A stretch of DNA of 64,000 bases, taken from the IMG/VR virus record IMGVR_UViG_3300044647_000866. The stretch is one strand, 5' to 3'. This document shows positions 1 through 64,000 of this stretch, piece after piece. Positions within the stretch are counted from its first letter, which is position 1. Each line of letters opens with the position of its first letter. The position numbers were made by a program, and so were the translations under genes. The notes beneath the pieces were generated by a model. It saw nothing but the letters and a program-made list of their open reading frames with translations. It had not been told where the DNA came from and searched no databases. This DNA comes from an uncultured virus (IMG/VR IMGVR_UViG_3300044647_000866). Its lineage: Duplodnaviria > Heunggongvirae > Uroviricota > Caudoviricetes.

Positions 1-2
1 AA

Positions 3-908
3 GAGCCAAAGGCCGAAGCCCCGGTCGAACAGCCGGAAGTCGCTGAGGAACCGGTTGCCGAGGCTCCTACGGCCGAGGTAAAGGCCGAGGAAAAGCCCGA
101 AATTCCGGAAGTCCCCGAGCCGGTCGTTCGGGCCGAGGCCAAGGAAGAGCCGAAAATTACTCAGGAGACTGAGCAAAAGAAGCCGATGGTGCCGAAGTCG
201 CGCCTCGACGAGGTGTTGGCTAAGCAGAAGGCGCTGCAGAAGCAGCTCGATGATCTTATGGCAGCAAAAACCGCTGCTGAGACGGCCCCAGATAGCTTTG
301 ATTTTGCGGTCAAGGAGGTCGAATACCAGAACATGGTACTCGACGGGCAGCATGAAAAGGCTGCGGCGCTGCGTCAGGAGATCCGCCGGGCTGAACGCGC
401 CCAGTTGGAGTTTGAGCTGACCCAGAAAATGGAGCAAAAGGTCACCCAGAGCCAGCAGATGTCGGCGCTGCAGCAGGCCGCGTCGGAGTTGGAGACGAAT
501 TTCCCGGTTTTCGACCGCAACAGCCCTGAGTTCAACGAGAAATACACGCAGGAAGTGATCGATCTGCGCGACGCATTTATCGTTAAGGGCGAAAACCCCG
601 TCGCTGCGCTGTCAAAAGCGGCTAAGTTCGTCCTCCGTGAGTACGATCTGGTCGATATGAGCACCCAAGAAACCCCGTCTTTGGCGGCTCCTACCGCTAC
701 GAAGGCCGCTCCGGTCGACGAAGTGGCTAAAAAGCGTGCCGATATTGCTCGCAAGATGAAGGCCGCCGAGTCCCAGCCGCCTGATATGCCGGGTGAGAGC
801 TCTGCCGCACGCGGTGAAAAGGCATTCGACGTTATGCAGCTGACGGAGGACGAGTTTAACGCCCTCCCGGCAGCGACCCTTAAGCGGCTGAGAGGCGATG
901 TCGTCTAA
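3..908 (+). CDS. Capsid scaffolding protein (5' truncated by window edge)
   Basis: Frame is open from nt 3 (E/P/A-rich EPKAEAPVEQPEV...). Contains VPKSRLDEV coiled-coil and a C-terminal LTEDEFNALP...LRGD tail; lies upstream of the capsid gene. Confidence 0.75.
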   Translation, partial: EPKAEAPVEQPEVAEEPVAEAPTAEVKAEEKPEIPEVPEPVVRAEAKEEPKITQETEQKKPMVPKSRLDEVLAKQKALQKQLDDLMAAKTAAETAPDSFDFAVKEVEYQNMVLDGQHEKAAALRQEIRRAERAQLEFELTQKMEQKVTQSQQMSALQQAASELETNFPVFDRNSPEFNEKYTQEVIDLRDAFIVKGENPVAALSKAAKFVLREYDLVDMSTQETPSLAAPTATKAAPVDEVAKKRADIARKMKAAESQPPDMPGESSAARGEKAFDVMQLTEDEFNALPAATLKRLRGDVV

Positions 909-1192
909 TGGCTACCCGAGACTCGCGTTTGGCCCGAGCTGGCGTCTCTGGCTACAACAAACCTAAGCGCACACCAAGCCATCCGACCAAGAGCCACGTG
1001 GTTGTGGCTAAGTCGGGCGAGCAAGTAAAGACTATTCGCTTCGGCCAGCAGGGCGTGAGCGGCTCCCCCCGTAAAAAGGGGGAGTCCGAAGCCTATCGCA
1101 ACCGCCGCGAGTCTTTTAAAGCTCGCCACGCCGGTAATATCGCTAAGGGCAAGATGTCCGCAGCGTATTGGGCCGATAAGGTTAAGTGGTAA
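908..1192 (+). CDS. Small basic phage protein (K/R-rich)
   Basis: 94 aa, TAATG-coupled to scaffold; motifs KTIRFGQQG and FKARH...SAAYW recur in aquatic phages. Confidence 0.8.
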   Translation: MATRDSRLARAGVSGYNKPKRTPSHPTKSHVVVAKSGEQVKTIRFGQQGVSGSPRKKGESEAYRNRRESFKARHAGNIAKGKMSAAYWADKVKW

Positions 1193-1371
1193 TGGCTAAG
1201 GCTAAGTCAAAGGTCAACGCCGCCGGTAACTACACCAAGCCGACTATGCGTAAGCAGATGTTTAACAGCATAAAAGCCGGTGGAAAAGGCGGTAAACCAG
1301 GTCAATGGAGCGCCCGTAAAGCACAGATGCTTGCGGTTGAGTACAAAAAGTCAGGAGGAGGCTACAAGTAA
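1192..1371 (+). CDS. Small basic phage protein
   Basis: MAKAKSKVNAAGNYTKP...GGKPGQWSARKAQMLAVEYKKSGGGYK; TAATG coupling on both sides. Confidence 0.8.
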   Translation: MAKAKSKVNAAGNYTKPTMRKQMFNSIKAGGKGGKPGQWSARKAQMLAVEYKKSGGGYK

Positions 1372-1550
1372 TGGCTAAGGACTGGATCAAAGACGCGATC
1401 AAGAAACCTGGTGCCCTGCGTAAGAGCATGGGGGTAAAGAAAGGCGAGAAGATTCCGGCTAAAGAGCTGAAAGCAGCAGCCAAGAAGTCAGGCAAAACCG
1501 GCCAGCGTGCCCGTTTGGCCATGACCCTTCGTAAGATGAAGAAGGATTAG
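1371..1550 (+). CDS. Small basic phage protein, 59 aa (absent from ORF track)
   Basis: Hand translation MAKDWIKDAIKKPGALRKSMGVKKGEKIPAKELKAAAKKSGKTGQRARLAMTLRKMKKD*; AGGAGG upstream; start overlaps the previous stop. Confidence 0.8.
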   Translation: MAKDWIKDAIKKPGALRKSMGVKKGEKIPAKELKAAAKKSGKTGQRARLAMTLRKMKKD

Positions 1551-1553
1551 TCC

Positions 1554-1805
1554 ATGGGGTTAGCTAAGTCACAGAAGTCCCTTAAAAAGTGGACTAAGGA
1601 GGACTGGGGTACCCGTTCTGGCAAGAACAGTACCCAAGGCTCTAAAGCGACTGGCGAACGGTACCTGCCGAAGAAAGCTCGGCAGGCGCTGTCCCCGCAA
1701 GAGTATGCTGCTACCACCCGTAACAAGCGTCGTTCGCTTGCTAAGGGGGAGCAGTTTTCGAAGCAACCCAAGCGTATCGCCAAGAAGACGGCGCGATACC
1801 GTTAA
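1554..1805 (+). CDS. Small basic phage protein (DUF5872-like)
   Basis: SQKSLKKWTKEDWGT...TGERYLPKKA...EYAATTRNKR pattern; fills the gap in a tight operon. Confidence 0.75.
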   Translation: MGLAKSQKSLKKWTKEDWGTRSGKNSTQGSKATGERYLPKKARQALSPQEYAATTRNKRRSLAKGEQFSKQPKRIAKKTARYR

Positions 1806-1822
1806 CCACAGGAGACGAGCGT

Positions 1823-1951
1823 ATGAAGATGAAGAAAAAGGGCGAAAAAGGCCCGATGCACCGCATGCCGGATGGCACCATGATGCCGGGTAAGACCCAC
1901 GGCGCTAAAAAGCCTGCTAAGAAGGCGGCCAAGAAGAAATATTCTTATTAA
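1823..1951 (+). CDS. Lys-rich 42-aa protein (absent from ORF track)
   Basis: MKMKKKGEKGPMHRMPDGTMMPGKTHGAKKPAKKAAKKKYSY*; AGGAG SD upstream. Confidence 0.7.
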   Translation: MKMKKKGEKGPMHRMPDGTMMPGKTHGAKKPAKKAAKKKYSY

Positions 1952-1955
1952 ATAG

Positions 1956-1984
1956 TTGCGAACTTTCTACTCTGTTGTTAATCT
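1956..1984 (+). promoter_or_regulatory. Sigma70-like promoter for the capsid gene
   Basis: TTGCGA-17 nt-TAATCT with TGn extended -10. Confidence 0.55.
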
Positions 1985-1994
1985 ACAACTGAAC

Positions 1995-2183
1995 TCGTCC
2001 GTTGGAACGATATCCAGCCGTGTCGCACACGTTAAAAACGTGCTGATTTCGCCCCGCATAGGCGTTAAACGTGCCGAGGTCGCGCCTCGTTAATACGCGC
2101 TAAGTCGTGACCCCACGATACGGGGAAACGGTTTAGCCGCACCACAAGTCGGCTGTAGGCTGGTAATGCATGTGCATTACTAG
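1995..2183 (+). ncRNA. Structured capsid 5' leader: tandem small pseudoknots plus two hairpins
   Basis: Repeated S1-S2-S1'-S2' units, e.g. CGAGG/CCTCG with CGCG/CGCG and TCGT/ACGA with GTTGGA/TCCAGC; hairpin CTGGTAATGCA/TGCATTACTAG at 2160-2183. Confidence 0.55.
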
Positions 2184-2213
2184 ATTTTGTAACGCAATTA
2201 AAGGAGAAGCCAA

Positions 2214-3356
2214 ATGGCTCTTACTAACTTTGCGGCGCTGACTAGTGATCAACTCACGGCGTGGAGCCGTGATTTCTGGCGCGTCGCTCGCAATATGTCG
2301 TTTGTGAACCAGTTCGCTGGTTCGGGTTCTAATGCAATGATCCAGCGCGTGACCGAGCTGACGAAGTCAGACAAGGGCACGAAGGCTGTCATCACGTTGC
2401 TCGCCGATATGACCGGTGACGGCGTGACGGGCGACACCACGCTTGAGGGTAATGAAGAGGCGCTCCGCGCTTACGACATCACCATCGAGCTCGATCAGCT
2501 GCGCTTTGCGAACCGCATTGCCGGTCGCCTCGCTGATCAGAAGTCGGTCGTCAACTTCCGTGAGACCAGCCGCGACGCCCTCGCCTACGCGATGGCTGAC
2601 CGTATGGACCAGCTCGCGTTCTTGACGCTCGCCGGTGTTGCTTACACGCACAAGACGAGCGGTGGTCTTCGCAGCGTTTTGGCCTCTGGCCAGAACCTGT
2701 CGAACCTTGAGTTCGCCTCGGACGTGTCGGCTCCGACCGCTGCTCGTCACCGTCGCGTTTCGGGCAACGACATCGTCGCCGGTGATACGACCACGATCAC
2801 GTCTGCTGACATCCTCAAGTATCGCCATATCGTGGCCCTCAAGGCCTACGCTAAGGACCAGTACGTCCGTGGTGTTCGCGGCGCTGGTAACGACGAGGTG
2901 TTCCACCTCTTCGTGACGCCGCAGCAGATGGCCGCCCTCAAGCTCGATTCGGACTTCCTTGCCAACGTGCGTAACGCTGGCATCCGTGGTCCGAGCAACC
3001 AGTTGTTCGCTGGTTCGAGCTCGCTGATGGTCGACGGTGTGATGGTCCACGAGTTCCGCCATGTGTTTAACACTGCTGGCGCGACGACTGGTACCTCGGC
3101 GAATGCCGGTGCCGCTGGCTACAAGTGGGGTGCTAACGCCAACGTTGTTGGTGGTCGTGCCCTCTTCTGCGGCGCTCAGGCTCTCGCTATGGCCGACATC
3201 GGTCTGCCGGAAATCGTCGAAGATACCTTCGATTACCAGAACCAGTCTGGTATCTCGATTGGTAAGATCTTCGGTCTCCGCAAGCCGAAGTACAACAGCG
3301 ATGTCACTGCCAGCGTCCAAGACTTTGGCGTGATCGCGCTCGACACGGCCATCTAA
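2214..3356 (+). CDS. Major capsid protein, N4-gp56/DUF4043 family
   Basis: 380 aa; TELTKSDKG...GDGVTGDTTLEGNEEAL...LDQLRFA and ALFCGAQALAMA...GLRKPKY...DFGVIALDTA; AAGGAG SD; terminator follows. Confidence 0.9.
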   Translation: MALTNFAALTSDQLTAWSRDFWRVARNMSFVNQFAGSGSNAMIQRVTELTKSDKGTKAVITLLADMTGDGVTGDTTLEGNEEALRAYDITIELDQLRFANRIAGRLADQKSVVNFRETSRDALAYAMADRMDQLAFLTLAGVAYTHKTSGGLRSVLASGQNLSNLEFASDVSAPTAARHRRVSGNDIVAGDTTTITSADILKYRHIVALKAYAKDQYVRGVRGAGNDEVFHLFVTPQQMAALKLDSDFLANVRNAGIRGPSNQLFAGSSSLMVDGVMVHEFRHVFNTAGATTGTSANAGAAGYKWGANANVVGGRALFCGAQALAMADIGLPEIVEDTFDYQNQSGISIGKIFGLRKPKYNSDVTASVQDFGVIALDTAI

Positions 3357-3362
3357 GTCGTG

Positions 3363-3399
3363 AGGGGGCCCTCTCTTCGGAGGGGGTCCCCTACTCTTT
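3363..3399 (+). terminator. Intrinsic terminator after the capsid gene
   Basis: About 13-bp GC-rich stem, cUUCGg loop, followed by an imperfect U tract (ACTCTTT). Confidence 0.7.
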
Positions 3400-3414
3400 A
3401 AGCCAGGAGGTTCC

Positions 3415-3825
3415 GTGAAGGTCATTGCAGACCAAGAGATTCGGGTAGCCACCCTTAGCGGTGCGTGTGTATTGTTTCTTCCGGGTGTCGAGCGCGAAGT
3501 GTCTGATGAGATCGGACTACTAGCCCTTCAGATGGGAGCAAAACAGACGGATGTGTTGAAGCTCCCCGAGCCGGTTGTGGCTAAGCCAGCACCGGCGAAG
3601 ACTGTGACGGAACCTATCGCCAAGGCCGCTGAAGTCGAGGCTTTTGAAGAGTTCAAGTCTCTTGATGATGTTATTAACGGGATGGAGAAACTGGTACAGT
3701 TTGCTGATCCCGAAGATTTTAAGGCTGATGGGACGCCCAAAGCGTCGGCGGTTAACCGTGTTGTCGGGCGTACTGTTAGCACCGAGGACCGCGAAGCTGC
3801 TTGGGAGGCGTTCCTACACTCGTGA
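3415..3825 (+). CDS. Hypothetical head-associated protein
   Basis: 136 aa, AGGAGG SD before GTG; C-terminal DFKADGTPK...DREAAW motif; position after capsid. Confidence 0.7.
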   Translation: MKVIADQEIRVATLSGACVLFLPGVEREVSDEIGLLALQMGAKQTDVLKLPEPVVAKPAPAKTVTEPIAKAAEVEAFEEFKSLDDVINGMEKLVQFADPEDFKADGTPKASAVNRVVGRTVSTEDREAAWEAFLHS

Positions 3826-3833
3826 GGTAGATC

Positions 3834-4544
3834 ATGGCTGTCACCGTACAAAGCGTTATTGATCGGGTTCAAAAGACCCTTCAGGACACGACCGGTGTCC
3901 GTTGGCCTGTAGTGGATGAGCTCGTACTCTGGGTTAATGACGCCCAGCGAGAGGTTGCCCTCCTCAAGCCAGATGCTTCTGCTAAGAACGTAACCGTCAC
4001 TCTTGCTGCCGGTACGAAACAGGAGATTCCCAGTGACGGTAACCGCCTACTTCGGGTGGTCCGTAACATGTCGGCAGCTTCCAGCGGTGTTGGTAAGCGC
4101 GCTGTTCGCATCGTGTCTCGCGAAGTTCTTGATGCCCAGACTCCTGACTGGCACGACCCGCTCGTTACAGGCGACGCTGCACATGTAGCTGTTATAAAGC
4201 ACTACATCTATGACGAGCAGAACCCGCGTAACTTCTACGTGTACCCCGGCGTTGCGTCGCCTGCAGCCTCTTATGTAGAGATCATTTACTCGGCCAACCC
4301 GACGACTGTTGCTCAGAACGGAAACCTCGATATTCCGGACATTTTTGCGAACGCCGTCATGAACTATGTTCTTTACATGGCTTACATGAAGGACGCGGAT
4401 TATGCGGGCAATCAGCAGCGAGCGTCTTCTCACTTTCAGCTGTTCATGGCATCAATTACTGGTAAGGCGCAGCTTGACGCCGTTACTTCGCCAAACTTTG
4501 ACGCAAGCCGCCCGGTGATGTCCGCCCCAGTCGTAGCGGGGTAA
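3834..4544 (+). CDS. Head-tail adaptor protein (DUF6682-like)
   Basis: LQDTTGVRWP..ELVLWVNDAQRE..LKPD, FYVYP and YVLYMAYMKD motifs. Confidence 0.75.
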   Translation: MAVTVQSVIDRVQKTLQDTTGVRWPVVDELVLWVNDAQREVALLKPDASAKNVTVTLAAGTKQEIPSDGNRLLRVVRNMSAASSGVGKRAVRIVSREVLDAQTPDWHDPLVTGDAAHVAVIKHYIYDEQNPRNFYVYPGVASPAASYVEIIYSANPTTVAQNGNLDIPDIFANAVMNYVLYMAYMKDADYAGNQQRASSHFQLFMASITGKAQLDAVTSPNFDASRPVMSAPVVAG

Positions 4545-4550
4545 TAAGAC

Positions 4551-5234
4551 ATGGCGCTCTATGAGTCGCTGCTTCCTGAGATCATCCCGATGGTACCGGG
4601 CTGTCCAGACACGCTGATCGAAAACAACATTCGAGCAGCCGTCATCGAGCTGTGCGAAAAGGCGGCTGTGCTTCAGGCCGAGCTTGATCCGATCACGACT
4701 GTCGCTGGTGTGTACGAGTATGACCTCGAACCACCGTCAGGCACGGTTGTGCATAAGATCATGTGGGTTGTGCACGATGGCAAGGACATCGAGCCGATTA
4801 GCACCAGTCTGTTAGAGCAGCGCAAGCAGAACTGGCGAGACGCCGACAATCGCGGCACGCCGGAATACTACGTAAAGACCAGCCAGTCTCTGTTCTGGAT
4901 GGTGCCTGTACCTAACGTTACGAAAGCCTCCAGCACCATCGTGCGAGCGCAGTTGAAGCCTACGCAGACTTCTACTGCCGCTGACGATGAGCTGATGACT
5001 GAGTATCGCGATACAATCGTCAACGGCGCTTTGTTTCGTTTGCTGCGTTTACCGAGCAAAGACTGGACTGATTTCGGCGGCGCACAGGTGTACTCGTCGC
5101 TGTTTAATGAAGGCATTACACAGGCTGATCGTCGCGCTAGGAACGCCGACGTTGGTATTGCTAGGAAGGTAGCGTATGGCGGGATCTACACTCCATTCTC
5201 ACAACGGCGAAATCGTTACGGTCGCGGCGGTTGA
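4551..5234 (+). CDS. Second adaptor/connector-like virion protein
   Basis: VPGCPD..IRAAVIELCEK and IVNGALFRLLRLP.KDW motifs; follows the first adaptor. Confidence 0.7.
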   Translation: MALYESLLPEIIPMVPGCPDTLIENNIRAAVIELCEKAAVLQAELDPITTVAGVYEYDLEPPSGTVVHKIMWVVHDGKDIEPISTSLLEQRKQNWRDADNRGTPEYYVKTSQSLFWMVPVPNVTKASSTIVRAQLKPTQTSTAADDELMTEYRDTIVNGALFRLLRLPSKDWTDFGGAQVYSSLFNEGITQADRRARNADVGIARKVAYGGIYTPFSQRRNRYGRGG

Positions 5235-5631
5235 GCCGTTCGTAGCCGACGTTCGTAGAGAGTGGGATTGGGTAAGACCGGGTATTGAAGAGATCTTACG
5301 TAACTCTAAGGCTCTTACGTATCGGGCGGAAGATGTGTACGCGGCGTGCGTTAGCCAGCAAGCCGTGCTTTGGGTGACTAGTGAAGGCTTCGTCGTTTCG
5401 ACAACCGAGACTGACACCTTCACAGGTAAGAAAACGATGTTTCTTTGGCTCGCATGGGCTAAGGAAAAGGGGAATAGCTTGGTATCTAAGTATCAATCGT
5501 TCTTCGAGAGAGCGGCGCGCGAGGCGGGGTACAGCTACCTTGAAACTAGGTCGCCCTTCCTAGGCTTGATGCCGCACTTAACAGAGAACGGTTGGTCGAT
5601 TGATACCGTGGTGTATACGAGGGAGCTATAG
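5176..5631 (+). CDS. GNAT-like protein preceding ejection genes (copy 1)
   Basis: W..VRPGIEE...EDVYAAC...GFVV...FLWLAW...AREAGYSYLETRS pattern; true start uncertain. Confidence 0.55.
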   Translation: MAGSTLHSHNGEIVTVAAVEPFVADVRREWDWVRPGIEEILRNSKALTYRAEDVYAACVSQQAVLWVTSEGFVVSTTETDTFTGKKTMFLWLAWAKEKGNSLVSKYQSFFERAAREAGYSYLETRSPFLGLMPHLTENGWSIDTVVYTREL

Positions 5632-6272
5632 TGGCCAGCAAACCAAAAGCCTCTGATTACAAGGCAAGTGACGCAGAGAAAGCCTCTGCTTCGGTGGCTA
5701 TGGCAGAGTATCAGTACTTCAAAGAGAAGTACGATCCGCTCCTGCAGCAGATGCGCGACAAGTCTTTGACCGAGGATGTCCAGTCGGGCCTTCGCGGTCG
5801 CGCCAATGCGGACGTTATGCAGGCGCTTTCTGCTCCTAGTTATGAGGCTGCTACTAGCTCAACTGCTGCTGGCGACACAGCTCAGGCGCTTACGGGCCAG
5901 CTTGGCGCTGCAAACGTAGCGGCGAAACAAGTTCAGAACACTATGCAGTCCAACGTGCTCGGCACTGCCCGTGGCCAGGCGGCTGACGCGCAAAGTGGAA
6001 TGGCTCAGGCCAGCCGCCTTGCTACGTCGAGCGCACTTGAAAGAGCCCGCGCAAATCAGATGGTTGCCCAGGCTAAGCAGGCGGCGGTTGCTCAGGTCGG
6101 CAGTACGCTTGTTGCACAAGGTCTAGATAACATGTCGACTTCCTCTGAAGCAGTAGACGCTGCAACTGGCCAACCTACACGTGGTAGTTTCTTTACTCCG
6201 GTCAATCGTAGCGGTGCTAAAGTTACTGGCGCAAGGAACCGACTTGGCTACTCGCAATTTTTTGGGGGCTAG
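5631..6272 (+). CDS. Internal virion/DNA ejection protein
   Basis: A/Q-rich helical 213 aa; position after the GNAT-like gene. Confidence 0.6.
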   Translation: MASKPKASDYKASDAEKASASVAMAEYQYFKEKYDPLLQQMRDKSLTEDVQSGLRGRANADVMQALSAPSYEAATSSTAAGDTAQALTGQLGAANVAAKQVQNTMQSNVLGTARGQAADAQSGMAQASRLATSSALERARANQMVAQAKQAAVAQVGSTLVAQGLDNMSTSSEAVDAATGQPTRGSFFTPVNRSGAKVTGARNRLGYSQFFGG

Positions 6273-6275
6273 GTA

Positions 6276-6953
6276 ATGGTTACTCCTTCAATGACTTCTT
6301 TAAACCTAGAAGAAATGCTGCGCCTGCAACAGCAGATGCAGATTACTGGTGCTACTCAGAACGGTTTGTCTGGCGGTCGCACTGGCGTTGACGACTCTGA
6401 TAGGGTGTACACTCAGAACCGCTCGTCTGCCGGTCTTACCGACGTAGCCGATCCTGAGAAAGCCTACGCTGATCTGACTCGTCGAGAGTACCTTGACTAC
6501 ATTCAAAACTATCGCGGTTTTGAAGAACAGCTGATTAACAAGGCTCAAACCGATCGCGCGTTGATTGATCAGGCCCGTAAAGACGTTGGTGTTGCTTCGG
6601 CTCTGACGCAAGGCGTCGCGTCCCGCAATGTTCAACGATACGGTGTAGCCCTAACCCCCGATCAGATACAGCAGCAGGGGTTGCGTTTGCAGCGAGCCAA
6701 TACGCTCGGCGGTATTCAGGCGGTCAACGACGCTAAGATCGCCCAGCGCGAAGCCAATACGGCCTTGCTGTCTGACCTAATCAACATTGGTCAGGGCGTA
6801 AACCGCGCTTCGCAGCAACAACTTGGTTCAGCAGCAGCGGACGCAACCGCGCGTCGTAACGCCTACACTCAGGCCAAAGCGCAGTCGAAAGCAAATACTT
6901 ACTCCACGATTGGCTCGCTGGCATCAGCTGCTATCTTGGCGTTCGCATTCTAG
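6276..6953 (+). CDS. Internal virion/DNA ejection protein
   Basis: Q/A-rich; NVQRYGV motif; hydrophobic C-terminus. Confidence 0.6.
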   Translation: MVTPSMTSLNLEEMLRLQQQMQITGATQNGLSGGRTGVDDSDRVYTQNRSSAGLTDVADPEKAYADLTRREYLDYIQNYRGFEEQLINKAQTDRALIDQARKDVGVASALTQGVASRNVQRYGVALTPDQIQQQGLRLQRANTLGGIQAVNDAKIAQREANTALLSDLINIGQGVNRASQQQLGSAAADATARRNAYTQAKAQSKANTYSTIGSLASAAILAFAF

Positions 6954-6962
6954 AGGTAAGTC

Positions 6963-9560
6963 ATGGCACAAGATCTTGGTAGTGCGATCCTTGCTGGTAT
7001 TCAAGGCGCTCAGGCTATGGGCCAGCAGCGAATTCGCAATCAATTAGCCCAGGATGAGTTAGCCCAAGGCGAACGTCGTATTGGCTTGCTTCAGCGTCAA
7101 GTCGCTGTTGACGAAGATACTAATCGTCGTGCTGTCGAAGAAGCCAATCGGCTTAACACAATTCGAGACAACGATAAGTTTGTCCAGGGCCTTAACGCTG
7201 CAGGGTTTCTTGCACCAAACATGCTGTCGATTGACGGCGATAAGCTTAGAAATGGCATCAACTCAGGCGATCGCACCGCGATTAGCATCGGCCTCGACCT
7301 GGTGAACAGGAGCGGCGAGCTGCCGAAGAACTCGCGTGCAGAGGCAATTCAGCCCCTGCCCGATGGCGGCTACGCCATCACTGTCCGCAACGAGGATGGA
7401 TCGAGAGGCGTAGTTACTCGTGACGGCTCTAGCAATCCTGATTCTGAAGTCGTTAATTTTGATGCCCGTACTCTTGCTAACTTGGGCAACCTGTACTACC
7501 AGACCCAGGTAGTCTCTAACTCGTCGCTCATTAGCCCGACGATCTTCCGGGCGCAGGAAAGACGCGTGGATGCAGACGCGGCTCGTAATGAGCTGATCGA
7601 TCGCATCGATCGCAAGAACACCATTCTTAATTCGTTGCCCGTTGCCGGTGGAGCACGTCGAGCCGCTGCTAGTGCGCTGGCGTCGGCTTCTACTCCTAAT
7701 GAAGAGAATCAGATTCTCGACCGTCTAGAGGCTGATCTGGTTAACGCCGGTGCTATCCAACCCCGTAGTAATCAGGCTCCTGTTGTTTCTTCCGCACCGC
7801 GCACTGCCCCGTCGACCGGTCAGCCCCCACCGCCCCAATCGTCCGTCACCGAACGCGCGTACAGCCGAGTCAAGAGCGACGCCGCAGCTCTTGAAGCAGT
7901 CGGCAACGGCATGAATAAGAACGAGCTGACGAACCTGTACATGTACTCGCTCCGTCAGGGCGATTTGGACGCCGCATCGCGTCTTGAACCGTACTTGTCG
8001 CGTCGTCATGGTATGACGCAGCGGGAGATCGGCTCGCTTAGAAATCAGATGGCTAACGTTCGTCGTGCGACGGGCGAAACAGATACTTTGTTGTCAGACA
8101 TCTCTGGCGCAGTTACAACGGCCGCCTCTAACGCGGCTACGGCCCTCGGCTTCGGTGAACGGGCGGCTAAAGACCGCTCCGACCGTCAGGCTGCTATTCT
8201 AAACGACATCCGTGGCACACCCTCGGCAACATCTTCTGCCGTCCCGGCCGTACGGAATAACAATCCTGGAAATTTAAGATTCGCTAACCAGCGCGGATCA
8301 ACCGGCAAAGACGAAAATGGATTTGCTATTTTCCCGACGCGAGAGGCTGGGCTTGTCGCATTAGAAAAGCAAATCAGGCTAGACATTGGGAGAGGTGACA
8401 CATTACAAAAATTCATCAGCGAATACGCACCAGCAGCGGATAAAAACGATCCAATTAAATATACTAATTTTGTTTCAAAAGCGACAGGTATACGGCCTGA
8501 CGAAAAAATACCGGTATCAAAAATACCAGTATTGATGGCGGCTATAGTTCAGATGGAAGGCGGTGATAGCGCATCAAGTTATTTCGCCCTTAATAAGACT
8601 AATGGCGCTGCAATAACAATTCAGGACCGGGGGGTTCGCACTGAAGTCCGCGATATTTCTGCAGCGGTTTCTGGCCGCTCAAATAACGCGGTTGACCGCG
8701 ATATTAACGCTGGCCGAATCACAGTGTCTCCGGCTGTTGCCACTGCTGTTTCAGAAAATCTACAGTCGCAGGGTATAAACGACGTTCGTGGCCTGTTGCG
8801 GTTGAATGATATAGACCGAGCTATGGCTCGCGCCGTGATCCTGGCAACTGAAAAGGATCCAACTATTCGCAAACAGATGTCGGAGGAGATGTCAAACATC
8901 TTTGAAACCGGCAGCGTCAGCATCAGCCGTCAACAGTCTGATGCCGCAGATATTCAGCGCGACCAAAATGATATTTCGCGGGGGCAACTGGCTATTAATC
9001 AGGCTACGGTAAACACACGTATAGCTGAACTGCGTCGAGACCTCTTTAACGATATTGACGAAAAACAGAGAAATGTAGTGGATTCGGGGGCACAGTTCAT
9101 TGAATCCGCAAACAAGATCTTTTTTGGCGAAGACGGCAGCGAAAAGAACTTAAACAAGGCAACTGCTTCTCGATTTACAAACTCCATAATGGCTCCATTT
9201 TTGTATAGGGCTATTCAAGCCCCAACTAAAGCAGAAGGTCAGGCTGCGCTTACAGCTATGAGCCCAGCGCTTAGCACCACTGTGGCCGCACTGGCAGCCG
9301 AAGAGAAAGGTGGCTTTATTGAGACTCTCGTCAGCTTCTTCCGCGCTGATGCGGTGGACACTGTCTCGTCGACAGACTTCGACCTCGCCCGCGTGCGGGT
9401 TGAGAAAGATGGCAACGGCCGCCCAACACGTTTCTATTACACTAACGAACGCGGTGCCCCTGTAGACGAAGCCGTAGACGCTAAGGATCTTCAGAATCTC
9501 AATGGCCAGGTATACAAACTCGTTCTGGATGCAGCTAATTACAATTCACGGGGCAGGTAA
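6963..9560 (+). CDS. Ejection protein with a lysozyme-like domain
   Basis: 865 aa; RNNNPGNLRF...FAIFPTREAG...FISEYAP...IVQMEGG at about 8250-8565. Confidence 0.65.
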   Translation: MAQDLGSAILAGIQGAQAMGQQRIRNQLAQDELAQGERRIGLLQRQVAVDEDTNRRAVEEANRLNTIRDNDKFVQGLNAAGFLAPNMLSIDGDKLRNGINSGDRTAISIGLDLVNRSGELPKNSRAEAIQPLPDGGYAITVRNEDGSRGVVTRDGSSNPDSEVVNFDARTLANLGNLYYQTQVVSNSSLISPTIFRAQERRVDADAARNELIDRIDRKNTILNSLPVAGGARRAAASALASASTPNEENQILDRLEADLVNAGAIQPRSNQAPVVSSAPRTAPSTGQPPPPQSSVTERAYSRVKSDAAALEAVGNGMNKNELTNLYMYSLRQGDLDAASRLEPYLSRRHGMTQREIGSLRNQMANVRRATGETDTLLSDISGAVTTAASNAATALGFGERAAKDRSDRQAAILNDIRGTPSATSSAVPAVRNNNPGNLRFANQRGSTGKDENGFAIFPTREAGLVALEKQIRLDIGRGDTLQKFISEYAPAADKNDPIKYTNFVSKATGIRPDEKIPVSKIPVLMAAIVQMEGGDSASSYFALNKTNGAAITIQDRGVRTEVRDISAAVSGRSNNAVDRDINAGRITVSPAVATAVSENLQSQGINDVRGLLRLNDIDRAMARAVILATEKDPTIRKQMSEEMSNIFETGSVSISRQQSDAADIQRDQNDISRGQLAINQATVNTRIAELRRDLFNDIDEKQRNVVDSGAQFIESANKIFFGEDGSEKNLNKATASRFTNSIMAPFLYRAIQAPTKAEGQAALTAMSPALSTTVAALAAEEKGGFIETLVSFFRADAVDTVSSTDFDLARVRVEKDGNGRPTRFYYTNERGAPVDEAVDAKDLQNLNGQVYKLVLDAANYNSRGR

Positions 9561-9563
9561 TTC

Positions 9564-12500
9564 GTGGCACAAGATCGCTTTCAGGCCTTCTTCCAGCTCG
9601 CGGACCCGCGTAGAAGTGTCTCTGAAGTTTTAGATACCGAAGACCCCGCTACCCCCCGGCCGGACAGCATGGAAGTCCTGCGGGGGCAGCGCCAGGTCGC
9701 AACCCCCGTTCCGGCTACAACTGGTGACGTATTTCGTGCGGGGATACAGACCGGCGCTGAATCGCTCGGCGCGGATATTGAATACTTTCGTGCGCTGTTT
9801 AACACCGTTACCGGTGATAGAGACGAAGCAGCAAACAACATCGCTAGCGCGCGTATGCGCGAAGAGTTTGCTTCCGTCCCGCTTGACGGCGTGGAGACTT
9901 TTGAAGAGTTTTTGTCTGAACCGACTTTTGGCGGATTCATAACTCAAGCTGCTAAGGGGACAGGACAAGTCCTGCCCTCCGCAGCTCTGTCTATTGCTAG
10001 CGCTGGTACAGGCGCTATCGCAGGCGTAGTAGGTCGCGGCGTACTAAACCAGGTAAACCGCCAGGCGGCCAAGCGTATTATTAAGGACTCGGTTGATCGT
10101 ACTGTTCAGGGTGTCGCCGACCCCGCCGAGCAGCAGATCGCTGAGCTGGCCTACGGCTCGCTTCGTCAAGCGGCTACGCGTGGCGCAATCGGTGGTGGTT
10201 TTGCTGCTGAGTTTGCGCCTTTGTCGGGCAGCAACCTGTCGGAAGCCTTGGAGTCCGGCCAGCCTCTTGATAGAGATACAGCATTTCGTGCTGCTGCTGT
10301 CGCTGTCCCACAAGCCGCTATCGGCGTGGGCAGCGAGTACGCCTTGCTCAAACTGATCGGTGAGCAGGCTACAAAGCGTGCTGCCGTAGAAGGCGGGATC
10401 TTTGCTAACTTCGCCAAGCGCATCGGAACTGGTGCCTTGCAGGGCGGCGCTATCGAAGCGACGACTGAACTGGCGCAGGAAGGCATCGCGGTTGCTAACC
10501 GTGCTGATCTTGACCCGCTGTTCACAGCCGAAGACGCCAAGATGCGTTTGGCCGAATCAGCCTTTGCTGGCTTCTTTGGCGGTGCTGCTCCCGGCGCAGC
10601 TGGCGGTGTCCTTGGCGCTACAGGCGACGCTATCGCGCGTACTCCGCAAGGTGCTCGCGACGCAGCCGGTAACGTTGTAGATAAAGCCGCTAGCATCTTC
10701 GATCGCGCCCGTCGCATGCTGGACACCGCCCGTGAGCAACGGGTCAATGACCAGGTCAACCGAGAACAATTCGGTGACATCTTCTCTGGTGGCACGACTC
10801 CTGAGCCAGAGCGCGATATCGACGCACAGCTTCGGGCGATGCTTGACCCTACTAGCGGCAAGCAGGCCGTGTGGGTTGCCGGTGAGGCTACTAAGATCAA
10901 AGCCCGCGCCAATAAGATTTCTGAGATCGTTATAGACGGAAACGAGGCGTTTGCTTCGTTCATTCCTGGCCGGGGCACGATCGTATCCACCAACCGCAAT
11001 CTGGTCGAGGAAGTCGTAGCCGCTGGCGCGTCCGACAAAGCTCTCCAGGTTGCTCTCGGCTACAGTGCAGTAAAGAACTCTGCTAATCCGGGTGACCTAG
11101 TCGTTCAGGTGTTCGACAGGGAAGGCCGTGTTGTATCCGAAGAGGCCACAACACAAGACAACTTGCCTGCGGCTTTTCAGGCAGCTGGCAAGCTCATGCC
11201 AGAGGGCGGTCGTGTCGAGCAGACCACTGTCGAGAAGGCACTCGAAGATCGCAAGCGCCGCTTTGAGTCAGAGCAGCGCGTTGAAATCCGCGAGATGAAT
11301 GTTGAAGACGATCAGGATGGGACTGAAGACCAGACTGACGTAGATACCTTTGCTCAGGGAACCCAGACCGTAGAAGGGCAGCGTACGATTGTTCGTGCAT
11401 ACGGCCGTAAGGCTGATCCGACTCGTACGTTTGATAATACGGCCCAGGCTCGCGCTAATTTCGATAGCGTGTTTGGTGAGACAAACTGGAACGACCGTCG
11501 CTTTGGGGCGATGACTGAGGCCATGTTGAACGCAGCCGCTAACGAGCAGCGTTCAAACCCTGACTCGGCTGTATCTATTGAGGATACTCCTGACGGTGGC
11601 TTCCAAGTCGTACGAGAAGATTTTGGTGACCTGTTTCGAGCCATCGATACTTCTGGCAACGAAGTACGTCTCAACCTTGGAGCGTTCCTGCAGTCGGCCA
11701 TTCAACGTGCACGGCGGAGTAAGTATGCTCGTAACTCTCGTGTTGTGGTTGTTGGCCCGGACGGTAAGAAATCAGCCGTTAACCTTGTTGATCTGACCGC
11801 TGCTGGCCAGCGTCTAATCGAGGGCCGTGAAGGCGCAGGCTTTCAGTTACGCCAAGCCCCGCGTACTGGCGCTACCTTCATGGCTCCAGCGGCCGCTGCT
11901 AGAGCAGGACTTTTGGAGATTCTTGGCGATATGGCTGTCGAGGGCTACGACGTCCAGATCGACGGGCAGTCCATCCTTCGAAACCAGAATCGTATCCCAA
12001 AGCAACTTGGCAACGTCACGGCAGCGGTAGTAGGTACTAGCCGCATCTCTCTGAACAATCTTCTGAACCCCGTCCAAGAGCCAGTTATGACGGCAGAAGA
12101 GCGCCAAGCTGCGCTTGCTGCTGAACCACTCGGCCCGCCGAGAGACGATGTTTCAGATGGCCGTACAGAAACAGAACGTATGATCGAGTCGAGCGTTACG
12201 GGCGGTGAGCTCCTAACGCCGATGAACATTGACACGCCGGTGTCGGCAATTGATCTCCGTCGCGGCGCAGCCCCTAGCACTTTACGCCCCACAGAAGAAA
12301 CCCCGCTCTCACCGCGAGAGCAGGCGGTGGTGTCTGGCGCTGTAAACAGCATGGTGCAGGGTGTCATCCAGGACTTGCTGGCCGCCCTTAACTTTAAGAA
12401 TCCGCCACGAATCTACACGTTTGCCCAGCTCGACGGCATGACCACGGAACAGCTCGCAGCCGAGTTCCAAGGCGCATTTGAGTCTGTGCAGATCAGCTTG

Positions 12501-14990
12501 AATAGCCTTCGTGAAAACCCAAGCAATTTCGGCAGGCACGTGTCTGGCCCTTACGGTAAGGTGATTATCTACCGCGAAACCCGCAACCCTTTACAGGATG
12601 CACTTGTAGTCGCGCACGAGATTGGCCATAGCTTGTACAAGGAAGAGCGCGATAAGGCCCTCCAAAACAAGGCGTTGAGAGATCGTCTTTTTAAGGCCTA
12701 TAAAGCGTCCCCAACTTTTAAGGGCCTTAGCGAGCGGTATGGCTTTGATCGCGGTTTCGAAGAGTGGTTCTCTGACCAGGTAGCCCTGTGGGCGAATCAG
12801 CGGTATAAAAATAAGCAGCCACAGAAGCTTGGCGATCGATTCTTCCGGGACTTCGTAAACCGCCTCCGTGGTCTGTGGCGCGCTACCAGCGAGAGTTTTC
12901 GCAAGCGATTTTCGCAACGACTAAACGAAGACTTCGAAACGTTTATGGACTCCGTGATTGAGTCCCGGCGTAATCAGGTCAATGAGAACGGGCTTAACTT
13001 CACCGAAAAAGCGTTCGTCTACGAACTTGACGAGATGACAATCCAAGGCGGGGGCCCGGCGCTTGCCGCACACTGGCAGTCGAAGATTTCGTCGCTTAAG
13101 CGCAACAAGTACGTCCAACCGATCCTCAAGTTCGTGATGACCGCAGACGGCATACTTCGTATGTACGGCGGGGATGAGCTTGCGGATATGTTCTACGTTC
13201 GCGCACAAGACCCAACCGGCAAGGGCCGACTTGGATTTGTACCGCAGGCTGCACGCACGTTCGACGAGTACAAGAACCGTATCGAGAAAGAAATCGGCGC
13301 GATGGATGATCCGGCTCTCGACGCCGCATTTGCTGAGGCTGAGTCTGATACACCGACTTCTCAGCTTACCGGTAAAGCGCTGGCTATCCGTCAGTTCTTG
13401 GAAGAGTTCTACGCCGAGTATGTCTCGCCGTCTAAAACTAAGATCGGCTTCCAACAGAACTACTTCCCCCGCGTTCTCGATCTTATTGCTATCGCAAACG
13501 ATCCACAGGCGTTTGTTGATCTGATCGTTCGCTCTGATCCCAGCGCCAACCCGCAGACAATTCGCAGACGAGTGGAGAAACTCGTCGACTTGCAGCAGGC
13601 CATTGTTAATGGCGACAACGTCGAAGGCAATCCGCTCGATCCGAACGCTAGCGTTAACGAGGCTCTTGAACTCACCGCCAACGTGTCCCGTAACGATCTT
13701 CGCGCGTTTCTCGTACCGCCGAAAGAAGCCTTCTCGCGGTATATCCGAAGCGTCGTTAAGCGCGTTGAGTTTGACCGCGCCACTAAGGACGATGAGGGTA
13801 ACGATCTACTTAGGCCGTTGCTCGATAGACTTAACCCAGAGGACCGCGAAGCGGCCATGGGCGTTATCAACACTTACATGGGCTACCGCGCCCCGCTCAG
13901 TCCGTTCTGGCGCAAGCTGAACAGCTGGGGGCAGTTCCTTCAGTTCGTCACGATTCTTCCGTTTGCTGCTATCTCGTCTGTAACGGACTTGGCTGGCCCA
14001 GTCATCGCCTCGAAAGAGTTCGGGGCGCTGACAACTGGCATGAAAGAAGTCATTGCGACGATTAAAAATCGCGATGAGGCCATGCAACTAGCCCGTGACA
14101 TCGGCGTGGTTACGCCAGAAGCCGTAGCTAACTCTTGGATCACTGAAGCTGACGCCGATTACATGGACCCTATGGCGCGTAAGGCGTCTGACTGGTGGTT
14201 CAACATTACTGGTCTTAACTGGTTCACCCGGTTTACCCGTGAGTTTGCGGCTGGCATGGGCGTACAGTTCATCACCAAGCACGCACGCAACGAGTTCAAT
14301 AACCCGCGAGCAGATCGTTACCTCAGCGAACTTGGCCTGACACGCCAGGAAGTGCTGGATTGGATTGCTGGAGGCCGCAAGCTGACCACGCCAGAAGGTA
14401 AGAAGGTCGCTCAAGGTTTGCAGCGTTTTGTTGAATCCTCCACGCTTCGTCCTAATGCGGCAGAGCGTCCTGTTTGGGCGTCTGACCCGCACTACGCTTT
14501 GATCTGGCAGCTGAAGGGGTATTTCTACTCCTACGGTAAAGTCATCCTTGGCGGTATGTTCGGCGAAGCTGAAACTCGCTTGCGTGAGCAGAACATTGGC
14601 ACCCCGTGGGGCCGCGTTGGTTCGGCTGTCGGCTTGATGGCTTTGACTGCGGTAGCCACGATGCCTCTTGCAATGATGGGGATGGAGCTCCGCGAGTACG
14701 CTAAGTTTGGCCTCGCAGCATTGTTCCCCTTTGTTGAAGCTGATCAGAAGTACTTCAAGACAGACCGTATGGACTGGCCAGAGTACCTTGGTACCGCGTT
14801 TGAGAAGTCAAACTTTAGTGGCCCATTTGGGCTGATTACAGGAGCCTCGCAGGCAACAAACTTCGGCGATAGTCCGTTGTTCACGCTGCTAGGCCCCACG
14901 GCTGAGACTATTGATACTGCCTTTCAAAATGGCTGGCGCGTAGACCGGACGTTGAAGGACCGGCTGCTGCCCGTTTATAACGTGCTGTAA
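9564..14990 (+). CDS. Large internal virion (polyvalent-like) protein, 1808 aa
   Basis: G/A-rich N-terminus (GGAIEATTELAQE); HEIGH...FEEWFSD metallopeptidase-like motif; C-terminal LIWQLKGYFYSY region. Confidence 0.75.
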   Translation: MAQDRFQAFFQLADPRRSVSEVLDTEDPATPRPDSMEVLRGQRQVATPVPATTGDVFRAGIQTGAESLGADIEYFRALFNTVTGDRDEAANNIASARMREEFASVPLDGVETFEEFLSEPTFGGFITQAAKGTGQVLPSAALSIASAGTGAIAGVVGRGVLNQVNRQAAKRIIKDSVDRTVQGVADPAEQQIAELAYGSLRQAATRGAIGGGFAAEFAPLSGSNLSEALESGQPLDRDTAFRAAAVAVPQAAIGVGSEYALLKLIGEQATKRAAVEGGIFANFAKRIGTGALQGGAIEATTELAQEGIAVANRADLDPLFTAEDAKMRLAESAFAGFFGGAAPGAAGGVLGATGDAIARTPQGARDAAGNVVDKAASIFDRARRMLDTAREQRVNDQVNREQFGDIFSGGTTPEPERDIDAQLRAMLDPTSGKQAVWVAGEATKIKARANKISEIVIDGNEAFASFIPGRGTIVSTNRNLVEEVVAAGASDKALQVALGYSAVKNSANPGDLVVQVFDREGRVVSEEATTQDNLPAAFQAAGKLMPEGGRVEQTTVEKALEDRKRRFESEQRVEIREMNVEDDQDGTEDQTDVDTFAQGTQTVEGQRTIVRAYGRKADPTRTFDNTAQARANFDSVFGETNWNDRRFGAMTEAMLNAAANEQRSNPDSAVSIEDTPDGGFQVVREDFGDLFRAIDTSGNEVRLNLGAFLQSAIQRARRSKYARNSRVVVVGPDGKKSAVNLVDLTAAGQRLIEGREGAGFQLRQAPRTGATFMAPAAAARAGLLEILGDMAVEGYDVQIDGQSILRNQNRIPKQLGNVTAAVVGTSRISLNNLLNPVQEPVMTAEERQAALAAEPLGPPRDDVSDGRTETERMIESSVTGGELLTPMNIDTPVSAIDLRRGAAPSTLRPTEETPLSPREQAVVSGAVNSMVQGVIQDLLAALNFKNPPRIYTFAQLDGMTTEQLAAEFQGAFESVQISLNSLRENPSNFGRHVSGPYGKVIIYRETRNPLQDALVVAHEIGHSLYKEERDKALQNKALRDRLFKAYKASPTFKGLSERYGFDRGFEEWFSDQVALWANQRYKNKQPQKLGDRFFRDFVNRLRGLWRATSESFRKRFSQRLNEDFETFMDSVIESRRNQVNENGLNFTEKAFVYELDEMTIQGGGPALAAHWQSKISSLKRNKYVQPILKFVMTADGILRMYGGDELADMFYVRAQDPTGKGRLGFVPQAARTFDEYKNRIEKEIGAMDDPALDAAFAEAESDTPTSQLTGKALAIRQFLEEFYAEYVSPSKTKIGFQQNYFPRVLDLIAIANDPQAFVDLIVRSDPSANPQTIRRRVEKLVDLQQAIVNGDNVEGNPLDPNASVNEALELTANVSRNDLRAFLVPPKEAFSRYIRSVVKRVEFDRATKDDEGNDLLRPLLDRLNPEDREAAMGVINTYMGYRAPLSPFWRKLNSWGQFLQFVTILPFAAISSVTDLAGPVIASKEFGALTTGMKEVIATIKNRDEAMQLARDIGVVTPEAVANSWITEADADYMDPMARKASDWWFNITGLNWFTRFTREFAAGMGVQFITKHARNEFNNPRADRYLSELGLTRQEVLDWIAGGRKLTTPEGKKVAQGLQRFVESSTLRPNAAERPVWASDPHYALIWQLKGYFYSYGKVILGGMFGEAETRLREQNIGTPWGRVGSAVGLMALTAVATMPLAMMGMELREYAKFGLAALFPFVEADQKYFKTDRMDWPEYLGTAFEKSNFSGPFGLITGASQATNFGDSPLFTLLGPTAETIDTAFQNGWRVDRTLKDRLLPVYNVL

Positions 14991-14999
14991 GGGGTACTT

Positions 15000-15155
15000 A
15001 TGGACTTGTTTGAAATATTTACCAGGGCATGGCCAGTCATTCTGGCGCTGATCACGCTGATCATTGTGCTGTCAAAGCTTGATCTGCGGGTTGCCGTATT
15101 AGAGGACAAGATCAAAACTTTGTTTGATCTGATCAACAAGAGGAACGACAAATGA
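15000..15155 (+). CDS. Small membrane/coiled-coil lysis-region protein, 51 aa (absent from ORF track)
   Basis: MDLFEIFTRAWPVILALITLIIVLSKLDLRVAVLEDKIKTLFDLINKRNDK*; ATGA overlap with the holin. Confidence 0.7.
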   Translation: MDLFEIFTRAWPVILALITLIIVLSKLDLRVAVLEDKIKTLFDLINKRNDK

Positions 15156-15637
15156 TGACCATGATTAGTACATTCCTGTCCTTTTTGGCAGGCGGCTTGC
15201 CGAAGATTCTGTCCATTTTCCAAGATCGGCAGGACAAGAAGCACGAGTTGGCCCTGGTTGTAGCTCAGAAGGAGCGTGAGTTGGCATTGGCCGAGCGCGG
15301 CTTTCTCGCACAAGCAAAGGTCGAAGAGATCAAGCTTGAGCAGATCCAGACTCAGACCGATGCTGATGAGCGTCAGGCTCTCTACCAGCACGACATCGAA
15401 ATTGGCAAAGGCGCATCCCAGTGGATGATCAACCTGCGAGCCTCGGTTCGCCCGGTTGTCACCTACATCTTCGTGCTGGAACTGGTCGCCCTTAACGTCA
15501 CGGGCATCTGGTACGCCTGGAACCAAGGCGTGCCATTTGCTGTGGCCATGGAGAACGTGTTCGGGGACGACGAGATGCTGATCCTGTCCTCGATCATCGC
15601 CTTCTGGTTCGGTACTCAGGCGTTCAACAAGAAATGA
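15152..15637 (+). CDS. Holin-like membrane protein (copy 1)
   Basis: LRASVRPVVTY and IIAFWFG motifs of 3TM holin-like proteins; upstream of lysozyme. Confidence 0.7.
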   Translation: MMTMISTFLSFLAGGLPKILSIFQDRQDKKHELALVVAQKERELALAERGFLAQAKVEEIKLEQIQTQTDADERQALYQHDIEIGKGASQWMINLRASVRPVVTYIFVLELVALNVTGIWYAWNQGVPFAVAMENVFGDDEMLILSSIIAFWFGTQAFNKK

Positions 15638-15714
15638 TTCACCTGTACATCGTTCTTATATGGGCGCTTGTAACCGGGCATGAGTCAAACACCGATGAGG
15701 CAGACTGGCAGTGA
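15634..15714 (+). CDS. 26-aa micro-ORF between holin and endolysin
   Basis: MIHLYIVLIWALVTGHESNTDEADWQ*; coupled at both ends; similar ORF at 62793-62882. Confidence 0.55.
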   Translation: MIHLYIVLIWALVTGHESNTDEADWQ

Positions 15715-16217
15715 AAGTCTCTTCCGCCGCCATTGAAATGATCAAACACCACGAGGGGGTAAGGAATAAACCTTACCGTTGTCCTGCCCTCTTGTGGACG
15801 GTCGGCGTCGGCCACGTAATTGACCCTACCCACACGGCGGTAAAGTATGAAGAACGGCGCAGTCTATCGATACCCCCTGGCTGGGACCGCGTCCTCTCCA
15901 TGGGAGAGGTTGATTCTATTCTTGCTCAGGATCTTAGCCGTTTTGAGCGTGGTGTACTTAGACTGTGTCCTGCTGCTTCTGGCCGTCAGGGAGTCTTCGA
16001 CGCTCTGGTCAGCTTTGCCTTCAACGTGGGCCTCGGCAATCTGCAACGTAGTTCGCTGCGCATGAAGTTCAACCGGGGCGAGTTAGAAGAGGCGGCAGAG
16101 CAGTTCATGAAATGGACCAAGGCCGGGGGCAGGGTGCTACCTGGGCTGGTAAAACGGCGACAGGACGAGCGGCAATTGTACCTGTCCGGGTTGCGGAAAG
16201 GTGCATTGGCAGGCTAG
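15711..16217 (+). CDS. Endolysin, GH24 lysozyme (copy 1)
   Basis: HHEGVRNKPYRCPALLWTVGVGH, FDALVSFAFNVG and GLVKRRQDE motifs. Confidence 0.92.
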   Translation: MKVSSAAIEMIKHHEGVRNKPYRCPALLWTVGVGHVIDPTHTAVKYEERRSLSIPPGWDRVLSMGEVDSILAQDLSRFERGVLRLCPAASGRQGVFDALVSFAFNVGLGNLQRSSLRMKFNRGELEEAAEQFMKWTKAGGRVLPGLVKRRQDERQLYLSGLRKGALAG

Positions 16218-16252
16218 TCCTGTTAATATTATGGCAAACAGGGGTTTCTAGT

Positions 16253-16627
16253 ATGGCGTACTCCGACACTCTCAATCTTGTGGCTGGGGACACGCTGCCC
16301 GAGCTGACCTTCACCCTGAAGGACAGCAATACGGCTGCGCCTGGGACTGTCCTCGACCCGAATAACAGCGCTACGTGGGCTCCTGTGGACCTCACGGGGG
16401 CGACTGTTCGCCTCCGTATACGTGAACTCGGTAGCACGACCGTGAAGAACACCCTTACTTGCACGGTTACCTACCCCCTACAGGGTAAAGTCATAACCAA
16501 CTTCCCGACCGGCACCCTTAATACGGCTGGTACATTTGAGGCGGAGCTGGAAGTTACGTTCCTGTCGGGCGGCATTCAGACCGTAAATGACCTGATTAAG
16601 CTCAAAGTACGGAGTGATTTTGACTAG
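16253..16627 (+). CDS. BppU-like Ig-fold tail protein
   Basis: GDTLPELTFTL...PVDLTGATVRL...GTFEAELEVTF..GGIQT; start moved to ATG 16253. Confidence 0.7.
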   Translation: MAYSDTLNLVAGDTLPELTFTLKDSNTAAPGTVLDPNNSATWAPVDLTGATVRLRIRELGSTTVKNTLTCTVTYPLQGKVITNFPTGTLNTAGTFEAELEVTFLSGGIQTVNDLIKLKVRSDFD

Positions 16628-17796
16628 TGGCTATCCGCCTCTTAGTTGAGCATGTAACCAACCTACAGGCGGTCGTGTCGACCCGTAGCCTGCGGGTTGT
16701 TGCACCCCAATTCAGAGCAGCAGAGGTTATAGTCACCCGTCCGGTTTACTCGGCGTTGCTGGCTTACCCGCTGTATCAGACTACGGTCAACTACCGGCGG
16801 CTGGTCAATTCGATCTACTTCCGAGACCTTCAAACATCGGAGCTGGTACTCGACCCGGATACGAAGAACCGATACCTCAAAGATACAGACGCTGTATCTT
16901 TTCTGGACGCGCTTTCGCTGGCTTTCGAACGCCCCCTGTCCAACCTGGCCCACCTGACCGAGCAGGCGGCTATCGGATACAGTAAGAACGTCGACGGCGA
17001 CGCACTTTTTACTTCTGATTTGGTACACGTCTTACTGATCATACAGCGCGAGTTTTTTGACTCGTTGTCGGTAGTAGAAGACCAGACGCTGCTCAGCGTC
17101 AATAAGCTTACCCAAGATGTTCTAGGCGCTTCAGACCAGATTAACTCATGGCAGGTAGCCAAGGAGCTTGCTAGCTCCGCTACCATGCAAGACCCCGGCC
17201 CTGCCCTTTCGGTATTTAAGGACGCTCTGGACGGTATTTCTACTGCCGATATTTATTCAGCTGTTGTTTCGTTCTCTCGTAGCTTCTTCGAGGAAGTGAC
17301 AGCGGTAAGCGATGTACGTCCGATCTTCGATCTTAACCTTGGCCCAGCCGAAGAACTGCTGCCTGTTGACTCGCTGGCCTACCTGTTTGAGACGTTTGCT
17401 GCTGACGAAGCATTAGTAACAGACACACCGTCCATCGATTACAGCCGCCCCGAGTCGGACACTCTGGCTGCCGATGACCTGTTTGAACGGGTCGTTGTGT
17501 ACAGCCGTGCGTTCAATGACGTGTTTACGCTCGATGACACGACCACCGTTGATGGCGTGATCAAAGACACCTACGCTGTTAAGACTAACGTTTTTGGTTT
17601 TTCTGACGAATCGGTCTTTGAGTTAGTAAAAGCTGCAGATGACGCCGTAGAAGCAACAGACTCGTTCTCGTATTCTGCAGAAAACTCTTTGGAAGACGTG
17701 TTCGTTGTGAACGAGTCTTTGGTCGTAGCGAAGAGGTCTACCGCTTCTTCGGTGCTAAACATCGGCGCTTTTAACTCAGCGCCATTCAATAACTAG
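16627..17796 (+). CDS. Tail-associated structural protein with acidic beta-repeats
   Basis: 389 aa, periodic D/hydrophobic pattern, C-terminal LN...FN..PFN. Confidence 0.6.
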   Translation: MAIRLLVEHVTNLQAVVSTRSLRVVAPQFRAAEVIVTRPVYSALLAYPLYQTTVNYRRLVNSIYFRDLQTSELVLDPDTKNRYLKDTDAVSFLDALSLAFERPLSNLAHLTEQAAIGYSKNVDGDALFTSDLVHVLLIIQREFFDSLSVVEDQTLLSVNKLTQDVLGASDQINSWQVAKELASSATMQDPGPALSVFKDALDGISTADIYSAVVSFSRSFFEEVTAVSDVRPIFDLNLGPAEELLPVDSLAYLFETFAADEALVTDTPSIDYSRPESDTLAADDLFERVVVYSRAFNDVFTLDDTTTVDGVIKDTYAVKTNVFGFSDESVFELVKAADDAVEATDSFSYSAENSLEDVFVVNESLVVAKRSTASSVLNIGAFNSAPFNN

Positions 17797-17806
17797 GAGA
17801 ACTCCT

Positions 17807-18232
17807 ATGCTGTCTGATGATCTGAAAATGAAAGGACATCTGACCATCGCGCTGAATGGCGAGACGGTTTTTGATGTACCTAACATTGTTGTTACTACGG
17901 GCAAGAACTTTGTTGCTAGCCGTATTAAGGACACTACGTCGGCCGCCATGTCCCACATGGGCATCGGCACCAACTCGACTGCCGCTGTTGCTGGCGACAC
18001 TGCCCTCGGAGCCGAAGCCGCTCGTGTGGCTTTGACCTCGACCACGGTGACGAACAACGTCGTAGCGTACGTCGCTTCGTTTCCTGCCGGGACTGGTACC
18101 GGTGCGATTACCGAGGCTGGCCTGTTCAACGCTAATACTGCTGGTACGATGTTCTGCCGCACGACGTTTGCTGTGGTCAACAAAGGTGCTTCTGACTCGA
18201 TGACGATTACTTGGAGCGTTACGGTTTCCTAA
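17807..18232 (+). CDS. Tail structural protein
   Basis: NIVVTTGK...MGIGT..TAAVAGDTALGAE...ITEAGLFNA...F.VVNK...ITW motifs; AGGAG SD. Confidence 0.75.
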   Translation: MLSDDLKMKGHLTIALNGETVFDVPNIVVTTGKNFVASRIKDTTSAAMSHMGIGTNSTAAVAGDTALGAEAARVALTSTTVTNNVVAYVASFPAGTGTGAITEAGLFNANTAGTMFCRTTFAVVNKGASDSMTITWSVTVS

Positions 18233-18257
18233 GTAAGTTGTTATCGAGGGGCTAGCT

Positions 18258-21200
18258 ATGTCAGTAAAATTTAGTAACAACGCAACTACCGAACTTGCCT
18301 CTTCTATCGGCACGTCGGATACATCCATAACGGTAGTAGACGGTTCTAAGTTTCCGATCCTGACGGCGGGGGACCACACCTACGTCACGTTGGATACTGA
18401 CACCGCCAGTCCTACTCGCGAGATCGTCCGTGTCACTGCCGTTTCTGGCAACGTGCTCACGGTCACTCGCGGTCAGGATGGCACTAGCCCGGCTTCCTTT
18501 GCTGCCGGTACCAAGGTAGAGCTGCGCCTTACGGCTGCTCTACTGAACGACGTCGCTGGGGCAAACCCGTCTGGCGAGCCTATCGGCTTTCCGGACAAGT
18601 CCCAGACGACTATCACGTTTGACAGCGGCATACGCACATTCTCGATCACCCCGACTGGGGCGTCGTTCGACGTCTACTGTAAGGGTGTTAAGTACACGTA
18701 CACGACCGTCCAGCTGGTAACTATCCCTAACACCACTGGCCTGCACTTTATCTATTTCAGCGCTTCGGGCGTTCTCTCGACGCAGATGAGTTACTTTACG
18801 TGGGCGGAGCATGCTCCTACCGCGTACGTGTATTGGAACGCGACTACTCAACAAGCCATCTATTTCGGCGATGAGCGCCACGGCATTACGCTTGATTGGC
18901 AGACCCATGAGTACCTTCACCGTACTCGCGGCGCTGCTATCGCGAATGGTTTCTTGGCTAGTGGCTATACGCTGAACAACTCAGCTACCGATGCGGCGAC
19001 GCAGATTGCAATTGAGTCTGGTACGTTCTTTGACGAGGACATGAAGATCGACATCGTGTCGACTGCTACGCCTACCGCTGGTACATACCAACAGAACTTG
19101 TTGTTCCCCGCGAAGATTCCAGTCCTGCACTTGCAAGGCACTTCGTGGGTCATGGATGCGCCCACAGATTTCCCATTTAAGCAGGGCACATCCAGACCAC
19201 AGTACAACTCAGTCTCAGGTGGTGTTTGGAGTACGGCGGACGTTGGCAACAACCAACACGCTACGACATGGATTCTGGCCACAAACAATTTAACGTACCC
19301 CGTTATTGCAATCATCGGTCAATCTGCTACCGATAATTTGGGCGAGGCTGAAGCGTTTTCCTTTGCTGATTTAACGCTCACAGGGTTCCCATCAGTTGAG
19401 TTTAGGCCGCTGTACAAACTGATTTATAAAGCTTCAGACGGCTACGCAAATAGCGTGAACGCCCAACTCGTCAGTATTGTCGATTTGCGTTCGATCTCCG
19501 CAGTTGGCTCCGTCGCAAACCCTGCTACTGACCACGGTAACTTGTCTGGTTTGTCTGACGACGATCACGCCCAGTACCTGCATGTCTCTGAAGTCCGCAG
19601 CCCGACTCAGGCTGTTAAGAACAGCTTTCTGCCTTCGCAGACCAGCAACACTGGAAAGTATCTCAGCACTGATGGCACTAATCCGTCTTGGGTCGCCATT
19701 CCGTCTGGCTCTCTGGACTTCACAGGCGATGTCACGGGAACTGGCACGACTGGCTCGCCTGTCGCCCTGACGCTCGCCAACAGCGGCGTTACGACCGGTA
19801 CGTACTCTAAGGTCACCGTTGACGCCAAGGGTCGCGTCACAAGCGGTGCGAACATTGCCTCTAGCGATGTTACGACTGCTCTTGGCTTCACCCCTGAGAA
19901 TGTTGCCAACAAGGCTGTTGCGAATGGCTATGCGTCACTCGACAGCTCTGGCAAGGTTCCATCAAACCAGCTTCCGTCTTACGTGGACGACGTTATCGAA
20001 GTTGCGAACTATGCAGCGCTTCCCGGTACTGGCGAAACTGGCAAGATCTATATCACGATATCTGACTCAAAGACCTACCGCTGGTCTGGGTCTGCGTATG
20101 TAGAGATTACAGCGTCACCCGGAAGCACTGACGCCGTTCCTGAAGGCAGCACTAACCTGTACTTCACGAATGCTCGTGCTAGAGCGGCTGTTAGTGCGTC
20201 AGGATCTTTGAGCTACAGCACACTGACTGGCGTGTTTTCATATACGCAGCCGACAAATGTCAGTACGTTTACGAACGACAGCGGATACCTGACTGGCATC
20301 ACTGGCGCACAGGTAACGACCGCTCTCGGGTATACGCCTCCGCAACCTAACGGAACTGGGGCGAGCGGCACATGGAACATTTCCATCAGTGGTAATGCCG
20401 CAACCGTCAGCAGCATTACTAGCGGTCAGGTAACTACGGCGCTTGGCTATACGCCGTACAACGCGACTAACCCTGCTGGTTACACGACCAATGTTGGAAC
20501 GGTCACCTCTGTAAGCGGAACTGGAACTGTTTCTGGGCTGACTCTTACTGGGTCTGTCACAAGCAGCGGCAGTCTGACCCTTGGCGGAACGCTGACGCTG
20601 ACTTCTGGTCAGGTGACTACAGCTCTTGGTTATACGCCGTACAACAGCACGAACCCTAGCGGGTACATCACAAGCTCATCGCTGTCGAGCTATCTGCCGT
20701 TAAGCGGCGGGACTCTGACCGGAGACCTCCGCATAGATTCGAATTGGGGGTCTGGCACGTTTAACGAGCAGTTAATCATCTACGGGACTTATCCGTCGAT
20801 GACGTTCCGCAGCACGACGAGCGATACAGGCTGGCTTGTTCACACGCAGAGCGACGGTGGGCTTACGTACTACAGCATCGCCGGAGCATCAACCAACAAC
20901 TGGACGCAGCAAATGACGCTGCTGACAAATGGTGAGCTTCGCAAAGGCGGCGCTTCCGGTAATCTGTACATTCACACCGGAAACGTCGGCACCTACGCTC
21001 TGCCGTTGAGCGGCGGCACAATCTCCGGAACACTGTCCGTCTCCTCTGCGTACGGCACAATGGCTGCAGTCAAGGGCAGCTATTTCGGATACTCAGCAAG
21101 TTACGGCGCAATTATTCTTGGTTCGACCGCATCGAATCAGACGACTTGCATCGGCGTTGATCCGATCGGAAATGCCAGCGGATCGTTTAGCGGGGTCGGT

Positions 21201-23960
21201 GGCGAGGTGATGTTCCGAAATGACGTGCGATTCATCACGCCGAACAGCTCAAACAACGGGTATCACTTAAACGTCATAGCCATGTCCGGCGGTAACGTCG
21301 GTATTGGTCAAGCGGCGGATGCCGGTCACCGGCTTATTGTAAGCGGAAACATCTACGCAAACTCTGGAAATATCTACGCAGAGAATCGAGTTTACTCACG
21401 TCACGGCACAGGAACTTTCTACGAATCCCTGACAGCCGGAAACTACACTGATTACGCCCCGACAAAGACGGGTGGCTACGCCAGCGGTACGTGGTCAATC
21501 AACGTCACCGGCAATGCGGCGACGGTAGCAAACCTCGCCCCGGCGCAGTTCTTCAATAACATGGGGAACAACCACAGCACGTACACAGACTTTAACAACG
21601 TGCCGGGATTCGGCGCGTACTACGTACAGCAAGGCGGCAACAGCCCAACCGGAACGGCAAGTCACCAGTGGTATGGCTTCACGCTTGGTCTCGGTAACGA
21701 CTACGCGCTTTCGTCGTACGGCTCGCAGATGTACTACCCGCGACGCGCACAGAACAGCGACACGTACATCTATGTGCGAGACAGGGAGGGGGGTAGCTGG
21801 ACTTCGTGGACGAAGATTAAAGCTGGATACGCAGACTCCGCTGGCACGGCAGATCAGATCGACGGCTGGGGTTTTGTAAACACCGGATCGAACGCTAGCG
21901 TAAATGCAGACAATATCGATAGTAACGGCATCTCCTACTACACCGCTGGTGTTCCGAATTTCTCTGGCAACGCTTCAGACGGTGCTTTGTACTCTCAAGC
22001 GTATAGCGGCTCATGGCAGCACCAGATAGCAGGTGATTACCGCTCAGGGCAGATCGCGATTCGCGGAAAGAACGCCGGCAACTGGCAGGCGTGGCGTACT
22101 GTTCTCGATAGCTCGAACGTCGGCTCGTACGCCCTCGCGAACGGCGCTGGCGGCGTTACGATCGGAAATGGCAGCGCCAGTGAAGTAGATGTTGCCTACA
22201 ATTCTGCCAACGGAAATTGGCAGGTAGGCGTTAATAACTACTACGGCACTAACGCATTTTTCTGGTATAGGGACGGCACAAGCTACCGTGCGGCGCTAAC
22301 ACAAGAAGCTCACATGTTGATCGAGGGATCGTCCCGTGCGCCTATCTTCTACGACTATAACAACACTGGCTATTACACAGACCCGGCAAGCACAAGTCGC
22401 CTTAACGATCTCCGTCCGATAAAAATAACCCGCGCTGCTCACGCAGAGGGATTCCTTGAAGGCTCCTACAACAATGTCGGCGGCAATTCCGCATACACGA
22501 ACCCAATCTACACAATCGGCTCTTCGTATAACCCGACGGATAGCTCGCTTTCAAACATGTACGGAATCGGCTACGCGCACCCAAATCTTTGGGGTGGCGG
22601 GAACAGAACGTCAGACTGGGGGCTTTATGTAGCGGCAGCCGGTTCAATTAAGGCAACGCTCGGTGCAGGATCGATTACTGCGTGGTTTGAGAACATAGCA
22701 TTCGCCGACGGAAGCTTCAGATCGCCGATTTTCTATGACAGCAACAATACGGCGTACTACACAGACCCGACAAGCGTATCCCGCTTAAATGAAGTTCAGT
22801 CGGATCGCACGTACGGCTTTACCGACATTCGATCGCCGATTTATTACGACTACAACAACACCGGGTACTACATCGACGCGGCTAGTACATCAGTTCTGAA
22901 CCGTATTAGCACGGTCAGGGCTGATAACTGGCTATATCTCGACAACAACTACGGTCACAGCGTCGTCGGCGTTTACGCGTCTACTCGCCTGCAAGGCGTG
23001 TGGGCAATGGGCGACTCTTACAAGCTTGCGGCAGACGGCACAAGCGGCGGGTCGCTTTATGGCATTGCGTGGTCGCACCCGAACGCTGGCGGTGTCGCGG
23101 CAAACCTCGCTTCGCACGGAATGCTCATACTTGAAAACGGATCGTTCAAGGGAGCTTGGGGTGGCGGAAGTCTTAGGACTCCGGGCGATGTTCGCGGAAC
23201 AATCTTTTACGACTGGGATAACACTGGTTACTACTGCAATCCAGATGGAAATAGCTACTTATACAGCCTGACCTTGGCTGGCGGGGCGTACTTCCGACCT
23301 TCGACTTGGATTCAGATGGACGGGTCATACGGAATTTATTGGCCCAATCACTATGGTGTGCATTTTTATCCGAATGCTAGCTCCACTTACACTCAGCTAC
23401 AGATAGACGGTAGCAAAAACTCGTATAGCGGCATGTACATTTCCCATAGCGCCGTCAACGGGATGATGTACGACAGCGGTGGTAACGGCGGCGTTTACCG
23501 CGAAGCTAATGGGCGTTGGTATTTCTACTACCTCGTCGGCAATACTTGCATGGGTATCAACACGTCAACAACGTCGTCCTCTTATGGGCTGTACGTTTCT
23601 GGCGGTATCTACTCGACAGGCAACGTGGTCGCGTACTCGGACGCTCGACGCAAGGCGAATGTTGTCACCGTTGGTGGCGCACTCGATAAGGTGGCGCAAC
23701 TGCGCGGCGTGTACTACACCCGCATCCCCGGTGAAGACGACGAAAAGACCGACCCGAATCGCCGCGAGATCGGCGTGATCGCTCAGGAGGTCAATGAGAT
23801 ACTGCCTGAAGTTGTCACCTACGCGGCGGACATCGATGAGTACGGTGTACAGTACGGCAACTTCGCTGGTCTGTTCATCGAGGCAATAAAGGAACTGAAG
23901 TCACAGGTGGCTACGCTGAACGCGGAAGTCGCCGAGCTTCGCGGGAGGACTTTACAGTGA
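18258..23960 (+). CDS. Long tail fibre with C-terminal S74-type intramolecular chaperone
   Basis: 1900 aa, G/S/T/Y-rich with internal repeats; C-terminal YSDARRKANV...LRGVYY...IGVIAQEV...PEVV...LFIEAIKEL. Confidence 0.88.
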   Translation: MSVKFSNNATTELASSIGTSDTSITVVDGSKFPILTAGDHTYVTLDTDTASPTREIVRVTAVSGNVLTVTRGQDGTSPASFAAGTKVELRLTAALLNDVAGANPSGEPIGFPDKSQTTITFDSGIRTFSITPTGASFDVYCKGVKYTYTTVQLVTIPNTTGLHFIYFSASGVLSTQMSYFTWAEHAPTAYVYWNATTQQAIYFGDERHGITLDWQTHEYLHRTRGAAIANGFLASGYTLNNSATDAATQIAIESGTFFDEDMKIDIVSTATPTAGTYQQNLLFPAKIPVLHLQGTSWVMDAPTDFPFKQGTSRPQYNSVSGGVWSTADVGNNQHATTWILATNNLTYPVIAIIGQSATDNLGEAEAFSFADLTLTGFPSVEFRPLYKLIYKASDGYANSVNAQLVSIVDLRSISAVGSVANPATDHGNLSGLSDDDHAQYLHVSEVRSPTQAVKNSFLPSQTSNTGKYLSTDGTNPSWVAIPSGSLDFTGDVTGTGTTGSPVALTLANSGVTTGTYSKVTVDAKGRVTSGANIASSDVTTALGFTPENVANKAVANGYASLDSSGKVPSNQLPSYVDDVIEVANYAALPGTGETGKIYITISDSKTYRWSGSAYVEITASPGSTDAVPEGSTNLYFTNARARAAVSASGSLSYSTLTGVFSYTQPTNVSTFTNDSGYLTGITGAQVTTALGYTPPQPNGTGASGTWNISISGNAATVSSITSGQVTTALGYTPYNATNPAGYTTNVGTVTSVSGTGTVSGLTLTGSVTSSGSLTLGGTLTLTSGQVTTALGYTPYNSTNPSGYITSSSLSSYLPLSGGTLTGDLRIDSNWGSGTFNEQLIIYGTYPSMTFRSTTSDTGWLVHTQSDGGLTYYSIAGASTNNWTQQMTLLTNGELRKGGASGNLYIHTGNVGTYALPLSGGTISGTLSVSSAYGTMAAVKGSYFGYSASYGAIILGSTASNQTTCIGVDPIGNASGSFSGVGGEVMFRNDVRFITPNSSNNGYHLNVIAMSGGNVGIGQAADAGHRLIVSGNIYANSGNIYAENRVYSRHGTGTFYESLTAGNYTDYAPTKTGGYASGTWSINVTGNAATVANLAPAQFFNNMGNNHSTYTDFNNVPGFGAYYVQQGGNSPTGTASHQWYGFTLGLGNDYALSSYGSQMYYPRRAQNSDTYIYVRDREGGSWTSWTKIKAGYADSAGTADQIDGWGFVNTGSNASVNADNIDSNGISYYTAGVPNFSGNASDGALYSQAYSGSWQHQIAGDYRSGQIAIRGKNAGNWQAWRTVLDSSNVGSYALANGAGGVTIGNGSASEVDVAYNSANGNWQVGVNNYYGTNAFFWYRDGTSYRAALTQEAHMLIEGSSRAPIFYDYNNTGYYTDPASTSRLNDLRPIKITRAAHAEGFLEGSYNNVGGNSAYTNPIYTIGSSYNPTDSSLSNMYGIGYAHPNLWGGGNRTSDWGLYVAAAGSIKATLGAGSITAWFENIAFADGSFRSPIFYDSNNTAYYTDPTSVSRLNEVQSDRTYGFTDIRSPIYYDYNNTGYYIDAASTSVLNRISTVRADNWLYLDNNYGHSVVGVYASTRLQGVWAMGDSYKLAADGTSGGSLYGIAWSHPNAGGVAANLASHGMLILENGSFKGAWGGGSLRTPGDVRGTIFYDWDNTGYYCNPDGNSYLYSLTLAGGAYFRPSTWIQMDGSYGIYWPNHYGVHFYPNASSTYTQLQIDGSKNSYSGMYISHSAVNGMMYDSGGNGGVYREANGRWYFYYLVGNTCMGINTSTTSSSYGLYVSGGIYSTGNVVAYSDARRKANVVTVGGALDKVAQLRGVYYTRIPGEDDEKTDPNRREIGVIAQEVNEILPEVVTYAADIDEYGVQYGNFAGLFIEAIKELKSQVATLNAEVAELRGRTLQ

Positions 23961-24298
23961 GCATCGCTTACCACTTTGCTATTCGACAGACGAACAAGAC
24001 GAATGTCGGGTCATTGTCTGGCGTGGTGACGCACATCCACTTTGACTACGTTGGCACAAGTCAAAGTGGACGCACTGTGATTTGTCAGGGCGTTGTGCCG
24101 TTCACGGTCGCAGACAGGACAATCGACACGGCTGATGGAGAGAAGGTCATTAAGGGCGATCTAAATCCGAATAGTTTTATACCAGCGCCTGAAGTTACCG
24201 AGTCCGTCCTGCTTTCGTGGATCGAAGAACGAGTCCCTGCTGCAACGATTCAACTTTTTCAGAAACACATATCTGAGCGACTTGCTGACGAGGAGTAA
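23957..24298 (+). CDS. Tail-fibre-associated small protein (paralog 1)
   Basis: GVVTHIHF...FIPAPEVTESVLLSWI, similar to the next two ORFs. Confidence 0.6.
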   Translation: MSIAYHFAIRQTNKTNVGSLSGVVTHIHFDYVGTSQSGRTVICQGVVPFTVADRTIDTADGEKVIKGDLNPNSFIPAPEVTESVLLSWIEERVPAATIQLFQKHISERLADEE

Positions 24299-24301
24299 AA
24301 A

Positions 24302-24676
24302 ATGTCTATGACTTATACGTGGAAAGTGACCGGCATCAAGGTCAAGGACGAGGTTAACGCTCAGGGCGTAACTCTTCCGCAGGCCGTATGCCAGACATAC
24401 TGGGTGAAGACCGGCGTGGATGCGAACGGGAACGAAGGCTCCTTCGCCGGGGCGACCCCGTTTACCGCGCAGACCGTGCCGTCTGACCAGTTTGTCCCGT
24501 TTAACCAGCTTACCGAAGAGGTTGTCCTCGGCTGGATCAAGGCTGTTGTGGTCGGTCATTACGAGCAACATGTCAATGATGCTATCGCCGAAAGCATCCG
24601 AATCAAATCTGTTACGGAACCCGCTATGCCGTGGGCGGCTCCGCAGTCCGAGCCAAACACGCCGCCTGCTGAGTAA
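24302..24676 (+). CDS. Tail-fibre-associated small protein (paralog 2)
   Basis: TYTWKVT...FVPFNQLTEEVVLGWI...AMPW. Confidence 0.7.
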   Translation: MSMTYTWKVTGIKVKDEVNAQGVTLPQAVCQTYWVKTGVDANGNEGSFAGATPFTAQTVPSDQFVPFNQLTEEVVLGWIKAVVVGHYEQHVNDAIAESIRIKSVTEPAMPWAAPQSEPNTPPAE

Positions 24677-24688
24677 TCGGAGCAGGGA

Positions 24689-25009
24689 ATGGCTGTCACA
24701 TATACCTACGCTATCAACGGGCTTCGCGTCTCTACTCAGGGCGGACTCTCCGATGTGGTACGTGAGATCGATGTGAACGTATGGGGCTATGACGGAGACT
24801 TCGCGTTTCACATGCCGGTTACTGTCCGGCTGCCTGCGGCTAATCCGGATAGCTTCACGGCATTCGATTCGCTTTCTGAGGCACAAGCAGTCGCGTGGAT
24901 TGACGCGAGTACTTCGACAGCTCACGCAAAGAACCACATTGCAAATGTTCTTTCTCGCATGATTGAGGATGCGGCAATGCAGGCCAAGCCGCTTCCGTGG
25001 GGGCGGTAA
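24689..25009 (+). CDS. Tail-fibre-associated small protein (paralog 3)
   Basis: TYTYAIN...FTAFDSLSEAQAVAWI...PLPW. Confidence 0.7.
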   Translation: MAVTYTYAINGLRVSTQGGLSDVVREIDVNVWGYDGDFAFHMPVTVRLPAANPDSFTAFDSLSEAQAVAWIDASTSTAHAKNHIANVLSRMIEDAAMQAKPLPWGR

Positions 25010-25012
25010 GGC

Positions 25013-25948
25013 ATGCCATTACAGTCGTCTGGCGAGATCAGCATGTCGCAGATCAACGCGGAGTTTGGTCGCGGCAATGACTTGAACTCGTATCGCGGGA
25101 CATCGCACGCCAGCGGTACATTCCCAAGTGGGACGATTGCGTTCAGTGATTTCTATGGCAAAAGCGTCCCGCCGTCAGGCGGTACGTTTAGCCCTGACGG
25201 CAGCACGTCATCCAGCAGCCGTGTTTTGGTTCAGGATTATTTCTATGGAGAAGCAGGCGGCACAGCGCAAGCCTCCATTTCATGCACCCAGTCCGCTTCA
25301 TGGACATGGACCAGAGTCGCTGGCTCATTTGGAGCCGGTCAGGTTGACGGAAGCACTCTAGTTGCATCCGGCAGCGGGACAGGCAATACGGCGAACTTCG
25401 TCCTAGGCACTGGGTTTAATGCATATCGAATAGCCGAGTTCGAGGTCAACGCGACGTCGGGTAGTAACACCCGGTATTGGCGCGTTTACCTTGAGACCGA
25501 GTACACGGGATGCCCGTTCTGCTGTTTCACGCCTGACACCCTCATCCTGATGGGCGATGGGTCACTCAAGGCGATCGGCGAGGTGCGGGTCGGCGACTTC
25601 ATCCTCACGTACAGCGAGGAGCTGAAGATCAATGTCGCCGTGCCGGTAACTGAGGTCATCGTTCGCGCCGACCGCCCGATGTACCAGTACACCTTTGAGG
25701 ACGGCTCTACGCTCAAGGCGTCCGAGGAACACCCGCTGTATATCCTCGGCAAGGGGTATGCGTCCCTCGTCCCGGTCCCTGAGTACAAGGACATGGGTCT
25801 CGCGAAGGTCGTCGAGCTTGGGGACAGCGTTGTGAACGAGCTTGGCAGCCCTAAAAAGATCGAGAAGATCGAACGCATCTCATACGCCGGGGCTGTTTAC
25901 ACGTTCGGCAACACGCGGTTCTACGCCAACGGCATTTTGGTGTACTAA
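25013..25948 (+). CDS. Tail tip/adhesin-like protein with C-terminal Hint domain
   Basis: N-terminal LQSSGEISMSQINAEFG...GTIAFSDFYGK; Hint motifs CFTPDTLILMGDGSLKAIGEVRVGD, SEEHPLY and FYANGILV. Confidence 0.8.
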   Translation: MPLQSSGEISMSQINAEFGRGNDLNSYRGTSHASGTFPSGTIAFSDFYGKSVPPSGGTFSPDGSTSSSSRVLVQDYFYGEAGGTAQASISCTQSASWTWTRVAGSFGAGQVDGSTLVASGSGTGNTANFVLGTGFNAYRIAEFEVNATSGSNTRYWRVYLETEYTGCPFCCFTPDTLILMGDGSLKAIGEVRVGDFILTYSEELKINVAVPVTEVIVRADRPMYQYTFEDGSTLKASEEHPLYILGKGYASLVPVPEYKDMGLAKVVELGDSVVNELGSPKKIEKIERISYAGAVYTFGNTRFYANGILVY

Positions 25949-25999
25949 GTCTTATAATGTTAACTGTTTGTATTTGCTTGGATTAAACAGGAGATGACG

Positions 26000-26167
26000 A
26001 TGAATAGCTTGAAGTTTGAAGTGTCGATGGAGGAAGCGAACCTGTTGATCGCGGCCCTTGCCAAGCAGCCTTTCGAGGCGGTGGCTGGCCTGATCCAGAA
26101 GCTGCAGGGGCAGGCCCAGTCGCAGATGTCGCAGGCTCCTTCCGTCGAAGAGGCTCCCAAGGCCTAA
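26000..26167 (+). CDS. Small helical protein (absent from ORF track)
   Basis: MNSLKFEVSMEEANLLIAALAKQPFEAVAGLIQKLQGQAQ...; AGGAG SD; alternative start 25994. Confidence 0.7.
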   Translation: MNSLKFEVSMEEANLLIAALAKQPFEAVAGLIQKLQGQAQSQMSQAPSVEEAPKA

Positions 26168-26172
26168 AATGT

Positions 26173-26200
26173 ATGGGGGCAGAAATGCCCCCGTCTTTTT
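26173..26200 (+). terminator. Intrinsic terminator
   Basis: GGGGGCA-GAAA-TGCCCCC followed by GTCTTTTT. Confidence 0.75.
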
Positions 26201-26234
26201 AGGAGGCCCACCTATTCTCATCTAGGAAGAAAAC

Positions 26235-28874
26235 ATGGCAGGTTTCGTGATTCGAGGATTTCGCGGCATGCGTCCGATCCTCGACCCAAAGCTCCTTGAT
26301 TCCTCTGAGGCACAAGAAGCCAAAGACGTTCGCCTTTTCTCCGGCAACATCGAGCCTGTCGAGAGCAACACCACCGTCACTGCGCTCAAGACCGTTTCAG
26401 GCACTGTGCAGACAATCTTCCGCGCCAGAGACAACGTCGACGAATCCCTGAACTGGTTTGAGTTTACGGCGGACGTGGACATCGCACGATCGCCCATCAC
26501 GCAGGACAGCTACGGCAGGACGTATTGGACTGGCGAGGACTACCCTCGCTACGCCCCTGAGTCTGTGGCGTTTTCCTCTGGCTCATCTGCCTACCCGCGC
26601 AACTCGTATCGCCTTGGCATCCCGAAGCCGATAGTTGTTCCGCTTGTGACTGGCGTTCCGGTGACTGAGGCCGACACTGTCGAGCGCACCTACGTCCTGA
26701 CGTACATCAACACCGACGGAAGCAAGGAGTCCGCTCCCAGCGCTGAGGTGAAGGTCAAGGCGCTTTCTGCGAACGTCGATACCGGCGTCATTCTGGTTAC
26801 CGGGTTCACCTACGAGAGCGGCACGTCCTACGTAGTGACCTGCTCTGCCTCGCACAACCTTGCCGTCAAGGACTACATCGGCGTCACCGGCTCGACTGAG
26901 GCCGGCTGGAACGACACTTGGGAAGTCTCCGCGGTCGTTGACTCCAAGGTGTTCAAGGTCAAGAACACGCAGGCATTCCCTGCTCAGCCACCGGCTGGCC
27001 CGTATGTCGTCAAGCGCCGATACCCGCCGAAAGTGAAGCTGTTTAGTCTGCCGACAGATAACAATGGTAACTTGGACATAACCAGCAAGCGCATCTACCG
27101 CAAGGTGAGCGGCACGTTCCGCCTCGTGGATACCGTCCCACTGAGCGATGCAGAGTACATCGACCTGCATACGGATGCGGATCTGGCCGCGGGTGCGCCT
27201 CTGGCTTCCGGCGTCGAGAACCGCCCGACCCGTCCGATCACACCGCCGGTTGCGGTCATCCCGTTTACTGACACTACGGTGACTCCGGGTGCAACTACGG
27301 TGGCCAACGTCTACGCGACCGCTTTCGTGACCGCCGCCAACGTCGAGGGCACCCTCAGCAAGTCGTCTGGCGTGGTCAAGGTCATAGACGGCGTGACATC
27401 TGTCAATATCACCCACAACGAGGTGGTAGCCAGCGATGTCACCAAGAAGCGCATCTACCGCCAGACCGTCACCTACAGCGGGACGGGCACCTACACAGTG
27501 ACGGACTCCGCCTATCGGCTGGTTGTCGAAGTGCCGGTGTCCCAATCCTCGTACACGGACACGGCCTCAAGCTCCGGCATCTCAGGCAACGCTGCCCCTG
27601 CCGTCCAGAATGGCATCGACGAGCCGCCGGGTGGAGCCGTGGCGGCGTTTGGCGCGGTGGGGGCACTTCCGGCCAAGGTCACCGCTGAGAGCCGCGTATA
27701 CGTCTACACGTACGTCTCTGAGTACGGTGAGGAGGGGCCGCCTTCCGCTCCGTCCACCCTGATCGACGTCAACCCCAACGAGGGGGTTCTAGTCGTGACC
27801 GGGGGTGCGCCGACCGGAAGCTACAACATCACCAAGAAGTACATCTACCGCACGTCTAGTGGCTCAAGCGCAACAGATTACCAGTTCGTTGCTGAGGTTG
27901 CCGTCGGTACCACCAGCTACACGGACTACAAGAAGCAGACTGAGCTGGGCGAGATCATGCCGTCGCTCGACTGGGAGCAGCCGCCGACCAACCTGAAGGG
28001 CTTGAAGGTCATGGCCAATGGCATCTTCACGGCCTTCTCTGGGAAGGATTTGTGCTTCTCAGAGCCGTTCATGCCGCATGCGTGGTCGAGCAAGAACTTC
28101 CTGCCTGTAGACGCCACGATCATCGGCCTTGGGACGTTCGGCCAGTCGGTCGCTGTACTGACTGACTCCTTCCCGTACATCGCTACAGGCATCGACCCGT
28201 CTGCCATGACGCTCGTAAAGACGTCCTTTCAGCAGGCGTGCGTCTCAAAGCGGTCTATCGTGGATGCTGGCGACTCAGTCATCTATGCATCGCCGGACGG
28301 CCTTGCTCAGATCGGCCTGAACGGCGTCAGCCTGCTCACCGCAAAGATGCTGTCGCAGAAGCAGTGGCAGGAATACAACCCTTCGTCCATCCATGCCTAC
28401 ATTCACGAGGGGCGGTACTACGCCTTCTACACGAAGACGGACAACTCCAAGGGGCTGCTCGTCTTCAACTTAGTGGGCAACGATGCGCCGTTCACGATCG
28501 GCACGCAGACGACCACAGCTGGCCATGTTGTAGCTACGTCGGACTCTTTGCACATCGTCGAGTCGAACAACATCGTCAAGATGGACAAGTCCTCGACCAA
28601 GCGCAATTACCTCTGGAAGTCGAAGGTTTTTGAGTCTGCTCAGGAGACCAACTTCGGCGTGGCTCAGGTTTTCTGCTCTACATACACGAACAACTGTACG
28701 CTTAAAATATACGCCGATGGCGTACTCAAGCTGACAAAGGTGGTAGCGAGTGCAGACCCGTTCCGCCTCCCAGCTGGGTACTTGGCACGCAACTGGTACG
28801 TGACTGTTGAGGGACAAGATCCTGTGCAGATGATCGCTGTGGCCCAGTCTACCGCTGAGTTGAAAGGCGCATGA
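26235..28874 (+). CDS. Tail nozzle/stabilisation protein
   Basis: GFRGMRP.LDPKLL....AQ.A N-terminus, FSEPFMPHAW, CVSKRSIV, YASPDGL, W.SKVF and PFRLPAG; three internal K.IYR repeats. Confidence 0.78.
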   Translation: MAGFVIRGFRGMRPILDPKLLDSSEAQEAKDVRLFSGNIEPVESNTTVTALKTVSGTVQTIFRARDNVDESLNWFEFTADVDIARSPITQDSYGRTYWTGEDYPRYAPESVAFSSGSSAYPRNSYRLGIPKPIVVPLVTGVPVTEADTVERTYVLTYINTDGSKESAPSAEVKVKALSANVDTGVILVTGFTYESGTSYVVTCSASHNLAVKDYIGVTGSTEAGWNDTWEVSAVVDSKVFKVKNTQAFPAQPPAGPYVVKRRYPPKVKLFSLPTDNNGNLDITSKRIYRKVSGTFRLVDTVPLSDAEYIDLHTDADLAAGAPLASGVENRPTRPITPPVAVIPFTDTTVTPGATTVANVYATAFVTAANVEGTLSKSSGVVKVIDGVTSVNITHNEVVASDVTKKRIYRQTVTYSGTGTYTVTDSAYRLVVEVPVSQSSYTDTASSSGISGNAAPAVQNGIDEPPGGAVAAFGAVGALPAKVTAESRVYVYTYVSEYGEEGPPSAPSTLIDVNPNEGVLVVTGGAPTGSYNITKKYIYRTSSGSSATDYQFVAEVAVGTTSYTDYKKQTELGEIMPSLDWEQPPTNLKGLKVMANGIFTAFSGKDLCFSEPFMPHAWSSKNFLPVDATIIGLGTFGQSVAVLTDSFPYIATGIDPSAMTLVKTSFQQACVSKRSIVDAGDSVIYASPDGLAQIGLNGVSLLTAKMLSQKQWQEYNPSSIHAYIHEGRYYAFYTKTDNSKGLLVFNLVGNDAPFTIGTQTTTAGHVVATSDSLHIVESNNIVKMDKSSTKRNYLWKSKVFESAQETNFGVAQVFCSTYTNNCTLKIYADGVLKLTKVVASADPFRLPAGYLARNWYVTVEGQDPVQMIAVAQSTAELKGA

Positions 28875-31800
28875 GCGCAGAGACGAAAGTTCCGTCAATT
28901 CCTGACGTTGGCACTGGCTCCGTTGAGTACATTCTCAATTCGGTCAAGATGCTTCTCGACGTCAGAGAGGGCGTCTCTGGCAACAAGCTTGACGCCAATG
29001 TCACCTATCGCGATCTCGTCAACCTTGGGATGGCGAAGGACGCTACTGGAGCTTACTCCGCGTCATCTGCTGCGAAGCTTAGCCTGCCGATATTCCCGCC
29101 GAACGCAGACCCTGACGGATACGTTCCCTCTGAAGACCTGACTCCGCCGCCAGCTCCTGAGAATGTTGAGGCGTTTGGCTCGATCGGAATCATCTTCATT
29201 ACTTGGGATCAGCCGTTCTACAAGAATCACCAGTACGCCGAAGTGTGGCGTGCTGAGAGCGATGACATTGGCGCAGCCACTCTGCTTGGAACCAGCGCGG
29301 CGCAGGGCTACATGGACAGCCCAAGGGCGAAAGAATTCACCTACTACTACTGGGTTCGGTTCGTATCCAAAGCTGACGTCAATGGCCCGTACAGCCAAGA
29401 GTCTGCATCCGCTCAGGCGTCGACTGACCCTGCTGAGCTGATCAAGATCCTTGAGGAAGAGATCCTCAGCCTCGATCTGGTCAAGGATCTTTCAAGCAGG
29501 ATTCAGCTGATCGACGGGCCTACTGAGCTGGTCAACTCAGTGAACTACCGCATGAAGCAGGAGTTCACCGCTCGTGTTGCGGCAATCAATGCGGAGGCTG
29601 CGACTCGTGCGCAGGCCTTGCTTGATGAGGCCGCGGCTCGTGGCACCGCTATCACTAATGAGCAGATTGCCAGACAGAACGCTGACGGCGCATTGGCTCA
29701 GGACATCACGACTTTAACGGCTACCGTTAATGGCAACAACTCGACGCTGACTGCAGCCATTCAGGCTGAGGCTACAGCGCGAGCCAACGCAGACTCTGCT
29801 GAGGCTACTGAGCGAAACACGCTCGCCACTCAGATGCGCGGTGGCTATACCGGAAGTGATCTAGGTCAGCTCACCACGGGACTGATCTTCCAAGAGCGGC
29901 AGGCCAGATCCTCTCAGGACTCCGCCCTTGCTCAGCAGATCTCGCTGCTGACTGCCGGCGTGTCTGGCGGCTTTGATCCGTACGACACATTCCACTTCGA
30001 CAGCTCTGTTGATGGATGGTCTGGGTCTAACTGCACGCTGTCTGTTGGTAACGGATACGTTACCCTAACTCCGACAGGCGCTGATCCTTCAATCAGCCTG
30101 TCTGCAGACTTCAACCCCGGCTTCAGTGGTGCTTCGTACCGCATCGTGAAAGTGCGTTTCAAGCGAGTTGCAGGCACTGGCTGGGTCGGCAAGCTGCGAT
30201 GGAAGACGTCAGGCCACGGATTCTCTGCGTCATACGAGAAGACGATTGCAGATCCGGGTATCGGTGTAGGCGCGACAACGATCGTCGACTTCGATGTTGA
30301 CGGCATTGCTGACTGGACTGGCGGCGCGATACTCAACATCCAGCTTCTTCTTGGAACCAGCTCAGATACGTTCGACATCGACTGGATCTCGATTGGCCGC
30401 AATGCGCCTGCCGCGTCACAAGCGGCCATCCTTGAAGAGGCCGTTGCAAGAGCCGCTGCTGACTCTGCTGAAGCCACAGCAAGGCAGCTGCTTTCGACGT
30501 CAGTCATCGGGGTCACAGATCCTACTGGCGTCACGCTTTCAACGGTGGGCGGACTGATCGGCAGTGAGCGCACTGCTCGAACTAACGCAGACAGCAGCGA
30601 GGTCACGCAGCGAGAGCTTCTGTCGACGACGCTCACTGGGCAGTCAACAGCTTCCGGCCTGAATCTCAACAACATCTCAGGAATCATTGGCGAAGAGAGA
30701 ACGGCTCGCGTCAATGCTGACAGCTCTCAAACTACGGTAACCACTGGCCTTCAGTCTCAGGTAAACCTGAAGACGAAGGTTTATCAGCAGGCCGCACAGC
30801 CGACATCTCCTCCGTCCCCGCTAACATCATTCACTGTCGGCGATCTTTGGATCGACACAGACGACAGCAATAAGATGTACCGCTGGACTGGCAGCGCTTG
30901 GGTTGAGACTACTGACGGAAGAATTGGGACACTGACTGGAAACGTCAGCACACTTCAGGAGACCTACAGCAGCTTAGACACTGCTGTAAACGGGCCGACT
31001 GGTCTTGCCACGAGGATGAGCGCGGTCGAGACCGTTGCCGCCAGCAAGAACAAAACCTTCCGTCAAACAACAGCGCCAACAGGTGCGCTTGTAACTGGCG
31101 ATATTTGGTTCAACACGGCCAGTAACAACGCTGCTTACAGATGGGACGGATCAGCTTGGGTTCTCACTGAGGACTCAAGAATTCCTCAGACTGCTGCAGC
31201 CGTGGTCAACGTCGAGCAGACGAAGATCGGCTACGCAACACTCTCGAATGGCGAGGTGTTCGACAACAACGGCGCTATCCGCAACGCGACTGACGTCGCC
31301 ACATGGAACGCCGCCAACCCCAGCAATCCTGCCACATGGAACGTAGGCATCCCGTTTGCCTCCGCCGTGAAGCAGGTGCGCATCTCTGACGGCCTGTCGT
31401 CTGTTGCTCTTGAGCAGCGGTTCACTGCGCAGCGCGGCACGAACAACACGCTTCTTGGGCAGTACTCAGTCAAGATCGACAACAACGGGCACGTATCTGG
31501 CTTTGGCCTGTCAAGCACGGAAGTCAACGGCACACCGACATCTGCGTTCATTATCCGCGCAGACAAGTTCGCGATCGTTGATCCGGCAAGTGGTGCCAAT
31601 AACCTAACGAACTCGCCGTCTGCTGACACAGTTCCGTTTGCTGTTGATGGTGGGGCTGTCTACATCAAGACCGCGTTCATCAAGGACGCGACTATATCGT
31701 CCGCTAAGATTGCCTCGCTCGTTGCCAACAAGATTACTGCCGGATACATCAACGCAGTTGTTGGTATCAATGGTGCTAAGACTTACGGCACTGAGTTGTA

Positions 31801-32893
31801 TGCTGGCGGAAGCACCAGCGTGCAGACTGATGGTTTAGGCAATGTCATAGGGTTTACTGCGCAGAATCCGACGCTATCTATTGTCAATGGCATAGCAACG
31901 TTTGTTGCGTCGTCATTCCGCATTGCGAACTCCGCATCCGGAACGCCGACAAACTCGTTCCCGTTTATTGTTGAAGGCGGGGTTACATACCTAAATACAG
32001 CCATCATAAAAAACGGCACGATTACGACTGCGCAAATTGAAAACGCGACAATCAGTAACGCGCAAATTACTAGCCTTTCCGCAGACAAGATCACTAGCGG
32101 AACAATCTCTACGTCTCGTCTTGCGATTGACACGAACACACTGACTTCTAGCGGCGGACTGCTGACCATCAGCGGCGGCGCTATCACGAACCAGCTTATT
32201 GCCACCAACGCCAACATCGATGGCGCGAAGATTGCGAACCTTTCAGTCAACACCCTGAAGATTGCAGGCAATGCAATCACGCAGCCACAGGTATACACGG
32301 CTGCAGACGTTTACGTGCCTAATGCATCTGCAATTCAGATGACGAGCAGCGGCGTTTCTGAGAACTACAACTACGTCGGAACAAATAACGGCGACTACAT
32401 TTTCATTCAGTACTACGATTTCTATACTGGCAATCTCATCGAGTACTACGAGTTCGTCGGCACAGGCAATGGCGACTACACGAGAACAGTTGTCTACGGG
32501 CCGCCGACTTTCCTGAACGAAATTCTGGTTATTGAGACTCCTGTCGTTACGGTTGGCGTGGACGCTACTGCCGCTGTGCAGATCGTGTACTACGCAACGC
32601 ACGACGGCTCTATCTACACCTACAACGATTCCGGCCAACATCTTTTCATGCTTCTCGATACCGGATCTGGGTATCGCCTTGTGGCGCAGCAGCAAGTAGG
32701 ACTTCGCACTGACAGCAGTGCAGACACTATGGCATCTCTCCCGATTGCCATGACGTTCACGGCAAAAGACATTACGACAGCTAGGGTGAAGATCCTAACT
32801 GGCAGCCGGCGTGTTGACCTTCCGATGGGCAATGGCAGTAACCCTTGCTGGCTGCGTAACAGCACAATCTCACTGCTGGGGGCAAAGCGATGA
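28871..32893 (+). CDS. Host-specificity protein J-like tail protein (DUF1983 region)
   Basis: FN3-like YYYWVRFVS; coiled-coil; YSVKIDNNGHVSGFGL...FIIRADKFAI...PFAVDGGAVYIKTAFIKDATI..AKI. Confidence 0.8.
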   Translation: MSAETKVPSIPDVGTGSVEYILNSVKMLLDVREGVSGNKLDANVTYRDLVNLGMAKDATGAYSASSAAKLSLPIFPPNADPDGYVPSEDLTPPPAPENVEAFGSIGIIFITWDQPFYKNHQYAEVWRAESDDIGAATLLGTSAAQGYMDSPRAKEFTYYYWVRFVSKADVNGPYSQESASAQASTDPAELIKILEEEILSLDLVKDLSSRIQLIDGPTELVNSVNYRMKQEFTARVAAINAEAATRAQALLDEAAARGTAITNEQIARQNADGALAQDITTLTATVNGNNSTLTAAIQAEATARANADSAEATERNTLATQMRGGYTGSDLGQLTTGLIFQERQARSSQDSALAQQISLLTAGVSGGFDPYDTFHFDSSVDGWSGSNCTLSVGNGYVTLTPTGADPSISLSADFNPGFSGASYRIVKVRFKRVAGTGWVGKLRWKTSGHGFSASYEKTIADPGIGVGATTIVDFDVDGIADWTGGAILNIQLLLGTSSDTFDIDWISIGRNAPAASQAAILEEAVARAAADSAEATARQLLSTSVIGVTDPTGVTLSTVGGLIGSERTARTNADSSEVTQRELLSTTLTGQSTASGLNLNNISGIIGEERTARVNADSSQTTVTTGLQSQVNLKTKVYQQAAQPTSPPSPLTSFTVGDLWIDTDDSNKMYRWTGSAWVETTDGRIGTLTGNVSTLQETYSSLDTAVNGPTGLATRMSAVETVAASKNKTFRQTTAPTGALVTGDIWFNTASNNAAYRWDGSAWVLTEDSRIPQTAAAVVNVEQTKIGYATLSNGEVFDNNGAIRNATDVATWNAANPSNPATWNVGIPFASAVKQVRISDGLSSVALEQRFTAQRGTNNTLLGQYSVKIDNNGHVSGFGLSSTEVNGTPTSAFIIRADKFAIVDPASGANNLTNSPSADTVPFAVDGGAVYIKTAFIKDATISSAKIASLVANKITAGYINAVVGINGAKTYGTELYAGGSTSVQTDGLGNVIGFTAQNPTLSIVNGIATFVASSFRIANSASGTPTNSFPFIVEGGVTYLNTAIIKNGTITTAQIENATISNAQITSLSADKITSGTISTSRLAIDTNTLTSSGGLLTISGGAITNQLIATNANIDGAKIANLSVNTLKIAGNAITQPQVYTAADVYVPNASAIQMTSSGVSENYNYVGTNNGDYIFIQYYDFYTGNLIEYYEFVGTGNGDYTRTVVYGPPTFLNEILVIETPVVTVGVDATAAVQIVYYATHDGSIYTYNDSGQHLFMLLDTGSGYRLVAQQQVGLRTDSSADTMASLPIAMTFTAKDITTARVKILTGSRRVDLPMGNGSNPCWLRNSTISLLGAKR

Positions 32894-33261
32894 GTTTCAT
32901 GGCTGTCTTTGATGTCGACGGTCGGTGCAAGTACGTCCTTGATGGAACCCCTGATTCAGTTGCCGTCAGAGACGAGGCTGCCGTCGCTTACAGCGAAGAG
33001 CCTATAAACCCAAACATGGTTTGGTATGACCACGAGGCAGGGAAAATGATGCCTCGCACGCCATTCCGTGTTTCGGTCACGAACAACCGGATAGAGCGCG
33101 TTCCTGTCGGAACCAAGGTCTACGTCGGGGCAGATTCTGCTGTCGTAAACGAAGGGTCTATAGACTTCGATGTTTCGTACGCACAGACAATTGTTGTGAC
33201 TATGATGCACATACGTCACATAGACAAAGTCTTGGAGGTTCGCTGTGAAGTTCCGGGTTAA
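32890..33261 (+). CDS. Hypothetical tail-associated protein
   Basis: 123 aa, ATGA-coupled to the J-like gene. Confidence 0.6.
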   Translation: MSFMAVFDVDGRCKYVLDGTPDSVAVRDEAAVAYSEEPINPNMVWYDHEAGKMMPRTPFRVSVTNNRIERVPVGTKVYVGADSAVVNEGSIDFDVSYAQTIVVTMMHIRHIDKVLEVRCEVPG

Positions 33262-33421
33262 TCAGGACTACGCAGAGCTTCGCCGCTCCGAATACCCGCC
33301 GATAGGCGATCAGCTGGATGCACTGTGGAAGGGGGGCGCTGTCCTTGAGGAGATGGCTCGCAAGGTTGCCGCCGTGAAGGAGAAATACCCTAAGCCGCCG
33401 CCGTCTGGTGAGCAGCCGTGA
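33245..33421 (+). CDS. Small tail-assembly-type protein, 58 aa (absent from ORF track)
   Basis: VKFRVNQDYAELRRSEYPPIGDQLDALWKG...VKEKYPKP; GGAGG SD; YP.IGDQLD.LW...K..YPK is common near phage tail genes. Confidence 0.72.
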   Translation: MKFRVNQDYAELRRSEYPPIGDQLDALWKGGAVLEEMARKVAAVKEKYPKPPPSGEQP

Positions 33422-34011
33422 ACATTCTGAGGCAGATCCTTGAGCGCAACATAGGCAACGTCCTCACTGAGGAGCTTGCGCTTGGCATCCTGTTATCGGT
33501 ATCCGGTAACAGCGATGAGTACATCAATATCGCGGACATCCCCCCTGAAGATTATGGGGATGCAGTTATCAACGTCGAGTTCCTGAAGGACTGCTTGGAT
33601 GAGATCAAGCCAGTCCATGCCCAGCACTGGGCAGAGACGGAATCCTATCGACACGGAATCGCTCTCAATCCTAACTACGAGTACATGTGCAACGCTGAGG
33701 CGCAGGGCCGCTTCATGCTGTTCACTGTGCGAGTTGCTGGCCGGTTGGTTGGCAACTGCATGATGTACTTGTCGAAGAGTACTCACACCCAGAAGTGGGT
33801 TGCTGAGGAAGACACCATTTTCATTCTGCCCGAATACCGCAAAGGTCGGCTCGGGATTCGCCTCATCCGCTACGTTGAAGATGTTCTCTTGAACATGGGG
33901 GTGACGGAGATACGTGTGACAGTCAAGGAAGTCAACGAAGTTGGCAGGCTGTTGCAACACCTTGGCTATGACCACACTGGCAATCAATTAACTAAGATCC
34001 TTCAGGAGTAA
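33418..34011 (+). CDS. GNAT acetyltransferase-like protein (copy 2)
   Basis: EEDTIFILPEYRKGRLGIRLIRYVE...LLQHLGY acetyl-CoA-binding pattern. Confidence 0.8.
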   Translation: MNILRQILERNIGNVLTEELALGILLSVSGNSDEYINIADIPPEDYGDAVINVEFLKDCLDEIKPVHAQHWAETESYRHGIALNPNYEYMCNAEAQGRFMLFTVRVAGRLVGNCMMYLSKSTHTQKWVAEEDTIFILPEYRKGRLGIRLIRYVEDVLLNMGVTEIRVTVKEVNEVGRLLQHLGYDHTGNQLTKILQE

Positions 34012-34014
34012 CAC

Positions 34015-35091
34015 ATGTGCAGTGACGCGCCCCCGCCGCCGGACTTCACGCCGCTTGCAAACGCGATGCGTGATGTCGGTGACAAAATGGCAGCACTTGG
34101 CCAGCAGCAGCTTGCCTTCGGTCAGCAGCGGTATCAGGAAACGATGCCGCTATACCAGCAGCTCGTATCCTCCAACCTGCAGGGACAGCAGCTTGCGATG
34201 GACATGGCGAAGGATGCCGCTAAGGAGCGCCTGAAGTACCGCGCCCTTGAGGACAGCCTCGTTGAGGAAGCGCAGCGTGCTTCTGCAATGGATCGCGGCG
34301 ACATCTTTGCAGGCCGCGCTGCTGCCGATGTCGAGCAATCGCTCGCTCAGCAGAGAAGCGCCGCAGTGCGGAATCTGACGCGCATGGGTGTGAACCCGAA
34401 TGCCGCTCGATTCGCCGCACTGAACGACGAGTTCGCGATTCGCGGAGCCGCTGCAACTGCTGGTGCCAAGACCGCCGGTCGCATGGCTGGCGAAGAGTAC
34501 TCCACCCGCCTGCGGTACAACGCAGCAGCGATGGGGCGCGGCCTTCCTGCTCAGCAGCTGTCGGCGATCGGCACTGGAATACAGGCCGGCGGCGCAACGG
34601 GTGCGCTTGTGCAGCAGCAGAACGCCCCGATGTATGCTGGCTTCCAAGGTGCGATGGGCGGACTGCAGGGTCAGATGGGCGGCATCCAAGGTGCCGGCAA
34701 CCTTCTGAATCAGGGCTACCAGAACCAGCTCGCCTACAGTCAGCAAAACGCTGGATTGGCCGGCGCACTTGGCCAGCTTGGCGGTATGGCTATGGGGTAC
34801 TTCATGCCCGGAGCTGCCGACGGCGGTCAGGTTGACGATGTGATCAGTGACGCCAGTAAGAACGAGTACGGCTCAGGCGGAAAGATCTCTGGCCCCGGCA
34901 CTGGAACGTCGGACAGCGTTCAGGCTCTGAATACTTCTGACGGCACGCCAATCAAGCTGAGCAATGGCGAGTACATCATCCCCGCCGATGTTGTTCGCGA
35001 GAAGGGCAAAGAGTTCTTCGACAACATGGTTCAGAAGTACCACACGCCCGTACGCAAAGGGCGTCGGCGCAAAGCTCTGAGGAAGGGTTAA
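34015..35091 (+). CDS. DNA ejection/pilot protein (second set)
   Basis: APPPPD N-terminus, LTRMGVNPNAARF, G/Q-rich tail, GPGTGTSDSV..LSNGEYIIPADVV motif. Confidence 0.75.
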   Translation: MCSDAPPPPDFTPLANAMRDVGDKMAALGQQQLAFGQQRYQETMPLYQQLVSSNLQGQQLAMDMAKDAAKERLKYRALEDSLVEEAQRASAMDRGDIFAGRAAADVEQSLAQQRSAAVRNLTRMGVNPNAARFAALNDEFAIRGAAATAGAKTAGRMAGEEYSTRLRYNAAAMGRGLPAQQLSAIGTGIQAGGATGALVQQQNAPMYAGFQGAMGGLQGQMGGIQGAGNLLNQGYQNQLAYSQQNAGLAGALGQLGGMAMGYFMPGAADGGQVDDVISDASKNEYGSGGKISGPGTGTSDSVQALNTSDGTPIKLSNGEYIIPADVVREKGKEFFDNMVQKYHTPVRKGRRRKALRKG

Positions 35092-35093
35092 TC

Positions 35094-36284
35094 ATGGCAA
35101 GCTTCGCAGAAGGTCTCGTCAAGGGTCTCCAGCAGCAGCAGGAGCTTAACCTCCGCCGATCTGAGCAGAAAAGACAGCAGGCTATCAGCATGTCGCAGCT
35201 TGCCTCTGCAGAAGAGGAGCGTCAGTACAGGCGCGAGCAGCGTGATAAGCAGGAAAAGGCGGCTGGAGAAATCCGGCAGCTGATGGATGGCGTTTTCGGT
35301 TACGACGAAACGCTGCCTGCTCAGGCTGTTCCGGGTCAAGCCGCTCCTGCGCAGACTGTCAGAAAGCAGTACGACATTTATGACAGCTCCCCCGAAGGCC
35401 GCGAGCGTCAACTGCGGTATCACTCTGGGTACACCCGCATTCTCATGAACAACGGCCTGATGTCGCCTACCGACATGAAGGCGTCTGCGGAATACGCCGG
35501 GTATCTTGATAAGTCTGGTGTCTCTGATGCGGCTCTTAACCTGTTCCTGACTGACGGTCGAGATGCAAAGTCTCTTGGCTTCCTTGCCAAGAAGCTCAAC
35601 CTTGATCCAAACAGCGTCAAGATCACCGGCTCACTCGTGGACAACTCCGCGAAGATTGATGCAAAAAGTTTGGGCGGCGAGTCCTTCTCACGTCCGCTTG
35701 GGGACATTTTCTCCGCGCTTGGCATCAATGCGTTTGAGAACATTCAGAAGGCCAAGCGTGAAGAGAAGGTCACTACTGCAACTCTTGAAAACCTTGAGGC
35801 AAAAACCAGTCTTGTTCGCGGCCAGACAAGACTTGCCGGCTCACGCGCTGCTGCGCTTGATGCTGGATCGCAAGAGGTGAAGTTGAAGGATCTTCCTAAG
35901 CTTTACTCCACCATGAAGGGGCCAACTGATACAAACGCCCCTGTTATGCCGCAAGGTCAAGAGATCCTCCGCAATGCTGTTGACGGCGCTAGGGGCGCTG
36001 GAGCTAACGGCAAGCAGGCGACTGACTTTGCCATCTCACTTGTATCCTCTCTTCGCACAGATCCTGCGTTTGTTCAGGCCATGCGAAATGCTGCTAAAGA
36101 TCAGGGTGTAAACATTCGACAGCCGAATCTTTACAATCTGTTCGAGCAGCAGTTCTTGGCAGAAAAGGTTCGCGAATTTGTGAACTCAGACGCAGGCCAA
36201 GCTCAGCTGCGATCGCAGTTTGGTCGAGGCGCTGCAGAAAGATCGTCTGCAATGGATACGACTCAAGACGCTTCAGCTGAATAA
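35094..36284 (+). CDS. Internal virion protein (second set)
   Basis: SFAEGLVKG N-terminus plus coiled-coil; lies between pilot and giant protein. Confidence 0.65.
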   Translation: MASFAEGLVKGLQQQQELNLRRSEQKRQQAISMSQLASAEEERQYRREQRDKQEKAAGEIRQLMDGVFGYDETLPAQAVPGQAAPAQTVRKQYDIYDSSPEGRERQLRYHSGYTRILMNNGLMSPTDMKASAEYAGYLDKSGVSDAALNLFLTDGRDAKSLGFLAKKLNLDPNSVKITGSLVDNSAKIDAKSLGGESFSRPLGDIFSALGINAFENIQKAKREEKVTTATLENLEAKTSLVRGQTRLAGSRAAALDAGSQEVKLKDLPKLYSTMKGPTDTNAPVMPQGQEILRNAVDGARGAGANGKQATDFAISLVSSLRTDPAFVQAMRNAAKDQGVNIRQPNLYNLFEQQFLAEKVREFVNSDAGQAQLRSQFGRGAAERSSAMDTTQDASAE

Positions 36285-36297
36285 TCCGGAGGCTTAG

Positions 36298-39200
36298 ATG
36301 GCCATTGATACTTCATTCCTGTTTAAGCAGACCGGATCGACTCAGCCTGAGAAACGAGCCGCTGCGATACAGGATGCCGCCGCACAGCAGGATGACCAGC
36401 TGATCACGGGCACTCAGCCGTCGTCTATCGACACTAGCTTCCTGTTCAAGGCTCCCGCTCGCGCCGCTATTCCGCCTGAGACAACACCTGAAGAAGTTGC
36501 CGCTGAGCAACCCGGCACGTCTAACCCGCTTTATGGTGCTGCCGCTAGAACAGCAACCATTGCTGGCGAAACTGTCGAGGCCACGAAGCGCGTTGGAGAA
36601 GCTGCTCCTGTATCAGCCTTCCAGCCGGGTATCTCCGGACTTGGCGCTGGGATTAAGCTTGTCGCCCCAACTCTACAGAAGTGGGCAGACGGTCTTCGAG
36701 GCTGGGGAGAGAGCATTGGCTACTCTCCTAGCACTCAGCTAAAAAACATAAGCGACAATCCATTAACTCTTATTCCGTTTATCGCGGAAAGAGTTATCAC
36801 ATCTGTTCCCGATATGGCTGCTGCAGCTTTGGCTACTCCCGTGTATGCCGCTGCTCGCACAAACGAAGTGCTTAACGAGCGCCTCAAGAACGATCAGAAA
36901 ACTCTTGAGGATGCCACGGTTGGTGACGTTGCCACCGCCGCTGGCGTTGCCGCTGTCGAAACTATGTTCGAGCGTTTTGCCACTAACCGCATCTTCAAGA
37001 AACTTCCTGAAGGCGAGGGCTTGTCGATTCCGCGAACCCTCCAAGAGACTGGCGTTCAGGCTGGAACTGAGGGCGTAGAAGAAGCCGCTGCGTACCTTGG
37101 CGGAACAGCTGGCACCAAGGCTGGCGTAAACGTCAACGACCTTGCGGCTAACGTACTTGAGGGCATGATCGTTGGCGGCGGACTTGGCGCAACAACTCAG
37201 GCTGTTAGGGAGATTGCCACCGCGCTCCGGAAGGAGCCTTCTGCCGGCCCCACAACTGCAGAAGCGCAACCGACCCCAGTGGCACCTGTTGGAGAACCCG
37301 CAGCCACAGCCGAAACAACTACTGTTTCACAGCCTAGCACAACTGTTGTTTCTGACGCGCAAGCTGCAGCACCGACTGTTGAGCCTGCTGGAACAGCTGT
37401 TACCCCTGTCGTTACGGATCAAGGGGTTACGGCTCCGGCTCTTGCTGTTGCCGCTGCACCAGTAACAGCTGCTCCCGCAGAGACAGAGGGTGCGGGAATT
37501 ATCTCGACTGCAGACCTCAAGCAGCAGCTCGTCGAGATCGATGCCGAAGCTGCCGCCCGTGCTGCAGAACAGGCTCTGGCCACGACTGAGCTGCCCGAAG
37601 GCCTTACTGTGGATAACTCCGTCACCGAAAACTTCGGGCCGGATGACACACGCTTCGCCGCCTTCGAGTCGCCTACCGACAAGGAGCTGTATGTCCTTGG
37701 CAAGCTGAATCGTCGCCCTGCAAAGACGCCTGAGCTGACGGAGACGGCGCGTCAGCTGACTTCCAAGGTATCTGAGGCTCTGGGTATCCCCGTCGAGGAA
37801 GTCGCCCAGAGGGCGGAGGCGACCCGTGTGGCGACACAGAACGGGTTGTCCGGCGTCCAAGCTGGGGCGGTGTATCGAGTCCCGACAGGGATCACTACGC
37901 CTCCCGTCAGCCCCCTAATGCAGCTTGCGAGCGACCAGATCGGGGAAAAGTTTAGCCTCCCAGAAGGGGAGAAGGTTGTCATCCCCGAAGCGCCGGTTGA
38001 CCCGGTGCGCACTAAGATCGCCTCCGTCATCAAGGATGCGTTCGGGGTGGACGTGGTGTGGGCCAGCCTGCCGAAGGGCGGCAAGGTCAAGACCAACAAG
38101 GGCCGCGAGCTGGTCGCCATCAACGGCGCACGCATTGCCGGCACGAATGCCATCCTGCTCGACGCCAACAACTACAGCTTCCTGAACACGCTGGGCCACG
38201 AGCTGACCCACGTTCTGGAGACTCAGTACCCGCAGCTTTATCAGCAGCTGATAACACTCGCCAAGGCGAAGGTCAGCAAGAAGTTCCAGAACCAGCTTCG
38301 CAAGGAAGTTGCTAACGATGCTGAGTTCAACTCAGAGCTGGTGGCTGAGATGGTCGGCGAGCAATCGACTGATCCGAAGTTCTGGCAGGAAGTGTTCGAC
38401 GCAGCTGGCGATCAGACTTCCGCTCAGGGATTCCTCGATGCGCTGAACAAGATCATCGACCGTATCCTGAGTGCGCTTCAGGGCTACCAGCCGATGGTCG
38501 TCCAGAGCCGCAAGGATGCACTGGCCGTGCGTCAGGCTGCTCAGCAAGCGTTCCAGCAGTGGATCACGGCACGACAACAGGCTGCTCAGCAGGTCGCCGC
38601 AGACCAGCAAGCCGCAGTGCAGGCTGCCGCAGCCGTTACTCGCCCAGCGCCAGCGGTCAATCCGTTCTTGGTCGGCACATCACTAGACCCAAATGCACCC
38701 AAACCGGCGGAGCTTGGCCCACCGAAGGTTCCACCTTCACGGCAGGCTCAGGTCAACATTGGCCAGAAGGGCCGCCGCTTTGTCACCTTTGCCGCTGACC
38801 TCGACAAGGATCTGTTCGAGCTTGGCGCTAAGCTGAAGAAGGCCGCAAAAACGCTGAGCAAGTCTGACCGTGAATCAGCCGACGCTCGTCTCGTTCGGTT
38901 TATGGCCGTCACCGGCCTGCCCCGCGCAGAGATGATCGATGTCGCAAAGAACTATCGAGATGCTGTCGTCAAGGCAGCGGGTGCTGTTCAGGAGGACGGC
39001 ACCTACGAAGCCCCGGCAACCAACATAGGAGAGCGTCGTGCCGTTGAAGAAAGGAAAGTCGAAGAGCGTCGTGAGCCGCAACGTGAGCGAGCTGATGAAC
39101 AAGTACGAGAAGTCCGGCAAGATCGGGAGCAGCCGCCCGTCGAGCAAGCCGAAGGCGCAGAAGCAGGCGGTCGCGATCGCGCTGCAGAAGGCAGGCCGCA

Positions 39201-42200
39201 GCCGGAAGAAGTAGCCGCTGAGGAAGAAGTCGTAAGGGAGCTGCCGCAGTTCTCGCGTAAGCGTCCTGCGGTAGACCCCGACTTCGCCGACAGTGTTGCT
39301 GAAGATGTTGGCCTCAACGCAGAACTATCTGAGGCCACGTCTCTCAAGTACCAGACCGGCAAGTCCGGCGAGGATCAGTTCAACACACCAGTTGTTGGCG
39401 GACTGACCAACACTGTTCTTGAGATTGAGCGTGCCCGTCGAGAAGGCACTCTTGGGCAGCTCGACCTCGACAGCGAGAGCGATCGCAATACTGTTGCGAA
39501 GATGCTTGCCGCCGAAGTTGTTGCTGCTGTTCGTGCCGGCGGTGGCGCTAAGGAGTGGTATGACAAGACCATCCGTCGCACTCTCGCTATGGCATCGCTC
39601 AAGTTTCCTGAGCTTTCCACCGACAAGGAAGCGCAGACCGCATTCCGTCTGTCTGTTGCCATCACTTCGCAAGGCCTGAACGTAGAGGACAACCTCAAGT
39701 TCGCCATGCAGGTGTACGGTGAGTACAGAAAGAGCGGCACCTTCCCGCTCAAGGGGCAGGGCAAGAACGGCGGCGCGATGGTGAGCAACTTCCAGCTTGC
39801 CAATACGCTCATGGAAAAGATGGGCATGGAGCGATTCTCTCGCTTCCTTGAGACTGACTTCGTTGCGTCTGAGTTGAATGCAGTCGGCTTCAACATCGAC
39901 GAACTTGCTGACGAGAAGATCCTTGGCTCGTCTGTGTTCGGCCCGAAGATCGGCTTCGGCTTCTACTCGAATCTCTCTGGCAACTTCGAGCCTGTCACGA
40001 TCGACATGTGGTTCATGCGAACCATTGGCCGCTTGATAGGCAAGCTTCGCGCTTTCGACGCCAAGCTGTTTGCCTCGCAGCGAGACAAGTTCCGTGCAGC
40101 GTTTGCTGTTGAAGGCGTCAACGGCATCTTCATCAATTCCCGCAACATGTCTGGCAGCCGTCTGTTCAGTGCAGACCTTGTGCAGAACGCGGCAACAGAC
40201 GATGACGCAGCTGTTACTTTGGCCCGACTTGTTACCCGTGCGCACGAGCGTGACTTCAAAGTCAATCGCAAGGCCTACGACAACAAGACTCGCGTCAAGT
40301 CATCGCTAGTCAATAACGCGGCCAACATGCTAAAGTCCCTCGACAAGCCGAAGGATGCACCTTCGAGCGGGTCTGAGAGGCGCAACCTACGTGACATTGT
40401 TCGTCAGACAGTCTCCCTTGTTGAGGGTGTTGTCGGCGAGCGTATCCCGCCGGCTTCTATGCAGGCTCTTGTCTGGTATCCAGAGCAGGAGTTGTACAAG
40501 TCGTTTGGCGTGAAGCTTCGTGTAACGAGCCAAGACTATGCCGGTGCAATCCGTAAAATCCTTGAGAAGGAGGGATACAGTGGAAGAGAACTCAGCGCAG
40601 CAGCCGAATCTGGATCAAGAGGCGCACAACGAGTGGCTGGCCAGCCTCTCGAAGCCGAAGATGCTGGAGTTGTCGGACAAGTTGAACAGCCTGATGCTGC
40701 AGAAAGAGCAGGCCGCCAGCTCACCGCAAGAGAGCGTGAGCGACTCCTCGTCTCCGAAGTCATTAAGCGGTATCGACAGAGCAGTGCAGAGGCACAAGGG
40801 TCTTACAAGATCCGAAGCGCAGGAGATGGCCGACGCATTCGGGTTCTGAGTAATGACGCCAAGGCTGAATACAAGCCGGTCATTACTTTCAAGAATGCAC
40901 TTGGAGCCGTAGGCAAGCCGGCTCCCACCATGTACGAGCTGGATGGCGGAGCGCCCTTGTTCCGTCAGGCCATCCAAGACTCGAAGAACAACAGCAAGTT
41001 TGGTGCTGCGGTCTACGTCTACGACGAGGCCGACTACGCCAACATGCGCCTGTTCATCTCTGATGACGGCAAGTCAGGCTTCGCCCTCAAGGGCAATGAC
41101 ATTGTCTCTGTGTTTAGCGGACAGAAGGGATCTGCCAACGCCATGCTGCAGCTTGCTGTGGATCAGGGCGGACAGCGGCTTGATGCCTTCGACACTGTTC
41201 TTCCTGAGCTGTATGCAGACAACGGCTTCAAGGTTGTTGCTCGCGTTAAATGGAATGACGAGTACAGCCCTGAAGGCTGGGACAAGGCGACGTTCGCCAA
41301 GTACAACAACGGCGAGCCTGATGTCGTGTTCATGGTCTATGACCCGGCCAACGCTTCTGAGCTTGGCGGCAAGACCATTGAGAACTACGACGATGGCGTA
41401 GCTGCGCAGGAAGATGCGATCGGCAAGCAGACTATCCAGTTCTCCCGTGTTCGCAGCGAGACAAATGCTGACGGCAAGCAGATTGCCAGCACGCCTGAAT
41501 TCATCCAGAACTTCTGGAACTGGTTCGGCGACAGCAAGATCGTAGACCGCCGTGGCCGCCCAAAGGTCATGTATCACGGCACGATTCCGCCCACTGTTGG
41601 CGCTGAAGAGTTTATCGACCAAGGCATCAGCGTGTTCCGCCGCGGCACTGGTGGCGCGATCTTCGTGTCACCTGACGAGCGAGTTGCGAACACGTACGCT
41701 GGGCCGGGTGGATCTGTGTATCCATTGTATATACGCGCTGAGAATCCGTTCGACTTCGAGAATCCTGATCACGTCAAGCGAGTTCTGGATATCTGGGAGT
41801 CCAATAACGTCGGTATCCGCGAGACTCGTGAGCAGGCCATTGCCAAAGGCAAGTGGCAGATGATCGAGAACGTCGAGATCCAAGACGCCATCAAGCTTGC
41901 CGGCTTCGACAGCTACTACGTGAAGGAGACTGGGGCCAAGAACCTCGCGCTGTACGACCCATCACAGTTGAAGTCAGCTGTTGGGAATGTTGGCGAGTTC
42001 TCGCCTGAGCGTCCTGAGATCCAGTTCTCGAAGGTGCGTCAGGGCCGCAAGTACTGGCTGCCTGAGTTCGGTCGACTGCAGCGTTTGCTGCGTGGCGTGC
42101 AAAACGAAGTGCTTGCCACTGCTCGTGCGCAAAGGGCTGTTGCTGCTCAGGGTGGCGTGCTGACTGACTCGACAGAGATCGAGTCGGCAATGCATCGCAT

Positions 42201-44712
42201 GTATGGCCGCGCCGGAAACCGTCTCGATCGCTTCCGCAAGGACGTAGTCGAGCAGATCCTCAAGCGTGCTTCTGACATGAACGTCAGCCTTGCAGACGTT
42301 GAGCTGTACTTGTACGCCAACCATGCCAAGGAAGCGAACCGTCGCATTGCTTCGATCAATCCGCAGATGCCAGATGGCGGCTCAGGCATGACGAATGCTG
42401 AAGCTGATCAGGTTATGGCAACGCTGCGGCAGGACATGCCACAGTTCCTGCGCACGAAGTCCATCGCAGATGAGATTCAGAACATCACAAAGATGACTCA
42501 GGCTGCGCTGGTCAATGGCGACATTGTCAGCCCTGCTGATTTGGCCGCTTGGAACGCCACGTACAACTACTACGTTCCGCTCAAGACATTCGAGCAGGCT
42601 GACGATCTTGGCCGGGTGACTGGCAATGGCCGGTTTGACCTTGCCAATGCATTCTCGAAGCGTCGACTTGGTCGCAGCAGCAAAGCCGGCGCGATCGTCG
42701 AGAACATCTTGGCGGACTACGAGGAAGCTGTTGTCGCTGTTGAGCGAAACAATGTACGCAAGGCGTGGCTGCAGTTTATCCTGAGCAACAAGGACAGCGA
42801 ACTGTGGCAGGTCAACAAGCCTGTCATGCAGCGTGCGTTCTACAAGAACCCTGTCGAGGAAGTTCGATACCGCCTGACTATCCAGAAGGATGCGGAGACT
42901 CTCCCAGTCCGTGTGGGTGGCGAGGTGTATCACATGGTCATCAAAGACCCTGAGATCCTCGAAGAACTGCAGATGACGAGTGTCCTGTCGCAGTTCCCGG
43001 ATACGATCAAGTCAATCCTTGGCGGCATGAATACGTTTGGCCGCACGCTATCCAAGCTGTGGACTGTGCTGTCGCCGCCGTTCGTGCTGATCAACGCATC
43101 TCGCGACATTCAGACATCGCTGATCAACACCGGCATCGACCAAGGGCTGTGGAGTTCCGCGAAGCTGTTGGCAACACTGCCGAAGGCTGCTTACACAGTG
43201 TGGCGTGCTGAGCGTAACAACGCTTGGACTGGCGACCTGAAACAGTACTACGACATGTATCGTGCTGATGGCGGCAAGACTGGTGCGCTTGATCTGAGGC
43301 AGATCGAAGACCGCCACAGTGATCTGATGTCCATGTATCGCAACGCACAGGCGTCGATAGGTAAGCCACTGACGTACCACCGCCTGACCATGCGGTATCT
43401 GAAGGGCGTAGAAAACTTCATGATGGACATCAACGGTGCCATCGAAGGCGCTGCTCGTGTTGCCGCATACAAGGTCGCAATGGAGAACGGTAAGTCGCGC
43501 ATCCAAGCGACTAACATTGCGAAGGAAATCACGGTCAACTTCAACCGTCGCGGCAAGTGGACTCCGGTGCTGAGCGGAATGTACCTGTTCTTCAACCCTG
43601 CAGTTCAGGGTGCAAAGCGCACGGTGAGCGCTGTGTTCAGCAAGCGTGGCGCTGCTGTCGCAACTGGGCTTGCAACCCTTGGATACTTCATTGCAGAGAT
43701 GGCGGCCTCCGCTGTCGGTGACGATGAGGAGCCGTACTGGGATAAGCCATCAATGCGCCAGACTAAGCTGAAGAACCTTGTGTTCTTCGGGCCGAATGGC
43801 GAGACCTACAATGTCCCGCTGCCGTATGGCTTTGGCTTCTTCGTGAACCTTGGCTATGCGCTTCGTGACCTGAAGAATGGCGCAGACCCGTTAAAGGTCG
43901 GTGCGTTTATGCGAGATTCCGCATCGCTTCATTTCTCGCCGCTTGGCTCGATGGACAACATGGCGACCTTCCTGTCTCCGACGCTCATCGATCCGGCGAT
44001 GGTTCTCATCACTGGCGAGAAGGAGACTGGCCTGCCGCTTATGCCGGAAGACTTCACTGGAGTCACCCCGGACAGCGAGCGGTACTGGAACAACACTCGC
44101 GATACGATGTTCCAGAACGTAACTGCTGCTCTGTATGAGATGACCGGCGGTGGCGCTGGCGGAAAGATGGCTATCGACGTGTCGCCTGAGTCTGTCGAGT
44201 ACATCACGTCGTTCCTGACAGGCGGTGCTGGTACGTTTGTGAAGGATGTCATCAAGACATTCGATGCGATGGCCAACACCGGCACTGCGTCGGCCACTGA
44301 GCAGAACCTGATCCCGATCTTGAAGGCCGTTCACAGGCAGCCCGACGGTCGGTATGACTCCAGCGCGTTCTACGAGAATGCCAAGGAGGCAAAGGAAGCC
44401 GCTCGTGACTTCAATGCGATCATGGAGTCAGAGACCGAAGTGTCCGAAGAGAAGCTTGCCTACGCAGACTCTGTTGCTGGCATGGCCGCACTATCGCGGT
44501 TTGCAGACAAGCAGAAGCGAGCCATCTCAAACCTGCGCCAGCAGGACTTGGACATCCAGCAGGATGAAACTTTAACTAGGGAAGAGAAATATGGACTTCG
44601 TAAAGAAATTGCTGAGCAGATTCGTCAAACCCAAGTTGAGTTCAACGTCGCCTTCTACGCCGAGCGTCGAGCCGCCGAAGCAGAAGAAGCAGAAGGTCAA
44701 GCTGAAGAATAA
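36298..44712 (+). CDS. Giant polyvalent ejection protein, 2804 aa (HExxH, GNAT-like, ART-like, LPD38-like C-terminus)
   Basis: GHELTH; VTIDMW; RLDAFDTVLPELY..NGF; WFGDSKIVD..G.PKVMYHGT...QLKSAVGN.GEF; TVNFNRRG...YLFFNPAVQG...VPLPYGFG. Confidence 0.85.
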   Translation: MAIDTSFLFKQTGSTQPEKRAAAIQDAAAQQDDQLITGTQPSSIDTSFLFKAPARAAIPPETTPEEVAAEQPGTSNPLYGAAARTATIAGETVEATKRVGEAAPVSAFQPGISGLGAGIKLVAPTLQKWADGLRGWGESIGYSPSTQLKNISDNPLTLIPFIAERVITSVPDMAAAALATPVYAAARTNEVLNERLKNDQKTLEDATVGDVATAAGVAAVETMFERFATNRIFKKLPEGEGLSIPRTLQETGVQAGTEGVEEAAAYLGGTAGTKAGVNVNDLAANVLEGMIVGGGLGATTQAVREIATALRKEPSAGPTTAEAQPTPVAPVGEPAATAETTTVSQPSTTVVSDAQAAAPTVEPAGTAVTPVVTDQGVTAPALAVAAAPVTAAPAETEGAGIISTADLKQQLVEIDAEAAARAAEQALATTELPEGLTVDNSVTENFGPDDTRFAAFESPTDKELYVLGKLNRRPAKTPELTETARQLTSKVSEALGIPVEEVAQRAEATRVATQNGLSGVQAGAVYRVPTGITTPPVSPLMQLASDQIGEKFSLPEGEKVVIPEAPVDPVRTKIASVIKDAFGVDVVWASLPKGGKVKTNKGRELVAINGARIAGTNAILLDANNYSFLNTLGHELTHVLETQYPQLYQQLITLAKAKVSKKFQNQLRKEVANDAEFNSELVAEMVGEQSTDPKFWQEVFDAAGDQTSAQGFLDALNKIIDRILSALQGYQPMVVQSRKDALAVRQAAQQAFQQWITARQQAAQQVAADQQAAVQAAAAVTRPAPAVNPFLVGTSLDPNAPKPAELGPPKVPPSRQAQVNIGQKGRRFVTFAADLDKDLFELGAKLKKAAKTLSKSDRESADARLVRFMAVTGLPRAEMIDVAKNYRDAVVKAAGAVQEDGTYEAPATNIGERRAVEERKVEERREPQRERADEQVREVRQDREQPPVEQAEGAEAGGRDRAAEGRPQPEEVAAEEEVVRELPQFSRKRPAVDPDFADSVAEDVGLNAELSEATSLKYQTGKSGEDQFNTPVVGGLTNTVLEIERARREGTLGQLDLDSESDRNTVAKMLAAEVVAAVRAGGGAKEWYDKTIRRTLAMASLKFPELSTDKEAQTAFRLSVAITSQGLNVEDNLKFAMQVYGEYRKSGTFPLKGQGKNGGAMVSNFQLANTLMEKMGMERFSRFLETDFVASELNAVGFNIDELADEKILGSSVFGPKIGFGFYSNLSGNFEPVTIDMWFMRTIGRLIGKLRAFDAKLFASQRDKFRAAFAVEGVNGIFINSRNMSGSRLFSADLVQNAATDDDAAVTLARLVTRAHERDFKVNRKAYDNKTRVKSSLVNNAANMLKSLDKPKDAPSSGSERRNLRDIVRQTVSLVEGVVGERIPPASMQALVWYPEQELYKSFGVKLRVTSQDYAGAIRKILEKEGYSGRELSAAAESGSRGAQRVAGQPLEAEDAGVVGQVEQPDAAERAGRQLTARERERLLVSEVIKRYRQSSAEAQGSYKIRSAGDGRRIRVLSNDAKAEYKPVITFKNALGAVGKPAPTMYELDGGAPLFRQAIQDSKNNSKFGAAVYVYDEADYANMRLFISDDGKSGFALKGNDIVSVFSGQKGSANAMLQLAVDQGGQRLDAFDTVLPELYADNGFKVVARVKWNDEYSPEGWDKATFAKYNNGEPDVVFMVYDPANASELGGKTIENYDDGVAAQEDAIGKQTIQFSRVRSETNADGKQIASTPEFIQNFWNWFGDSKIVDRRGRPKVMYHGTIPPTVGAEEFIDQGISVFRRGTGGAIFVSPDERVANTYAGPGGSVYPLYIRAENPFDFENPDHVKRVLDIWESNNVGIRETREQAIAKGKWQMIENVEIQDAIKLAGFDSYYVKETGAKNLALYDPSQLKSAVGNVGEFSPERPEIQFSKVRQGRKYWLPEFGRLQRLLRGVQNEVLATARAQRAVAAQGGVLTDSTEIESAMHRMYGRAGNRLDRFRKDVVEQILKRASDMNVSLADVELYLYANHAKEANRRIASINPQMPDGGSGMTNAEADQVMATLRQDMPQFLRTKSIADEIQNITKMTQAALVNGDIVSPADLAAWNATYNYYVPLKTFEQADDLGRVTGNGRFDLANAFSKRRLGRSSKAGAIVENILADYEEAVVAVERNNVRKAWLQFILSNKDSELWQVNKPVMQRAFYKNPVEEVRYRLTIQKDAETLPVRVGGEVYHMVIKDPEILEELQMTSVLSQFPDTIKSILGGMNTFGRTLSKLWTVLSPPFVLINASRDIQTSLINTGIDQGLWSSAKLLATLPKAAYTVWRAERNNAWTGDLKQYYDMYRADGGKTGALDLRQIEDRHSDLMSMYRNAQASIGKPLTYHRLTMRYLKGVENFMMDINGAIEGAARVAAYKVAMENGKSRIQATNIAKEITVNFNRRGKWTPVLSGMYLFFNPAVQGAKRTVSAVFSKRGAAVATGLATLGYFIAEMAASAVGDDEEPYWDKPSMRQTKLKNLVFFGPNGETYNVPLPYGFGFFVNLGYALRDLKNGADPLKVGAFMRDSASLHFSPLGSMDNMATFLSPTLIDPAMVLITGEKETGLPLMPEDFTGVTPDSERYWNNTRDTMFQNVTAALYEMTGGGAGGKMAIDVSPESVEYITSFLTGGAGTFVKDVIKTFDAMANTGTASATEQNLIPILKAVHRQPDGRYDSSAFYENAKEAKEAARDFNAIMESETEVSEEKLAYADSVAGMAALSRFADKQKRAISNLRQQDLDIQQDETLTREEKYGLRKEIAEQIRQTQVEFNVAFYAERRAAEAEEAEGQAEE
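39038..39214 (+). CDS. Nested (+1 frame) small basic protein of the PLKKG...QAVAIAL type
   Basis: AGGAG 6 nt before GTG; (M)PLKKGKSKSVVSRNVSELMNKYEKSGKIGSSRPSSKPKAQKQAVAIALQKAGRSRKK*. Confidence 0.72.
   Translation: MPLKKGKSKSVVSRNVSELMNKYEKSGKIGSSRPSSKPKAQKQAVAIALQKAGRSRKK
40580..40849 (+). CDS. Nested (+1 frame) 89-aa protein
   Basis: AAGGAGG 6 nt before GTG; ends IDRAVQRHKGLTRSEAQEMADAFGF. Confidence 0.6.
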   Translation: MEENSAQQPNLDQEAHNEWLASLSKPKMLELSDKLNSLMLQKEQAASSPQESVSDSSSPKSLSGIDRAVQRHKGLTRSEAQEMADAFGF

Positions 44713-44722
44713 GCGCAAGTAA

Positions 44723-44887
44723 TCAGAGGTAGTCGCGCCCTCCCCTCCTGCACCGCCAGTTGGGGGGAGGGACTTGCCTCCACATCTCGTGTCGCATGCG
44801 GTCTGTGTGTCGCTTCATCTTGATGTAGCCAAAGACAAGTGGCGGCAGAATGATTAGCGCCATGATTGCTATTGCCATTTGTTCCAT
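44723..44887 (-). CDS. Small membrane protein, 54 aa
   Basis: MEQMAIAIMALIILPPLVFGYIK...VPPPNWRCRRGGRDYL*. Confidence 0.55.
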   Translation of the reverse strand: MEQMAIAIMALIILPPLVFGYIKMKRHTDRMRHEMWRQVPPPNWRCRRGGRDYL

Positions 44888-45033
44888 CTGATTTCCATCT
44901 CCTGTATGACGGTTTCAAGGAACTCCACTTTCTTCTGAAGCTCCTCAATGACACGGGCCTGCTCTTCAATCGTTCTGCTAAGCTCCTCTCGCTTAGCATC
45001 AGACAGGGCACCGAAGTTTAGTTCGTCGGTCAT
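44869..45033 (-). CDS. Small coiled-coil protein, 54 aa
   Basis: MTDELNFGALSDAKREELSRTIEEQARVIEELQKKVEFLE...; ATGA coupling. Confidence 0.55.
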   Translation of the reverse strand: MTDELNFGALSDAKREELSRTIEEQARVIEELQKKVEFLETVIQEMEIRWNKWQ

Positions 45034-45191
45034 CTGAATAAAAAGTTAAACAGCAGAACAACTGTTGTTGCAACGCCGACAACGTAGAAGAACACCGTTG
45101 AAAGCAGGAACACCGCAATGCCTGTGGCTATCCTTCTTTGTTCCCTGTAAACCCGATCCGGGTCACGGGACTGATCTCTATTCCTCTTCAT
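45030..45191 (-). CDS. Small membrane protein
   Basis: GGAGG SD; long hydrophobic C-terminal segment. Confidence 0.55.
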   Translation of the reverse strand: MKRNRDQSRDPDRVYREQRRIATGIAVFLLSTVFFYVVGVATTVVLLFNFLFR

Positions 45192-45442
45192 GCCGCCTCC
45201 TCTGCGGTCAATGATGGCACCCCCTCCCATTTCTCGCGCACCCAATATCCGCTCGCGTTTACAACCATACCGCGAGCATCCATCTCTTCAACGGTAAGGC
45301 ACCTGCGGGGGATCTTCTTGCGCACTCCATCTACCATCACATTCCCGATTCGATGTTCATCGAAAGCGCCGACACTGTTGAAGTAGTGTCCGCACCCGCT
45401 GCATCTGCACCGGCTCATCCCAACTGTTAGTTTCTCATTCAT
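45188..45442 (-). CDS. FDXHR-type zinc-binding protein
   Basis: CSGCGHYFNSVGAFDEHRIG...RRCL motif. Confidence 0.75.
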   Translation of the reverse strand: MNEKLTVGMSRCRCSGCGHYFNSVGAFDEHRIGNVMVDGVRKKIPRRCLTVEEMDARGMVVNASGYWVREKWEGVPSLTAEEAA

Positions 45443-45540
45443 CCCAGTGAACCCTCCCGCCAAACCTGCGAGCGTCTGACTCTATACGCCTGCGGACATC
45501 GTCAATACTGTAGTACCCAGTCCACAGCCACCACCAAAAC

Positions 45541-45861
45541 CTACTGACCTTCTGTGTAAAAGTCGAAAGATAAGTCACGGCTTTCCTCCTCGAAGTCGAC
45601 GCGCTTTTCCAGCGCACGTCTTGAAAACAGTTTGCCGGTAAGGCTCTTCCTGCCGGAGCGGCTCATGCATCGCATGCGAATTTTCTCCGCATCGAGATCC
45701 AGCATGTCGCAGATCCAGCGCAGCGAACCAGCCTCTTGGGAGTCGCTGTTTATCCAACGCGCCGCCTGCGCACGCACGACCCTGTCTCCTCGAAGGTCAA
45801 TATCGCAGATGGCTTGGCTGATAACACTAGCCCACAGCTGTCTTATACCCTGATCATTCAC
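45541..45861 (-). CDS. Hypothetical phage protein
   Basis: LWASVISQAICD...ARWI...SLRWICDMLDLDAEKIR pattern; GTG start inferred. Confidence 0.65.
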   Translation of the reverse strand: MNDQGIRQLWASVISQAICDIDLRGDRVVRAQAARWINSDSQEAGSLRWICDMLDLDAEKIRMRCMSRSGRKSLTGKLFSRRALEKRVDFEEESRDLSFDFYTEGQ

Positions 45862-46201
45862 CGATCTTCTCCAGCGCATCTGCTGCGCGGTTGCAGTACC
45901 AAGCGGCCTTGCGAATGCTCTGCGAAAACTTGCCCTTCGTCGGCCTACTCACGTACTTCAGAACGTTTCCTACGCAGTGCGCGACTATGCCCGGTACTTT
46001 CTTAAAGTAGTCCTGAGCAAGTACCGCTTCTATGTAGTCGATGGTCTCGATGCCACCGGGCATCTGGTAATGCGGTGGCTTGTTAACCATGTCGGGGGGC
46101 GAGGCATGACTCTCGATCTTGGTTTGAAATCCGCCCTCCTGCTTCAGCCTATCCATGACGCTTCGGATTTCATCCTCGTTCCTACCAAGTTCATAAGACA
46201 T
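45854..46201 (-). CDS. DUF3310 family protein (T7 gp1.7-like)
   Basis: DMVNKPPHY..GIETIDYI...GNVLKYVSR...KAAWY. Confidence 0.8.
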   Translation of the reverse strand: MSYELGRNEDEIRSVMDRLKQEGGFQTKIESHASPPDMVNKPPHYQMPGGIETIDYIEAVLAQDYFKKVPGIVAHCVGNVLKYVSRPTKGKFSQSIRKAAWYCNRAADALEKIGE

Positions 46202-46216
46202 ACCCCGCCCCCTTAC

Positions 46217-46426
46217 TTATCGAGCCTGCTTGATGCCGGCCTTCTCTGCCTTTTCAGAGATTTCCCCTGCAGCAAGCAGTCCGGCGTGAAGGATCTTGTA
46301 GGCCTCAACCATTGCGACCAGCAACACGCGAGACACCTGAGTTTCTGGGGAGAGATCTTCCTCCAGACGAACCTCTGCCTTCTTCTTCGCGCTCTTCGTC
46401 TTCTTTGTTTTTGACCGGGACATCAT
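46217..46426 (-). CDS. Hypothetical protein
   Basis: Basic N-terminus, amphipathic C-terminus; overlaps the upstream gene. Confidence 0.4.
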   Translation of the reverse strand: MMSRSKTKKTKSAKKKAEVRLEEDLSPETQVSRVLLVAMVEAYKILHAGLLAAGEISEKAEKAGIKQAR

Positions 46427-46568
46427 CGTTAACAATCTCCGTTGTTTGAAAACTAGTCATGCAGTTCATGCAGCGGCGTTTGCGAATCGTCATTGGGTGA
46501 CCGCTGCCGCTGTAACTGATCCTCGTATCGAAGATCAACGTCTTCGAGTTGCAAGATGGACAGCGCAT
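46305..46568 (-). CDS. NrdR-like zinc-ribbon protein
   Basis: MRCPSC....VxDTR-like segment...RKRRCMNC...FQTTE; no ATP-cone. Confidence 0.72.
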   Translation of the reverse strand: MRCPSCNSKTLIFDTRISYSGSGHPMTIRKRRCMNCMTSFQTTEIVNDDVPVKNKEDEEREEEGRGSSGGRSLPRNSGVSRVAGRNG

Positions 46569-46576
46569 CAGTTACC

Positions 46577-47422
46577 TCAGAATGGAACGCTTTGCCAGAC
46601 TGGGCACCCGTGAGAGACGCTGCAGTAATTGGCACAGCGCTTGTACTCACCGCGACGGTGAACCACTGAGTGTCCATTGCCTGCAGAATCTGCCGCAGAG
46701 TTCGCCTCCATCTCGCTGCTGAACAGCTTGACGGCTGACTTCCTGCCCTCCTTCATCAGCGCCCACACGTCACTCGTCTTCCACCGCTCCTCGTCGGTGC
46801 AAGGCTCAGGACGCGCAGCCTGATGCAGCCTAACCCGCTCGTTCAGGAAGTTGTCCTGCTCTTCCGCCGTCCACAGAGGGACAGGGATCACAGCAACCTG
46901 AGACTCCGGGTAGTCATCACCGGCAAGCGTCTTGCTCTGCACCCAGTCGCGGAAGATGGCAATGATCTGAATGCGGTTGACGTTGAACCTGACATCGCCG
47001 GTCTCCGCCATCTGTCGACGGCACAGCGCGGCCAGTAGATTCAACTGCTGTTCCCACTCAGGCTTGCCCTTGCGCGACCACACTGACGTGACCTTGAAGT
47101 CCATCAGGGTGCCGGCTTCGAGGACGTCCATCTGTCCGCTGACAGACCAGCCCTCAACAGTCGTGAACAGTCGAGTCTCGACAACTGCGTCTGTAGTTCC
47201 CTCCGGGTAGGCTCGCTCAAGCACCGTGTGTACGGACTGCCCAAGCAGAGACCAGATCCGATCGGCGACATCCTCCTGCGGCTCAACAGTCTCCCGCAAT
47301 TTCCGTTGGAACGGCGGGGAGATCAGCTGAGTGACGCTGATGTCAGACTTGCCGCGGCTGTACCCATCGTTGGTGACAGCAGCGACAATCGAGCGCGGCA
47401 GGTTCAGTTTGTTTGTGAGCAT
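46577..47422 (-). CDS. PD-(D/E)XK exonuclease (Cas4/RecB-like)
   Basis: ISVTQLI, G.SVH, E.RL, SGQMD...DFKVT, QLN and C-terminal C..YC....C cluster. Confidence 0.8.
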   Translation of the reverse strand: MLTNKLNLPRSIVAAVTNDGYSRGKSDISVTQLISPPFQRKLRETVEPQEDVADRIWSLLGQSVHTVLERAYPEGTTDAVVETRLFTTVEGWSVSGQMDVLEAGTLMDFKVTSVWSRKGKPEWEQQLNLLAALCRRQMAETGDVRFNVNRIQIIAIFRDWVQSKTLAGDDYPESQVAVIPVPLWTAEEQDNFLNERVRLHQAARPEPCTDEERWKTSDVWALMKEGRKSAVKLFSSEMEANSAADSAGNGHSVVHRRGEYKRCANYCSVSHGCPVWQSVPF

Positions 47423-47769
47423 TGGCCTTCCCTCACGAATGAAGATGCAACCAAGACACGTTGCGTACTGCCCGAAGAGATCCGCTTGCGTCTCCCGCTG
47501 TCAACGATCAGCCCCTTCTTGATCAAAGGGGCGAACCGTGGGGTGATGCTGTTGCTCTTGATGTCCGGCATCAACTGCACGACATCGTCTGCCGCACAGC
47601 CTGCCGAACCAAACGAACGGATCTTCTCGTAGACCATCTCCTCAAGACGGGCAGTACTGATCTTGGCGGCAGCGACATGGCTGGTGTCCGGATCTGACGA
47701 TCTGGCCAGACCACGGCTGCCGAACAAGTCATTCGTCCTGAAGTCGAACAAGTCTTTCATGGCTTCCAT
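47404..47769 (-). CDS. Winged-HTH phage protein
   Basis: ARSSDPDTSHVAA...SITPRFAPL.KKGLI.DSG.R pattern. Confidence 0.65.
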   Translation of the reverse strand: MEAMKDLFDFRTNDLFGSRGLARSSDPDTSHVAAAKISTARLEEMVYEKIRSFGSAGCAADDVVQLMPDIKSNSITPRFAPLIKKGLIVDSGRRKRISSGSTQRVLVASSFVREGQCSQTN

Positions 47770-47773
47770 AAAC

Positions 47774-48493
47774 TTAGAAAGGGATGTCATCGTTCAACTC
47801 TTCAACGCCACCGTTTGAGAGTTCAACGCGATCCTTTGTTGCGACGGCCCGTGAGTATTCAGGCGACTTCTGGATGGCTTCCTGCAGACCCTTGGAGAGG
47901 GACGAGAAGGCAGCCGCATCGAAGTTGTCGAGAGAGAAGATCATGCTCTCGTTGACCTGCGGACTTGCCTTCATGCCCGGAAGCAGCGGCATGATCGATG
48001 CGATGTTCGCGTAGACCTTGCCGTTGTTGTTGGCGTGAACGATGTTGACCACGCAGGGCGCACCGATGATGTTCTTCATATCGAACCGCGCCTCTTCCTC
48101 CTTGGTGAACTGGCGACCGCGCCAACTCTCAAGGACAGAGCGAAGCTTGCTCTTCTCACCAATGCTTGCAGTGAACCGCTCGCTGACAGAGAACGGCTTG
48201 CCGGCCAACTTGCCGTCAGGGATCACAGCATCCGGCAGTTCCCAACTGATGAGAACCTTGCGCTGCTTCTTCTCGCTGCCCTTCCAGACAGAAGTCTGGG
48301 TTCCAAGGTCGATGATCCGGTAGCACCGGGCCACATGCGAACCAGCCGGCGGGGGAGCAAAGTCACTACCACCGCCACTGTTGTTTGCTGAAACGATAAA
48401 ACTCATCTTCGCCTCCTTCTCGTGAAAAAACCTTTCGGCCATCGAGACCTGCTCGTGATAGGCCTGCGATCCGTCGTCTAGTTGGTCATCCAT
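47774..48493 (-). CDS. NGO0469-like replication/ssDNA-binding protein
   Basis: G.HVARCYRIIDLGTQ, S.GEKSKLR..LESWRG, acidic DDIPF tail; second start at 48406 with AAGGAGG. Confidence 0.75.
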   Translation of the reverse strand: MDDQLDDGSQAYHEQVSMAERFFHEKEAKMSFIVSANNSGGGSDFAPPPAGSHVARCYRIIDLGTQTSVWKGSEKKQRKVLISWELPDAVIPDGKLAGKPFSVSERFTASIGEKSKLRSVLESWRGRQFTKEEEARFDMKNIIGAPCVVNIVHANNNGKVYANIASIMPLLPGMKASPQVNESMIFSLDNFDAAAFSSLSKGLQEAIQKSPEYSRAVATKDRVELSNGGVEELNDDIPF

Positions 48494-48520
48494 TGGGTGC
48501 CTCCCTAGTGACTAGACGTG

Positions 48521-48566
48521 AGTGTACCCCCTGCCATTTGAACGTGTCAACACCCCCGTGTACACT
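48521..48566. promoter_or_regulatory. Overlapping divergent sigma70-like promoters
   Basis: Leftward TTGACA (48550-48545)-18-TACACT (48526-48521); rightward TTGAAC (48538-48543)-17-TACACT (48561-48566). Confidence 0.65.
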
Positions 48567-48592
48567 GCAGTCTGGACTCAAATGGAGGCTTT

Positions 48593-48892
48593 ATGACGCT
48601 GATCGAATACATCAAGGGATTGAACCTGCGCGAGCGCGAGGATCTGGGCCGGCTGGGCGGAACGACCGGGGCGTACATCACGTCCATGATCTACCGCAAC
48701 GCATCCACGACCTCCTTGGCCGTAGCCGTGGCTATGGACAAGCACAGCGGGGGCAAGCTGGACTTCCGAACGCTGATGAACCGGGCTGAGGACGTGGACT
48801 GGGACTACATCAAGTCTGCCCTGAACAGCCGCAACAAAATCATGTTTGTGACTGAGACGGTCGAGGCAAAAGAAAGCTTGACGGCTGCCTGA
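48593..48892 (+). CDS. Cro/YdaS-like HTH regulator
   Basis: L.EYI.....RE.LG...GTTGAY...LAVAMDKHSGGK...DW.Y pattern; GGAGG SD; first gene of the rightward operon. Confidence 0.7.
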   Translation: MTLIEYIKGLNLREREDLGRLGGTTGAYITSMIYRNASTTSLAVAVAMDKHSGGKLDFRTLMNRAEDVDWDYIKSALNSRNKIMFVTETVEAKESLTAA

Positions 48893-48909
48893 CCTGCTAG
48901 TAAAAAGGC

Positions 48910-49135
48910 AACCCCCGCGCATCGTCGGTGACAACGACAGGGTGCGCGGGGTTATACCGGTACTGTGGGATAGCTTGAAACACCGGGCGGGGCGGCGAGG
49001 CTAGCACCCCAGAGCGACAAGGCTGGCGGGTCATGCGACCGACGGGTCAGCGTGTGAAGGCAGATCTAGGATGGGCTAGGTCTGCTCACTCAGGGTCAGA
49101 TCACGAGGCCTCAGTAGTATCCTTCTGGCCTCATA
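48910..49135 (+). ncRNA. Candidate structured RNA (multi-hairpin intergenic region)
   Basis: Stems CCCCGCGCA/TGCGCGGGG, GCTGGC/GTCAGC enclosing GGTC/GACC, GCAGATCTAG/CTAGGTCTGC and GAGGCC/GGCCTC. Confidence 0.45.
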
Positions 49136-49159
49136 CTCAAAAAGAATTCAAACAGAGTA

Positions 49160-49189
49160 TTGACACCTGTTGAACCTTCCATGTAACTT
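49160..49189 (+). promoter_or_regulatory. Promoter upstream of replication genes
   Basis: TTGACA-18-TAACTT, followed by GAGGAGG SD. Confidence 0.5.
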
Positions 49190-49207
49190 CTCGCTTGAGG
49201 AGGACGC

Positions 49208-49639
49208 ATGGAACTCAATCACTTCCCGATCAAGATTTCGGTCAACCGCGAGGCGCGGGTGGCCTGTGTCACGCAGATCGTCCCCAACGGGGAACCGCAG
49301 AAGCTTTTCATTCACGCCGATCAGGCTCTGGAGATTGCTGACTTCCTGAGCAAGGAGTTCAAGCGCAGGGGCAAAGGCGTACCTGAAGGGGCGGACGCAG
49401 ACTTTGAGCGGTTCTGGTCTGCCTACCCTGTCAAGACATCCAAGGCTGGTGCGCTGTCCTCTTGGAAGCGCAGCCATGCCAATAAGCACGTTGAAAAGAT
49501 CCTCGCCCATGTCGAAGCGATGAAGGCCAGCGACCAGTGGAAGCGCGGATTCATTCCGCATGCGACCACGTACCTGAACCAGCGTCGGTACGAGGACGAG
49601 CAGAAGCAGGCTGAGAACCCTTGGGACAATGCAATATGA
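49208..49639 (+). CDS. Replication initiator-like protein (C-terminal domain type)
   Basis: FERFWSAYP.K..KAGA..SW...FIPHATTYLNQRRYED. Confidence 0.72.
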   Translation: MELNHFPIKISVNREARVACVTQIVPNGEPQKLFIHADQALEIADFLSKEFKRRGKGVPEGADADFERFWSAYPVKTSKAGALSSWKRSHANKHVEKILAHVEAMKASDQWKRGFIPHATTYLNQRRYEDEQKQAENPWDNAI

Positions 49640-49836
49640 AATTCCAAAAGGTCGCGCTCACGTACGATCAGTACAAGATCCTGCTTGACCGCAAGCAAAA
49701 GGCGAATGGCCGAAGCGTGAAGTACCGCGACTTGATCAAGCAGTGGGGTGTTCCGCACTACCACCTATCAACCGCCGTGTACCGCGGCATCAAGCAATAC
49801 GACTACAGGATTTGGAAGGAGGAGCAACCGAAATGA
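49636..49836 (+). CDS. Hypothetical protein
   Basis: ATGA-coupled, 66 aa. Confidence 0.55.
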   Translation: MKFQKVALTYDQYKILLDRKQKANGRSVKYRDLIKQWGVPHYHLSTAVYRGIKQYDYRIWKEEQPK

Positions 49837-50009
49837 AACTCTACGACGTACCGCGAAACAGCCGGATCTCTTTGGTCACAGGCAAGGAACTAAACTTCAA
49901 GCGCATCGACGGCATGTATTCGTACTGCACCGACGATGAGGGCAACGTTTGGCACATTCCCGCAACGACTGAGGTGTTGTTGCTGCCAAAACAGGAGCAA
50001 CCGCGATGA
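49833..50009 (+). CDS. Hypothetical protein
   Basis: MKLYDVPRNSRI...IDGMYSYC; strong SD. Confidence 0.65.
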   Translation: MKLYDVPRNSRISLVTGKELNFKRIDGMYSYCTDDEGNVWHIPATTEVLLLPKQEQPR

Positions 50010-50215
50010 CCGAATTACAGCTAGGCGACATTGTGCAGATCAATCCGTCGGTGGATGGGTTTGGCGGGTGTCTGGCAGTGGTAAACGAAATAAAGAGCGA
50101 TGACCGTCTTATGGTGTATGTGCAAAACGCAGGGCAACAGGGCCAAGCGTATATCTACTTGAACAAGGACAAGTACGAACCAACAGGTGGCCGTGCTGTA
50201 TGGGTGGTGTCATGA
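50006..50215 (+). CDS. Small beta-rich (SH3/KOW-like) protein
   Basis: LGDIVQINP...GC LAVV...QAYI; AGGAG SD. Confidence 0.6.
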   Translation: MTELQLGDIVQINPSVDGFGGCLAVVNEIKSDDRLMVYVQNAGQQGQAYIYLNKDKYEPTGGRAVWVVS

Positions 50216-50463
50216 CCCGCGACGACATCATCCGCATGTCGCAGGAAGCGGGATTTGAAATTGAGAAAACGCTTTACGGGCCTGTCCCTTGTGTCGATGG
50301 TCGCGGCATCGACGACCGTCTTGAACGCTTCGCCGCCCTCGTTGCCGCCCATGAGCGCGAGGCGTGTGCGAGGGTGTGTGAGGCGCGGCACATGGGCGAC
50401 AACAACCGGGAAGATGCAGAGGCGAGGCGTTGCGCCGCCGCGATTCGGGCGAGGGGTGGGTGA
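50212..50463 (+). CDS. Hypothetical phage protein
   Basis: MTRDDIIRM..EAG...LERFAALVAAHEREACA..C...CAAAIRARG. Confidence 0.7.
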   Translation: MTRDDIIRMSQEAGFEIEKTLYGPVPCVDGRGIDDRLERFAALVAAHEREACARVCEARHMGDNNREDAEARRCAAAIRARGG

Positions 50464-50922
50464 ATGAAACTCCCGCAGAACGCAGATCGAATCCTGAGTG
50501 TGCGCATGAAGGGCTTGATATACAACGACACGCTTATCGTTTCGTTCTACGACAAGCCGCGCATCTCGTACGACCCGGTGGTGTACGCGAGGCCGGAGGA
50601 GACATACGACTGGCGCTTTGCTGCTCGCATGACAACGTGCATCGTTTGCCCGATTGGCATGTCGAGTTTCGAGCGCCATGCAATTGAACTACTCAAGCAT
50701 GTTGCTAGGCCTCTGCTTTACTATCACCCGGATGCTGAGCAGGGCGGCTCGCTGTACTACTTCCCGACAGCGGATTCCATCGATGCATGGGTACAGGGGA
50801 AGATAGCCAAGACTCAATGGAAGTGGGCCTTGGACAACGAGTACTGGATGGATTTCCAAAACAATCAATTCCAAAAATTCTTATCGGAAGTCGCCTGTGA
50901 AACTGATCCCAGATACCATTAA
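50464..50922 (+). CDS. Hypothetical protein
   Basis: 152-aa ORF in operon before the helicase. Confidence 0.55.
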   Translation: MKLPQNADRILSVRMKGLIYNDTLIVSFYDKPRISYDPVVYARPEETYDWRFAARMTTCIVCPIGMSSFERHAIELLKHVARPLLYYHPDAEQGGSLYYFPTADSIDAWVQGKIAKTQWKWALDNEYWMDFQNNQFQKFLSEVACETDPRYH

Positions 50923-51883
50923 CTTCAAAGAGTACCTAGACTACGCTGAAGGCAGCGAGAAGGTAGTCCCTGCTTCAAAGTTCCTTGATGCAGTCATCGA
51001 CCGGATACACGGCGAGAGCGCGAACAACTCTCCCGTCACGCCGTGGCAGCGCATCGGAGACAACTTTCAGATGCGCCCCGGCGAGGTCACTCTGTGGGCC
51101 GGCATCAATGGACACGGCAAGACCTTGGTGACCAGTCAGGTCGCGCTGCATCTTATGGTGCAGAACAAGAAGGTCTGCATCGCGTCATTCGAGATGAAGG
51201 CTGAGGCCACGATGGCTCGCATGGTCAAGCAGTCTGCCGCGAACGGCTTGCCGCAGCATGATTACATCCGCCGCTTCCATCTATGGACTGACGACCTGCT
51301 GTGGATCTACGACCAGCAAGGCATCGTCGACCCGGACACACTGCGCGGCGTCATGCTGTATGCGAGAAACAAACTTGGCATCGATCACTTCTTCATCGAC
51401 TCAATGATGAAGGTCGTGCGCGGCGACGATGACTACAACGGCCAGAAGGACTTCGTGAACAGTGTGTGCGCGATCGCTCAGGACACCGGCATGCACGTCC
51501 ACTTGATCGCCCACGTACGCAAACGTGAAGACGAGTTCAGCATGCCGAACAAGTTCGACGTGAAGGGCAGCGGCTCGATCACTGACTTGGTCGACAACGT
51601 CTGCATCGTGTGGCGCAACCGCTCTAAGGAGCGAAAGCTGATGGACAAACAACTGTCGGCTGTTGAGATGGAGGACACGAAGAAGTTGCCTGATTGCGTA
51701 CTGCAGTGGGGCAAGCAGCGTCACTTCGAGTGGGAGGGGAAGGCTGCGCTGTGGCTGACTCAGGGGGCGCAGAGTTTCTCTGACCAGCAGGGCGCATCGC
51801 CTTATCGGTGGGAGCCGCCTGCTCGTGTCAAACCAATGCCGTCACTGATCGTTGAGGATCTTGGCGATGAAGTATTCGACTGA
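50897..51883 (+). CDS. DnaB/T7 gp4-like replicative helicase domain protein
   Basis: Walker A GINGHGKT, SFEM, FFIDS, HLIAHVRK and VKGSGSITDLVDN. Confidence 0.88.
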   Translation: MKLIPDTINFKEYLDYAEGSEKVVPASKFLDAVIDRIHGESANNSPVTPWQRIGDNFQMRPGEVTLWAGINGHGKTLVTSQVALHLMVQNKKVCIASFEMKAEATMARMVKQSAANGLPQHDYIRRFHLWTDDLLWIYDQQGIVDPDTLRGVMLYARNKLGIDHFFIDSMMKVVRGDDDYNGQKDFVNSVCAIAQDTGMHVHLIAHVRKREDEFSMPNKFDVKGSGSITDLVDNVCIVWRNRSKERKLMDKQLSAVEMEDTKKLPDCVLQWGKQRHFEWEGKAALWLTQGAQSFSDQQGASPYRWEPPARVKPMPSLIVEDLGDEVFD

Positions 51884-52139
51884 GCAGGTCGCGGCGCTGA
51901 AGGCCGCAAGACAGAACAACCCGGACATCGCTGAGTTTACCGACGCAGTCAGGCATGTATTCCCGTCGGCAAAACTTGCACGACTTGAGTCGGCTGAGAT
52001 TACAGTCGGCGAGGTGTGGCCTGAAGGCGTATCGGGCGCGGAGTATCGCGCCGGGTTCTACATTGAAGAGCCGAAGGTTAAGAAGGGCAAAAAGCTAACA
52101 GCAAAACAGTTGGTGAGACAGTCGACAAGATACAAGTGA
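51867..52139 (+). CDS. Hypothetical protein
   Basis: 90 aa; GAGG SD. Confidence 0.5.
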   Translation: MKYSTEQVAALKAARQNNPDIAEFTDAVRHVFPSAKLARLESAEITVGEVWPEGVSGAEYRAGFYIEEPKVKKGKKLTAKQLVRQSTRYK

Positions 52140-52148
52140 GGAGGATGT

Positions 52149-52586
52149 ATGGACGAAACTCAGATTGTGTTTCATGGGGAGATCATGCTGCTTGGCTGGG
52201 CAGACAGCAGCACACGGGGCAGGACGGTGACGTTCCTGCTGGCTGAGGATTCAGACTCGCACCCGTTCAAGGACTTCACGATCAAGGCCGGCAAGCGATC
52301 GGGCCAGCGCTTCATGTGCGCACTGGCGGAGATCGGAGATGACGAGCAGCCGGTCAGGCAGGAACAGCGCAACTCACAGTTGGCCTATCTGTGGTGCAAC
52401 GATCCCGACTTCCTGTTCTGGGCGAAGGCCAATGACGCAGGCGAGGCTCGTGAGCGAATGCTCAAGGCCTGTAGAGTGAACAGCCGCGGACAGTTGGATA
52501 CAGGCGATGCGGCTGTTGCCTTCGAGCAGAAGATTAAGAAGCCGTACATCAAGTGGCGCAGCGAGAAGAACGCCGTCTCGCTATGA
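52149..52586 (+). CDS. Hypothetical phage protein
   Basis: GEIMLLGW.DS...GQRFMCALAEIGDDEQP...C.V.SR..LD; GAGGA SD. Confidence 0.7.
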   Translation: MDETQIVFHGEIMLLGWADSSTRGRTVTFLLAEDSDSHPFKDFTIKAGKRSGQRFMCALAEIGDDEQPVRQEQRNSQLAYLWCNDPDFLFWAKANDAGEARERMLKACRVNSRGQLDTGDAAVAFEQKIKKPYIKWRSEKNAVSL

Positions 52587-52885
52587 CCTACCGGAATCGA
52601 AGGCTGCTCGATGTAGCGCGTCACGCTACAGAGTGCATGATGTGCGACAGACACAACTGCGGAACAGTTGTCGCGGCACACAGCAACCAGCAACGTGATG
52701 GCAAGGGCATCGGGCACAAGGCTGCCGACTATCGTGTCGCCTTCCTGTGCTACGACTGCCACATGGAAATCGACCAGCGCAATCGCATGACGAGGACTGA
52801 AAAGCTTGAGCAGTGGGAGGCCGCGCATCGGAAGACGATCGGCTGGCTGTTCGATAACGGTTATCTGGATGTGAGGCGTGAGTAG
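52583..52885 (+). CDS. DUF1364-like zinc/nuclease-domain protein
   Basis: CMMC...VVAAHSN...GKG.G.KA.D...CYDCH..ID. Confidence 0.75.
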   Translation: MTYRNRRLLDVARHATECMMCDRHNCGTVVAAHSNQQRDGKGIGHKAADYRVAFLCYDCHMEIDQRNRMTRTEKLEQWEAAHRKTIGWLFDNGYLDVRRE

Positions 52886-53255
52886 AAAGCGATGCCCGAT
52901 ATGCGGGATGGAGAACACCGGAGGGATACCCCACTCCTACCATAATCTGCAGAAGCGCAGAGGCATAGACATCGACAACGTTTTCGTCGACCACTACTCG
53001 TCAGTCAGGGTGGCAATGAATGTCGCAAACGCAATGATCGATGGGTTAGCAGAATACGAGAGGAGGAAGAAAGATGGGAAAGAGGCAACGCCAACGAGGC
53101 GCAGAGACAGAGCGCGAAGTCGCAAACTTTCTAAGCGAACAACTTGGGATGGAGATCAAACGCAAACTGGGGCAGGCGAGGGATTCGGGGGAAGATATAA
53201 GCGTCTATCCCTACCGCATCGAGGTGAAGCGAAGAAAGAAACTGGCGGTGACTGA
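52878..53255 (+). CDS. Hypothetical protein
   Basis: CPIC N-terminus; long overlap with the next gene. Confidence 0.35.
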   Translation: MSRKRCPICGMENTGGIPHSYHNLQKRRGIDIDNVFVDHYSSVRVAMNVANAMIDGLAEYERRKKDGKEATPTRRRDRARSRKLSKRTTWDGDQTQTGAGEGFGGRYKRLSLPHRGEAKKETGGD

Positions 53256-53406
53256 GTTCATCGAGCAGTGCGAGACCGGTGTGCAGCCGGGTGAGATTCC
53301 GATTGTGATCATGCGTGTCGATGGAGACACTCGACCGCTGGTCATGCTGAGACTTGAGCATTTCATTGAAACCATGAAAGACAAAATACAACGAGGTGTT
53401 CCATGA
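53074..53406 (+). CDS. PD-(D/E)XK endonuclease, Holliday-junction-resolvase-like
   Basis: R.RGA..EREVA..L...G.D.....IEVKRR...PIV. Confidence 0.78.
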   Translation: MGKRQRQRGAETEREVANFLSEQLGMEIKRKLGQARDSGEDISVYPYRIEVKRRKKLAVTEFIEQCETGVQPGEIPIVIMRVDGDTRPLVMLRLEHFIETMKDKIQRGVP

Positions 53407-53675
53407 TTACTCTTTACGGATTCGACAACGCGATAGTTGGCACGGCATCTGCGTGTTGCGCAGACGGCCATGTGCATCGAGCAATCTATGACGGAAGCAA
53501 GATCGTTGAGATACTGATGGACAGCAGCAGGATGTCTCGCGAGGAAGCGGAGGAGTACATCAGTTACAACATCATCGGACTTTGCATTGGCGATGACGCG
53601 CCTCTCGTGATGTGGCCAAAGCCTGACGACACCTTGGTCATAGAGTTCATCGAGGAACTATCCAATGCCAAGTAA
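53403..53675 (+). CDS. Hypothetical phage protein
   Basis: GFDNAIVG...YD..KIVEILM...EEAEEY..YNI.G..IG...P. Confidence 0.75.
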   Translation: MITLYGFDNAIVGTASACCADGHVHRAIYDGSKIVEILMDSSRMSREEAEEYISYNIIGLCIGDDAPLVMWPKPDDTLVIEFIEELSNAK

Positions 53676-54204
53676 CGAGCGCATCGGCACCGCGCTGAAT
53701 TCCAAAAACCTGAAGAGCGACGAGACGCACTTCGATGCCGATCTCGTTGCCGCACTGGCGCATGCCTCGAAACTTGGGGCCACCCTGCAGATGCTGATCA
53801 GTGGCGGGTTCGCTGAAGAACTGCGGCCAGCATCGGACGAACTGGCTAGGGTGCTAAAGAAGGCATGCCGGCGCAGGAACTGGGGCATCGGCTGGCAGGC
53901 CGCCCAGAGGGCGTCGAGGCAGGGGCTGATCGAATGGATGATGAAGGCCTGCCGCGGGTGCAACGGCACCGGCAAGACGCTTCTGAACTACGGGCTAGAC
54001 TCAGCAGACCAGAAGGAGCAGGACTGTCCGCTGTGTGAGGGGGTGGGGGAGTTTGTCCCTGAGTGGCACTGGCGTAGCCAGCAGATGGGACTTGGGCCTG
54101 ATGACTCTCAGGCTTGGTGGACTAAGCGGGTGGACTTAGCCAAGGAGATTGCCGGCGATGCTTTCCACACTGCCCGGAGGCAGGTGAACCGGCAACTTGA
54201 GTGA
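53665..54204 (+). CDS. Antitermination protein Q-like zinc finger protein
   Basis: CRGCNGTG and CPLCEGVG; last gene of the middle operon with a promoter-like sequence just downstream. Confidence 0.6.
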   Translation: MPSNERIGTALNSKNLKSDETHFDADLVAALAHASKLGATLQMLISGGFAEELRPASDELARVLKKACRRRNWGIGWQAAQRASRQGLIEWMMKACRGCNGTGKTLLNYGLDSADQKEQDCPLCEGVGEFVPEWHWRSQQMGLGPDDSQAWWTKRVDLAKEIAGDAFHTARRQVNRQLE

Positions 54205-54242
54205 CCGCTAGATGGTCGATGCATCAAGTCGACCCAAGAAAC

Positions 54243-54272
54243 TTGCAAGTGCCCTAGTCAAGGGATTAGAAT
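54243..54272 (+). promoter_or_regulatory. Putative late promoter (pR'-like)
   Basis: TTGCAA-18-TAGAAT shortly after the Q-like gene. Confidence 0.5.
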
Positions 54273-54335
54273 CTGTGGTAGGTGCATTCCAACTATAACT
54301 ATATTGCGCACCGACAGCGGGGAAGCCTTGTCCTT

Positions 54336-54359
54336 AAAAAAGGGGGGCCGAAGCCCCCC
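54336..54359 (-). terminator. Intrinsic terminator of the AAA/vWA operon
   Basis: Minus strand GGGGGGC-TTCG-GCCCCCC-TTTTTT. Confidence 0.85.
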
Positions 54360-54364
54360 GCAAG

Positions 54365-56344
54365 TTAGGCTACCCGCCGGGTGTCACCGGCCTTCAACTG
54401 CTCGATCACCTTACGCAGAGCGATTGAGTGCAGGTCGCCAGCGTGGCGTACCGCCGCACCAAACTCGTACGCCTGACTGAGCAGGTCATTCGACGTGCCG
54501 ATGCCGAAGGCGATGACCTCGACATCGAACATCGCCTTGCTGCAGCGCGTCATCTGCAGCACCTTCTGGGACTCGCCGAAGCCGTCGGTGATAACGATCA
54601 CCAGACGCCGGCCCGACTTACGCTGCGACAGTTGTTGAACAACTGCGCGTAGGCAGGTGTAGTCCGGGGTGCCGCCGCTCGCGATCTGTCCCATCCTCAC
54701 GAAGTGATGAGGGACTTGGCCAGCACGATCCTCGAAGCGCTTGGCGACCACGAGGACGCCGGCACGGGACGAGTCTCTATCATTGCCGCCCAGCAGATTC
54801 CCGAACATGTCGCGACCGCCGCCGTACTGGACGTGGTCGTAGGTGCTGGGTGATCGGAAGCCAACCACCTCACACTCAGCGCCAGCCGTCTCTGCGGCCT
54901 GAGCGATCGTCCAAGCAAGTTGGGCGGCGTTCTTGGCGTTCTGTCCGGCCATCGAGCCAGACATGTCGACCATGATGGACACCGAAGTCTCGATGCCCTC
55001 GCTGACCCAGCGGCGCTTGAAGACCGACTCGCTACCGCTCAGCATGCGCGGCGCACGGCGGCCATCGAACCGGCCACTGACCGACCCGCTGTCCCAGCCG
55101 CAACGCTCAGGAGCCTTGAGGATCTGGTACAGACGCGATTTCAGCGCCGGCAACACCGTCTTCGACAGCGTACGCGCTGCTCGACGCAGTCCGGCATCGT
55201 CCTTCTGCATCGATGTCCAGCGGCGCATTTCACTGCGGCCCGGAGGCGGGGCAGACGCCAACGAGATCGGCACCATCGTGCGCTCACGGATACGCTTGAA
55301 CACGTCATCGATGTCAGGCTCAGGCGACTTGCACAACTGTTCGTCGTACTGTTCCTGCCTGTCCTCGTACGGCTCATCGCCGCCGTTGTTGGTGACAGCC
55401 TCGCCGTCCTCGCCTTCGTCGTCTCCGGACTCGATAGGCATAGGAGCGCTGTCGGCCTCGCCGGCTTCAGTCGTCTCAGACATCTCAGCCTCAGCCTGAG
55501 CGAGTTCAGCAGCATCGCTGTCGCCGTCTTCGGAACCGAACGACTCGTCGGAGTCTCCCGACTCAGAGTCGTCGTCTTCCGACTGTTGTGGCTGTTGTGA
55601 CTGTTGCTGCTCCCACGGCTGCCGGCTGTCGGCACTCTGGTCGACAGGCTCGATGGCCTTCCAGCCTTCGAGGAACTGCATCGCCAGCCCCAGCGCTTGG
55701 CCAGTGCCGTCGCGATCCAGCGACAGGCTTGGCATCGCGTCAGCGACCGCCTTGTACAGGCTGCGCTTCGGCTCCGGGATTCGGTCGAGCAGTTTCTTGG
55801 CGAAACCGTTGCCGTCACCCAGCGCGGCCCGACTGATCAGCGCGAGCGCGAATGGCGCACTGTTGATCGATGTCGGGTTGAACTTGTCATCGAGTTTGGA
55901 CGTGAACTGCGACATCAGTCGCTTGAACCCAGACCGCGCACCGTTTGCGCGACCGGACGCAATCACCGCATGCTCGATGCGACCGTCCTCGATTCCGTTC
56001 CACAGATTCCGCAGCAGAGAATACTCCGGGCCTGAGTACCGGAGTAGGCTGCTTTGGTCGGTGTACGCGACGTGCCCGACCTCGTGGCTGGTGTAGGCCG
56101 CGATCAGGTCTGCCTCGATGCGCGACACGAACGAGTTGTCGGGCATGCTGGGGTAGTTGATGCGGTAGGTCATCACCCTGCTACGGTCGGAAGTGAGCGC
56201 CCACTGGGCGAAGGCAATCTCGCCGCCGAAGGTGACAGTGCCGGCCCCTGAGAACACGGCATCGCTGCCCAGCAGCGCTCGCAGTTGCTTCTGCGAGTGG
56301 ACAAGTGCCGCGGCCTTGACGGTCGCCGATTTAATCTTTTGCAT
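54365..56344 (-). CDS. CobT-like protein: HExxH domain, acidic linker, vWA domain
   Basis: HEVGH...NGIEDGRIE; D/E/S-rich linker; MIDAS DMSGSM, GGTP and VITDG. Confidence 0.85.
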   Translation of the reverse strand: MQKIKSATVKAAALVHSQKQLRALLGSDAVFSGAGTVTFGGEIAFAQWALTSDRSRVMTYRINYPSMPDNSFVSRIEADLIAAYTSHEVGHVAYTDQSSLLRYSGPEYSLLRNLWNGIEDGRIEHAVIASGRANGARSGFKRLMSQFTSKLDDKFNPTSINSAPFALALISRAALGDGNGFAKKLLDRIPEPKRSLYKAVADAMPSLSLDRDGTGQALGLAMQFLEGWKAIEPVDQSADSRQPWEQQQSQQPQQSEDDDSESGDSDESFGSEDGDSDAAELAQAEAEMSETTEAGEADSAPMPIESGDDEGEDGEAVTNNGGDEPYEDRQEQYDEQLCKSPEPDIDDVFKRIRERTMVPISLASAPPPGRSEMRRWTSMQKDDAGLRRAARTLSKTVLPALKSRLYQILKAPERCGWDSGSVSGRFDGRRAPRMLSGSESVFKRRWVSEGIETSVSIMVDMSGSMAGQNAKNAAQLAWTIAQAAETAGAECEVVGFRSPSTYDHVQYGGGRDMFGNLLGGNDRDSSRAGVLVVAKRFEDRAGQVPHHFVRMGQIASGGTPDYTCLRAVVQQLSQRKSGRRLVIVITDGFGESQKVLQMTRCSKAMFDVEVIAFGIGTSNDLLSQAYEFGAAVRHAGDLHSIALRKVIEQLKAGDTRRVA

Positions 56345-56353
56345 GACGATTCC

Positions 56354-57571
56354 TCACGCCGCTTCGGGCGCATTTGGGGAGTTGACATCGACCACGTCGG
56401 GCGTGACGACAGGCGGCGCGAGACCAGCCATCGCGGCCTCGATACCAGCGTCCGACATGTTCGCTTTCCATATCTGCTGCAGGACTTCACGCGATTCAGG
56501 CGATGCTCGATTGACCATCGTCTGCTCGAATGCCAGTCGCGGCGGCACCTTGTCGGCCAGCGCCTCAGCAAGGTAGAACGCCTCGCGCAGCGTCGGGACA
56601 TGGTCGAGTTGGCTAGACTGACCAGCCTGCCGCATGACCGACAGCATGCTCACGATCAGCGTCGACAGGTTGCTGTGGACGCCAGTGCGGCTGCTGATGA
56701 CCTGCGCTTCGTCCGCCGATTGCAGGTAACTGAACTCGATCGTGCGAGCGAAGCGGTTGACGAACGCGACGTTCATCTCGCGCACCCCGGCGTACATGCC
56801 GGTGTAGTCGCCGCGACCGTTCGAGTTGTCCGCAGCCATGAACACCACGCCCGGAGCCTTGCGAATCACCTCGCCAGTCTCAGGCACCGTGACCACGCCC
56901 TCCGGCTCCAGCGGCGCATGCAGCGCCGACAGGTACTCAGGTCGAGCGAACGACACCTCGTCGAGCAGGATGACTGCACCGGGGCGCACGAAACCGCGCA
57001 GGATGATGCCGTGCTGGTAGACGGTCGAGCCGTTCTTGACACGCTCGCCGCCGATGAACTCGTAGCGCTCAGCACCGCTGTCGAACGACACGCGGACGAA
57101 GGCGCGACCAAGGCCAGCGCACAGGTTGCGCACGAACTCCGTCTTGCCGGTGCCGGCAGGGCCAGCCAGCCACACGTTGCGGCCACGGGCAACAGCCGTC
57201 ACAGCAGTGAACAGTTGCTCCGCGTTGAACTTGTACAACGGGTCGAGCGCGGGGGCTGCAGGGTCGTTGTAAACATCGACCTCGTACGCACCGTGCTTGC
57301 CGCGGATGCCGAAGACCTCGCGCAGCGACTTGCGAGCGACCACCTCGACGTTGGGCACCTCGACCGCCGCAGAAGGCGTAGGAGCCGCGATCGGTGCGAG
57401 GGAGCCTGAGATCAGGCCCATCGAGGAAATCGCCTCAGCGACCTTCTCCTGCGGCAGAGCGGCCACTTGCTCGATGAAGTCCTGCTTGGACTTGCGAGCG
57501 TAGTCGCCAGCGGAGCCGGACACCCGGCGAACCAACTCGACGAGTTGGGCCTTGGACATTTGGTTGATCAT
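56354..57571 (-). CDS. CobS/MoxR-like AAA+ ATPase
   Basis: GPAGTGKT, ILLDE, AADN..G.G...Y.G...N.AF.NRF; start moved to ATG 57571 with GAGG SD. Confidence 0.88.
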   Translation of the reverse strand: MINQMSKAQLVELVRRVSGSAGDYARKSKQDFIEQVAALPQEKVAEAISSMGLISGSLAPIAAPTPSAAVEVPNVEVVARKSLREVFGIRGKHGAYEVDVYNDPAAPALDPLYKFNAEQLFTAVTAVARGRNVWLAGPAGTGKTEFVRNLCAGLGRAFVRVSFDSGAERYEFIGGERVKNGSTVYQHGIILRGFVRPGAVILLDEVSFARPEYLSALHAPLEPEGVVTVPETGEVIRKAPGVVFMAADNSNGRGDYTGMYAGVREMNVAFVNRFARTIEFSYLQSADEAQVISSRTGVHSNLSTLIVSMLSVMRQAGQSSQLDHVPTLREAFYLAEALADKVPPRLAFEQTMVNRASPESREVLQQIWKANMSDAGIEAAMAGLAPPVVTPDVVDVNSPNAPEAA

Positions 57572-57591
57572 GGGAGCCTCACAGTTGTTGT

Positions 57592-57663
57592 TGATTGTCT
57601 GACCATCGTCAGGCAGCGCATCACGCTGCGACAGGGACGCCTCACGGCGAGCCTGTTTCGGTC
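57592..57663 (-). ncRNA. Hammerhead ribozyme, type II (one-U insertion variant)
   Basis: Minus strand GACC-GAAA-CAGG...CCUG-UC^GCAGCG-UGAUG-CGCUGC-CUGACGA-U-GGUC; loop I can pair with downstream AUCA; predicted cut after nt 57630. Confidence 0.85.
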
Positions 57664-57842
57664 TATCGGGCCATCTCCTTGATGCCCTTGATCCGGCCAT
57701 CGAAGTGGCCGAGTTGGTAGACGTAGGTGATCTGCGATCGAACGCAGGATTCAGACACCACGTAGCCATCTTTCGATGCCTGCTCGATGTACTTGAACAG
57801 TCGCTCGACAATCCGATCGACTTCTTCGTTTTCGTGTTTCAT
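57663..57842 (-). CDS. Hypothetical 59-aa protein (absent from ORF track)
   Basis: MKHENEEVDRIVERLFKYIEQASKDG...; GAGGAGG SD; stop abuts the ribozyme. Confidence 0.65.
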   Translation of the reverse strand: MKHENEEVDRIVERLFKYIEQASKDGYVVSESCVRSQITYVYQLGHFDGRIKGIKEMAR

Positions 57843-57946
57843 TGCGAATCCTCCTCATCCAGCCAACCGAAAGCGATGTATCCGGCCAGTGCGAACACGG
57901 CCAGTGCGAGCGCCATGCGTGGCGCGTAGAACAGGAATGCGTCCAT
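57839..57946 (-). CDS. 35-aa membrane peptide
   Basis: MDAFLFYAPRMALALAVFALAGYIAFGWLDEEDSQ*; GAGGTGA SD; ATGA coupling. Confidence 0.6.
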   Translation of the reverse strand: MDAFLFYAPRMALALAVFALAGYIAFGWLDEEDSQ

Positions 57947-57954
57947 CGATCACC

Positions 57955-58209
57955 TCACAGGTCGAACAGCGAGACGCTGGTGGAGCGCACTTCCGACACG
58001 ACTTCGGCGAGTTGCTCGTCGGTCAGAATCTTGCGCACCTTGGTCGAATCGATTCGGCTCGAAGCGCGTTCAGAGACGACGGCGCGGAAGACCTCGCCGC
58101 GGTACTCGCCAGCGCCAGAGTCGCGCAGGATTTTCTTGATGGCCTCAGCCTGCTGGTTGAGGGCGGAGATTTGTGCGTTGAGCGCACCCAGTTGGTCGAC
58201 GATCTGCAT
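57955..58209 (-). CDS. Hypothetical phage protein (N-terminal coiled-coil)
   Basis: IVDQLGALNAQISAL...EYRGEVFRAVV; GAGG SD. Confidence 0.72.
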   Translation of the reverse strand: MQIVDQLGALNAQISALNQQAEAIKKILRDSGAGEYRGEVFRAVVSERASSRIDSTKVRKILTDEQLAEVVSEVRSTSVSLFDL

Positions 58210-58227
58210 ATAGCCTCACAGTTGTGT

Positions 58228-58289
58228 TGATGTTGTTGGTCTCGTCAGTGGCAGCATCACTGCCAGACCGGCTCACGCCGGTTTCGACC
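58228..58289 (-). ncRNA. Hammerhead ribozyme, type II (canonical core)
   Basis: Minus strand GGUC-GAAA-CCGGC-GUGA-GCCGG-UC^UGGCAG-UGAUG-CUGCCA-CUGACGA-GACC; loop UGAUG complementary to downstream CAUCA; predicted cut after nt 58266. Confidence 0.93.
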
Positions 58290-58291
58290 TG

Positions 58292-58606
58292 TCAGAAGTT
58301 GTAGTCGTAGAACTTGACCGGCTCGTCGGACAGGCCATAGCGCCGCTTCGCGGCATCCTTCCAGCCGTGCTTGCCAAGGCGGATGCGGACAACGCGACCG
58401 TCCGGGTCGCTCTTGATCAGCCACTGCTGGCTGCTCTGGTTGACCACCGTGCCGAAGAAGCCGCCGGGGACAAAGTCAGGCTTCCACGAGGGGTCGCGCT
58501 CAGCCTTCATGGCGCGTATTTCGAGCGTCTTGTCGCTCACGCGCCGCACGATCTCGAAAGGGTTCACGTCGCTGTAGCCGTAGTGGTTGGCGTAGTTCAT
58601 GTTCAT
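58292..58606 (-). CDS. Hypothetical early phage protein
   Basis: YSDVNPFEIVRRVSDKT...FVPGGF...P.KFYDYNF; GGAG SD. Confidence 0.75.
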   Translation of the reverse strand: MNMNYANHYGYSDVNPFEIVRRVSDKTLEIRAMKAERDPSWKPDFVPGGFFGTVVNQSSQQWLIKSDPDGRVVRIRLGKHGWKDAAKRRYGLSDEPVKFYDYNF

Positions 58607-58867
58607 CTCCAGTTGTTGTTAACAGTTGTGACTCAGTGCAGCGTCCTAAGCGAGGGCGCTCTACTCAGTCGCGAGATTGATTCTCCGGTTCGTTGGGCAT
58701 CGTCAGACTTTCGGGCGGCTGCTGTACTTGCAGGTCATTGCCTTCAACCCTACGGCTTCACCGATGCTTTAGGCCGGACTCCGTCTCAGGGAGCCGCCGG
58801 GCTGCTTGCGCTCATCCGGCACCAGAACCTTTGTTTGGGTGGCCCGTCTGGGAGGCCAGTGGTGCGT

Positions 58868-58896
58868 ATCCTGAACAGTTCCACAGTTGTTGTCAA
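58868..58896 (-). promoter_or_regulatory. Promoter of the leftward operon
   Basis: TTGACA-17-CAGGAT; perfect -35, weak -10. Confidence 0.55.
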
Positions 58897-58956
58897 CACT
58901 TGTTTCTGACAAATGTCGAAATAGGTGATTTCCCCTAGGAAAATAGGAGTTCCGAG

Positions 58957-59151
58957 ATGATGAAGGGCAAAATGCACGGCAAGAAGCACGGTTCGAAGCA
59001 CGGGCGCAGCGAGATGCGAGCGCTGAAGCGTGGCGGTGCGAGCAAGGCTGTTGTGGCCGAAGAGGCCGCGGAGTACGGCATGAAGCATGGCGGCATGGTC
59101 GGCAGCGGCTGCGGTGGATACCGCGGCAAGCAGGACTACGGCAAGCGCTGA
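58957..59151 (+). CDS. Small basic G/K/H-rich protein
   Basis: AGGAG SD; MKHGGMV motif. Confidence 0.65.
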   Translation: MMKGKMHGKKHGSKHGRSEMRALKRGGASKAVVAEEAAEYGMKHGGMVGSGCGGYRGKQDYGKR

Positions 59152-59300
59152 TGCCCGGACTGTACGAGAACATTTGGAAAAAGCGCCGCCGCATCGCCGC
59201 AGGAAGCGGGGAATCGATGCGCAAGCCCGGAACTAAGAGCGCACCCAGCGCTGCAGACTTCCGGAAGGCCTCTAAGACAGCGAAGCGCGGCAAGAAGTGA
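59151..59300 (+). CDS. Small basic protein, 49 aa (absent from ORF track)
   Basis: MPGLYENIWKKRRRIAAGSGESMRKPGTKSAPSAADFRKASKTAKRGKK*; TGATG coupling. Confidence 0.72.
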   Translation: MPGLYENIWKKRRRIAAGSGESMRKPGTKSAPSAADFRKASKTAKRGKK

Positions 59301-59917
59301 GCGAGGGTGAGGCAGTGAGTCAGACCAAGCGTGAGGAAAAACGCCGCGCCGCAAGGGAGCGGAAGGACGCGATCCAGCAGCAGGAGTTGTCCATCGAGAG
59401 GGAGAGAGAGCAGGCAGCCTTCAAGGCACTGCAGGAGTCCAGACAGAAGGGAATCATGGGGAGACCCAGTTCCTACACAGACGAGAGGGCAGACGAACTC
59501 TGCACATGGATCGCACAGGGGAACAGCCTGCGCAGTTTCTGCAAGATCCACGGGATGGAAGCCCAGACGGTGTACCGGTGGATGCGGGAGCGCCCCGACT
59601 TCCAGCAACGCTACGCCCGCGCACACGAGGATCGTGCCGACAGTCTGGCCGACGAGATGTGCGACATCGCCGACGAGGTGGCCGCCAACGGGGGCAGCAT
59701 CGAGGCCGTACAGGCCGCCCGACTGCGGATCGACACCCGCAAGTGGATTGCCGCCAAGTTGCGACCGGGCAGGTGGGGGGAGGTGCAGGCACCCAAGGCG
59801 CAGACCGCCGTCACGTTCAAGATCGGACTGCCCCTCATGGACAGGGGTGGGGGTGGAATCACAATAGACGCTACCCCTGTTGCTGAGGCGCTCCCAGACG
59901 GGGCAGAGGCGGCCTAA
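59297..59917 (+). CDS. terS: Terminase small subunit (Sf6 gp1-like)
   Basis: GRPSSYT....DE.C..IA.G.SLRS.C...TVYRW...F...YARA...IADE...RLRIDTRKW.AAKL.P. Confidence 0.85.
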   Translation: MSEGEAVSQTKREEKRRAARERKDAIQQQELSIEREREQAAFKALQESRQKGIMGRPSSYTDERADELCTWIAQGNSLRSFCKIHGMEAQTVYRWMRERPDFQQRYARAHEDRADSLADEMCDIADEVAANGGSIEAVQAARLRIDTRKWIAAKLRPGRWGEVQAPKAQTAVTFKIGLPLMDRGGGGITIDATPVAEALPDGAEAA

Positions 59918-60271
59918 TAGCGGATCGCGCACTCCTTTAATGGCATGGCAGACCCCCCTCCGGCCTGCCGTCCAGCGGCGGCATCCGGCCCCCGCCAGCG
60001 GCCCATCGAGCGCGACGGGGGGTGGCTTTGGTTCCACCACACATACCTACTCACACGCACTGGTCGACTCCGGTCGTGACCCCCTGCTGGCCACTGAGCT
60101 GCAGGCCGGGGGGCTATGTTGGCCGGCTACAAAATTTTTTTGCGGCTGCCCTTTAGGCGGTCGATGTACCCAATCGGTCACTGGGCACCCTCCTCATCGC
60201 CCAAAGTCAGGTCGCCTCCCCTGACGGTAGTGACGCGGGATGTCGTAACCCGCACTTACTAGGGGGTTCGC

Positions 60272-60574
60272 ATGATTCCGAAAGAGTTCTCGATCATGGG
60301 CTGCACGGTGACTGTCGAGATCCTCAGTGACGAGGAGTGGCAGCACGAGGGGGCGGTCGGGTTGTATGACCCGTCCCGTCACAGCATCAAGCTGTTGAAG
60401 TCAAATCAGCAGATGATGGAACACACGTACTTTCATGAGCTGGTGCATTGCATCCTGCATACGATCGGCAGAACAAAGCTGTCTGATGATGAGGAGCTGG
60501 TGGACATGGTCGCAGGACTGTTACATCAGTCTGTTAAGACAGCTGTGTATCCGAACAACAAAAAGGGCAAATGA
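60272..60574 (+). CDS. Small zincin-like metallopeptidase-fold protein
   Basis: GLYD.....I.L...HTYFHELVHCIL...EELVD. Confidence 0.7.
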   Translation: MIPKEFSIMGCTVTVEILSDEEWQHEGAVGLYDPSRHSIKLLKSNQQMMEHTYFHELVHCILHTIGRTKLSDDEELVDMVAGLLHQSVKTAVYPNNKKGK

Positions 60575-60577
60575 GGC

Positions 60578-61654
60578 ATGGTTAGAAAATTTAGTGATGA
60601 GGAGCTGTTGGCTTCTCTTGAGCGCAACCGGTATGTGAGATCTGAGACTGCTCTTGAGCTGGGGATCTCTGTCAGGAACCTGATCATGCATATCGGCAGG
60701 CTGAAGGCGGCTGGGGTAAAAATCCCTGACACGTCTTACCCGATCGGGCATCAGACCCGCAGCTTCGAGGACAAGAAGCAGCAGTTCGAGATCAAGGAGC
60801 TGCCGGACGACGACGTCTCCGTCGAGGAGCTGGTTCAGATCCGCAAGCGGCAGTTCGCTGCCAAGAAGAGCCATGAAGAGGCGGCCAAGCTCATCCCGGT
60901 CAAGATCAAGATTGATGGCGCTGTAGGCCTCCTGCACTTCGGTGACCCGCACGTCGACGACGACGGCACGGACATTGCCGCCTTGGAGCGCCACACCAAG
61001 CTGGTGTCGGACACGCCGGGGTTGTTTGCCTGCAACGTGGGCGACACCCTGAACAACTGGACGGGCCGGTTGGCCCGGTTGTACGGCGAGCAGGCTACGT
61101 CAGCGGCGCAGGCATGGCGTCTGGCGGAATGGTTCGTCGGACGCTGCGACTGGCTGTACATGATTGGGGGAAACCACGACCTGTGGTCTGGCGCTGGAGA
61201 CCCGCTGAAGTGGATCGCAAAGCAGCAAAACGCCTTGTACAAATCCTCAGAGGCACGCATAGCCTTGAGGTTTCCAAATGGGCAAGAGGTGCGTGTGAAC
61301 GCACGCCACGATCATGTCGGCTCCTCGATATGGAACCCAGCCCACGGGCCGATGAAGGCCGCGATCATGGGCACGCGAGATCACCTGTACGTCGCCGGAC
61401 ATAAACACGAGTCGGCGTACTCAGTGCTGAAAGACCCCATCAGCGGGATCACGATGCATGCACTGAAGGTTTCGAGCTACAAGATCTACGACCGTTTCGC
61501 AAAGGAGCGCGGGTTCAGGGACAATACGCTCAGTCCTTGTGCGCTGACTGTGATTAACCCATCCCTTCCGAATTCGCACCCAGACCTGATCAAGGTCTTC
61601 TGGGAACCGGAGGAAGGCGTCAACTATCTTAACTTCTTGCGGAAGAAGAAATAA
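60578..61654 (+). CDS. Calcineurin-like metallophosphoesterase with N-terminal HTH
   Basis: GDPH, GD, GNHD, RHDH and GHKH metal-binding motifs in order. Confidence 0.82.
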   Translation: MVRKFSDEELLASLERNRYVRSETALELGISVRNLIMHIGRLKAAGVKIPDTSYPIGHQTRSFEDKKQQFEIKELPDDDVSVEELVQIRKRQFAAKKSHEEAAKLIPVKIKIDGAVGLLHFGDPHVDDDGTDIAALERHTKLVSDTPGLFACNVGDTLNNWTGRLARLYGEQATSAAQAWRLAEWFVGRCDWLYMIGGNHDLWSGAGDPLKWIAKQQNALYKSSEARIALRFPNGQEVRVNARHDHVGSSIWNPAHGPMKAAIMGTRDHLYVAGHKHESAYSVLKDPISGITMHALKVSSYKIYDRFAKERGFRDNTLSPCALTVINPSLPNSHPDLIKVFWEPEEGVNYLNFLRKKK

Positions 61655-61887
61655 TGGAACTTCAAGCTGTCTTTAACGTAGTCCTTGGCCTGTCAGCAAC
61701 AGGCTTGGGATGGTTCGCTAGAGAACTCTGGTCTGCGGTAAGTGGTCTTAAATCGGACATCGCGAAACTGAGGGAAGACATCCCAAGATATTACGTCTCG
61801 AAAGATGACTACCGCGAAGACATCCGTGAATTGAAAGGCATGTTAGAAAAGATCTTCGACCGGCTAGAGAACAAGGCAGACAAGTGA
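61654..61887 (+). CDS. TM plus coiled-coil lysis-region protein
   Basis: GLGWFARELW..V..LK.D...YVSKDDYR.D...IFDRLENKADK. Confidence 0.7.
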   Translation: MELQAVFNVVLGLSATGLGWFARELWSAVSGLKSDIAKLREDIPRYYVSKDDYREDIRELKGMLEKIFDRLENKADK

Positions 61888-61894
61888 GGCAATC

Positions 61895-62308
61895 ATGAGC
61901 GAGGCAAGCGAAATTGAAATGTTCAAGGCAAAGGTTCAGGCAGAACTGAATCGCCTTGAAGCTGGCTCTTCTGCAAAAGATGTGGCAGGCAAGGCTATTG
62001 GAAAGGATGGCCTGAAATACATAACGGTCATTGTTGTGATCGGAGTTGTATCTAGCCTTGCATTGGACTCCGACAAGATCGCCGCCGTAATGGGACTTCT
62101 TGGCGCTTCCCTTACCGCATTGATTTCAATGCTGAATGGGATTGCAGGCGCGAATGAAAAAGAAGAGAAGCCTGAGTTTGGCGTTATCAAAGAGCTGATA
62201 TCGAAGCTTGATAAGCTGGATCGCAAAGAGATGCCAATGCGTGTTGACGTGGAAGGCGATCATGTGACCGTCACCAAAGGCGAAGATGTAGTGAGGGCAA
62301 GCAAATGA
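61895..62308 (+). CDS. Two-TM membrane protein
   Basis: Hydrophobic segments ITVIVVIGVV and AAVMGLLGASLTALISML. Confidence 0.65.
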   Translation: MSEASEIEMFKAKVQAELNRLEAGSSAKDVAGKAIGKDGLKYITVIVVIGVVSSLALDSDKIAAVMGLLGASLTALISMLNGIAGANEKEEKPEFGVIKELISKLDKLDRKEMPMRVDVEGDHVTVTKGEDVVRASK

Positions 62309-62790
62309 TGACTCTGATTTCTACGCTGACTTCGTTCTTGGCCGGCGGCCTTCCGAAGTTGCTGGCCATTTTCCAAGATCGTCAGGACAAGAAGCACGAG
62401 CTTGCGATGATGAACGCTCAGAAAGAGAAAGAGCTTGCGCTTGTCGAGCGCGGGTATCTTGCTCAGGCAAAGGTCGAGGAGATCAAGCTTGAGCAAGTCT
62501 CTCTTCAGACTGCGATGGAAGAGCGCAGTGCGCTTTACCAGCACGACATGGAGATCGGCAAGGGAGCCTCGCAGTGGGTGATCAACCTGCGTGCGAGTGT
62601 TCGACCCGTGATTACTTACGGGATGTTCTTGCTGCTTGTGTTCGTTGACATCGCTGGCTTTGTGTACGCATGGCGTATGGGCACTGACTTCCAGATCATG
62701 CTCGACTACATGTGGGACGAAGACACCCAGATCATCTGGTCTAGCGTGATTGCATTCTGGTTCGGCACGCAAGCTTTCTCCAAGAAGTAA
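62305..62790 (+). CDS. Holin-like membrane protein (copy 2)
   Basis: 161 aa, colinear with 15152-15637. Confidence 0.7.
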   Translation: MMTLISTLTSFLAGGLPKLLAIFQDRQDKKHELAMMNAQKEKELALVERGYLAQAKVEEIKLEQVSLQTAMEERSALYQHDMEIGKGASQWVINLRASVRPVITYGMFLLLVFVDIAGFVYAWRMGTDFQIMLDYMWDEDTQIIWSSVIAFWFGTQAFSKK

Positions 62791-62792
62791 CG

Positions 62793-62882
62793 ATGCACCT
62801 CCTCCTTCTGATATGGCTGCTGCCATACTTCGAGGATTCCGACTCTGAGATCTCTGAAGAAGTCTGGAAGGACTGGCAATGA
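62793..62882 (+). CDS. 29-aa micro-ORF between holin and endolysin
   Basis: MHLLLLIWLLPYFEDSDSEISEEVWKDWQ*; ATGA overlap with lysozyme. Confidence 0.55.
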   Translation: MHLLLLIWLLPYFEDSDSEISEEVWKDWQ

Positions 62883-63394
62883 AGATCGGCCCAGCCGCAA
62901 TTAAAGTCATCAAGCACCACGAGGGCGTAAAGTACAGACCGTACCTATGCCCCGCGCACTTGTGGACTGTCGGCGTTGGCCATCTCTTGTATCCGCAGCA
63001 GACTAAGCTTCCGATGCTCAGAACGCCGGAGAACGCCGCAATGATTCTGCGTAAGGAATTTTCCTTACTGCCGGAGGACAATCGTGTCTGGAGTGCTGCT
63101 GAAGTGGACGATCTCCTCTCTCAAGACCTTATGCGTTTTGAGCGTGGAGTGGCCCGTCTTTGCCCTAACTCTCTTAGCAATCAAGGACGGTTTGAAAGTC
63201 TTGTCTCTTTTGCATTCAATGTAGGATTAGGCAATCTTCAGCGAAGTGGGCTTCGCATGAAGAATAATCGTGGGGACTTTGAGGGGGCCGCTGAAGAGTT
63301 CATGAAATGGACTAAAGGCGGTGGTCGCGTGTTACCGGGACTTCTGAAGAGGCGCAGAGACGAACAGGCTTTGTACCTCTCATGTCCAAGCTAG
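62879..63394 (+). CDS. Endolysin, GH24 lysozyme (copy 2)
   Basis: HHEGVKYRPYLCPAHLWTVGVGH, LVSFAFNVG and GLLKRRRDE. Confidence 0.92.
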   Translation: MKIGPAAIKVIKHHEGVKYRPYLCPAHLWTVGVGHLLYPQQTKLPMLRTPENAAMILRKEFSLLPEDNRVWSAAEVDDLLSQDLMRFERGVARLCPNSLSNQGRFESLVSFAFNVGLGNLQRSGLRMKNNRGDFEGAAEEFMKWTKGGGRVLPGLLKRRRDEQALYLSCPS

Positions 63395-63969
63395 ATAAGA
63401 TCGCAGAGGCGGCCAACGCCGTATCGAACCCTCTCTCCGCCGCGAAGACTACGGTGGAGTCTGCTCGTGGCTTGATGAACGAGACCTATGGTCTTGTTGA
63501 AGACGCCCGTGCTATTGCCGCGAAAGAAGCTGCCGTAAGGCAGAAGAAGCGCGACGAAGCAGCGCTGAAGCCGCAGCTCACAAAAGATCGTGTTACGAAA
63601 GTCGTTACAACCCGCGAAGTCAATTCGGCTGTAATCGACTACAACACAAAGACAAGCGCCGCGACTGCTGCAATGAAAGCAGCTCTCATCCGCGAGAAGC
63701 AGCGCGAAGAAGAGCATGCTATGTACTGGTCTATGTCCCAGTCTGAGCGTGCAGAATACGACCGCGCACGCAAAGAGCAGAATGAGAAGATCAAGCAAGA
63801 GCAGCTAAGAATCGTTCGAGAGAAGCGTAAGAAAGACGAAAGGAACGAAGTTATTCTTGCTGTTGTCGTGTCACTGATTATTTTCGTAGGCGGAGTTTAC
63901 GGGATGCTTGCTTGGTTAGCTTATGCTTCCAACAACCAGCCCTTGAAGCAAGCACTTGGCCTTGGGTAA
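63382..63969 (+). CDS. Coiled-coil protein with C-terminal TM segment
   Basis: Charged helical body then VILAVVVSLIIFVGGVYGMLAWLAY. Confidence 0.6.
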   Translation: MSKLDKIAEAANAVSNPLSAAKTTVESARGLMNETYGLVEDARAIAAKEAAVRQKKRDEAALKPQLTKDRVTKVVTTREVNSAVIDYNTKTSAATAAMKAALIREKQREEEHAMYWSMSQSERAEYDRARKEQNEKIKQEQLRIVREKRKKDERNEVILAVVVSLIIFVGGVYGMLAWLAYASNNQPLKQALGLG

Positions 63970-64000
63970 CGCTTTAATAAGGAGGCACTTATGAAAGCCA

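What the first reader, a model, noticed from the sequence alone, without database searches (positions are those of the whole stretch)
1995..2183. Array of up to five small H-type pseudoknots in the capsid mRNA leader
Seen: between a sigma70-like promoter and the capsid SD are units that differ in sequence but share topology. PK1 TCGT/ACGA + GTTGGA/TCCAGC (1995-2018); PK2 CGTGT/ACACG + GCAC/GTGC (2019-2043, ambiguous because stems overlap); PK3 CGCC/GGCG + GCAT/GTGC (2050-2074); PK4 CGAGG/CCTCG + CGCG/CGCG (2075-2099); PK5 TCGTG/CACGA + CCC/GGG (2105-2125). Each S1 3' strand carries CG followed by TTAA or ATA. Two hairpins follow. Inference: a structural repeat that acts as a nuclease roadblock or protein-binding array tuning capsid output. 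Stems are short, so single units are weak; the repetition is the signal.
Basis: partly seen in the sequence, partly recalled or inferred. Interest (0 to 1): 0.72.

Follow-up and report, generated by a model that had tools for sequence, protein, structure and literature searches.

The report
Pseudoknot-chain leader RNA of capsid mRNA
The untranslated start of this uncultured lake phage's capsid message is a real, strongly conserved RNA built from a row of small knotted hairpins, found in hundreds of related aquatic phages and in no RNA catalogue, whose job (probably protecting or tuning the capsid message) is still untested.

Summary
In this one sequence, five knot-like units are only modestly unusual (1 of 200 shuffles, 11 of 150 other genome windows reach five). 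The real signal is comparative. The same ~165-nt core sits 34-63 nt before the major capsid ATG in every relative examined (104 distinct leaders, capsids 80-100% identical), behind a conserved sigma70-type promoter. It matches no Rfam family.

Covariation supports all five hairpins. It also supports the crossing (pseudoknot) helix of unit 3 and one pair of unit 1. The crossing helices of units 2, 4 and 5 rest mostly on invariant CG pairs, so they are undecided. Unit 5 has a nested rival helix.

Metatranscriptome contigs start at 2009-2025 and run through the leader into the capsid gene, so it is a 5' UTR and not a terminated small RNA. The last hairpin is not a conserved terminator.

Function is inferred only. 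I favour a 5'-end cap and decay barrier for the late mRNA (~0.35), ahead of a protein-binding operator, an antiterminator or a riboswitch. I class it as a new variant of structured phage leader RNAs.

The parts
1956..1984 (+). Sigma70-type promoter: -35 TTGCGA 1956-1961, 17-nt spacer, -10 TAATCT 1979-1984. The predicted start is about 1990-1993.
   Evidence: Read. It is conserved in relatives: 102 of 103 distinct leaders have a TANNNT hexamer within 24 nt upstream of unit 1 (TAATAT 49, TAATCT 13), and at least 65 have TTG at -35 with 16-18 nt spacing. The simple consensus scan does not flag it in this window. RNA contigs begin at 2009, 2015 and 2025, and three of four runs have no cover at 1500-1968.
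1995..2018 (+). Unit 1. Hairpin 2001-2005/2014-2018 with loop ACGAUA. The 5'-terminal (U)CGU 1995-1998 pairs with the loop ACG(A) 2007-2010, giving an H-type pseudoknot.
   Evidence: All five hairpin pairs covary and 97.7% of cells are paired. The crossing pair 1998-2007 is UA86/CG6/UG4 and never unpaired, and two further pairs are invariant. There are 6 pair-state changes on a tree with 0 non-canonical states.
2019..2040 (+). Unit 2. Hairpin CGUG 2019-2022/CACG 2028-2031 with loop YCGNA, an A-rich tail UUAAAAA 2032-2038, then the invariant CG 2039-2040 that could pair with the loop CG 2024-2025.
Evidence: The hairpin is 100% paired and two pairs covary (UA56/GC31/CG9; GC54/CG41). The CG/CG pairs are invariant, and the third pair is unpaired in 41 of 96.
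2050..2074 (+). Unit 3. Stem CGCC 2050-2053/GGCG 2061-2064. Loop GCA 2056-2058 pairs with UGC 2072-2074 across the tail UUAAACG. This is the best-supported pseudoknot.
   Evidence: An MI/APC scan finds 2056-2074 and 2057-2073 without any prior structure. There are 18 pair-state changes at 2056-2074 with 0 non-canonical states among 96 sequences.
2075..2099 (+). Unit 4. Stem CGAGG 2075-2079/CCUCG 2085-2089. Loop CGC(G) 2081-2084 may pair with (C)GCG 2096-2099 across the tail UUAAUA.
   Evidence: The stem is 99.8% paired and 3 of 5 pairs covary. In the crossing stem, 2 pairs are invariant. The third (2083-2097) is CG79/UA3/AU1/UG1 with 12 unpaired. The fourth is unpaired in 63 of 96.
2100..2136 (+). 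Unit 5. Hairpin CCCC 2111-2114/GGGG 2122-2125 with loop ACGAUAC. Upstream UCGU 2105-2108 may pair with the loop ACGA 2115-2118 (pseudoknot). Alternatively 2100-2108 pairs with 2128-2136 (a nested long helix).
   Evidence: All four hairpin pairs covary and 97.4% of cells are paired. The crossing stem has no double change. The rival long helix is 92.8% paired, with A-U/G-U 50/46 at one pair and 32 mismatches at another. It is the helix that the MFE and centroid folds choose.
2135..2154 (+). Hairpin 6: AGCCG/CGGCU with a 10-nt loop. It is almost invariant.
   Evidence: 99.8% paired, 4 of 5 pairs never vary. It is part of the search pattern used.
2160..2189 (+). Hairpin 7 (10 bp) followed by AUUUUG. 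It looks like a terminator in this window.
   Evidence: flags it. A hairpin with dG <= -6 is present at this place in 85 of 104 leaders, but only 29 of 104 have >=5 T in the next 8 nt. RNA contigs cross it into the capsid gene.
2192..2216 (+). ACGCA box 2192-2196, Shine-Dalgarno AGGAG 2202-2206, capsid start codon 2214-2216.
   Evidence: ACGCA is present in 44 of 104 leader tails. The SD is unpaired in the MFE fold.
2214..3356 (+). Major capsid protein gene (380 aa), the first gene of a + strand structural block that runs to 44712.
   Evidence: PF13252 E 7e-47; phrog_334 E 5.5e-83; TIGR04387 capsid_maj_N4 64.4 bits against a cut-off of 60. Gene map.

Best explanation
Positions ~1990-2213 are the 5' untranslated leader of the capsid (late structural) mRNA, made by host RNA polymerase from a conserved sigma70-type promoter. 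Its first ~165 nt fold into a chain of five compact hairpin modules, followed by two further hairpins. Units 1 and 5 are hairpins with an ACGAUA loop whose ACG can pair with a CGU just upstream. Units 2-4 are 4-5 bp GC stems with a small CG-containing loop and a 6-7 nt UUAAA-type tail, after which 2-4 nt pair back to the loop. This is the geometry of small H-type pseudoknots of the luteovirus frameshift type (geometry recalled, not computed). What is shown: the RNA is conserved and under selection, the hairpins exist, unit 3 and probably unit 1 are true pseudoknots, and the leader is transcribed in one piece with the capsid gene. What is inferred: unit 1 ties up the first nucleotides of the transcript, and the row of tight, mechanically stable knots keeps 5'-end-dependent decay enzymes (RppH/RNase E entry and scanning, or a 5' exonuclease where the host has one) away from the message. 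That would leave the SD free, so the most abundant virion protein is made from a long-lived mRNA. Odds: real structured leader 0.95; at least two true pseudoknots 0.75; all five 0.3; the stabiliser mechanism 0.35.
For: Conservation. A covariance model of the nested helices hits the window once (1990-2158, 171 bits, E 1e-53; next best 7 bits). It hits 100 of 100 related loci at 120-187 bits. 43 columns are invariant in 104 distinct leaders. Mean pairwise identity of the core is 76%, against 51% at capsid third codon positions (80 loci).

Structure. Whole structure: 93.0% of cells paired against 83.4% in shuffles, covariation score 0.294 against 0.112 (0 of 500 shuffles reach it), and 0.035-0.057 with slid partners. 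Pseudoknot pairs alone: 96.4% paired, score 0.128 against 0.077 (0 of 500), slid 0.002-0.049. The alignment was fitted to a model without the crossing pairs, so it does not lean towards them. A blind MI/APC scan recovers the hairpins plus 2056-2074, 2057-2073 and 2083-2097. RNAalifold recovers hairpins 1-6. Many G-U pairs (for example UG32 at one pair of hairpin 1) fit only the + strand RNA.

Transcript. RNA-library contigs 2009-2605, 2015-2335, 2025-2368 and 2092-2658 cross the leader and hairpin 7 into the capsid CDS. There is no cover at 1500-1968 in 3 of 4 runs.

Position. In relatives the -10 hexamer ends mostly 8-12 nt before the CGY of unit 1, so the transcript would begin a few nt before the first stem. 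The SD is unpaired in the fold.
Against: No result bears on decay or translation, so the mechanism is inference from anatomy. A plain stabiliser usually needs only a 5' hairpin, which does not by itself explain five modules with invariant loop and tail bases. The crossing helices of units 2, 4 and 5 have no clean covariation: the pairs are invariant, 12 of 96 sequences are mismatched at 2083-2097, and 41 of 96 at 2026-2038. Unit 5 has a nested rival. RNAalifold proposes yet another partner for the 5' CGU (2097-2099). Shuffle controls ignore relatedness, and my tree was built from the same short alignment, so event counts may be inflated. The RNA evidence consists of contigs from RNA libraries, which cannot show true 5' ends or strand and may contain DNA. 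The four runs may come from one campaign. Likely hosts (relatives infect Pseudomonas, Aeromonas and Burkholderia) lack a known 5' exonuclease (recalled), which leaves only the RNase E route.
Confidence: 0.4

Rival explanations
1. Protein-binding operator array. The five presentations of CG-(U/A)UA(A) in loops and tails are sites for an oligomeric phage or host RNA-binding protein that sets capsid translation or couples it to assembly, in the manner of the T4 gene 32 operator (a pseudoknot plus UUAAA-type repeats; recalled).
For: Loop and tail bases are invariant, including CG at 2008-09, 2024-25, 2039-40, 2081-82 and 2098-99 and A at 2034, 2067-68 and 2093. That is more sequence constraint than helices alone need. 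The element always travels with the capsid gene, one copy per contig.
Against: No candidate protein was identified. The SD lies ~45 nt beyond the array and is not part of it. The invariant bases can also be explained by pseudoknot pairing and A-minor contacts. Cultured relatives with 46-53% identical capsids lack the element.
Confidence: 0.25
2. Processive antitermination or anti-Rho element. The nascent RNA acts on the transcribing host polymerase (as HK022 put RNA does; recalled) so that it reads through to the end of the ~42-kb late block.
For: The element sits directly behind the promoter at the head of a + strand block 2214-44712 with genes of 1808, 1900, 1340 and 2804 codons. No phage RNA polymerase or known antiterminator protein turned up in the PHROGs and Pfam scans. 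A strong terminator-like hairpin lies inside the block at 26173-26194. In this window, hairpin 7 with its U run is crossed by RNA contigs.
Against: There is no sequence or architectural likeness to put (two stem-loops, ~70 nt; recalled), and no model was at hand to test it. Terminator-like counts in the block are at the shuffle expectation (22 against 19.6; 19 against 17.8). Other promoters inside the block were not excluded.
Confidence: 0.15
3. Riboswitch-type sensor. One or more knot modules bind a small ligand and hairpin 7 acts as the expression platform.
For: Units 2-4 have the same topology as the preQ1-I aptamer (hairpin, A-rich tail, 3' end pairing to the loop; recalled). The core is highly conserved. 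Hairpin 7 is terminator-like in this window.
Against: No Rfam riboswitch model matches, even at E<=10 or in five divergent members. The loops are only 5-7 nt, which leaves little room for a pocket. Hairpin 7 lacks a U tract in 75 of 104 leaders and is missing in some. No alternative pairing between the core and hairpin 7 or the SD is conserved (by eye).
Confidence: 0.07
4. A separate small RNA (promoter to hairpin 7, ~195 nt) that acts in trans or self-assembles, with the capsid mRNA arising only by read-through.
For: It has its own promoter and a terminator-like end in this window. The self-complementary CG/CGCG/ACGU elements could also pair between molecules. A preprint, of which I read passages, reports phage 5' UTR motifs (manA) forming RNA-only cages (10.64898/2026.07.01.735769).
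Against: RNA contigs run from the leader into the CDS in all 4 runs. The terminator feature is not conserved. The distance to the ATG is held at 34-63 nt.
Confidence: 0.06
5. Not an RNA structure: a small ORF, a DNA-level protein-binding repeat, or chance.
For: A 45-codon TTG ORF spans 1956-2093. In a single sequence the short stems are near chance.
Against: 88 of 96 distinct cores have stops in all three frames, and lengths vary from 162 to 172 nt. Compensatory changes and strand-specific G-U pairs are present.
Confidence: 0.02

Closest known systems
T4/T2 gene 32 mRNA leader (autogenous translational operator; recalled, no paper read here)
   Same: It is a phage mRNA leader with a compact H-type pseudoknot near the 5' end and UUAAA-type A/U-rich elements upstream of the RBS.
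   Different: T4 has one pseudoknot followed by an unstructured tract, and it regulates the gene of the protein that binds it. Here there are five structured modules ahead of a capsid gene, and no binder is known.
Small H-type pseudoknots of luteovirus frameshift sites (BWYV type; geometry recalled)
   Same: Units 2-4 have a stem 1 of 4-5 GC-rich bp, a loop 1 of 1-2 nt, a stem 2 of 2-4 bp and a 6-7 nt A-rich loop 3.
   Different: Those lie inside coding RNA of plant RNA viruses and act on ribosomes. These are tandem, in a 5' UTR of a DNA phage, and no slippery site is involved.
Tandem pseudoknot arrays: the TMV 3' upstream pseudoknot domain (three) and tmRNA PK1-PK4 (recalled)
   Same: Several small pseudoknots follow each other, head to tail, in one RNA.
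   Different: The location (3' UTR or tmRNA body), sequences and partners are different. ARAGORN finds no tmRNA or tRNA here.
HK022 putL/putR antiterminator RNAs (recalled)
   Same: A cis-acting structured RNA directly downstream of a host-polymerase promoter at the head of a long phage operon.
   Different: put is ~70 nt with two stem-loops and no pseudoknot chain. No similarity could be tested.
Exonuclease-resistant RNAs (xrRNA) of flaviviruses and plant viruses (recalled)
   Same: Compact pseudoknotted modules, sometimes in tandem, that stop a 5'-to-3' enzyme mechanically.
   Different: xrRNAs lie in 3' UTRs or intergenic regions of eukaryotic RNA viruses and stop Xrn1. No bacterial or phage counterpart is established.
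csRNA 'DNAVirus_3698' in PMC10690425 (I read passages plus supplementary tables mmc6 and mmc8)
   Same: An unnamed 85-nt candidate from IMG/VR with 180 sequences, 80 freshwater and 90 marine. 37 copies lie within 25 nt upstream of capsid_maj_N4 genes, which is the family and the habitats of this leader.
   Different: Its sequence files could not be opened here, so identity is not established. It is half the length, with 2 covarying bases and no structure or function discussed in the text that I saw.
Rfam freshwater-2 (RF02980)
   Same: The best Rfam score falls on hairpin 7 plus SD plus ATG (2164-2216).
   Different: 20.4 bits against a gathering score of 49.9, E 1.4. It is not a member.

Membership tests
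H-type pseudoknot (structural class) | Two helices in crossing order (S1 5', S2 5', S1 3', S2 3') can be written in the sequence. | tested here: met
All five units.
H-type pseudoknot (structural class) | Evolutionary support (compensatory change, few mismatches) for both helices of a unit. | tested here: inconclusive
   Met for unit 3 (three covarying crossing pairs) and, on one pair, for unit 1. Units 2, 4 and 5 have invariant crossing pairs or mismatches. Unit 5 has a nested rival.
H-type pseudoknot (structural class) | The fold is physically formed in the RNA. | not testable with these tools
   This needs SHAPE/DMS probing or a solved structure. ViennaRNA does not model pseudoknots.
Any Rfam 15 family (including preQ1-I, freshwater-2 and ribosomal leaders) | The covariance-model score reaches the family's gathering threshold. 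| tested here: not met
   The best score is 20.4 bits against 49.9. There are 0 matches at gathering in five divergent members.
Intrinsic terminator / transcription attenuator | A GC-rich hairpin directly followed by a U tract, conserved in the family. | tested here: not met
   It is present in the window, but only 29 of 104 leaders have >=5 T of 8 after the hairpin.
Intrinsic terminator / transcription attenuator | Transcripts end at the hairpin. | tested here: inconclusive
   RNA-library contigs cross it in 4 of 4 runs. Contigs cannot show what fraction of transcripts terminates.
Sigma70 promoter | -35 and -10 hexamers at 16-18 nt spacing, conserved, with a transcript start ~7 nt downstream. 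| tested here: inconclusive
   The hexamers are conserved. The window's own hexamers fail the simple consensus scan. RNA contigs start 18-34 nt downstream of the predicted start and none covers 1500-1968 in 3 of 4 runs. No true 5' end data exist.
T4 gene 32-type autogenous operator | The regulated gene encodes the protein that binds the leader. | not testable with these tools
   The downstream gene is the major capsid protein. No binding data exist.
put-type processive antiterminator RNA | It lies between a promoter and the terminators of a long operon, and it modifies the polymerase. | not testable with these tools
   The position fits. The activity and the put consensus could not be tested.

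The most novel reading that the evidence does not exclude
The leader is a new class of phage cis-acting RNA in which a palindromic chain of five miniature pseudoknots (type a, b, b, b, a) works as one machine. One version is a bacterial-world counterpart of exonuclease/RNase-resistant xrRNAs that caps the 42-kb late transcript. The other is a protein-free, put-like modifier of host RNA polymerase. In either case a modular tandem-pseudoknot device would control late gene expression in a whole clade of abundant freshwater and marine phages.
Probability: 0.2. Interest if true: 0.8.

Novelty: new variant of a known kind. Interest (0 to 1): 0.6.

Why it matters
Structured leaders of phage late mRNAs are barely studied outside T4 and T7. 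This one is abundant. It is small enough for structure determination, and it offers a natural series of minimal pseudoknots with built-in covariation.

If it blocks decay or modifies the polymerase, it would be a compact, portable expression element and a new mechanism in bacteria. If it binds a protein, it points to an unknown regulator of capsid synthesis. Notes from this scan list other, unrelated pseudoknotted capsid leaders in aquatic phages. That suggests a general strategy which has not been recognised.

Tried and rejected
- Rfam search of the window region at E<=10, and of five divergent loci at gathering: nothing. ARAGORN: no tRNA or tmRNA.
- blastn against cultured phages matched only inside the capsid CDS (7 records, 60-80% identity).
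- The covariance model found no leader before the capsid genes of KPP25, phiA008 or a Manatee Spring podovirus. The best score was 6.8 bits (E 0.09) at a different gene.
- Metagenome scan: 118 matches. A motif filter in a script kept 13, and all 13 were confirmed by the model. The other 105 were not run through the model. They added no variation at the invariant CG pairs.
- Alternative hairpins CACGUU/AACGUG and (C)AGG/CCU(G): 66% and 68.5% paired with no double changes, rejected.
- H6 loop CUCC pairing with the SD, boxA-like and ops-like resemblances of the CGUUAA tails, and ACGCA-box pairing with hairpin 7 were considered by eye only. They were dropped because they are not kept across relatives or are buried in stems.
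- Small ORF: rejected.
- VIPR vrRNA (GGYNN repeats plus a pseudoknot tail; passages of 10.64898/2026.10.15.759431): unrelated architecture.
- The window's own assembly is not held, so there was no whole-genome search.
- Literature searches for a prior description found none apart from the possible overlap with DNAVirus_3698.
- Earlier notes of this scan hold no look-alike sequence.

Full report
WHAT IS THERE. The finding lies in the 262-nt gap between a 42-codon ORF (1823-1951) and a 380-codon gene at 2214-3356. That gene is a major capsid protein of the N4-gp56 type: PF13252 E 7e-47, phrog_334 E 5.5e-83, and TIGR04387 at 64.4 bits against a cut-off of 60.

In this one sequence the pattern is only modestly unusual. 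My script finds 5 non-overlapping H-type-like units in 1995-2125, against 2.89 +/- 0.82 in 200 dinucleotide shuffles. 1 of 200 shuffles reaches five, and so do 11 of 150 other 131-nt windows of the same 64 kb. The MFE of the whole gap has a z-score of -1.73.

RELATIVES. A capsid-protein scan of IMG/VR gave at least 599 matching stretches, and the best 80 (80-100% aa identity) were kept. Their upstream regions all carry the same element.

Over all loci held, 187 pattern matches were found:
- 167 have a capsid-type SD and ATG 34-63 nt downstream.
- 4 are true leaders cut by a contig end.
- 16 are unrelated chance matches.

These rows include the same contigs fetched twice. Distinct leader sequences number 104.

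A covariance model of the six nested hairpins (165 positions, 27 pairs) gave these results:
- It hits the window exactly once (1990-2158, 171 bits; next best 7 bits).
- It hits 100 of 100 related loci at 120-187 bits.
- It confirms 13 metagenome contigs.
- It hits none of 120 pattern matches in representative prokaryote genomes.
- It finds no leader before the capsid genes of the nearest cultured phages: KPP25 (53% aa identity), phiA008 (46%) and a Manatee Spring podovirus (41%).

No Rfam family matches, and there is no tRNA or tmRNA. The core is as conserved as the capsid gene itself. Mean pairwise identity is 76%, against 75% for the first 300 nt of the CDS and 51% at its third codon positions. 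43 columns are invariant. It is not coding: 88 of 96 cores have stops in all frames and lengths vary from 162 to 172 nt.

STRUCTURE. Three approaches agree on hairpins 1-6: a blind MI/APC scan, RNAalifold on the MAFFT alignment, and pair counting on the model-based alignment.

For nested plus crossing pairs together:
- 93.0% of cells pair, against 83.4% in shuffles.
- The covariation score is 0.294, against 0.112 (0 of 500 shuffles reach it).
- With partners slid by 1-3 columns the score is 0.035-0.057.

For the 14 core crossing pairs alone:
- 96.4% pair, against 93.1%.
- The score is 0.128, against 0.077 (0 of 500), and 0.002-0.049 when slid.

The model that produced the alignment holds no crossing pairs, so it does not favour them.

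Unit by unit (unless stated):
- Unit 3. The crossing helix is well supported. 2056-2074 is GC70/AU15/GU11 and never unpaired, with 18 pair-state changes on a tree. 2057-2073 and 2058-2072 also show double changes, with 10 and 11 mismatched sequences.
- Unit 1. The pair 1998-2007 is UA86/CG6/UG4 and never unpaired (6 changes on the tree). Its two neighbours are invariant.
- Unit 4. Two crossing pairs are invariant. The third is C-G in 79, compensated in 5 and mismatched in 12. The fourth exists mainly in this window's close relatives.
- Unit 2. Only an invariant CG/CG remains.
- Unit 5. The CGU/ACG pairing never covaries. A nested alternative, 2100-2108 with 2128-2136, is 92.8% paired and is what the energy model prefers.
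- RNAalifold offers one more partner for the 5' CGU (2097-2099). However, 2007 and not 2097 changes together with 1998, and 2097 changes together with 2083.

I therefore read units 1 and 3 as pseudoknots, unit 4 as probable, and units 2 and 5 as open. Two alternative hairpins that I had seen by eye fail (66% and 68.5% paired). Frequent G-U pairs place the structure on the + strand RNA.

The modules come in two kinds. Units 1 and 5 have a variable stem with an ACGAUA(C) loop whose first bases match an upstream CGU. Units 2-4 have a 4-5 bp GC stem, a 5-7 nt loop with CG, a UUAAA-type tail and then the return strand. The return strand of unit 3 abuts stem 1 of unit 4 (2074|2075), and stem 2 of unit 1 abuts stem 1 of unit 2 (2018|2019). 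These loop lengths match what I recall for minimal H-type pseudoknots such as the BWYV frameshift knot. I did not compute a 3D model.

TRANSCRIPT. Upstream of unit 1 the relatives keep a -35/-10 pair. 102 of 103 have TANNNT (TAATAT 49, TAATCT 13), and spacing is 16-18 nt. In the window the pair is TTGCGA 1956-1961 and TAATCT 1979-1984, although the simple consensus scan does not flag it. The -10 element mostly ends 8-12 nt before the CGY of unit 1, so the RNA should start a few nucleotides before the first stem.

Fourteen lake DNA runs hold the stretch, and six river metatranscriptome runs hold 38-44% of its words. In four of these, contigs begin at 2009, 2015, 2025 and 2092 and run on to 2605, 2335, 2368 and 2658. 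That takes them across hairpin 7 and into the capsid gene. Three of the four runs have nothing at 1500-1968.

Contigs cannot prove a start, an end or a strand. RNA libraries can hold DNA, and the runs may be one campaign. So this is a hint only, but it fits a promoter-driven 5' UTR and argues against a fully terminated small RNA.

Hairpin 7 is common (85 of 104 with dG <= -6), but a U tract follows in only 29 of 104. It is therefore not a conserved terminator.

CONTEXT. The capsid gene opens a + strand block of structural genes that runs to 44712. The block includes genes of 1808, 1900, 1340 and 2804 codons, the last with ART-PolyVal and LPD38 domains. The PHROGs and Pfam scans found no phage RNA polymerase and no known antiterminator. 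The phage is thus likely to depend on host polymerase.

FUNCTION (inferred). The SD is free in the fold and lies ~45 nt beyond the core, so direct occlusion of the RBS is unlikely. My ranking is as follows:
- (a) A 5' cap and roadblock against 5'-end-dependent decay, about 0.35.
- (b) An array of sites for an RNA-binding protein, about 0.25. The five-fold CG-(U/A)UA motif and the invariant loops favour it.
- (c) A put-like or anti-Rho element for the 42-kb operon, about 0.15.
- (d) A ligand sensor, about 0.07.
- (e) A separate or self-assembling RNA, about 0.06.

None of these was testable here.

PRIOR ART. Three full-text searches found no description. A large screen of IMG/VR (PMC10690425; I read passages and two supplementary tables) lists the unnamed candidate DNAVirus_3698. 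It is 85 nt, with 180 sequences (80 freshwater, 90 marine), and 37 copies lie within 25 nt of capsid_maj_N4 genes. This may be a fragment of the same leader, but its sequence files could not be read here.

Notes of this scan mention other pseudoknotted capsid leaders in other phage genomes, but none resembles this one in sequence. I did not check those notes.

VERDICT. The element is a real, widespread and uncatalogued structured leader RNA.

Noticed in passing
window 36298-44712 (+): A 2804-codon gene at the end of the structural block carries ART-PolyVal (ADP-ribosyltransferase, E 1e-17) and LPD38 domains. It is a 'polyvalent' giant virion protein.
   Followed up: no
window 26173-26194 (both strands): A strong bidirectional terminator-like hairpin (9 bp, 6 GC, with T runs on both sides) lies inside the + strand structural block, between the genes at 25013-25948 and 26235-28874.
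   Followed up: no
window 54365-57811 (-): Adjacent genes encode an AAA_5 ATPase and a CobT-C/VWA-domain protein (a CobS/CobT-like pair) in the replication/early region.
   Followed up: no
window 25013-25948 (+): A 311-codon ORF has weak, sub-threshold Hint and AXH-module matches (23-25 bits, below the Pfam cut-offs).
   Followed up: no
L202 41-150 (MW202615.1, Manatee Spring podovirus): A weak model match (6.8 bits, E 0.09) has a unit-1-like piece (UUCGU, a stem, a CGAUAU loop) ahead of a small hypothetical gene and not the capsid gene.
   Followed up: no
L200 1293-1473 and L201 1304-1500: The cultured relatives KPP25 and phiA008 also have long (~180-200 nt) non-coding gaps before their capsid genes. 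These are unrelated in sequence to this leader, and KPP25's begins with a terminator-like hairpin.
   Followed up: partly
window 2192-2196 and relatives: An ACGCA box ~10 nt before the SD occurs in 44 of 104 leaders (CGCA in 68 of 104). No conserved partner was found.
   Followed up: partly
window 1996-2130: Eight CpG dinucleotides outside the nested stems are invariant or nearly invariant (1996-97, 2008-09, 2024-25, 2039-40, 2081-82, 2098-99, 2106-07, 2116-17). Position 2129 of the ACGG motif (2128-2131) is also nearly invariant next to invariant G2130. They are mutually complementary in many combinations, so covariation cannot say which pairs with which.
   Followed up: partly

Follow-up and report, generated by a model that had tools for sequence, protein, structure and literature searches.

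A probable small gene of the phrog_2423 family nested in a linker of a giant polyvalent virion protein gene

The giant gene and the reading frames inside it

The window, as we call the whole stretch of 64,000 nucleotides analysed here, comes from a lake-water phage and contains a giant gene (36298..44712, + strand) encoding a polyvalent virion protein of 2804 aa. Inspection of the sequence shows an HExxH motif near residue 634. The protein also carries an ART-PolyVal domain (residues 1750-1901; 65.3 bits, Pfam cut-off 31.2) and an LPD38 domain (residues 2489-2664; 69.7 bits, cut-off 27), and the neighbouring genes encode head, tail and internal virion proteins; domains above the Pfam cut-offs in a virion gene context place it among the polyvalent proteins. 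An orthologue of 2789 aa, 66% identical, is encoded in the related locus L002.

Nested gene 1 (39038..39214, + strand) lies in the +1 frame relative to the host ORF 36298-44712, as read from the sequence. It comprises 58 codons, from a GTG start to a TAG stop at 39212-39214, and is preceded by a Shine-Dalgarno sequence, AGGAG (39027..39031, + strand), separated by 6 nt from the GTG at 39038. The preliminary description had claimed just such an AGGAG, 6-nt spacer and GTG opening a complete +1-frame ORF, and they are present at 39027-39214. Another TAG on the same strand (39026..39028; 9 nt, or three codons, 5' of the GTG) closes the nested frame upstream, leaving an open stretch of 39029-39214; this TAG is kept in L002 and L168. 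Read in the host frame, the overlap (39037..39219, + strand) is an E/R/Q/G/P-rich linker between conserved modules; the E/R/Q-rich stretch claimed for it reads ERRAVEERKVEERREPQRERADEQVREVRQDREQPPVEQAEGAEAGGRDRAAEGRPQPEEVAAEEE. Two modules of the giant protein meet at the overlap: L178 shares residues 327-918 and then differs, and L170-L179 share the protein from about residue 1035 onward.

An SD-like motif is found 5' of 18 of the 29 gene starts in the window. Within the 8,415 bases of the giant ORF the pattern AGGAG-N5-8-ATG/GTG occurs at only two sites, those of nested gene 1 and of nested gene 2 (40580..40849, + strand; 89 codons in the +1 frame, GTG start, AGGAGG at 40568). Alternative-frame ORFs of at least 45 aa inside the giant ORF number 64, and nested gene 1 alone matches a PHROG family at E<=0.01; because of this sole match, and because the start pattern occurs only twice, we take the nested ORF to be more than a chance occurrence. 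Its ribosome-binding site and GTG are identical between the window and L002: the stretch ATAGGAGAGCGTCGTG agrees at 16 of 16 positions, and the bases directly upstream diverge. A sigma-70-like promoter was not found in 38500-39500, and RNA of 38990-39090 is not predicted to fold more stably than shuffled sequence (z +0.92; 163 of 200 shuffles fold at least as well).

The stretch occurs in 14 DNA runs from lake water, which may be its source. Three RNA-library runs contain 5 short contigs covering 38600-39021 and 39074-39217, the last without differences, which amounts neither to proof of transcription nor to a sample of the population.

The small protein and its family

By sequence comparison the product of nested gene 1 is a member of the widespread small phage protein family phrog_2423, which it matches at E 1.5e-8 (35.5 bits), or at E 1.2e-9 (39 bits) when M is taken as the first residue. 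A search of 5.8 billion library sequences yielded 19 homologues of 50-72 aa (E down to 1e-15), and all 13 columns that are invariant in the 19-sequence family alignment (P2, L3, G6, S8, N15, L19, G27, K42, Q43, A44, V45, A46 and A52) are kept in the nested peptide. Both family motifs, MPLxKG at the N-terminus and KQAVAIA..KAG in helix 2, are found as well, and the GTG at 39038 coincides exactly with the start of the MPLxKG N-terminus. At E<=0.001 the family comprises 2,487 representative clusters. Among the best 150 of these 2,487 clusters the proteins are 55-507 aa long, with the domain mostly at residues 1-58; in a minority of these 150 the match begins after residue 17, the longest protein (507 aa) having its domain at 180-235. 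A search for longer proteins with the family fused in frame gave only proteins of 123 aa and 192 aa.

An AlphaFold2 model of the 58-aa protein (pLDDT 84) places helices at residues 9-26 and 37-52, and on this model the product is a small basic, lysine-rich protein with two predicted helices. Foldseek found no PDB entry matching the model at E<=0.001 (best E 2.9); a hairpin of two helices is too simple a fold for placement. Membership of Pfam DUF6496 (PF20106) was rejected because the score (14.8 bits, E 0.037) falls under the curated gathering cut-off of 24 bits, and the two are related at best. One near cluster of the ESM Atlas carries DUF6496 in 17% of its members, and a literature search found no paper on 'DUF6496'. 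With the phrog_2423/DUF6496-like proteins the product shares the pattern MPLxKG...N..L...KQAVAIA..KAG, a size of 50-72 aa, basic character and two predicted helices, but theirs are separate genes whereas that of the window lies inside another gene.

The preliminary description had named a small basic protein type that normally stands alone in aquatic phages and had expected stand-alone homologues of the 58-aa peptide. Such homologues exist, and the stand-alone habit is confirmed: 78 of 80 family loci in IMG/VR are not nested. Phage DSL-LC04, for example, has a family member (WJZ48066.1, 83 aa) annotated as a gene of its own that follows the portal gene, and the upstream neighbour, examined for 69 family genes, is a portal gene in 25, MuF-like in 4 and an endolysin gene in 7. 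Since the family is usually a separate gene just after a portal or MuF-like head gene, we infer by analogy that the small protein may have a head-associated or DNA-associated role. Nested gene 1, sitting in ORF 36298-44712, departs from this usual arrangement. It is the only family copy in the window and also in a near-identical 55.6-kb phage record (rated complete by CheckV), where no family member follows the portal gene.

Conservation and selection in the two frames

A +1 frame broken in close orthologues had been named beforehand as an observation that would count against the gene. The frame is unbroken in 16 of 16 orthologues covering the nested ORF whole (13 IMG/VR contigs together with L166, L167 and L168); the locus L169 ends before the frame does. 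Both frames are intact in 15 of 16 orthologous contigs spanning the whole ORF, and a 3-nt indel in the tail preserves both. L167 has a TGA and a TAA in the host frame at the overlap and a changed ribosome-binding site, with the nested frame whole. Its first ~85 nt resemble L002, the remainder is nearly identical to L168, and three private changes cluster in the overlap. Because these changes lie close together at what looks like a chimeric junction, and the nearly invariant Q41 is hit by one of them, we consider the contig unreliable and reject it as a natural split form, the junction of a recombinant or chimera lying at the overlap.

Between the window and L002, identity at host third codon positions rises from 51% for the gene as a whole to 93% within the nested ORF. 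When 2,677 windows of 59 codons are ranked by third-position conservation in the host gene, the top 15 all overlap the nested ORF, and in windows of 40 codons the nested ORF reaches 0.97 against 0.88 for the next peak. The nested ORF is thus the strongest island of third-position conservation in the 8.4-kb gene, and the limits of the island are the ribosome-binding site and the stop. The nested peptides of the window and L002 are 90% identical.

Frame-specific dN/dS had been proposed as a check, and for this purpose sites were classed by their effect in both frames. The window and L002 differ by 6 changes per 89.5 sites where both proteins are altered, 8 per 36.3 where the host is altered and the nested protein is not, and 3 per 39.2 where the nested protein is altered and the host is not. 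This gives a dN/dS of ~0.30 for the nested frame (p 0.024) and of ~0.87-0.9 for the host frame in the overlap (p 1.0). Between the window and L168 there are 1 per 88.8 changes altering both proteins against 6 per 36.5 altering only the host (p 0.0026), with a nested dN/dS of ~0.07; each pair offers 10-18 substitutions, pairs share branches, and there are only 5 distinct overlap sequences. The pattern indicates purifying selection on the nested frame (~0.30 and ~0.07) and drift of the host residues.

The host frame appears to be kept open. None of the 58 third codon positions of the nested gene is T, in the window or in L002, whereas T makes up 23-24% of the host gene's third positions; the lack of T keeps the host frame free of stops. 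When synonymous codons were resampled with the peptide fixed and host codon usage, 1.7% of the trials for the window left the host frame without stops, as did 2.9% of those for L002. Of the stand-alone family genes of high-GC phages, however, 9 of 25 have no stop in the host-type frame, so that the open host frame of the window is less improbable than the 1.7% figure suggests. Judged by these substitutions and codon choices, the host linker is unconstrained in its residues and kept open in its reading frame. On small counts, then, both frames appear to be under selection, as embedded genes are expected to be. More recent shared ancestry of the overlap segment through recombination may add to the conservation island, because even nested-silent sites in the overlap diverge less (0.22) than host third positions elsewhere (0.49).

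Translation, origin and recurrence of the nested gene

In all likelihood ORF 39038-39214 functions as a gene with its own translation start, lying whole within the polyvalent virion protein gene, so that this stretch codes in two frames. True dual coding, proposed in the preliminary description, gains support from the comparison with relatives, in which both frames seem to be kept by selection, although the counts are small. Both readings would be carried on the late mRNA of the structural module; no promoter-like site was found nearby. Ribosomes started at 36298 would read the overlap as a flexible E/R/Q-rich linker joining two modules of the giant protein, and other 30S subunits would bind AGGAG at 39027, start at GTG 39038 and stop at TAG 39212, yielding the 58-residue two-helix protein.

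A different history, which we judge improbable, is that the small gene was engulfed and lost its translation, its conservation stemming from the host linker, from RNA or from recent recombination. Such a relic would suit the low divergence of all site classes in the overlap, the recombination breakpoints that L167 shows there and the host-type frame that chance often leaves open at high GC (in 9 of 25 stand-alone family genes). It would not account for substitutions that prefer nested-silent sites while host residues drift, for a ribosome-binding site, GTG and stop conserved at 66% host protein identity, or for the retention of every invariant family residue in the phage's only family copy; nor is the RNA fold stabler than shuffled sequence (z +0.92). 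It is very unlikely that the giant ORF is in truth two or three genes, with the host frame at 39037-39219 open but unread. The module boundary seen in L178 and L170-L179, the second nested gene in another linker and the TGA and TAA of L167 beside a whole nested frame could be taken that way, but the host frame remains open as far as 44712, so that ribosomes from 36298 must read through, and downstream of the nested stop there is no ATG, GTG or TTG preceded by a ribosome-binding site. L167, apart from its private changes at a chimera-like junction, has its next host-frame start 105 conserved codons further on, and the avoidance of T at nested third positions argues for selection on an open host frame, most clearly in L061 (0.003, see below).

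The small domain could in principle arise by a +1 frameshift near 39030, giving a truncated giant protein that ends at 39214 with this domain at its C-terminus, and some family members do carry other sequence before the domain, such as the 507-aa protein noted above. This reading is extremely unlikely: the TAG at 39026-39028 confines any shift to the 9 nt before the GTG, those 9 nt contain no slippery run (as read from the sequence), and the family N-terminus coincides exactly with a start that has a canonical ribosome-binding site. A programmed +1 frameshift product was rejected, the nested frame being closed upstream of the GTG.

The small gene is clearly the older reading, with the linker of the giant gene superimposed on it, and this makes plausible the earlier suggestion that read-through of the small gene extended the giant ORF. 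The upstream gene would have lost its stop and run through the small gene in the one tolerant frame. Loss of a stop followed by read-through appears from the sequences to be the likeliest route to nesting; among stand-alone relatives, 12 of 69 upstream genes overlap the small gene by 11 or 20 nt, in exactly the host-type frame. A stop-loss route to embedding is discussed for spanins in PMC6139136. Alternatively, the small gene may have been inserted into an existing linker, since a search for an unfused ancestor came up empty: in IMG/VR the nearest stand-alone relatives (L194-L198 and L206; 69-84% identical to P0005) belong to phages without tblastn similarity to the structural genes of the window at E 1e-6, and the distant giant-protein homologues L170-L189 have no family member within 3 kb.

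The closest parallel is Rz1 within Rz of phage lambda. In both cases a complete small gene, skipped by gene callers and having relatives that are separate genes in other phages, lies within a larger same-strand gene in the +1 frame, and nested gene 1 has the structure of that type, a whole ORF in a different frame with its own ribosome-binding site and start. Unlike Rz, a partner of 150 aa, the host here is a 2804-aa polyvalent virion protein, the overlap is a disordered linker, no functional pairing is known, and the nested family is embedded in giant ORFs without detectable mutual similarity. Identity as an o-spanin was rejected, the 58 residues containing no cysteine and hence no lipobox.

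In phiX174, E within D and B within A are overprinted genes of a small virus. With such genes (the subject of the review PMC8227390) nested gene 1 shares the use of two frames and constraint at host silent sites, but in classical overprinting the embedded gene is new, whereas here it is old and widespread and the enclosing linker is new. The usual direction of overprinting is thereby reversed, a young and drifting linker being held open by the codon choice of an old gene. The host resembles the polyvalent proteins of Iyer et al. 2017 (PMC5512222) in its ART-PolyVal and LPD38 domains, its place in the virion module and its many modules; the text of that paper contains no word beginning 'overlap' or 'frameshift' and describes no linker-nested genes. 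Literature searches (polyvalent with overlapping, nested with virion protein, embedded with Rz1) turned up no description of such nesting within a polyvalent protein gene; the arrangement belongs to the embedded genes, as does Rz1 in Rz. Standard gene callers omit nested genes on the same strand, and the phage's only copy of a family of thousands of clusters would thus go unannotated.

The family occurs nested at offset +1 in two further giant ORFs, one of 1284 aa in L061, a phage of 40% GC, and one of at least 3414 aa in L120. In L061 resampling puts the chance of an open host frame at 0.003; among 55 stand-alone genes in the same GC class, a single one has this frame without stops. BLASTP detected no similarity among the host ORFs of the window, L061 and L120, and the proteins adjoining the L061 host likewise gave nothing. 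The L061 and L120 hosts have no PHROG or Pfam match, and relatives of L061 and L120 were not found in IMG/VR. We offer tentatively, as a possibility we rather doubt, that giant virion proteins grow by running through small neighbours and that this family has been engulfed repeatedly, with the gene itself serving as linker. Its lysine-, alanine- and glutamine-rich coding sequence would give, in the frame one base upstream, a disordered E/R/G/P linker free of stops, and the small protein may act together with a head-internal or ejected giant protein, so that nesting would lock their co-expression. If so, the three dissimilar giant ORFs and nested gene 2 would be instances of a general design hidden by gene callers, and the assembly of polyvalent multi-domain virion proteins from neighbouring genes becomes a testable picture. 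Three giant ORFs with the same family in the same frame, together with nested gene 2, suggest a systematic search of linkers for hidden genes.

Nested gene 2 matched no family; it sits in another linker of the same giant gene and has an orthologue in L002 (11543-11809) with an ATG start and a shared ...ADAFGF* end. A GNAT gene three genes upstream is common to L061 and the window, a weak synteny.

The nested gene and its host gene

The window is phage DNA by its PHROG matches: the upstream genes match families of the major head protein, virion structural proteins, tail fibre proteins and an internal virion protein, and replication genes are matched downstream. A near-identical virus record of 55.6 kb (G001) is rated complete by CheckV, and the sequencing runs that contain the stretch are lake-water metagenomes. 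Two adjoining genes at 54365-57811 on the minus strand also have PHROG matches, to families described as cobaltochelatase CobT-like (phrog_1576, 5298 and 17276) and to an AAA ATPase family labelled 'porphyrin biosynthesis' (phrog_249); by the PHROG labels, the latter families count as auxiliary metabolic genes.

The giant ORF (36298-44712, plus strand) encodes a polyvalent virion protein of 2804 aa, in which the Pfam domains ART-PolyVal (residues 1750-1901) and LPD38 (residues 2489-2664) score above cut-off and the C-terminal 860 residues are matched by giant PHROG families. The modules of the protein are shuffled among its relatives: residues 327-918 recur in one phage locus (L178), and the part beginning at about residue 1035 or 1052 recurs in four others (L170, L173, L175 and L179). 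The protein also contains an internal repeat, the short module RF..F....DK.L..LG.KL at residues about 447-470 and 828-850, and L178 aligns to it twice (327-763 and 808-918).

Between modules, at residues 914-973, lies the overlap with nested gene 1 (39038-39214, plus strand), which is offset by +1 in the giant ORF and runs for 58 codons from a GTG start to a TAG at 39212-39214. A Shine-Dalgarno AGGAG (39027-39031, plus strand) stands 6 nt ahead of the GTG, and a TAG at 39026-39028, three codons ahead of the start, shuts the nested frame upstream, so that its open stretch is almost exactly the nested ORF. Read in the host frame, the overlap is an E/R/Q-rich run. In the AGGAG and its spacing, the GTG start, the +1 frame and the linker composition of the host frame, the sequence is as the preliminary description had it.

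Family membership and stand-alone relatives

The nested peptide matches phrog_2423, a family of small basic, DUF6496-like phage proteins, at E 1.5e-8 (1.2e-9 with M as residue 1), while the Pfam DUF6496 model gives it only 14.8 bits and so does not reach its cut-off of 24. A word-indexed search with the peptide returned 19 proteins of 50-72 aa, all with an MPLxxG start and the motif KQAVAIA, and all 13 invariant residues of the family are kept in the window. Among 1.84 billion representatives, a profile search gave 2,487 clusters with E<=0.001, of which 227 reach E<=1e-10; lengths in the best 150 of the 2,487 run from 55 to 507 aa, and the domain mostly occupies residues 1-58. As a control, 64 alternative-frame ORFs of at least 45 aa inside the giant ORF were compared with PHROG, and the only one with any match at E<=0.01 was nested gene 1. 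By sequence similarity, the peptide belongs to a real family. With the family alignment, AlphaFold2 predicts helices at residues 9-26 and 37-52 (mean pLDDT 84), and a Foldseek comparison of this model with the PDB gave nothing significant. Some family members form the N-terminal 58 residues, from the MPL start, of proteins of ~170-190 aa (L199-L205, for example L200:1663-2307) that end in a basic tail, KKGGKVSxKKRR; the domain is therefore not always the whole protein.

Most relatives stand alone, 78 of the 80 best IMG/VR family loci lying outside any large same-strand ORF. In phage DSL-LC04 the copy is annotated as an 83-aa hypothetical protein, and its gene shares 11 nt with the end of the portal gene. 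We surveyed the upstream genes of 69 distinct stand-alone copies (out of 129), accepting an ORF of at least 120 aa that ends -30 to +80 nt from the start of the small gene. The upstream gene encodes a portal (phrog_1216) in 25, an endolysin in seven, a MuF-like head morphogenesis protein in four, a major head protein in two, a tail fibre or tail fibre assembly protein in two, and a head protease, an adaptor and a terminase in one each; five belong to other or unknown PHROG families and 21 have no match. Because the family usually follows portal or MuF genes, the basic protein with its two predicted helices may be associated with the head or with DNA. Among the 69 copies, 17 share 1 nt with the upstream gene and 12 share 11 or 20 nt; simple arithmetic on these 12 shows the upstream gene already entering its small neighbour in the reading frame taken by the giant ORF in the window. 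At one further locus (L030:873-1592, 55% GC), a 240-codon open frame covers a stand-alone member (1225-1383) at the offset of the window's host frame, which could be chance or another overlap.

The family profile matches once in the window and once in the complete record G001, where no member follows the portal gene; the phage can therefore obtain the family's function from the nested copy only.

Selection on the two reading frames

Phage contig L002 carries an orthologous giant protein of 2789 aa that is 66% identical to the window's, and its nested peptide is 90% identical, with the GTG and the stop position unchanged and the stretch ATAGGAGAGCGTCGTG identical. Identity at host third positions between the two is 51% over 2,735 aligned codons, compared with 93% over the nested ORF, which is the highest value in a scan of 2,677 windows (59 codons each); every one of the 15 best windows overlaps the nested ORF. 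Relatives that are 95-100% identical have no or one change within the nested ORF and several right after its stop. Host third-position identity to L002 also peaks at about 37261-37380 (codons 321-360; identity 0.82, protein identity 0.70), within a low-complexity region of the giant protein that is rich in P, T and A and where an alternative-frame ORF (37172-37465, plus strand) is found; this peak may be an alignment effect of low-complexity sequence.

Each site of the overlap was classed by the effect of a substitution in both frames. Between the window and L002, six changes per 89.5 sites alter both proteins, eight per 36.3 alter the host only (nested silent) and three per 39.2 alter the nested protein only (host silent); the corresponding figures for contig L168 are one per 88.8, six per 36.5 and two per 39.7. 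The nested dN/dS is about 0.30 (Fisher p 0.024) and that of the host about 0.87 (p 1.0) in the comparison with L002, and the p values for L168 are 0.0026 for the nested and 0.23 for the host frame, all from small counts, pairs with common branches and five distinct overlap sequences. The classes of both pairs indicate that the nested protein is conserved and the host residues of the overlap are not. Nested-silent sites in the overlap diverge less than host third positions elsewhere (0.22 versus 0.49), so recombination may add to the conserved island.

The codons of the nested gene are those that keep the host frame open. A T at a nested third position followed by AA, AG or GA makes a stop in the host frame, and T occupies none of the 58 nested third positions in either the window or L002, compared with 23-24% of third positions in the host gene. 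When synonymous codons for the same peptide were resampled from the host gene's usage, the host frame stayed open in 1.7% of the window's trials and in 2.9% of those with L002. The empirical control from stand-alone family genes is less extreme: the host-type frame is stop-free in 9 of 25 at a locus GC of 0.55 or more, in 8 of 49 at 0.45-0.55 and in 1 of 55 below 0.45, and fewer genes lack stops in the other alternative frame (3, 2 and 0 in the same classes), which marks the host-type frame as permissive and high-GC phages as predisposed to such fusions.

Neither frame is broken in 13 IMG/VR contigs, in L166 or in L168 (L169 ends before the overlap is complete), and a 3-nt indel in the tail of the overlap preserves both. 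A metagenome contig of 2838 nt, L167, was set aside as evidence. It has a host-frame TGA at the ribosome-binding site (ATAGGAG to ATATGAG) and a host-frame TAA inside the overlap, with the nested frame still open and the next host-frame start codon 105 conserved codons further downstream. Its first ~85 nt are L002-like and the remainder almost identical to L168, with the junction at the start of the nested gene, and three private changes are bunched in the overlap, one of them at the nearly invariant Q41; all this lies in L167:1-330. We treat it as a putative recombinant or assembly chimera, and take it only as a sign that crossovers happen in the conserved island.

The nested ORF has its own ribosome-binding site and start, belongs to a family, is conserved in its own frame, uses codons that hold the host frame open and is the sole copy in the phage; it is probably a functional gene in true dual coding. 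The preliminary description had proposed a nested gene and dual coding, and this proposal is supported by family membership, nested-frame conservation and host-frame codon choice. Translation would initiate independently at 39038 on the late mRNA.

Origin, recurrence and a second nested frame

We hypothesize, from the wide distribution of the small gene, that it is the old reading, and that the host reading, restricted to this lineage and with drifting residues, is young. Most likely, a gene upstream whose end already reached into the small gene in the permissive frame lost its stop; a possible alternative is that the small gene was inserted into a linker already present. Stop loss has been discussed for the embedded spanin pair Rz1 in Rz, for which separate, overlapped and embedded forms are described (PMC6139136). 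That pair is the nearest known arrangement, likewise a gene in the +1 frame of a larger one, but the nested peptide is without cysteine and is therefore not a spanin.

Two other nested members were found, also at offset +1. In L061 (40% GC) the member lies at 10001-10153 within a 1284-aa ORF (9202-13056), and in L120 (61% GC) at 6001-6129 within an open frame of at least 3414 codons (1869-12110), with AAGGAG ahead of its ATG. Both host frames read the nested member as a G/P/E/R-rich linker. The nested stretch of L061 is richer in GC than its flanks (55% compared with 42%), T occupies 4 of its 50 third positions compared with 33% in the host gene, and the host frame would be open by chance with a probability of 0.003. 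BLASTP shows no resemblance of either host ORF to the giant protein of the window, neither ORF has Pfam or PHROG matches, neither contig has IMG/VR relatives, and the additional family loci examined yielded no further nested lineage. The three cases are compatible with a common origin and with separate ones alike.

Embedding as such is well known, and a nested gene in a phage would not surprise a specialist. As far as literature searches reach, the novelty lies in the family involved, in the type of host gene, in the reversed ages of the readings and in the recurrence: the searches turned up neither a description of a gene nested within a polyvalent protein nor a paper that names DUF6496, and the text of the paper defining polyvalent proteins (PMC5512222) has no word beginning 'overlap' or 'frameshift'. 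What makes follow-up worthwhile is an apparently old gene serving as linker of a giant virion protein, the recurrence of this arrangement, and a second nested gene beside it.

This second gene (40580-40849, plus strand) coincides with a further peak of the silent-site scan, which covers host codons 1426-1513 and combines a third-position identity of 0.85 with a protein identity of only 0.50. It has AGGAGG at 40568, a GTG start and a length of 89 codons, likewise in the +1 frame; it matches no family in PHROG or Pfam, and tblastn against GenBank phages returned nothing. Its counterpart in L002 (L002:11543-11809) starts with ATG, stays in frame across several indels and has the same ...ADAFGF* end. 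In the 8,415 nt of the giant gene, the pattern AGGAG-N5-8-ATG/GTG occurs at two sites only, those of nested genes 1 and 2.

Follow-up and report, generated by a model that had tools for sequence, protein, structure and literature searches.

The window, that is, the whole 64,000-nt stretch of DNA analysed, comes from an uncultured freshwater phage and contains hallmark genes for a capsid, SU10-type adaptors, a tail tip and a lysozyme; the nearest cultured phages, judged by the capsid, all have Gram-negative Proteobacteria as hosts. Its minus strand, which carries all the features described below, holds a row of genes that would be transcribed as one unit from about 60040 to a terminator-like hairpin at 54342..54359, where seven G-C pairs are followed by a run of T. 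The operon apparently begins with gene A (58769..60040; 423 codons, no family match) and continues with gene B (58292..58606; 104 codons, phrog_19789) and three small genes lacking a family match, C (57955..58209; 84 codons), D (57839..57946; 35 codons) and E (57663..57842; 59 codons). Last come gene F (56354..57571; 405 codons), which encodes an AAA_5/CobS-like ATPase (PF07728, E 4.4e-15; phrog_249, E 1e-48), and gene G (54365..56344; 659 codons), which encodes a CobT-like VWA protein (PF11775, E 4.3e-06; phrog_1576, E 9.3e-28). The hairpin at the operon end is the one strong terminator, and no sigma-70-like promoter was found between the operon genes on the minus strand.

Two of the junctions in this operon each hold a type II hammerhead motif, oriented like the genes and placed as the original prediction had claimed. 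The first, HH1 (58238..58289), begins 2 nt past the TGA of gene B and is followed by a CA-rich leader (58210..58237) with the Shine-Dalgarno sequence GAGG at 58217-58214, reaching the ATG of gene C at 58209-58207. The second, HH2 (57601..57663), takes the final G of the TAG of gene E as the first base of its stem II and is directly upstream of gene F, whose ATG (57571-57569) is reached through a similarly CA-rich leader (57572..57600) with GAGG at 57580-57577. The description of each motif as occupying the gap between a stop codon and the leader and Shine-Dalgarno sequence that follow is thus borne out, and a recount gave the same predicted cut sites, after C58266 (58266/58265) in HH1 and after C57630 (57630/57629) in HH2, and the same 636-nt middle piece between them, of which gene C is the first ORF. 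The motifs themselves are 575 nt apart, around the three small ORFs.

In both motifs, the core strand C3-U4-G5-A6-N7-G8-A9 is present as CUGACGA, and GAAA is followed by a stem III closing with A-U (A15.1-U16.1) and then by the GUC triplet; stems I and III each end in a loop and stem II is open, which is the type II permutation. Read from its 5' end, HH1 consists of GGUC, GAAA, stem III (CCGGC-GUGA-GCCGG; six pairs with the closing A-U and a GUGA loop), UC and the cut, stem I (UGGCAG-UGAUG-CUGCCA; six pairs and the loop UGAUG), CUGACGA and GACC, the outermost elements pairing as stem II (GGUC/GACC) and providing the G10.1-C11.1 pair next to the core. HH2 consists of GACC, GAAA, an interrupted stem III, GUC and the cut, stem I (GCAGCG-UGAUG-CGCUGC; again six pairs and the loop UGAUG), CUGACGA, an extra U and GGUC. 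Here stem II is GACC/GGUC, and the U stands between A9 and the G10.1 that pairs with C11.1. Judged from the sequence, we regard HH1 and HH2 as genuine type II hammerhead motifs of a phage operon.

Searches with the Rfam models, a check proposed with the original prediction, gave RF02276 as the top family for both motifs in a 1.3-kb region, although with scores under the gathering score of 37, an operational threshold rather than a structural feature: 26.7 bits (E 0.007) for HH1 and 20.6 bits (E 0.28) for HH2. As these scores are below the cut-off, the motifs escape routine annotation: at the gathering threshold, Rfam reported no ribozyme in the window or on 18 related loci, and in E-value mode it found no ribozyme on the whole window and nothing at all on 58500-61200. 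Our own strict descriptor, demanding the core and three uninterrupted stems, matched exactly two sites on the two strands of the window, HH1 and, with a 1-nt insertion allowed, HH2, and had no match in any of 20 mononucleotide shuffles. We discarded a loose pattern (GAAA, 8-38 nt, CTGANGA), which misses HH2 and is uninformative, with seven matches in the window against 5.1 expected.

The stems of the motifs have changed in related phage contigs while staying paired. The exchange of GGUC/GACC for GACC/GGUC in stem II, already pointed out in the original prediction, is real covariation and is matched by changes elsewhere. Our first set consisted of 10 distinct hammerheads from the window and from contigs sharing the CobS-like gene, chosen by a descriptor that requires no fewer than 4, 4 and 3 uninterrupted pairs. 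In this set, 97.5% of 160 pair cells were paired, 11 of the 16 pairs had changed on both sides and none on one side only, and the covariation score was matched by 0 of 500 shuffles. The second set was collected solely through a 17-nt pattern in IMG/VR, from loci outside the lineage of the window, 20 of 32 of which carried the motif. Aligned to the model, its 19 distinct sequences had 99.3% of 290 pair cells paired and both-sided change in 10 of the 12 pairs of stems I and III (10 of 16 over all stems, stem II being fixed by the search pattern). The core was intact in 10/10 members of the first set and in 22/22 complete relatives of the second. Compensatory changes across all three stems thus keep the predicted hammerhead fold in the related phage contigs.

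As for the layout, among 27 distinct complete motifs, 21 start 0-3 nt after the stop codon of an ORF of at least 50 codons, and every one is followed by a start codon 13-31 nt past stem II; the family has a fixed order of stop codon, ribozyme, CA-rich leader, Shine-Dalgarno sequence and start codon. These phage motifs define a subfamily with a four-pair stem II, a U-N-A-N-G loop I and an AACAAC tail without a co-varying pseudoknot, and it is this subfamily that the Rfam threshold misses. The RF02276 consensus shares the type II topology, the core CUGANGA / GAAA / UH and the closed stems I and III, but has a stem II of about two pairs and a loop I longer than the 5 nt found here. A classical member of that family appeared among the blastn matches of HH1 to cultured phages, in Streptomyces phage Tefunt (L201:597-663), and belongs to another subfamily; these matches were all weak and partial, and one to a Ralstonia phage was not a hammerhead. 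None of the four cultured relatives searched, KPP25, AP1, phiA008 and Itty13, has a convincing motif (best matches 15-16 bits). We also dropped the idea of prophage copies. Bacterial and archaeal genomes contain the 17-nt pattern in at least 120 stretches, but among the matches listed 0 of 80 fit the model and 0 of 82 occurrences had GGTCGAAA upstream; since about 277 matches are expected by chance in 596 Gb, we take these occurrences to be chance.

In most type II hammerheads, loop I forms a pseudoknot of at least four pairs with the tail that directly follows stem II. The original prediction had noted complements of loop I downstream, and they do exist in the window, CAUCA at 58232-58228 for HH1 (five pairs) and AUCA for HH2 (four pairs), but they are not conserved: across 27 family members, the pairing of loop I with its own tail had a mean of 2.74 against 2.85 for permuted tails, 1666 of 2000 permutations being at least as good, and there was no covariation. 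The pseudoknot is therefore not supported as a family feature. The lack of support for the usual type II pseudoknot means that cutting at cellular Mg2+ may be slow. The conservation of loop I as U-N-A-N-G leaves room for another tertiary contact, and Perreault et al. (PMC3088659) give the share of hammerheads using the pseudoknot as only about 40%. The minimum free energy fold of isolated HH1 (52 nt) is the hammerhead, which is kept with up to 20 nt of downstream sequence; with 30 nt, an alternative fold with the Shine-Dalgarno region takes over (-28.9 vs -24.3 kcal/mol). HH1 is likely to cleave.

Hammerhead cleavage leaves 5'-OH and 2',3'-cyclic phosphate ends, and in Gram-negative Proteobacteria RNA with a 5'-OH end escapes the mode of RNase E entry that depends on a 5'-monophosphate. 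Our best reading, which we hold with moderate confidence, is that HH1 and HH2 cut the operon RNA into mRNAs that are separately stable and translatable. As RNA polymerase passes each gap, the motif of about 52-63 nt would fold and cut itself, after C58266 and after C57630. The RNA upstream of each cut would then have the stem III hairpin and a 2',3'-cyclic phosphate at its 3' end, and the RNA downstream would carry its 5'-OH right at the stem I hairpin, which is followed by the unstructured CA-rich leader, the Shine-Dalgarno sequence and the start codon. The products would be separate mRNAs for genes A and B, for genes C, D and E and for the CobS/CobT-like pair F and G; each piece would get a stability of its own, and the ribosome-binding sites would be freed from the upstream RNA, like those behind a natural ribozyme insulator. 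Such a cut is not essential to the operon, however, since in relatives with 66-70% CobS identity the genes of this operon are joined by short junctions that lack a ribozyme.

HH2 may be a weakened or dead allele, in which case the operon RNA would be cut once, at HH1, and the outcome may be two mRNAs, not three; we consider this unlikely, but it is the most probable of the alternatives. The extra U of HH2 stands beside the core, and the motif meets competition from a local fold: the hammerhead is the minimum free energy fold of isolated HH2 (63 nt), but with 10 nt or more of downstream sequence a hairpin CUGAC/GUCAG displaces stem II in the energy model (-33.7 vs -29.7 kcal/mol). Both the U and the competing hairpin went unremarked in the original prediction. 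The lower Rfam score of HH2 points in the same direction, and among 13 IMG/VR contigs with the motif at the same place, the U is present in 6 and absent in 7. On the other hand, its occurrence in six separate contigs besides the window argues against a one-off error, and the remaining core and all stems of HH2 are intact. An extra residue at this position is also found in natural viroid hammerheads, as De la Pena and Flores reportedly described in 2001. In those hammerheads an extra U is tolerated. Under the rules quoted by Perreault et al. (PMC3088659), a candidate with a mispair adjoining the core would be rejected if its activity had not been demonstrated. Given the U and the local hairpin, we hold the activity of HH2 to be less certain than that of HH1.

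A rather improbable alternative turns the argument from RNA to DNA. The unit of stop codon, ribozyme, CA-rich leader, Shine-Dalgarno sequence and start codon could be mainly a movable gene joint that spreads or is swapped by recombination among related phages and persists by keeping newly joined genes expressed, the separation of mRNAs being a by-product. The gene orders around HH1 fit this picture: in the window and in two related loci (L007 and L009, the former with 128 extra nt before the motif) it separates gene B from gene C, but in two others (L011 and L006) it follows a small unrelated gene and precedes gene B, which is joined to C by a spacer of 12-13 nt; the order of L011 recurs in a contig from an RNA library (X17 record 17). 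A further locus (L021) has a 5'-truncated remnant besides three motifs, the motif is missing from the operon's more distant relatives, identical leader words are found behind hammerheads, behind a hairpin and where neither is present, and the genes flanked by hammerheads vary in the cases described by Perreault et al. (PMC3088659). Against it, relatives 78-100% alike have stems that co-vary and an intact core at an unchanged position upstream of the CobS-like gene, which points to selection acting on the fold of the RNA and not just on the DNA as a joint. The units are also not flanked by repeats or mobility genes. Both readings may nevertheless hold together.

Cutting could also be conditional, gated either by translation of the upstream ORF, whose stop codon abuts stem II or shares a base with it, or by alternative folds in which the ribozyme pairs with the Shine-Dalgarno region; either gate would couple cutting to downstream translation. 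We find this quite improbable. With 21 of 27 motifs 0-3 nt past a stop codon, stems II and III would lie under a terminating ribosome, and the lower-energy alternative folds described above take in the Shine-Dalgarno region in HH1 and the core strand in HH2; regulated cleavage of phage hammerheads has been raised by Perreault et al. (PMC3088659). However, the pairing with the Shine-Dalgarno sequence is not conserved, the family varying in its Shine-Dalgarno words and in stem III, and we rejected masking of this sequence by the ribozyme as a family feature because the words and stems of the relatives differ. Tight packing of genes is general in phages, and the motifs contain neither a ligand pocket nor an extra domain.

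RNA-library data, from four runs and in the form of contigs that represent relatives 90-99% alike and carry neither strand nor RNA ends, bear on these readings in a limited way, as such contigs do not prove transcription and gaps in their cover carry no meaning. Two of them run uncut through HH2 (X15 record 4 and X17 record 17), the latter also through its relative's copy of HH1, which means that the libraries contained either some RNA left uncut or contaminating DNA. The proposal that a host RtcB-type ligase might join the ends of the 636-nt middle piece (58265-57630) into a circular mRNA with three ORFs, if true a phage-encoded messenger produced jointly by a pair of ribozymes and a repair ligase of the host, is not supported and very improbable: the predicted 5'-OH and 2',3'-cyclic phosphate ends are chemically suited and, once joined, GACC and GACC could not rebuild stem II of a hammerhead, so that the circle would escape re-cutting, but nothing holds the ends together, HH2 may be weak, no back-joined contig was seen in the RNA-library contigs, the single joint that goes back is a difference in gene order also present as DNA in L011, and Perreault et al. 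report seeking circular or spliced products in similar clusters and detecting none (PMC3088659).

Separately stable messages cut from one phage transcript have a classical precedent: in phage T7, RNase III cuts the early mRNA between genes into stable monocistronic pieces ending in hairpins. There the enzyme is a host protein and the ends are 5'-phosphate and 3'-OH, unlike those expected from HH1 and HH2. Neither the clustering of phage hammerheads nor the idea of message cutting is new, both having been published since 2011. In prophages, Perreault et al. (PMC3088659) described clustered hammerheads flanking genes, and showed cleavage in vitro for three such arrangements and in vivo, in E. 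coli, for one. As in the clusters defined there, at least two hammerheads lie on the gene strand around a block of genes in our operon, close together and flanking small non-conserved genes, and the processing hypothesis is the same; our case differs in belonging to an uncultured freshwater phage, in having two motifs, three small ORFs and a position upstream of the CobS/CobT-like pair, and in that cleavage is predicted. Three type II hammerheads beside hypothetical and phage-like genes of Desulfovibrio vulgaris cleave in vivo according to cyPhyRNA-seq (PMC8782182). They resemble HH1 and HH2 in type and neighbourhood but come from another host and other loci, and the passages of that report concerned with them offer no operon-level analysis of layout. 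The HHphage motif of haloviruses HF1 and HF2 is likewise found a few nucleotides before a start codon in a polycistronic phage transcript, with a mapped 5' end at most 3 nucleotides from the cut site, but it belongs to an archaeal virus, has a core variant that needs high salt and is a single motif heading its operon (PMC3088659). Finally, the effect that we propose for the downstream genes has been engineered in RiboJ, a hammerhead placed before a ribosome-binding site that strips the upstream RNA and raises downstream expression (PMC6206723), although RiboJ is a satellite-RNA hammerhead with an added hairpin and not a natural phage element.

The role of bacterial and phage hammerheads was still considered an open question in a 2017 review (PMC6155905), and the present case does not answer it. 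What the family does provide is a natural comparison set: near-identical phages with HH1 before different genes, two alleles of HH2 with and without the U adjacent to the core, and distant relatives running the same operon without any ribozyme. Should cutting prove to determine how stable the flanking messages are or how they are translated, the unit would be nature's equivalent of the ribozyme insulators of synthetic biology. The same operon also contains another kind of intercistronic element: directly 5' of the CA-rich leader of gene B stands an interrupted hairpin (58630..58670), which has no Rfam match and is conserved.

The hammerhead fold of HH1 and HH2, the two motifs lying between genes of one minus-strand operon, is very hard to doubt when both of our sets of related sequences are considered together. 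HH1 (58289-58238, minus strand) reads GGUC, GAAA, stem III, the GUC cut site, stem I, CUGACGA and GACC, with six pairs and a GUGA loop in stem III and six pairs and a UGAUG loop in stem I; HH2 (57663-57601, minus strand) keeps this order of elements on other stems, having GACC/GGUC as stem II, an interrupted stem III, GCAGCG/CGCUGC as stem I and one additional U separating the core from stem II. As originally predicted, HH1 starts 2 nt past a TGA and the first G of HH2 is common to a TAG; read on the minus strand, both predicted cut sites (58266/58265 and 57630/57629) are correct, as is the 636-nt middle piece. In the suggested check against Rfam, Hammerhead_II is the best family for both motifs, but their scores, 26.7 bits for HH1 and 20.6 bits for HH2, lie below the gathering score of 37. 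Because of these scores, and because Rfam searches of the whole window reported neither HH1 nor HH2, standard annotation would miss them. HH1 and HH2 were the sole matches in the window both to a strict descriptor of our own, which had no match on 20 mononucleotide shuffles, and to a family-derived model (R1).

With the CobS-like protein of the operon as query, 27 IMG/VR loci were collected, and hammerheads sit at the same places in contigs with 78-100% identity. Ten distinct sequences from these contigs, chosen by a descriptor with minimum lengths of 4, 4 and 3 uninterrupted pairs, form a first alignment in which 97.5% of the 160 pair cells are paired; both sides have changed in 11 of 16 pairs and one side only in none, and the covariation score was reached by none of 500 shuffles. 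The second set comes from an IMG/VR scan with a 17-nt word made up of the 3' core strand with GACC and AACAAC, giving 44 loci, 12 of which lay in contigs already studied and were dropped; the motif is present at 20 of the remaining 32, in 23 matches (one clipped by the locus end) and 19 distinct sequences. With stem II fixed by the search pattern and the alignment fitted to the model, 99.3% of the 290 cells of this set are paired; stems I and III together have 12 pairs, 10 of which have changed on both sides.

The proposed complement downstream of loop I exists in the window, with five pairs for HH1 and four for HH2, but the pairing is not borne out across the 27 distinct complete motifs of the pooled sets: the best Watson–Crick match between the loop and its own 30-nt tail averages 2.74, no better than the 2.85 of permuted tails (1666 of 2000 permutations equal or better), and the loop changes in close relatives (UGAGG, UCACG, UCAUG) without a change in the tail. 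The loop is kept as U-N-A-N-G (U in 27, A in 26 and G in 25 of the 27), adjoining an AACAAC-type tail, and this conservation may reflect a different contact, or none. The hammerhead of Streptomyces phage Tefunt (NC_054665.1), in contrast, shows the classical type II pseudoknot form; two classical type II hammerheads (597-663 and 864-945 of our locus L201), with short stem II and AGCC-type tails, occur there, one beginning where a 43-codon gene ends and the other lying within the annotated next gene. HH1 is likely to cleave, and the activity of HH2 is less certain. The additional U of HH2 is present in six and absent in seven of the 13 IMG/VR contigs that bear a motif at the HH2 position. In the energy model, adding 10 nt of downstream RNA to HH2 lets a local hairpin, CUGAC/GUCAG, displace stem II, and the minimum-energy structure of HH1 is the hammerhead until the Shine-Dalgarno region is included.

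The window is phage: it encodes Phage_capsid_3, two SU10-type adaptors, a tail-tip protein, a large polyvalent protein and a phage lysozyme, and a 55.6-kb IMG/VR record, rated complete, is identical to it over the 1.4 kb surrounding the two motifs. By capsid protein, the closest cultured phages are Pseudomonas phages KPP25 and phiR18 (53% identity), Aeromonas phage phiA008 and Acidovorax phage AP1, all with Gram-negative Proteobacteria as hosts; the DNA runs containing the stretch are labelled as lake water metagenomes. Within the phage genome, the Betaproteobacteria-1 RNA motif (RF02932) is matched over its full length (48914-49031, plus strand; 90.2 bits against a gathering score of 49.4), which hints at a betaproteobacterial host. 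The large polyvalent protein, of a type found in some phages and conjugative elements, is a 2804-codon ORF (36298-44712, plus strand) with ART-PolyVal (ADP-ribosyltransferase) and LPD38 domains, and a 311-codon ORF in the tail-gene region (25013-25948, plus strand) has weak Hint/AXH-type matches below the Pfam cut-offs.

The operon occupies the minus strand between about 60040 and the strong terminator-like hairpin (54359-54342) at its end, in the order gene A (423 codons), a conserved hairpin (58670-58630) 5' of gene B, gene B (104 codons, phrog_19789), HH1, genes C, D and E (84, 35 and 59 codons), HH2, gene F (AAA_5/CobS-like) and gene G (CobT-like VWA). Among the 27 motifs, 21 start 0-3 nt past the stop of an ORF that has 50 codons or more, and one further motif lies at a locus edge where the upstream stop is not judgeable; a start codon opening at least 30 codons follows each of the 27 at a distance of 13-31 nt, across a CA-rich spacer containing a Shine-Dalgarno word. 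In three rows our script chose a GTG within the leader, the true ATG probably lying about 10 nt further downstream. The downstream ORFs are mostly small, 49-128 codons, in agreement with the published description of such hammerhead clusters (PMC6155905).

Constitutive self-cleavage in the course of transcription is the best reading. Such cutting would leave the stem III hairpin and a cyclic phosphate at the 3' end of the upstream RNA, and the downstream RNA would open with the stem I hairpin, bearing a 5'-OH, and continue through an open leader into the ribosome-binding site. If the host is Gram-negative, both RNase E attack that depends on the 5' end and digestion by 3' exonucleases should be slowed by these ends, so that separate stabilities would be possible for the blocks A-B, C-D-E and F-G, as would context-free translation starts, the latter in likeness to the synthetic insulator RiboJ (PMC6206723). 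We infer both the cleavage and its effects on stability and translation. Small parts of the stretch are present in six RNA libraries, of which four were examined, the evidence consisting of assembled contigs of relatives 90-99% alike that carry neither strand nor end information. Two contigs span HH2 uncut, one of them also the relative's copy of HH1, and therefore uncut RNA or contaminating DNA is present; the contigs neither show nor exclude cleavage.

HH1 and HH2 are real, yet an ordinary example of an already described kind, since Perreault et al. 2011 (PMC3088659) had already reported prophages in which several hammerheads border genes or short runs of genes. They proposed the same kind of processing of a long message into pieces. 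In that study three tandem arrangements were cleaved in vitro and one in E. coli, and spliced or circular products are named as alternatives that the authors were unable to detect. Type II hammerheads near phage-like genes of Desulfovibrio vulgaris cleave in vivo (PMC8782182), and a 2017 review regards the roles of prokaryotic hammerheads as open (PMC6155905). The useful extras here are a subfamily below the Rfam threshold, a natural allele pair of HH2 and relatives in which the ribozyme has moved or is missing. Looking for prophage copies in 185,579 species genomes gave chance matches only among the 80 loci listed, the motif was found in none of four cultured relatives searched (KPP25, AP1, phiA008 and Itty13), and no ready laboratory system came to light.

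The ribozyme-plus-leader unit shifts position among near-identical phages. HH1 separates genes B and C in the window and in loci L007 and L009, with 128 additional nt between it and gene B in L007; in L011 and L006 its place is 5' of gene B, behind an unrelated small gene, and the B-C spacer there is 12-13 nt (L011:1967-2364 and L006:620-1177 vs window 58207-58606). The L011-type order also occurs in a 3.6-kb contig from a riverine RNA library. In relatives with 66-70% CobS identity, model R1 found no ribozyme upstream of the CobS-like gene at any of 12 loci, and the junctions, read in seven of the 12, are short and ribozyme-free; three near-complete or complete records likewise have none. Locus L021 bears three motifs and, between two complete hammerheads, a 5'-truncated remnant (1797-1844, plus strand; 23.2 bits with R1) that keeps stem I, the core strand, the stem II strand and the leader and lacks GAAA and stem III. 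Because of the differing positions of HH1, the absences and this remnant, we conclude that the unit comes and goes at gene junctions, which agrees with the remark by Perreault et al. on the inconstancy of the flanked genes (PMC3088659). Directly 5' of the CA-rich leader of gene B, where other junctions bear a hammerhead, lies a 17-pair interrupted hairpin (58630-58670, minus strand) that has no Rfam match; its window copy contains mismatches. The hairpin is kept in L006, L007, L011, L013 and L015, where one of its pairs has changed on both sides, and may be a candidate site for a host double-strand RNase.
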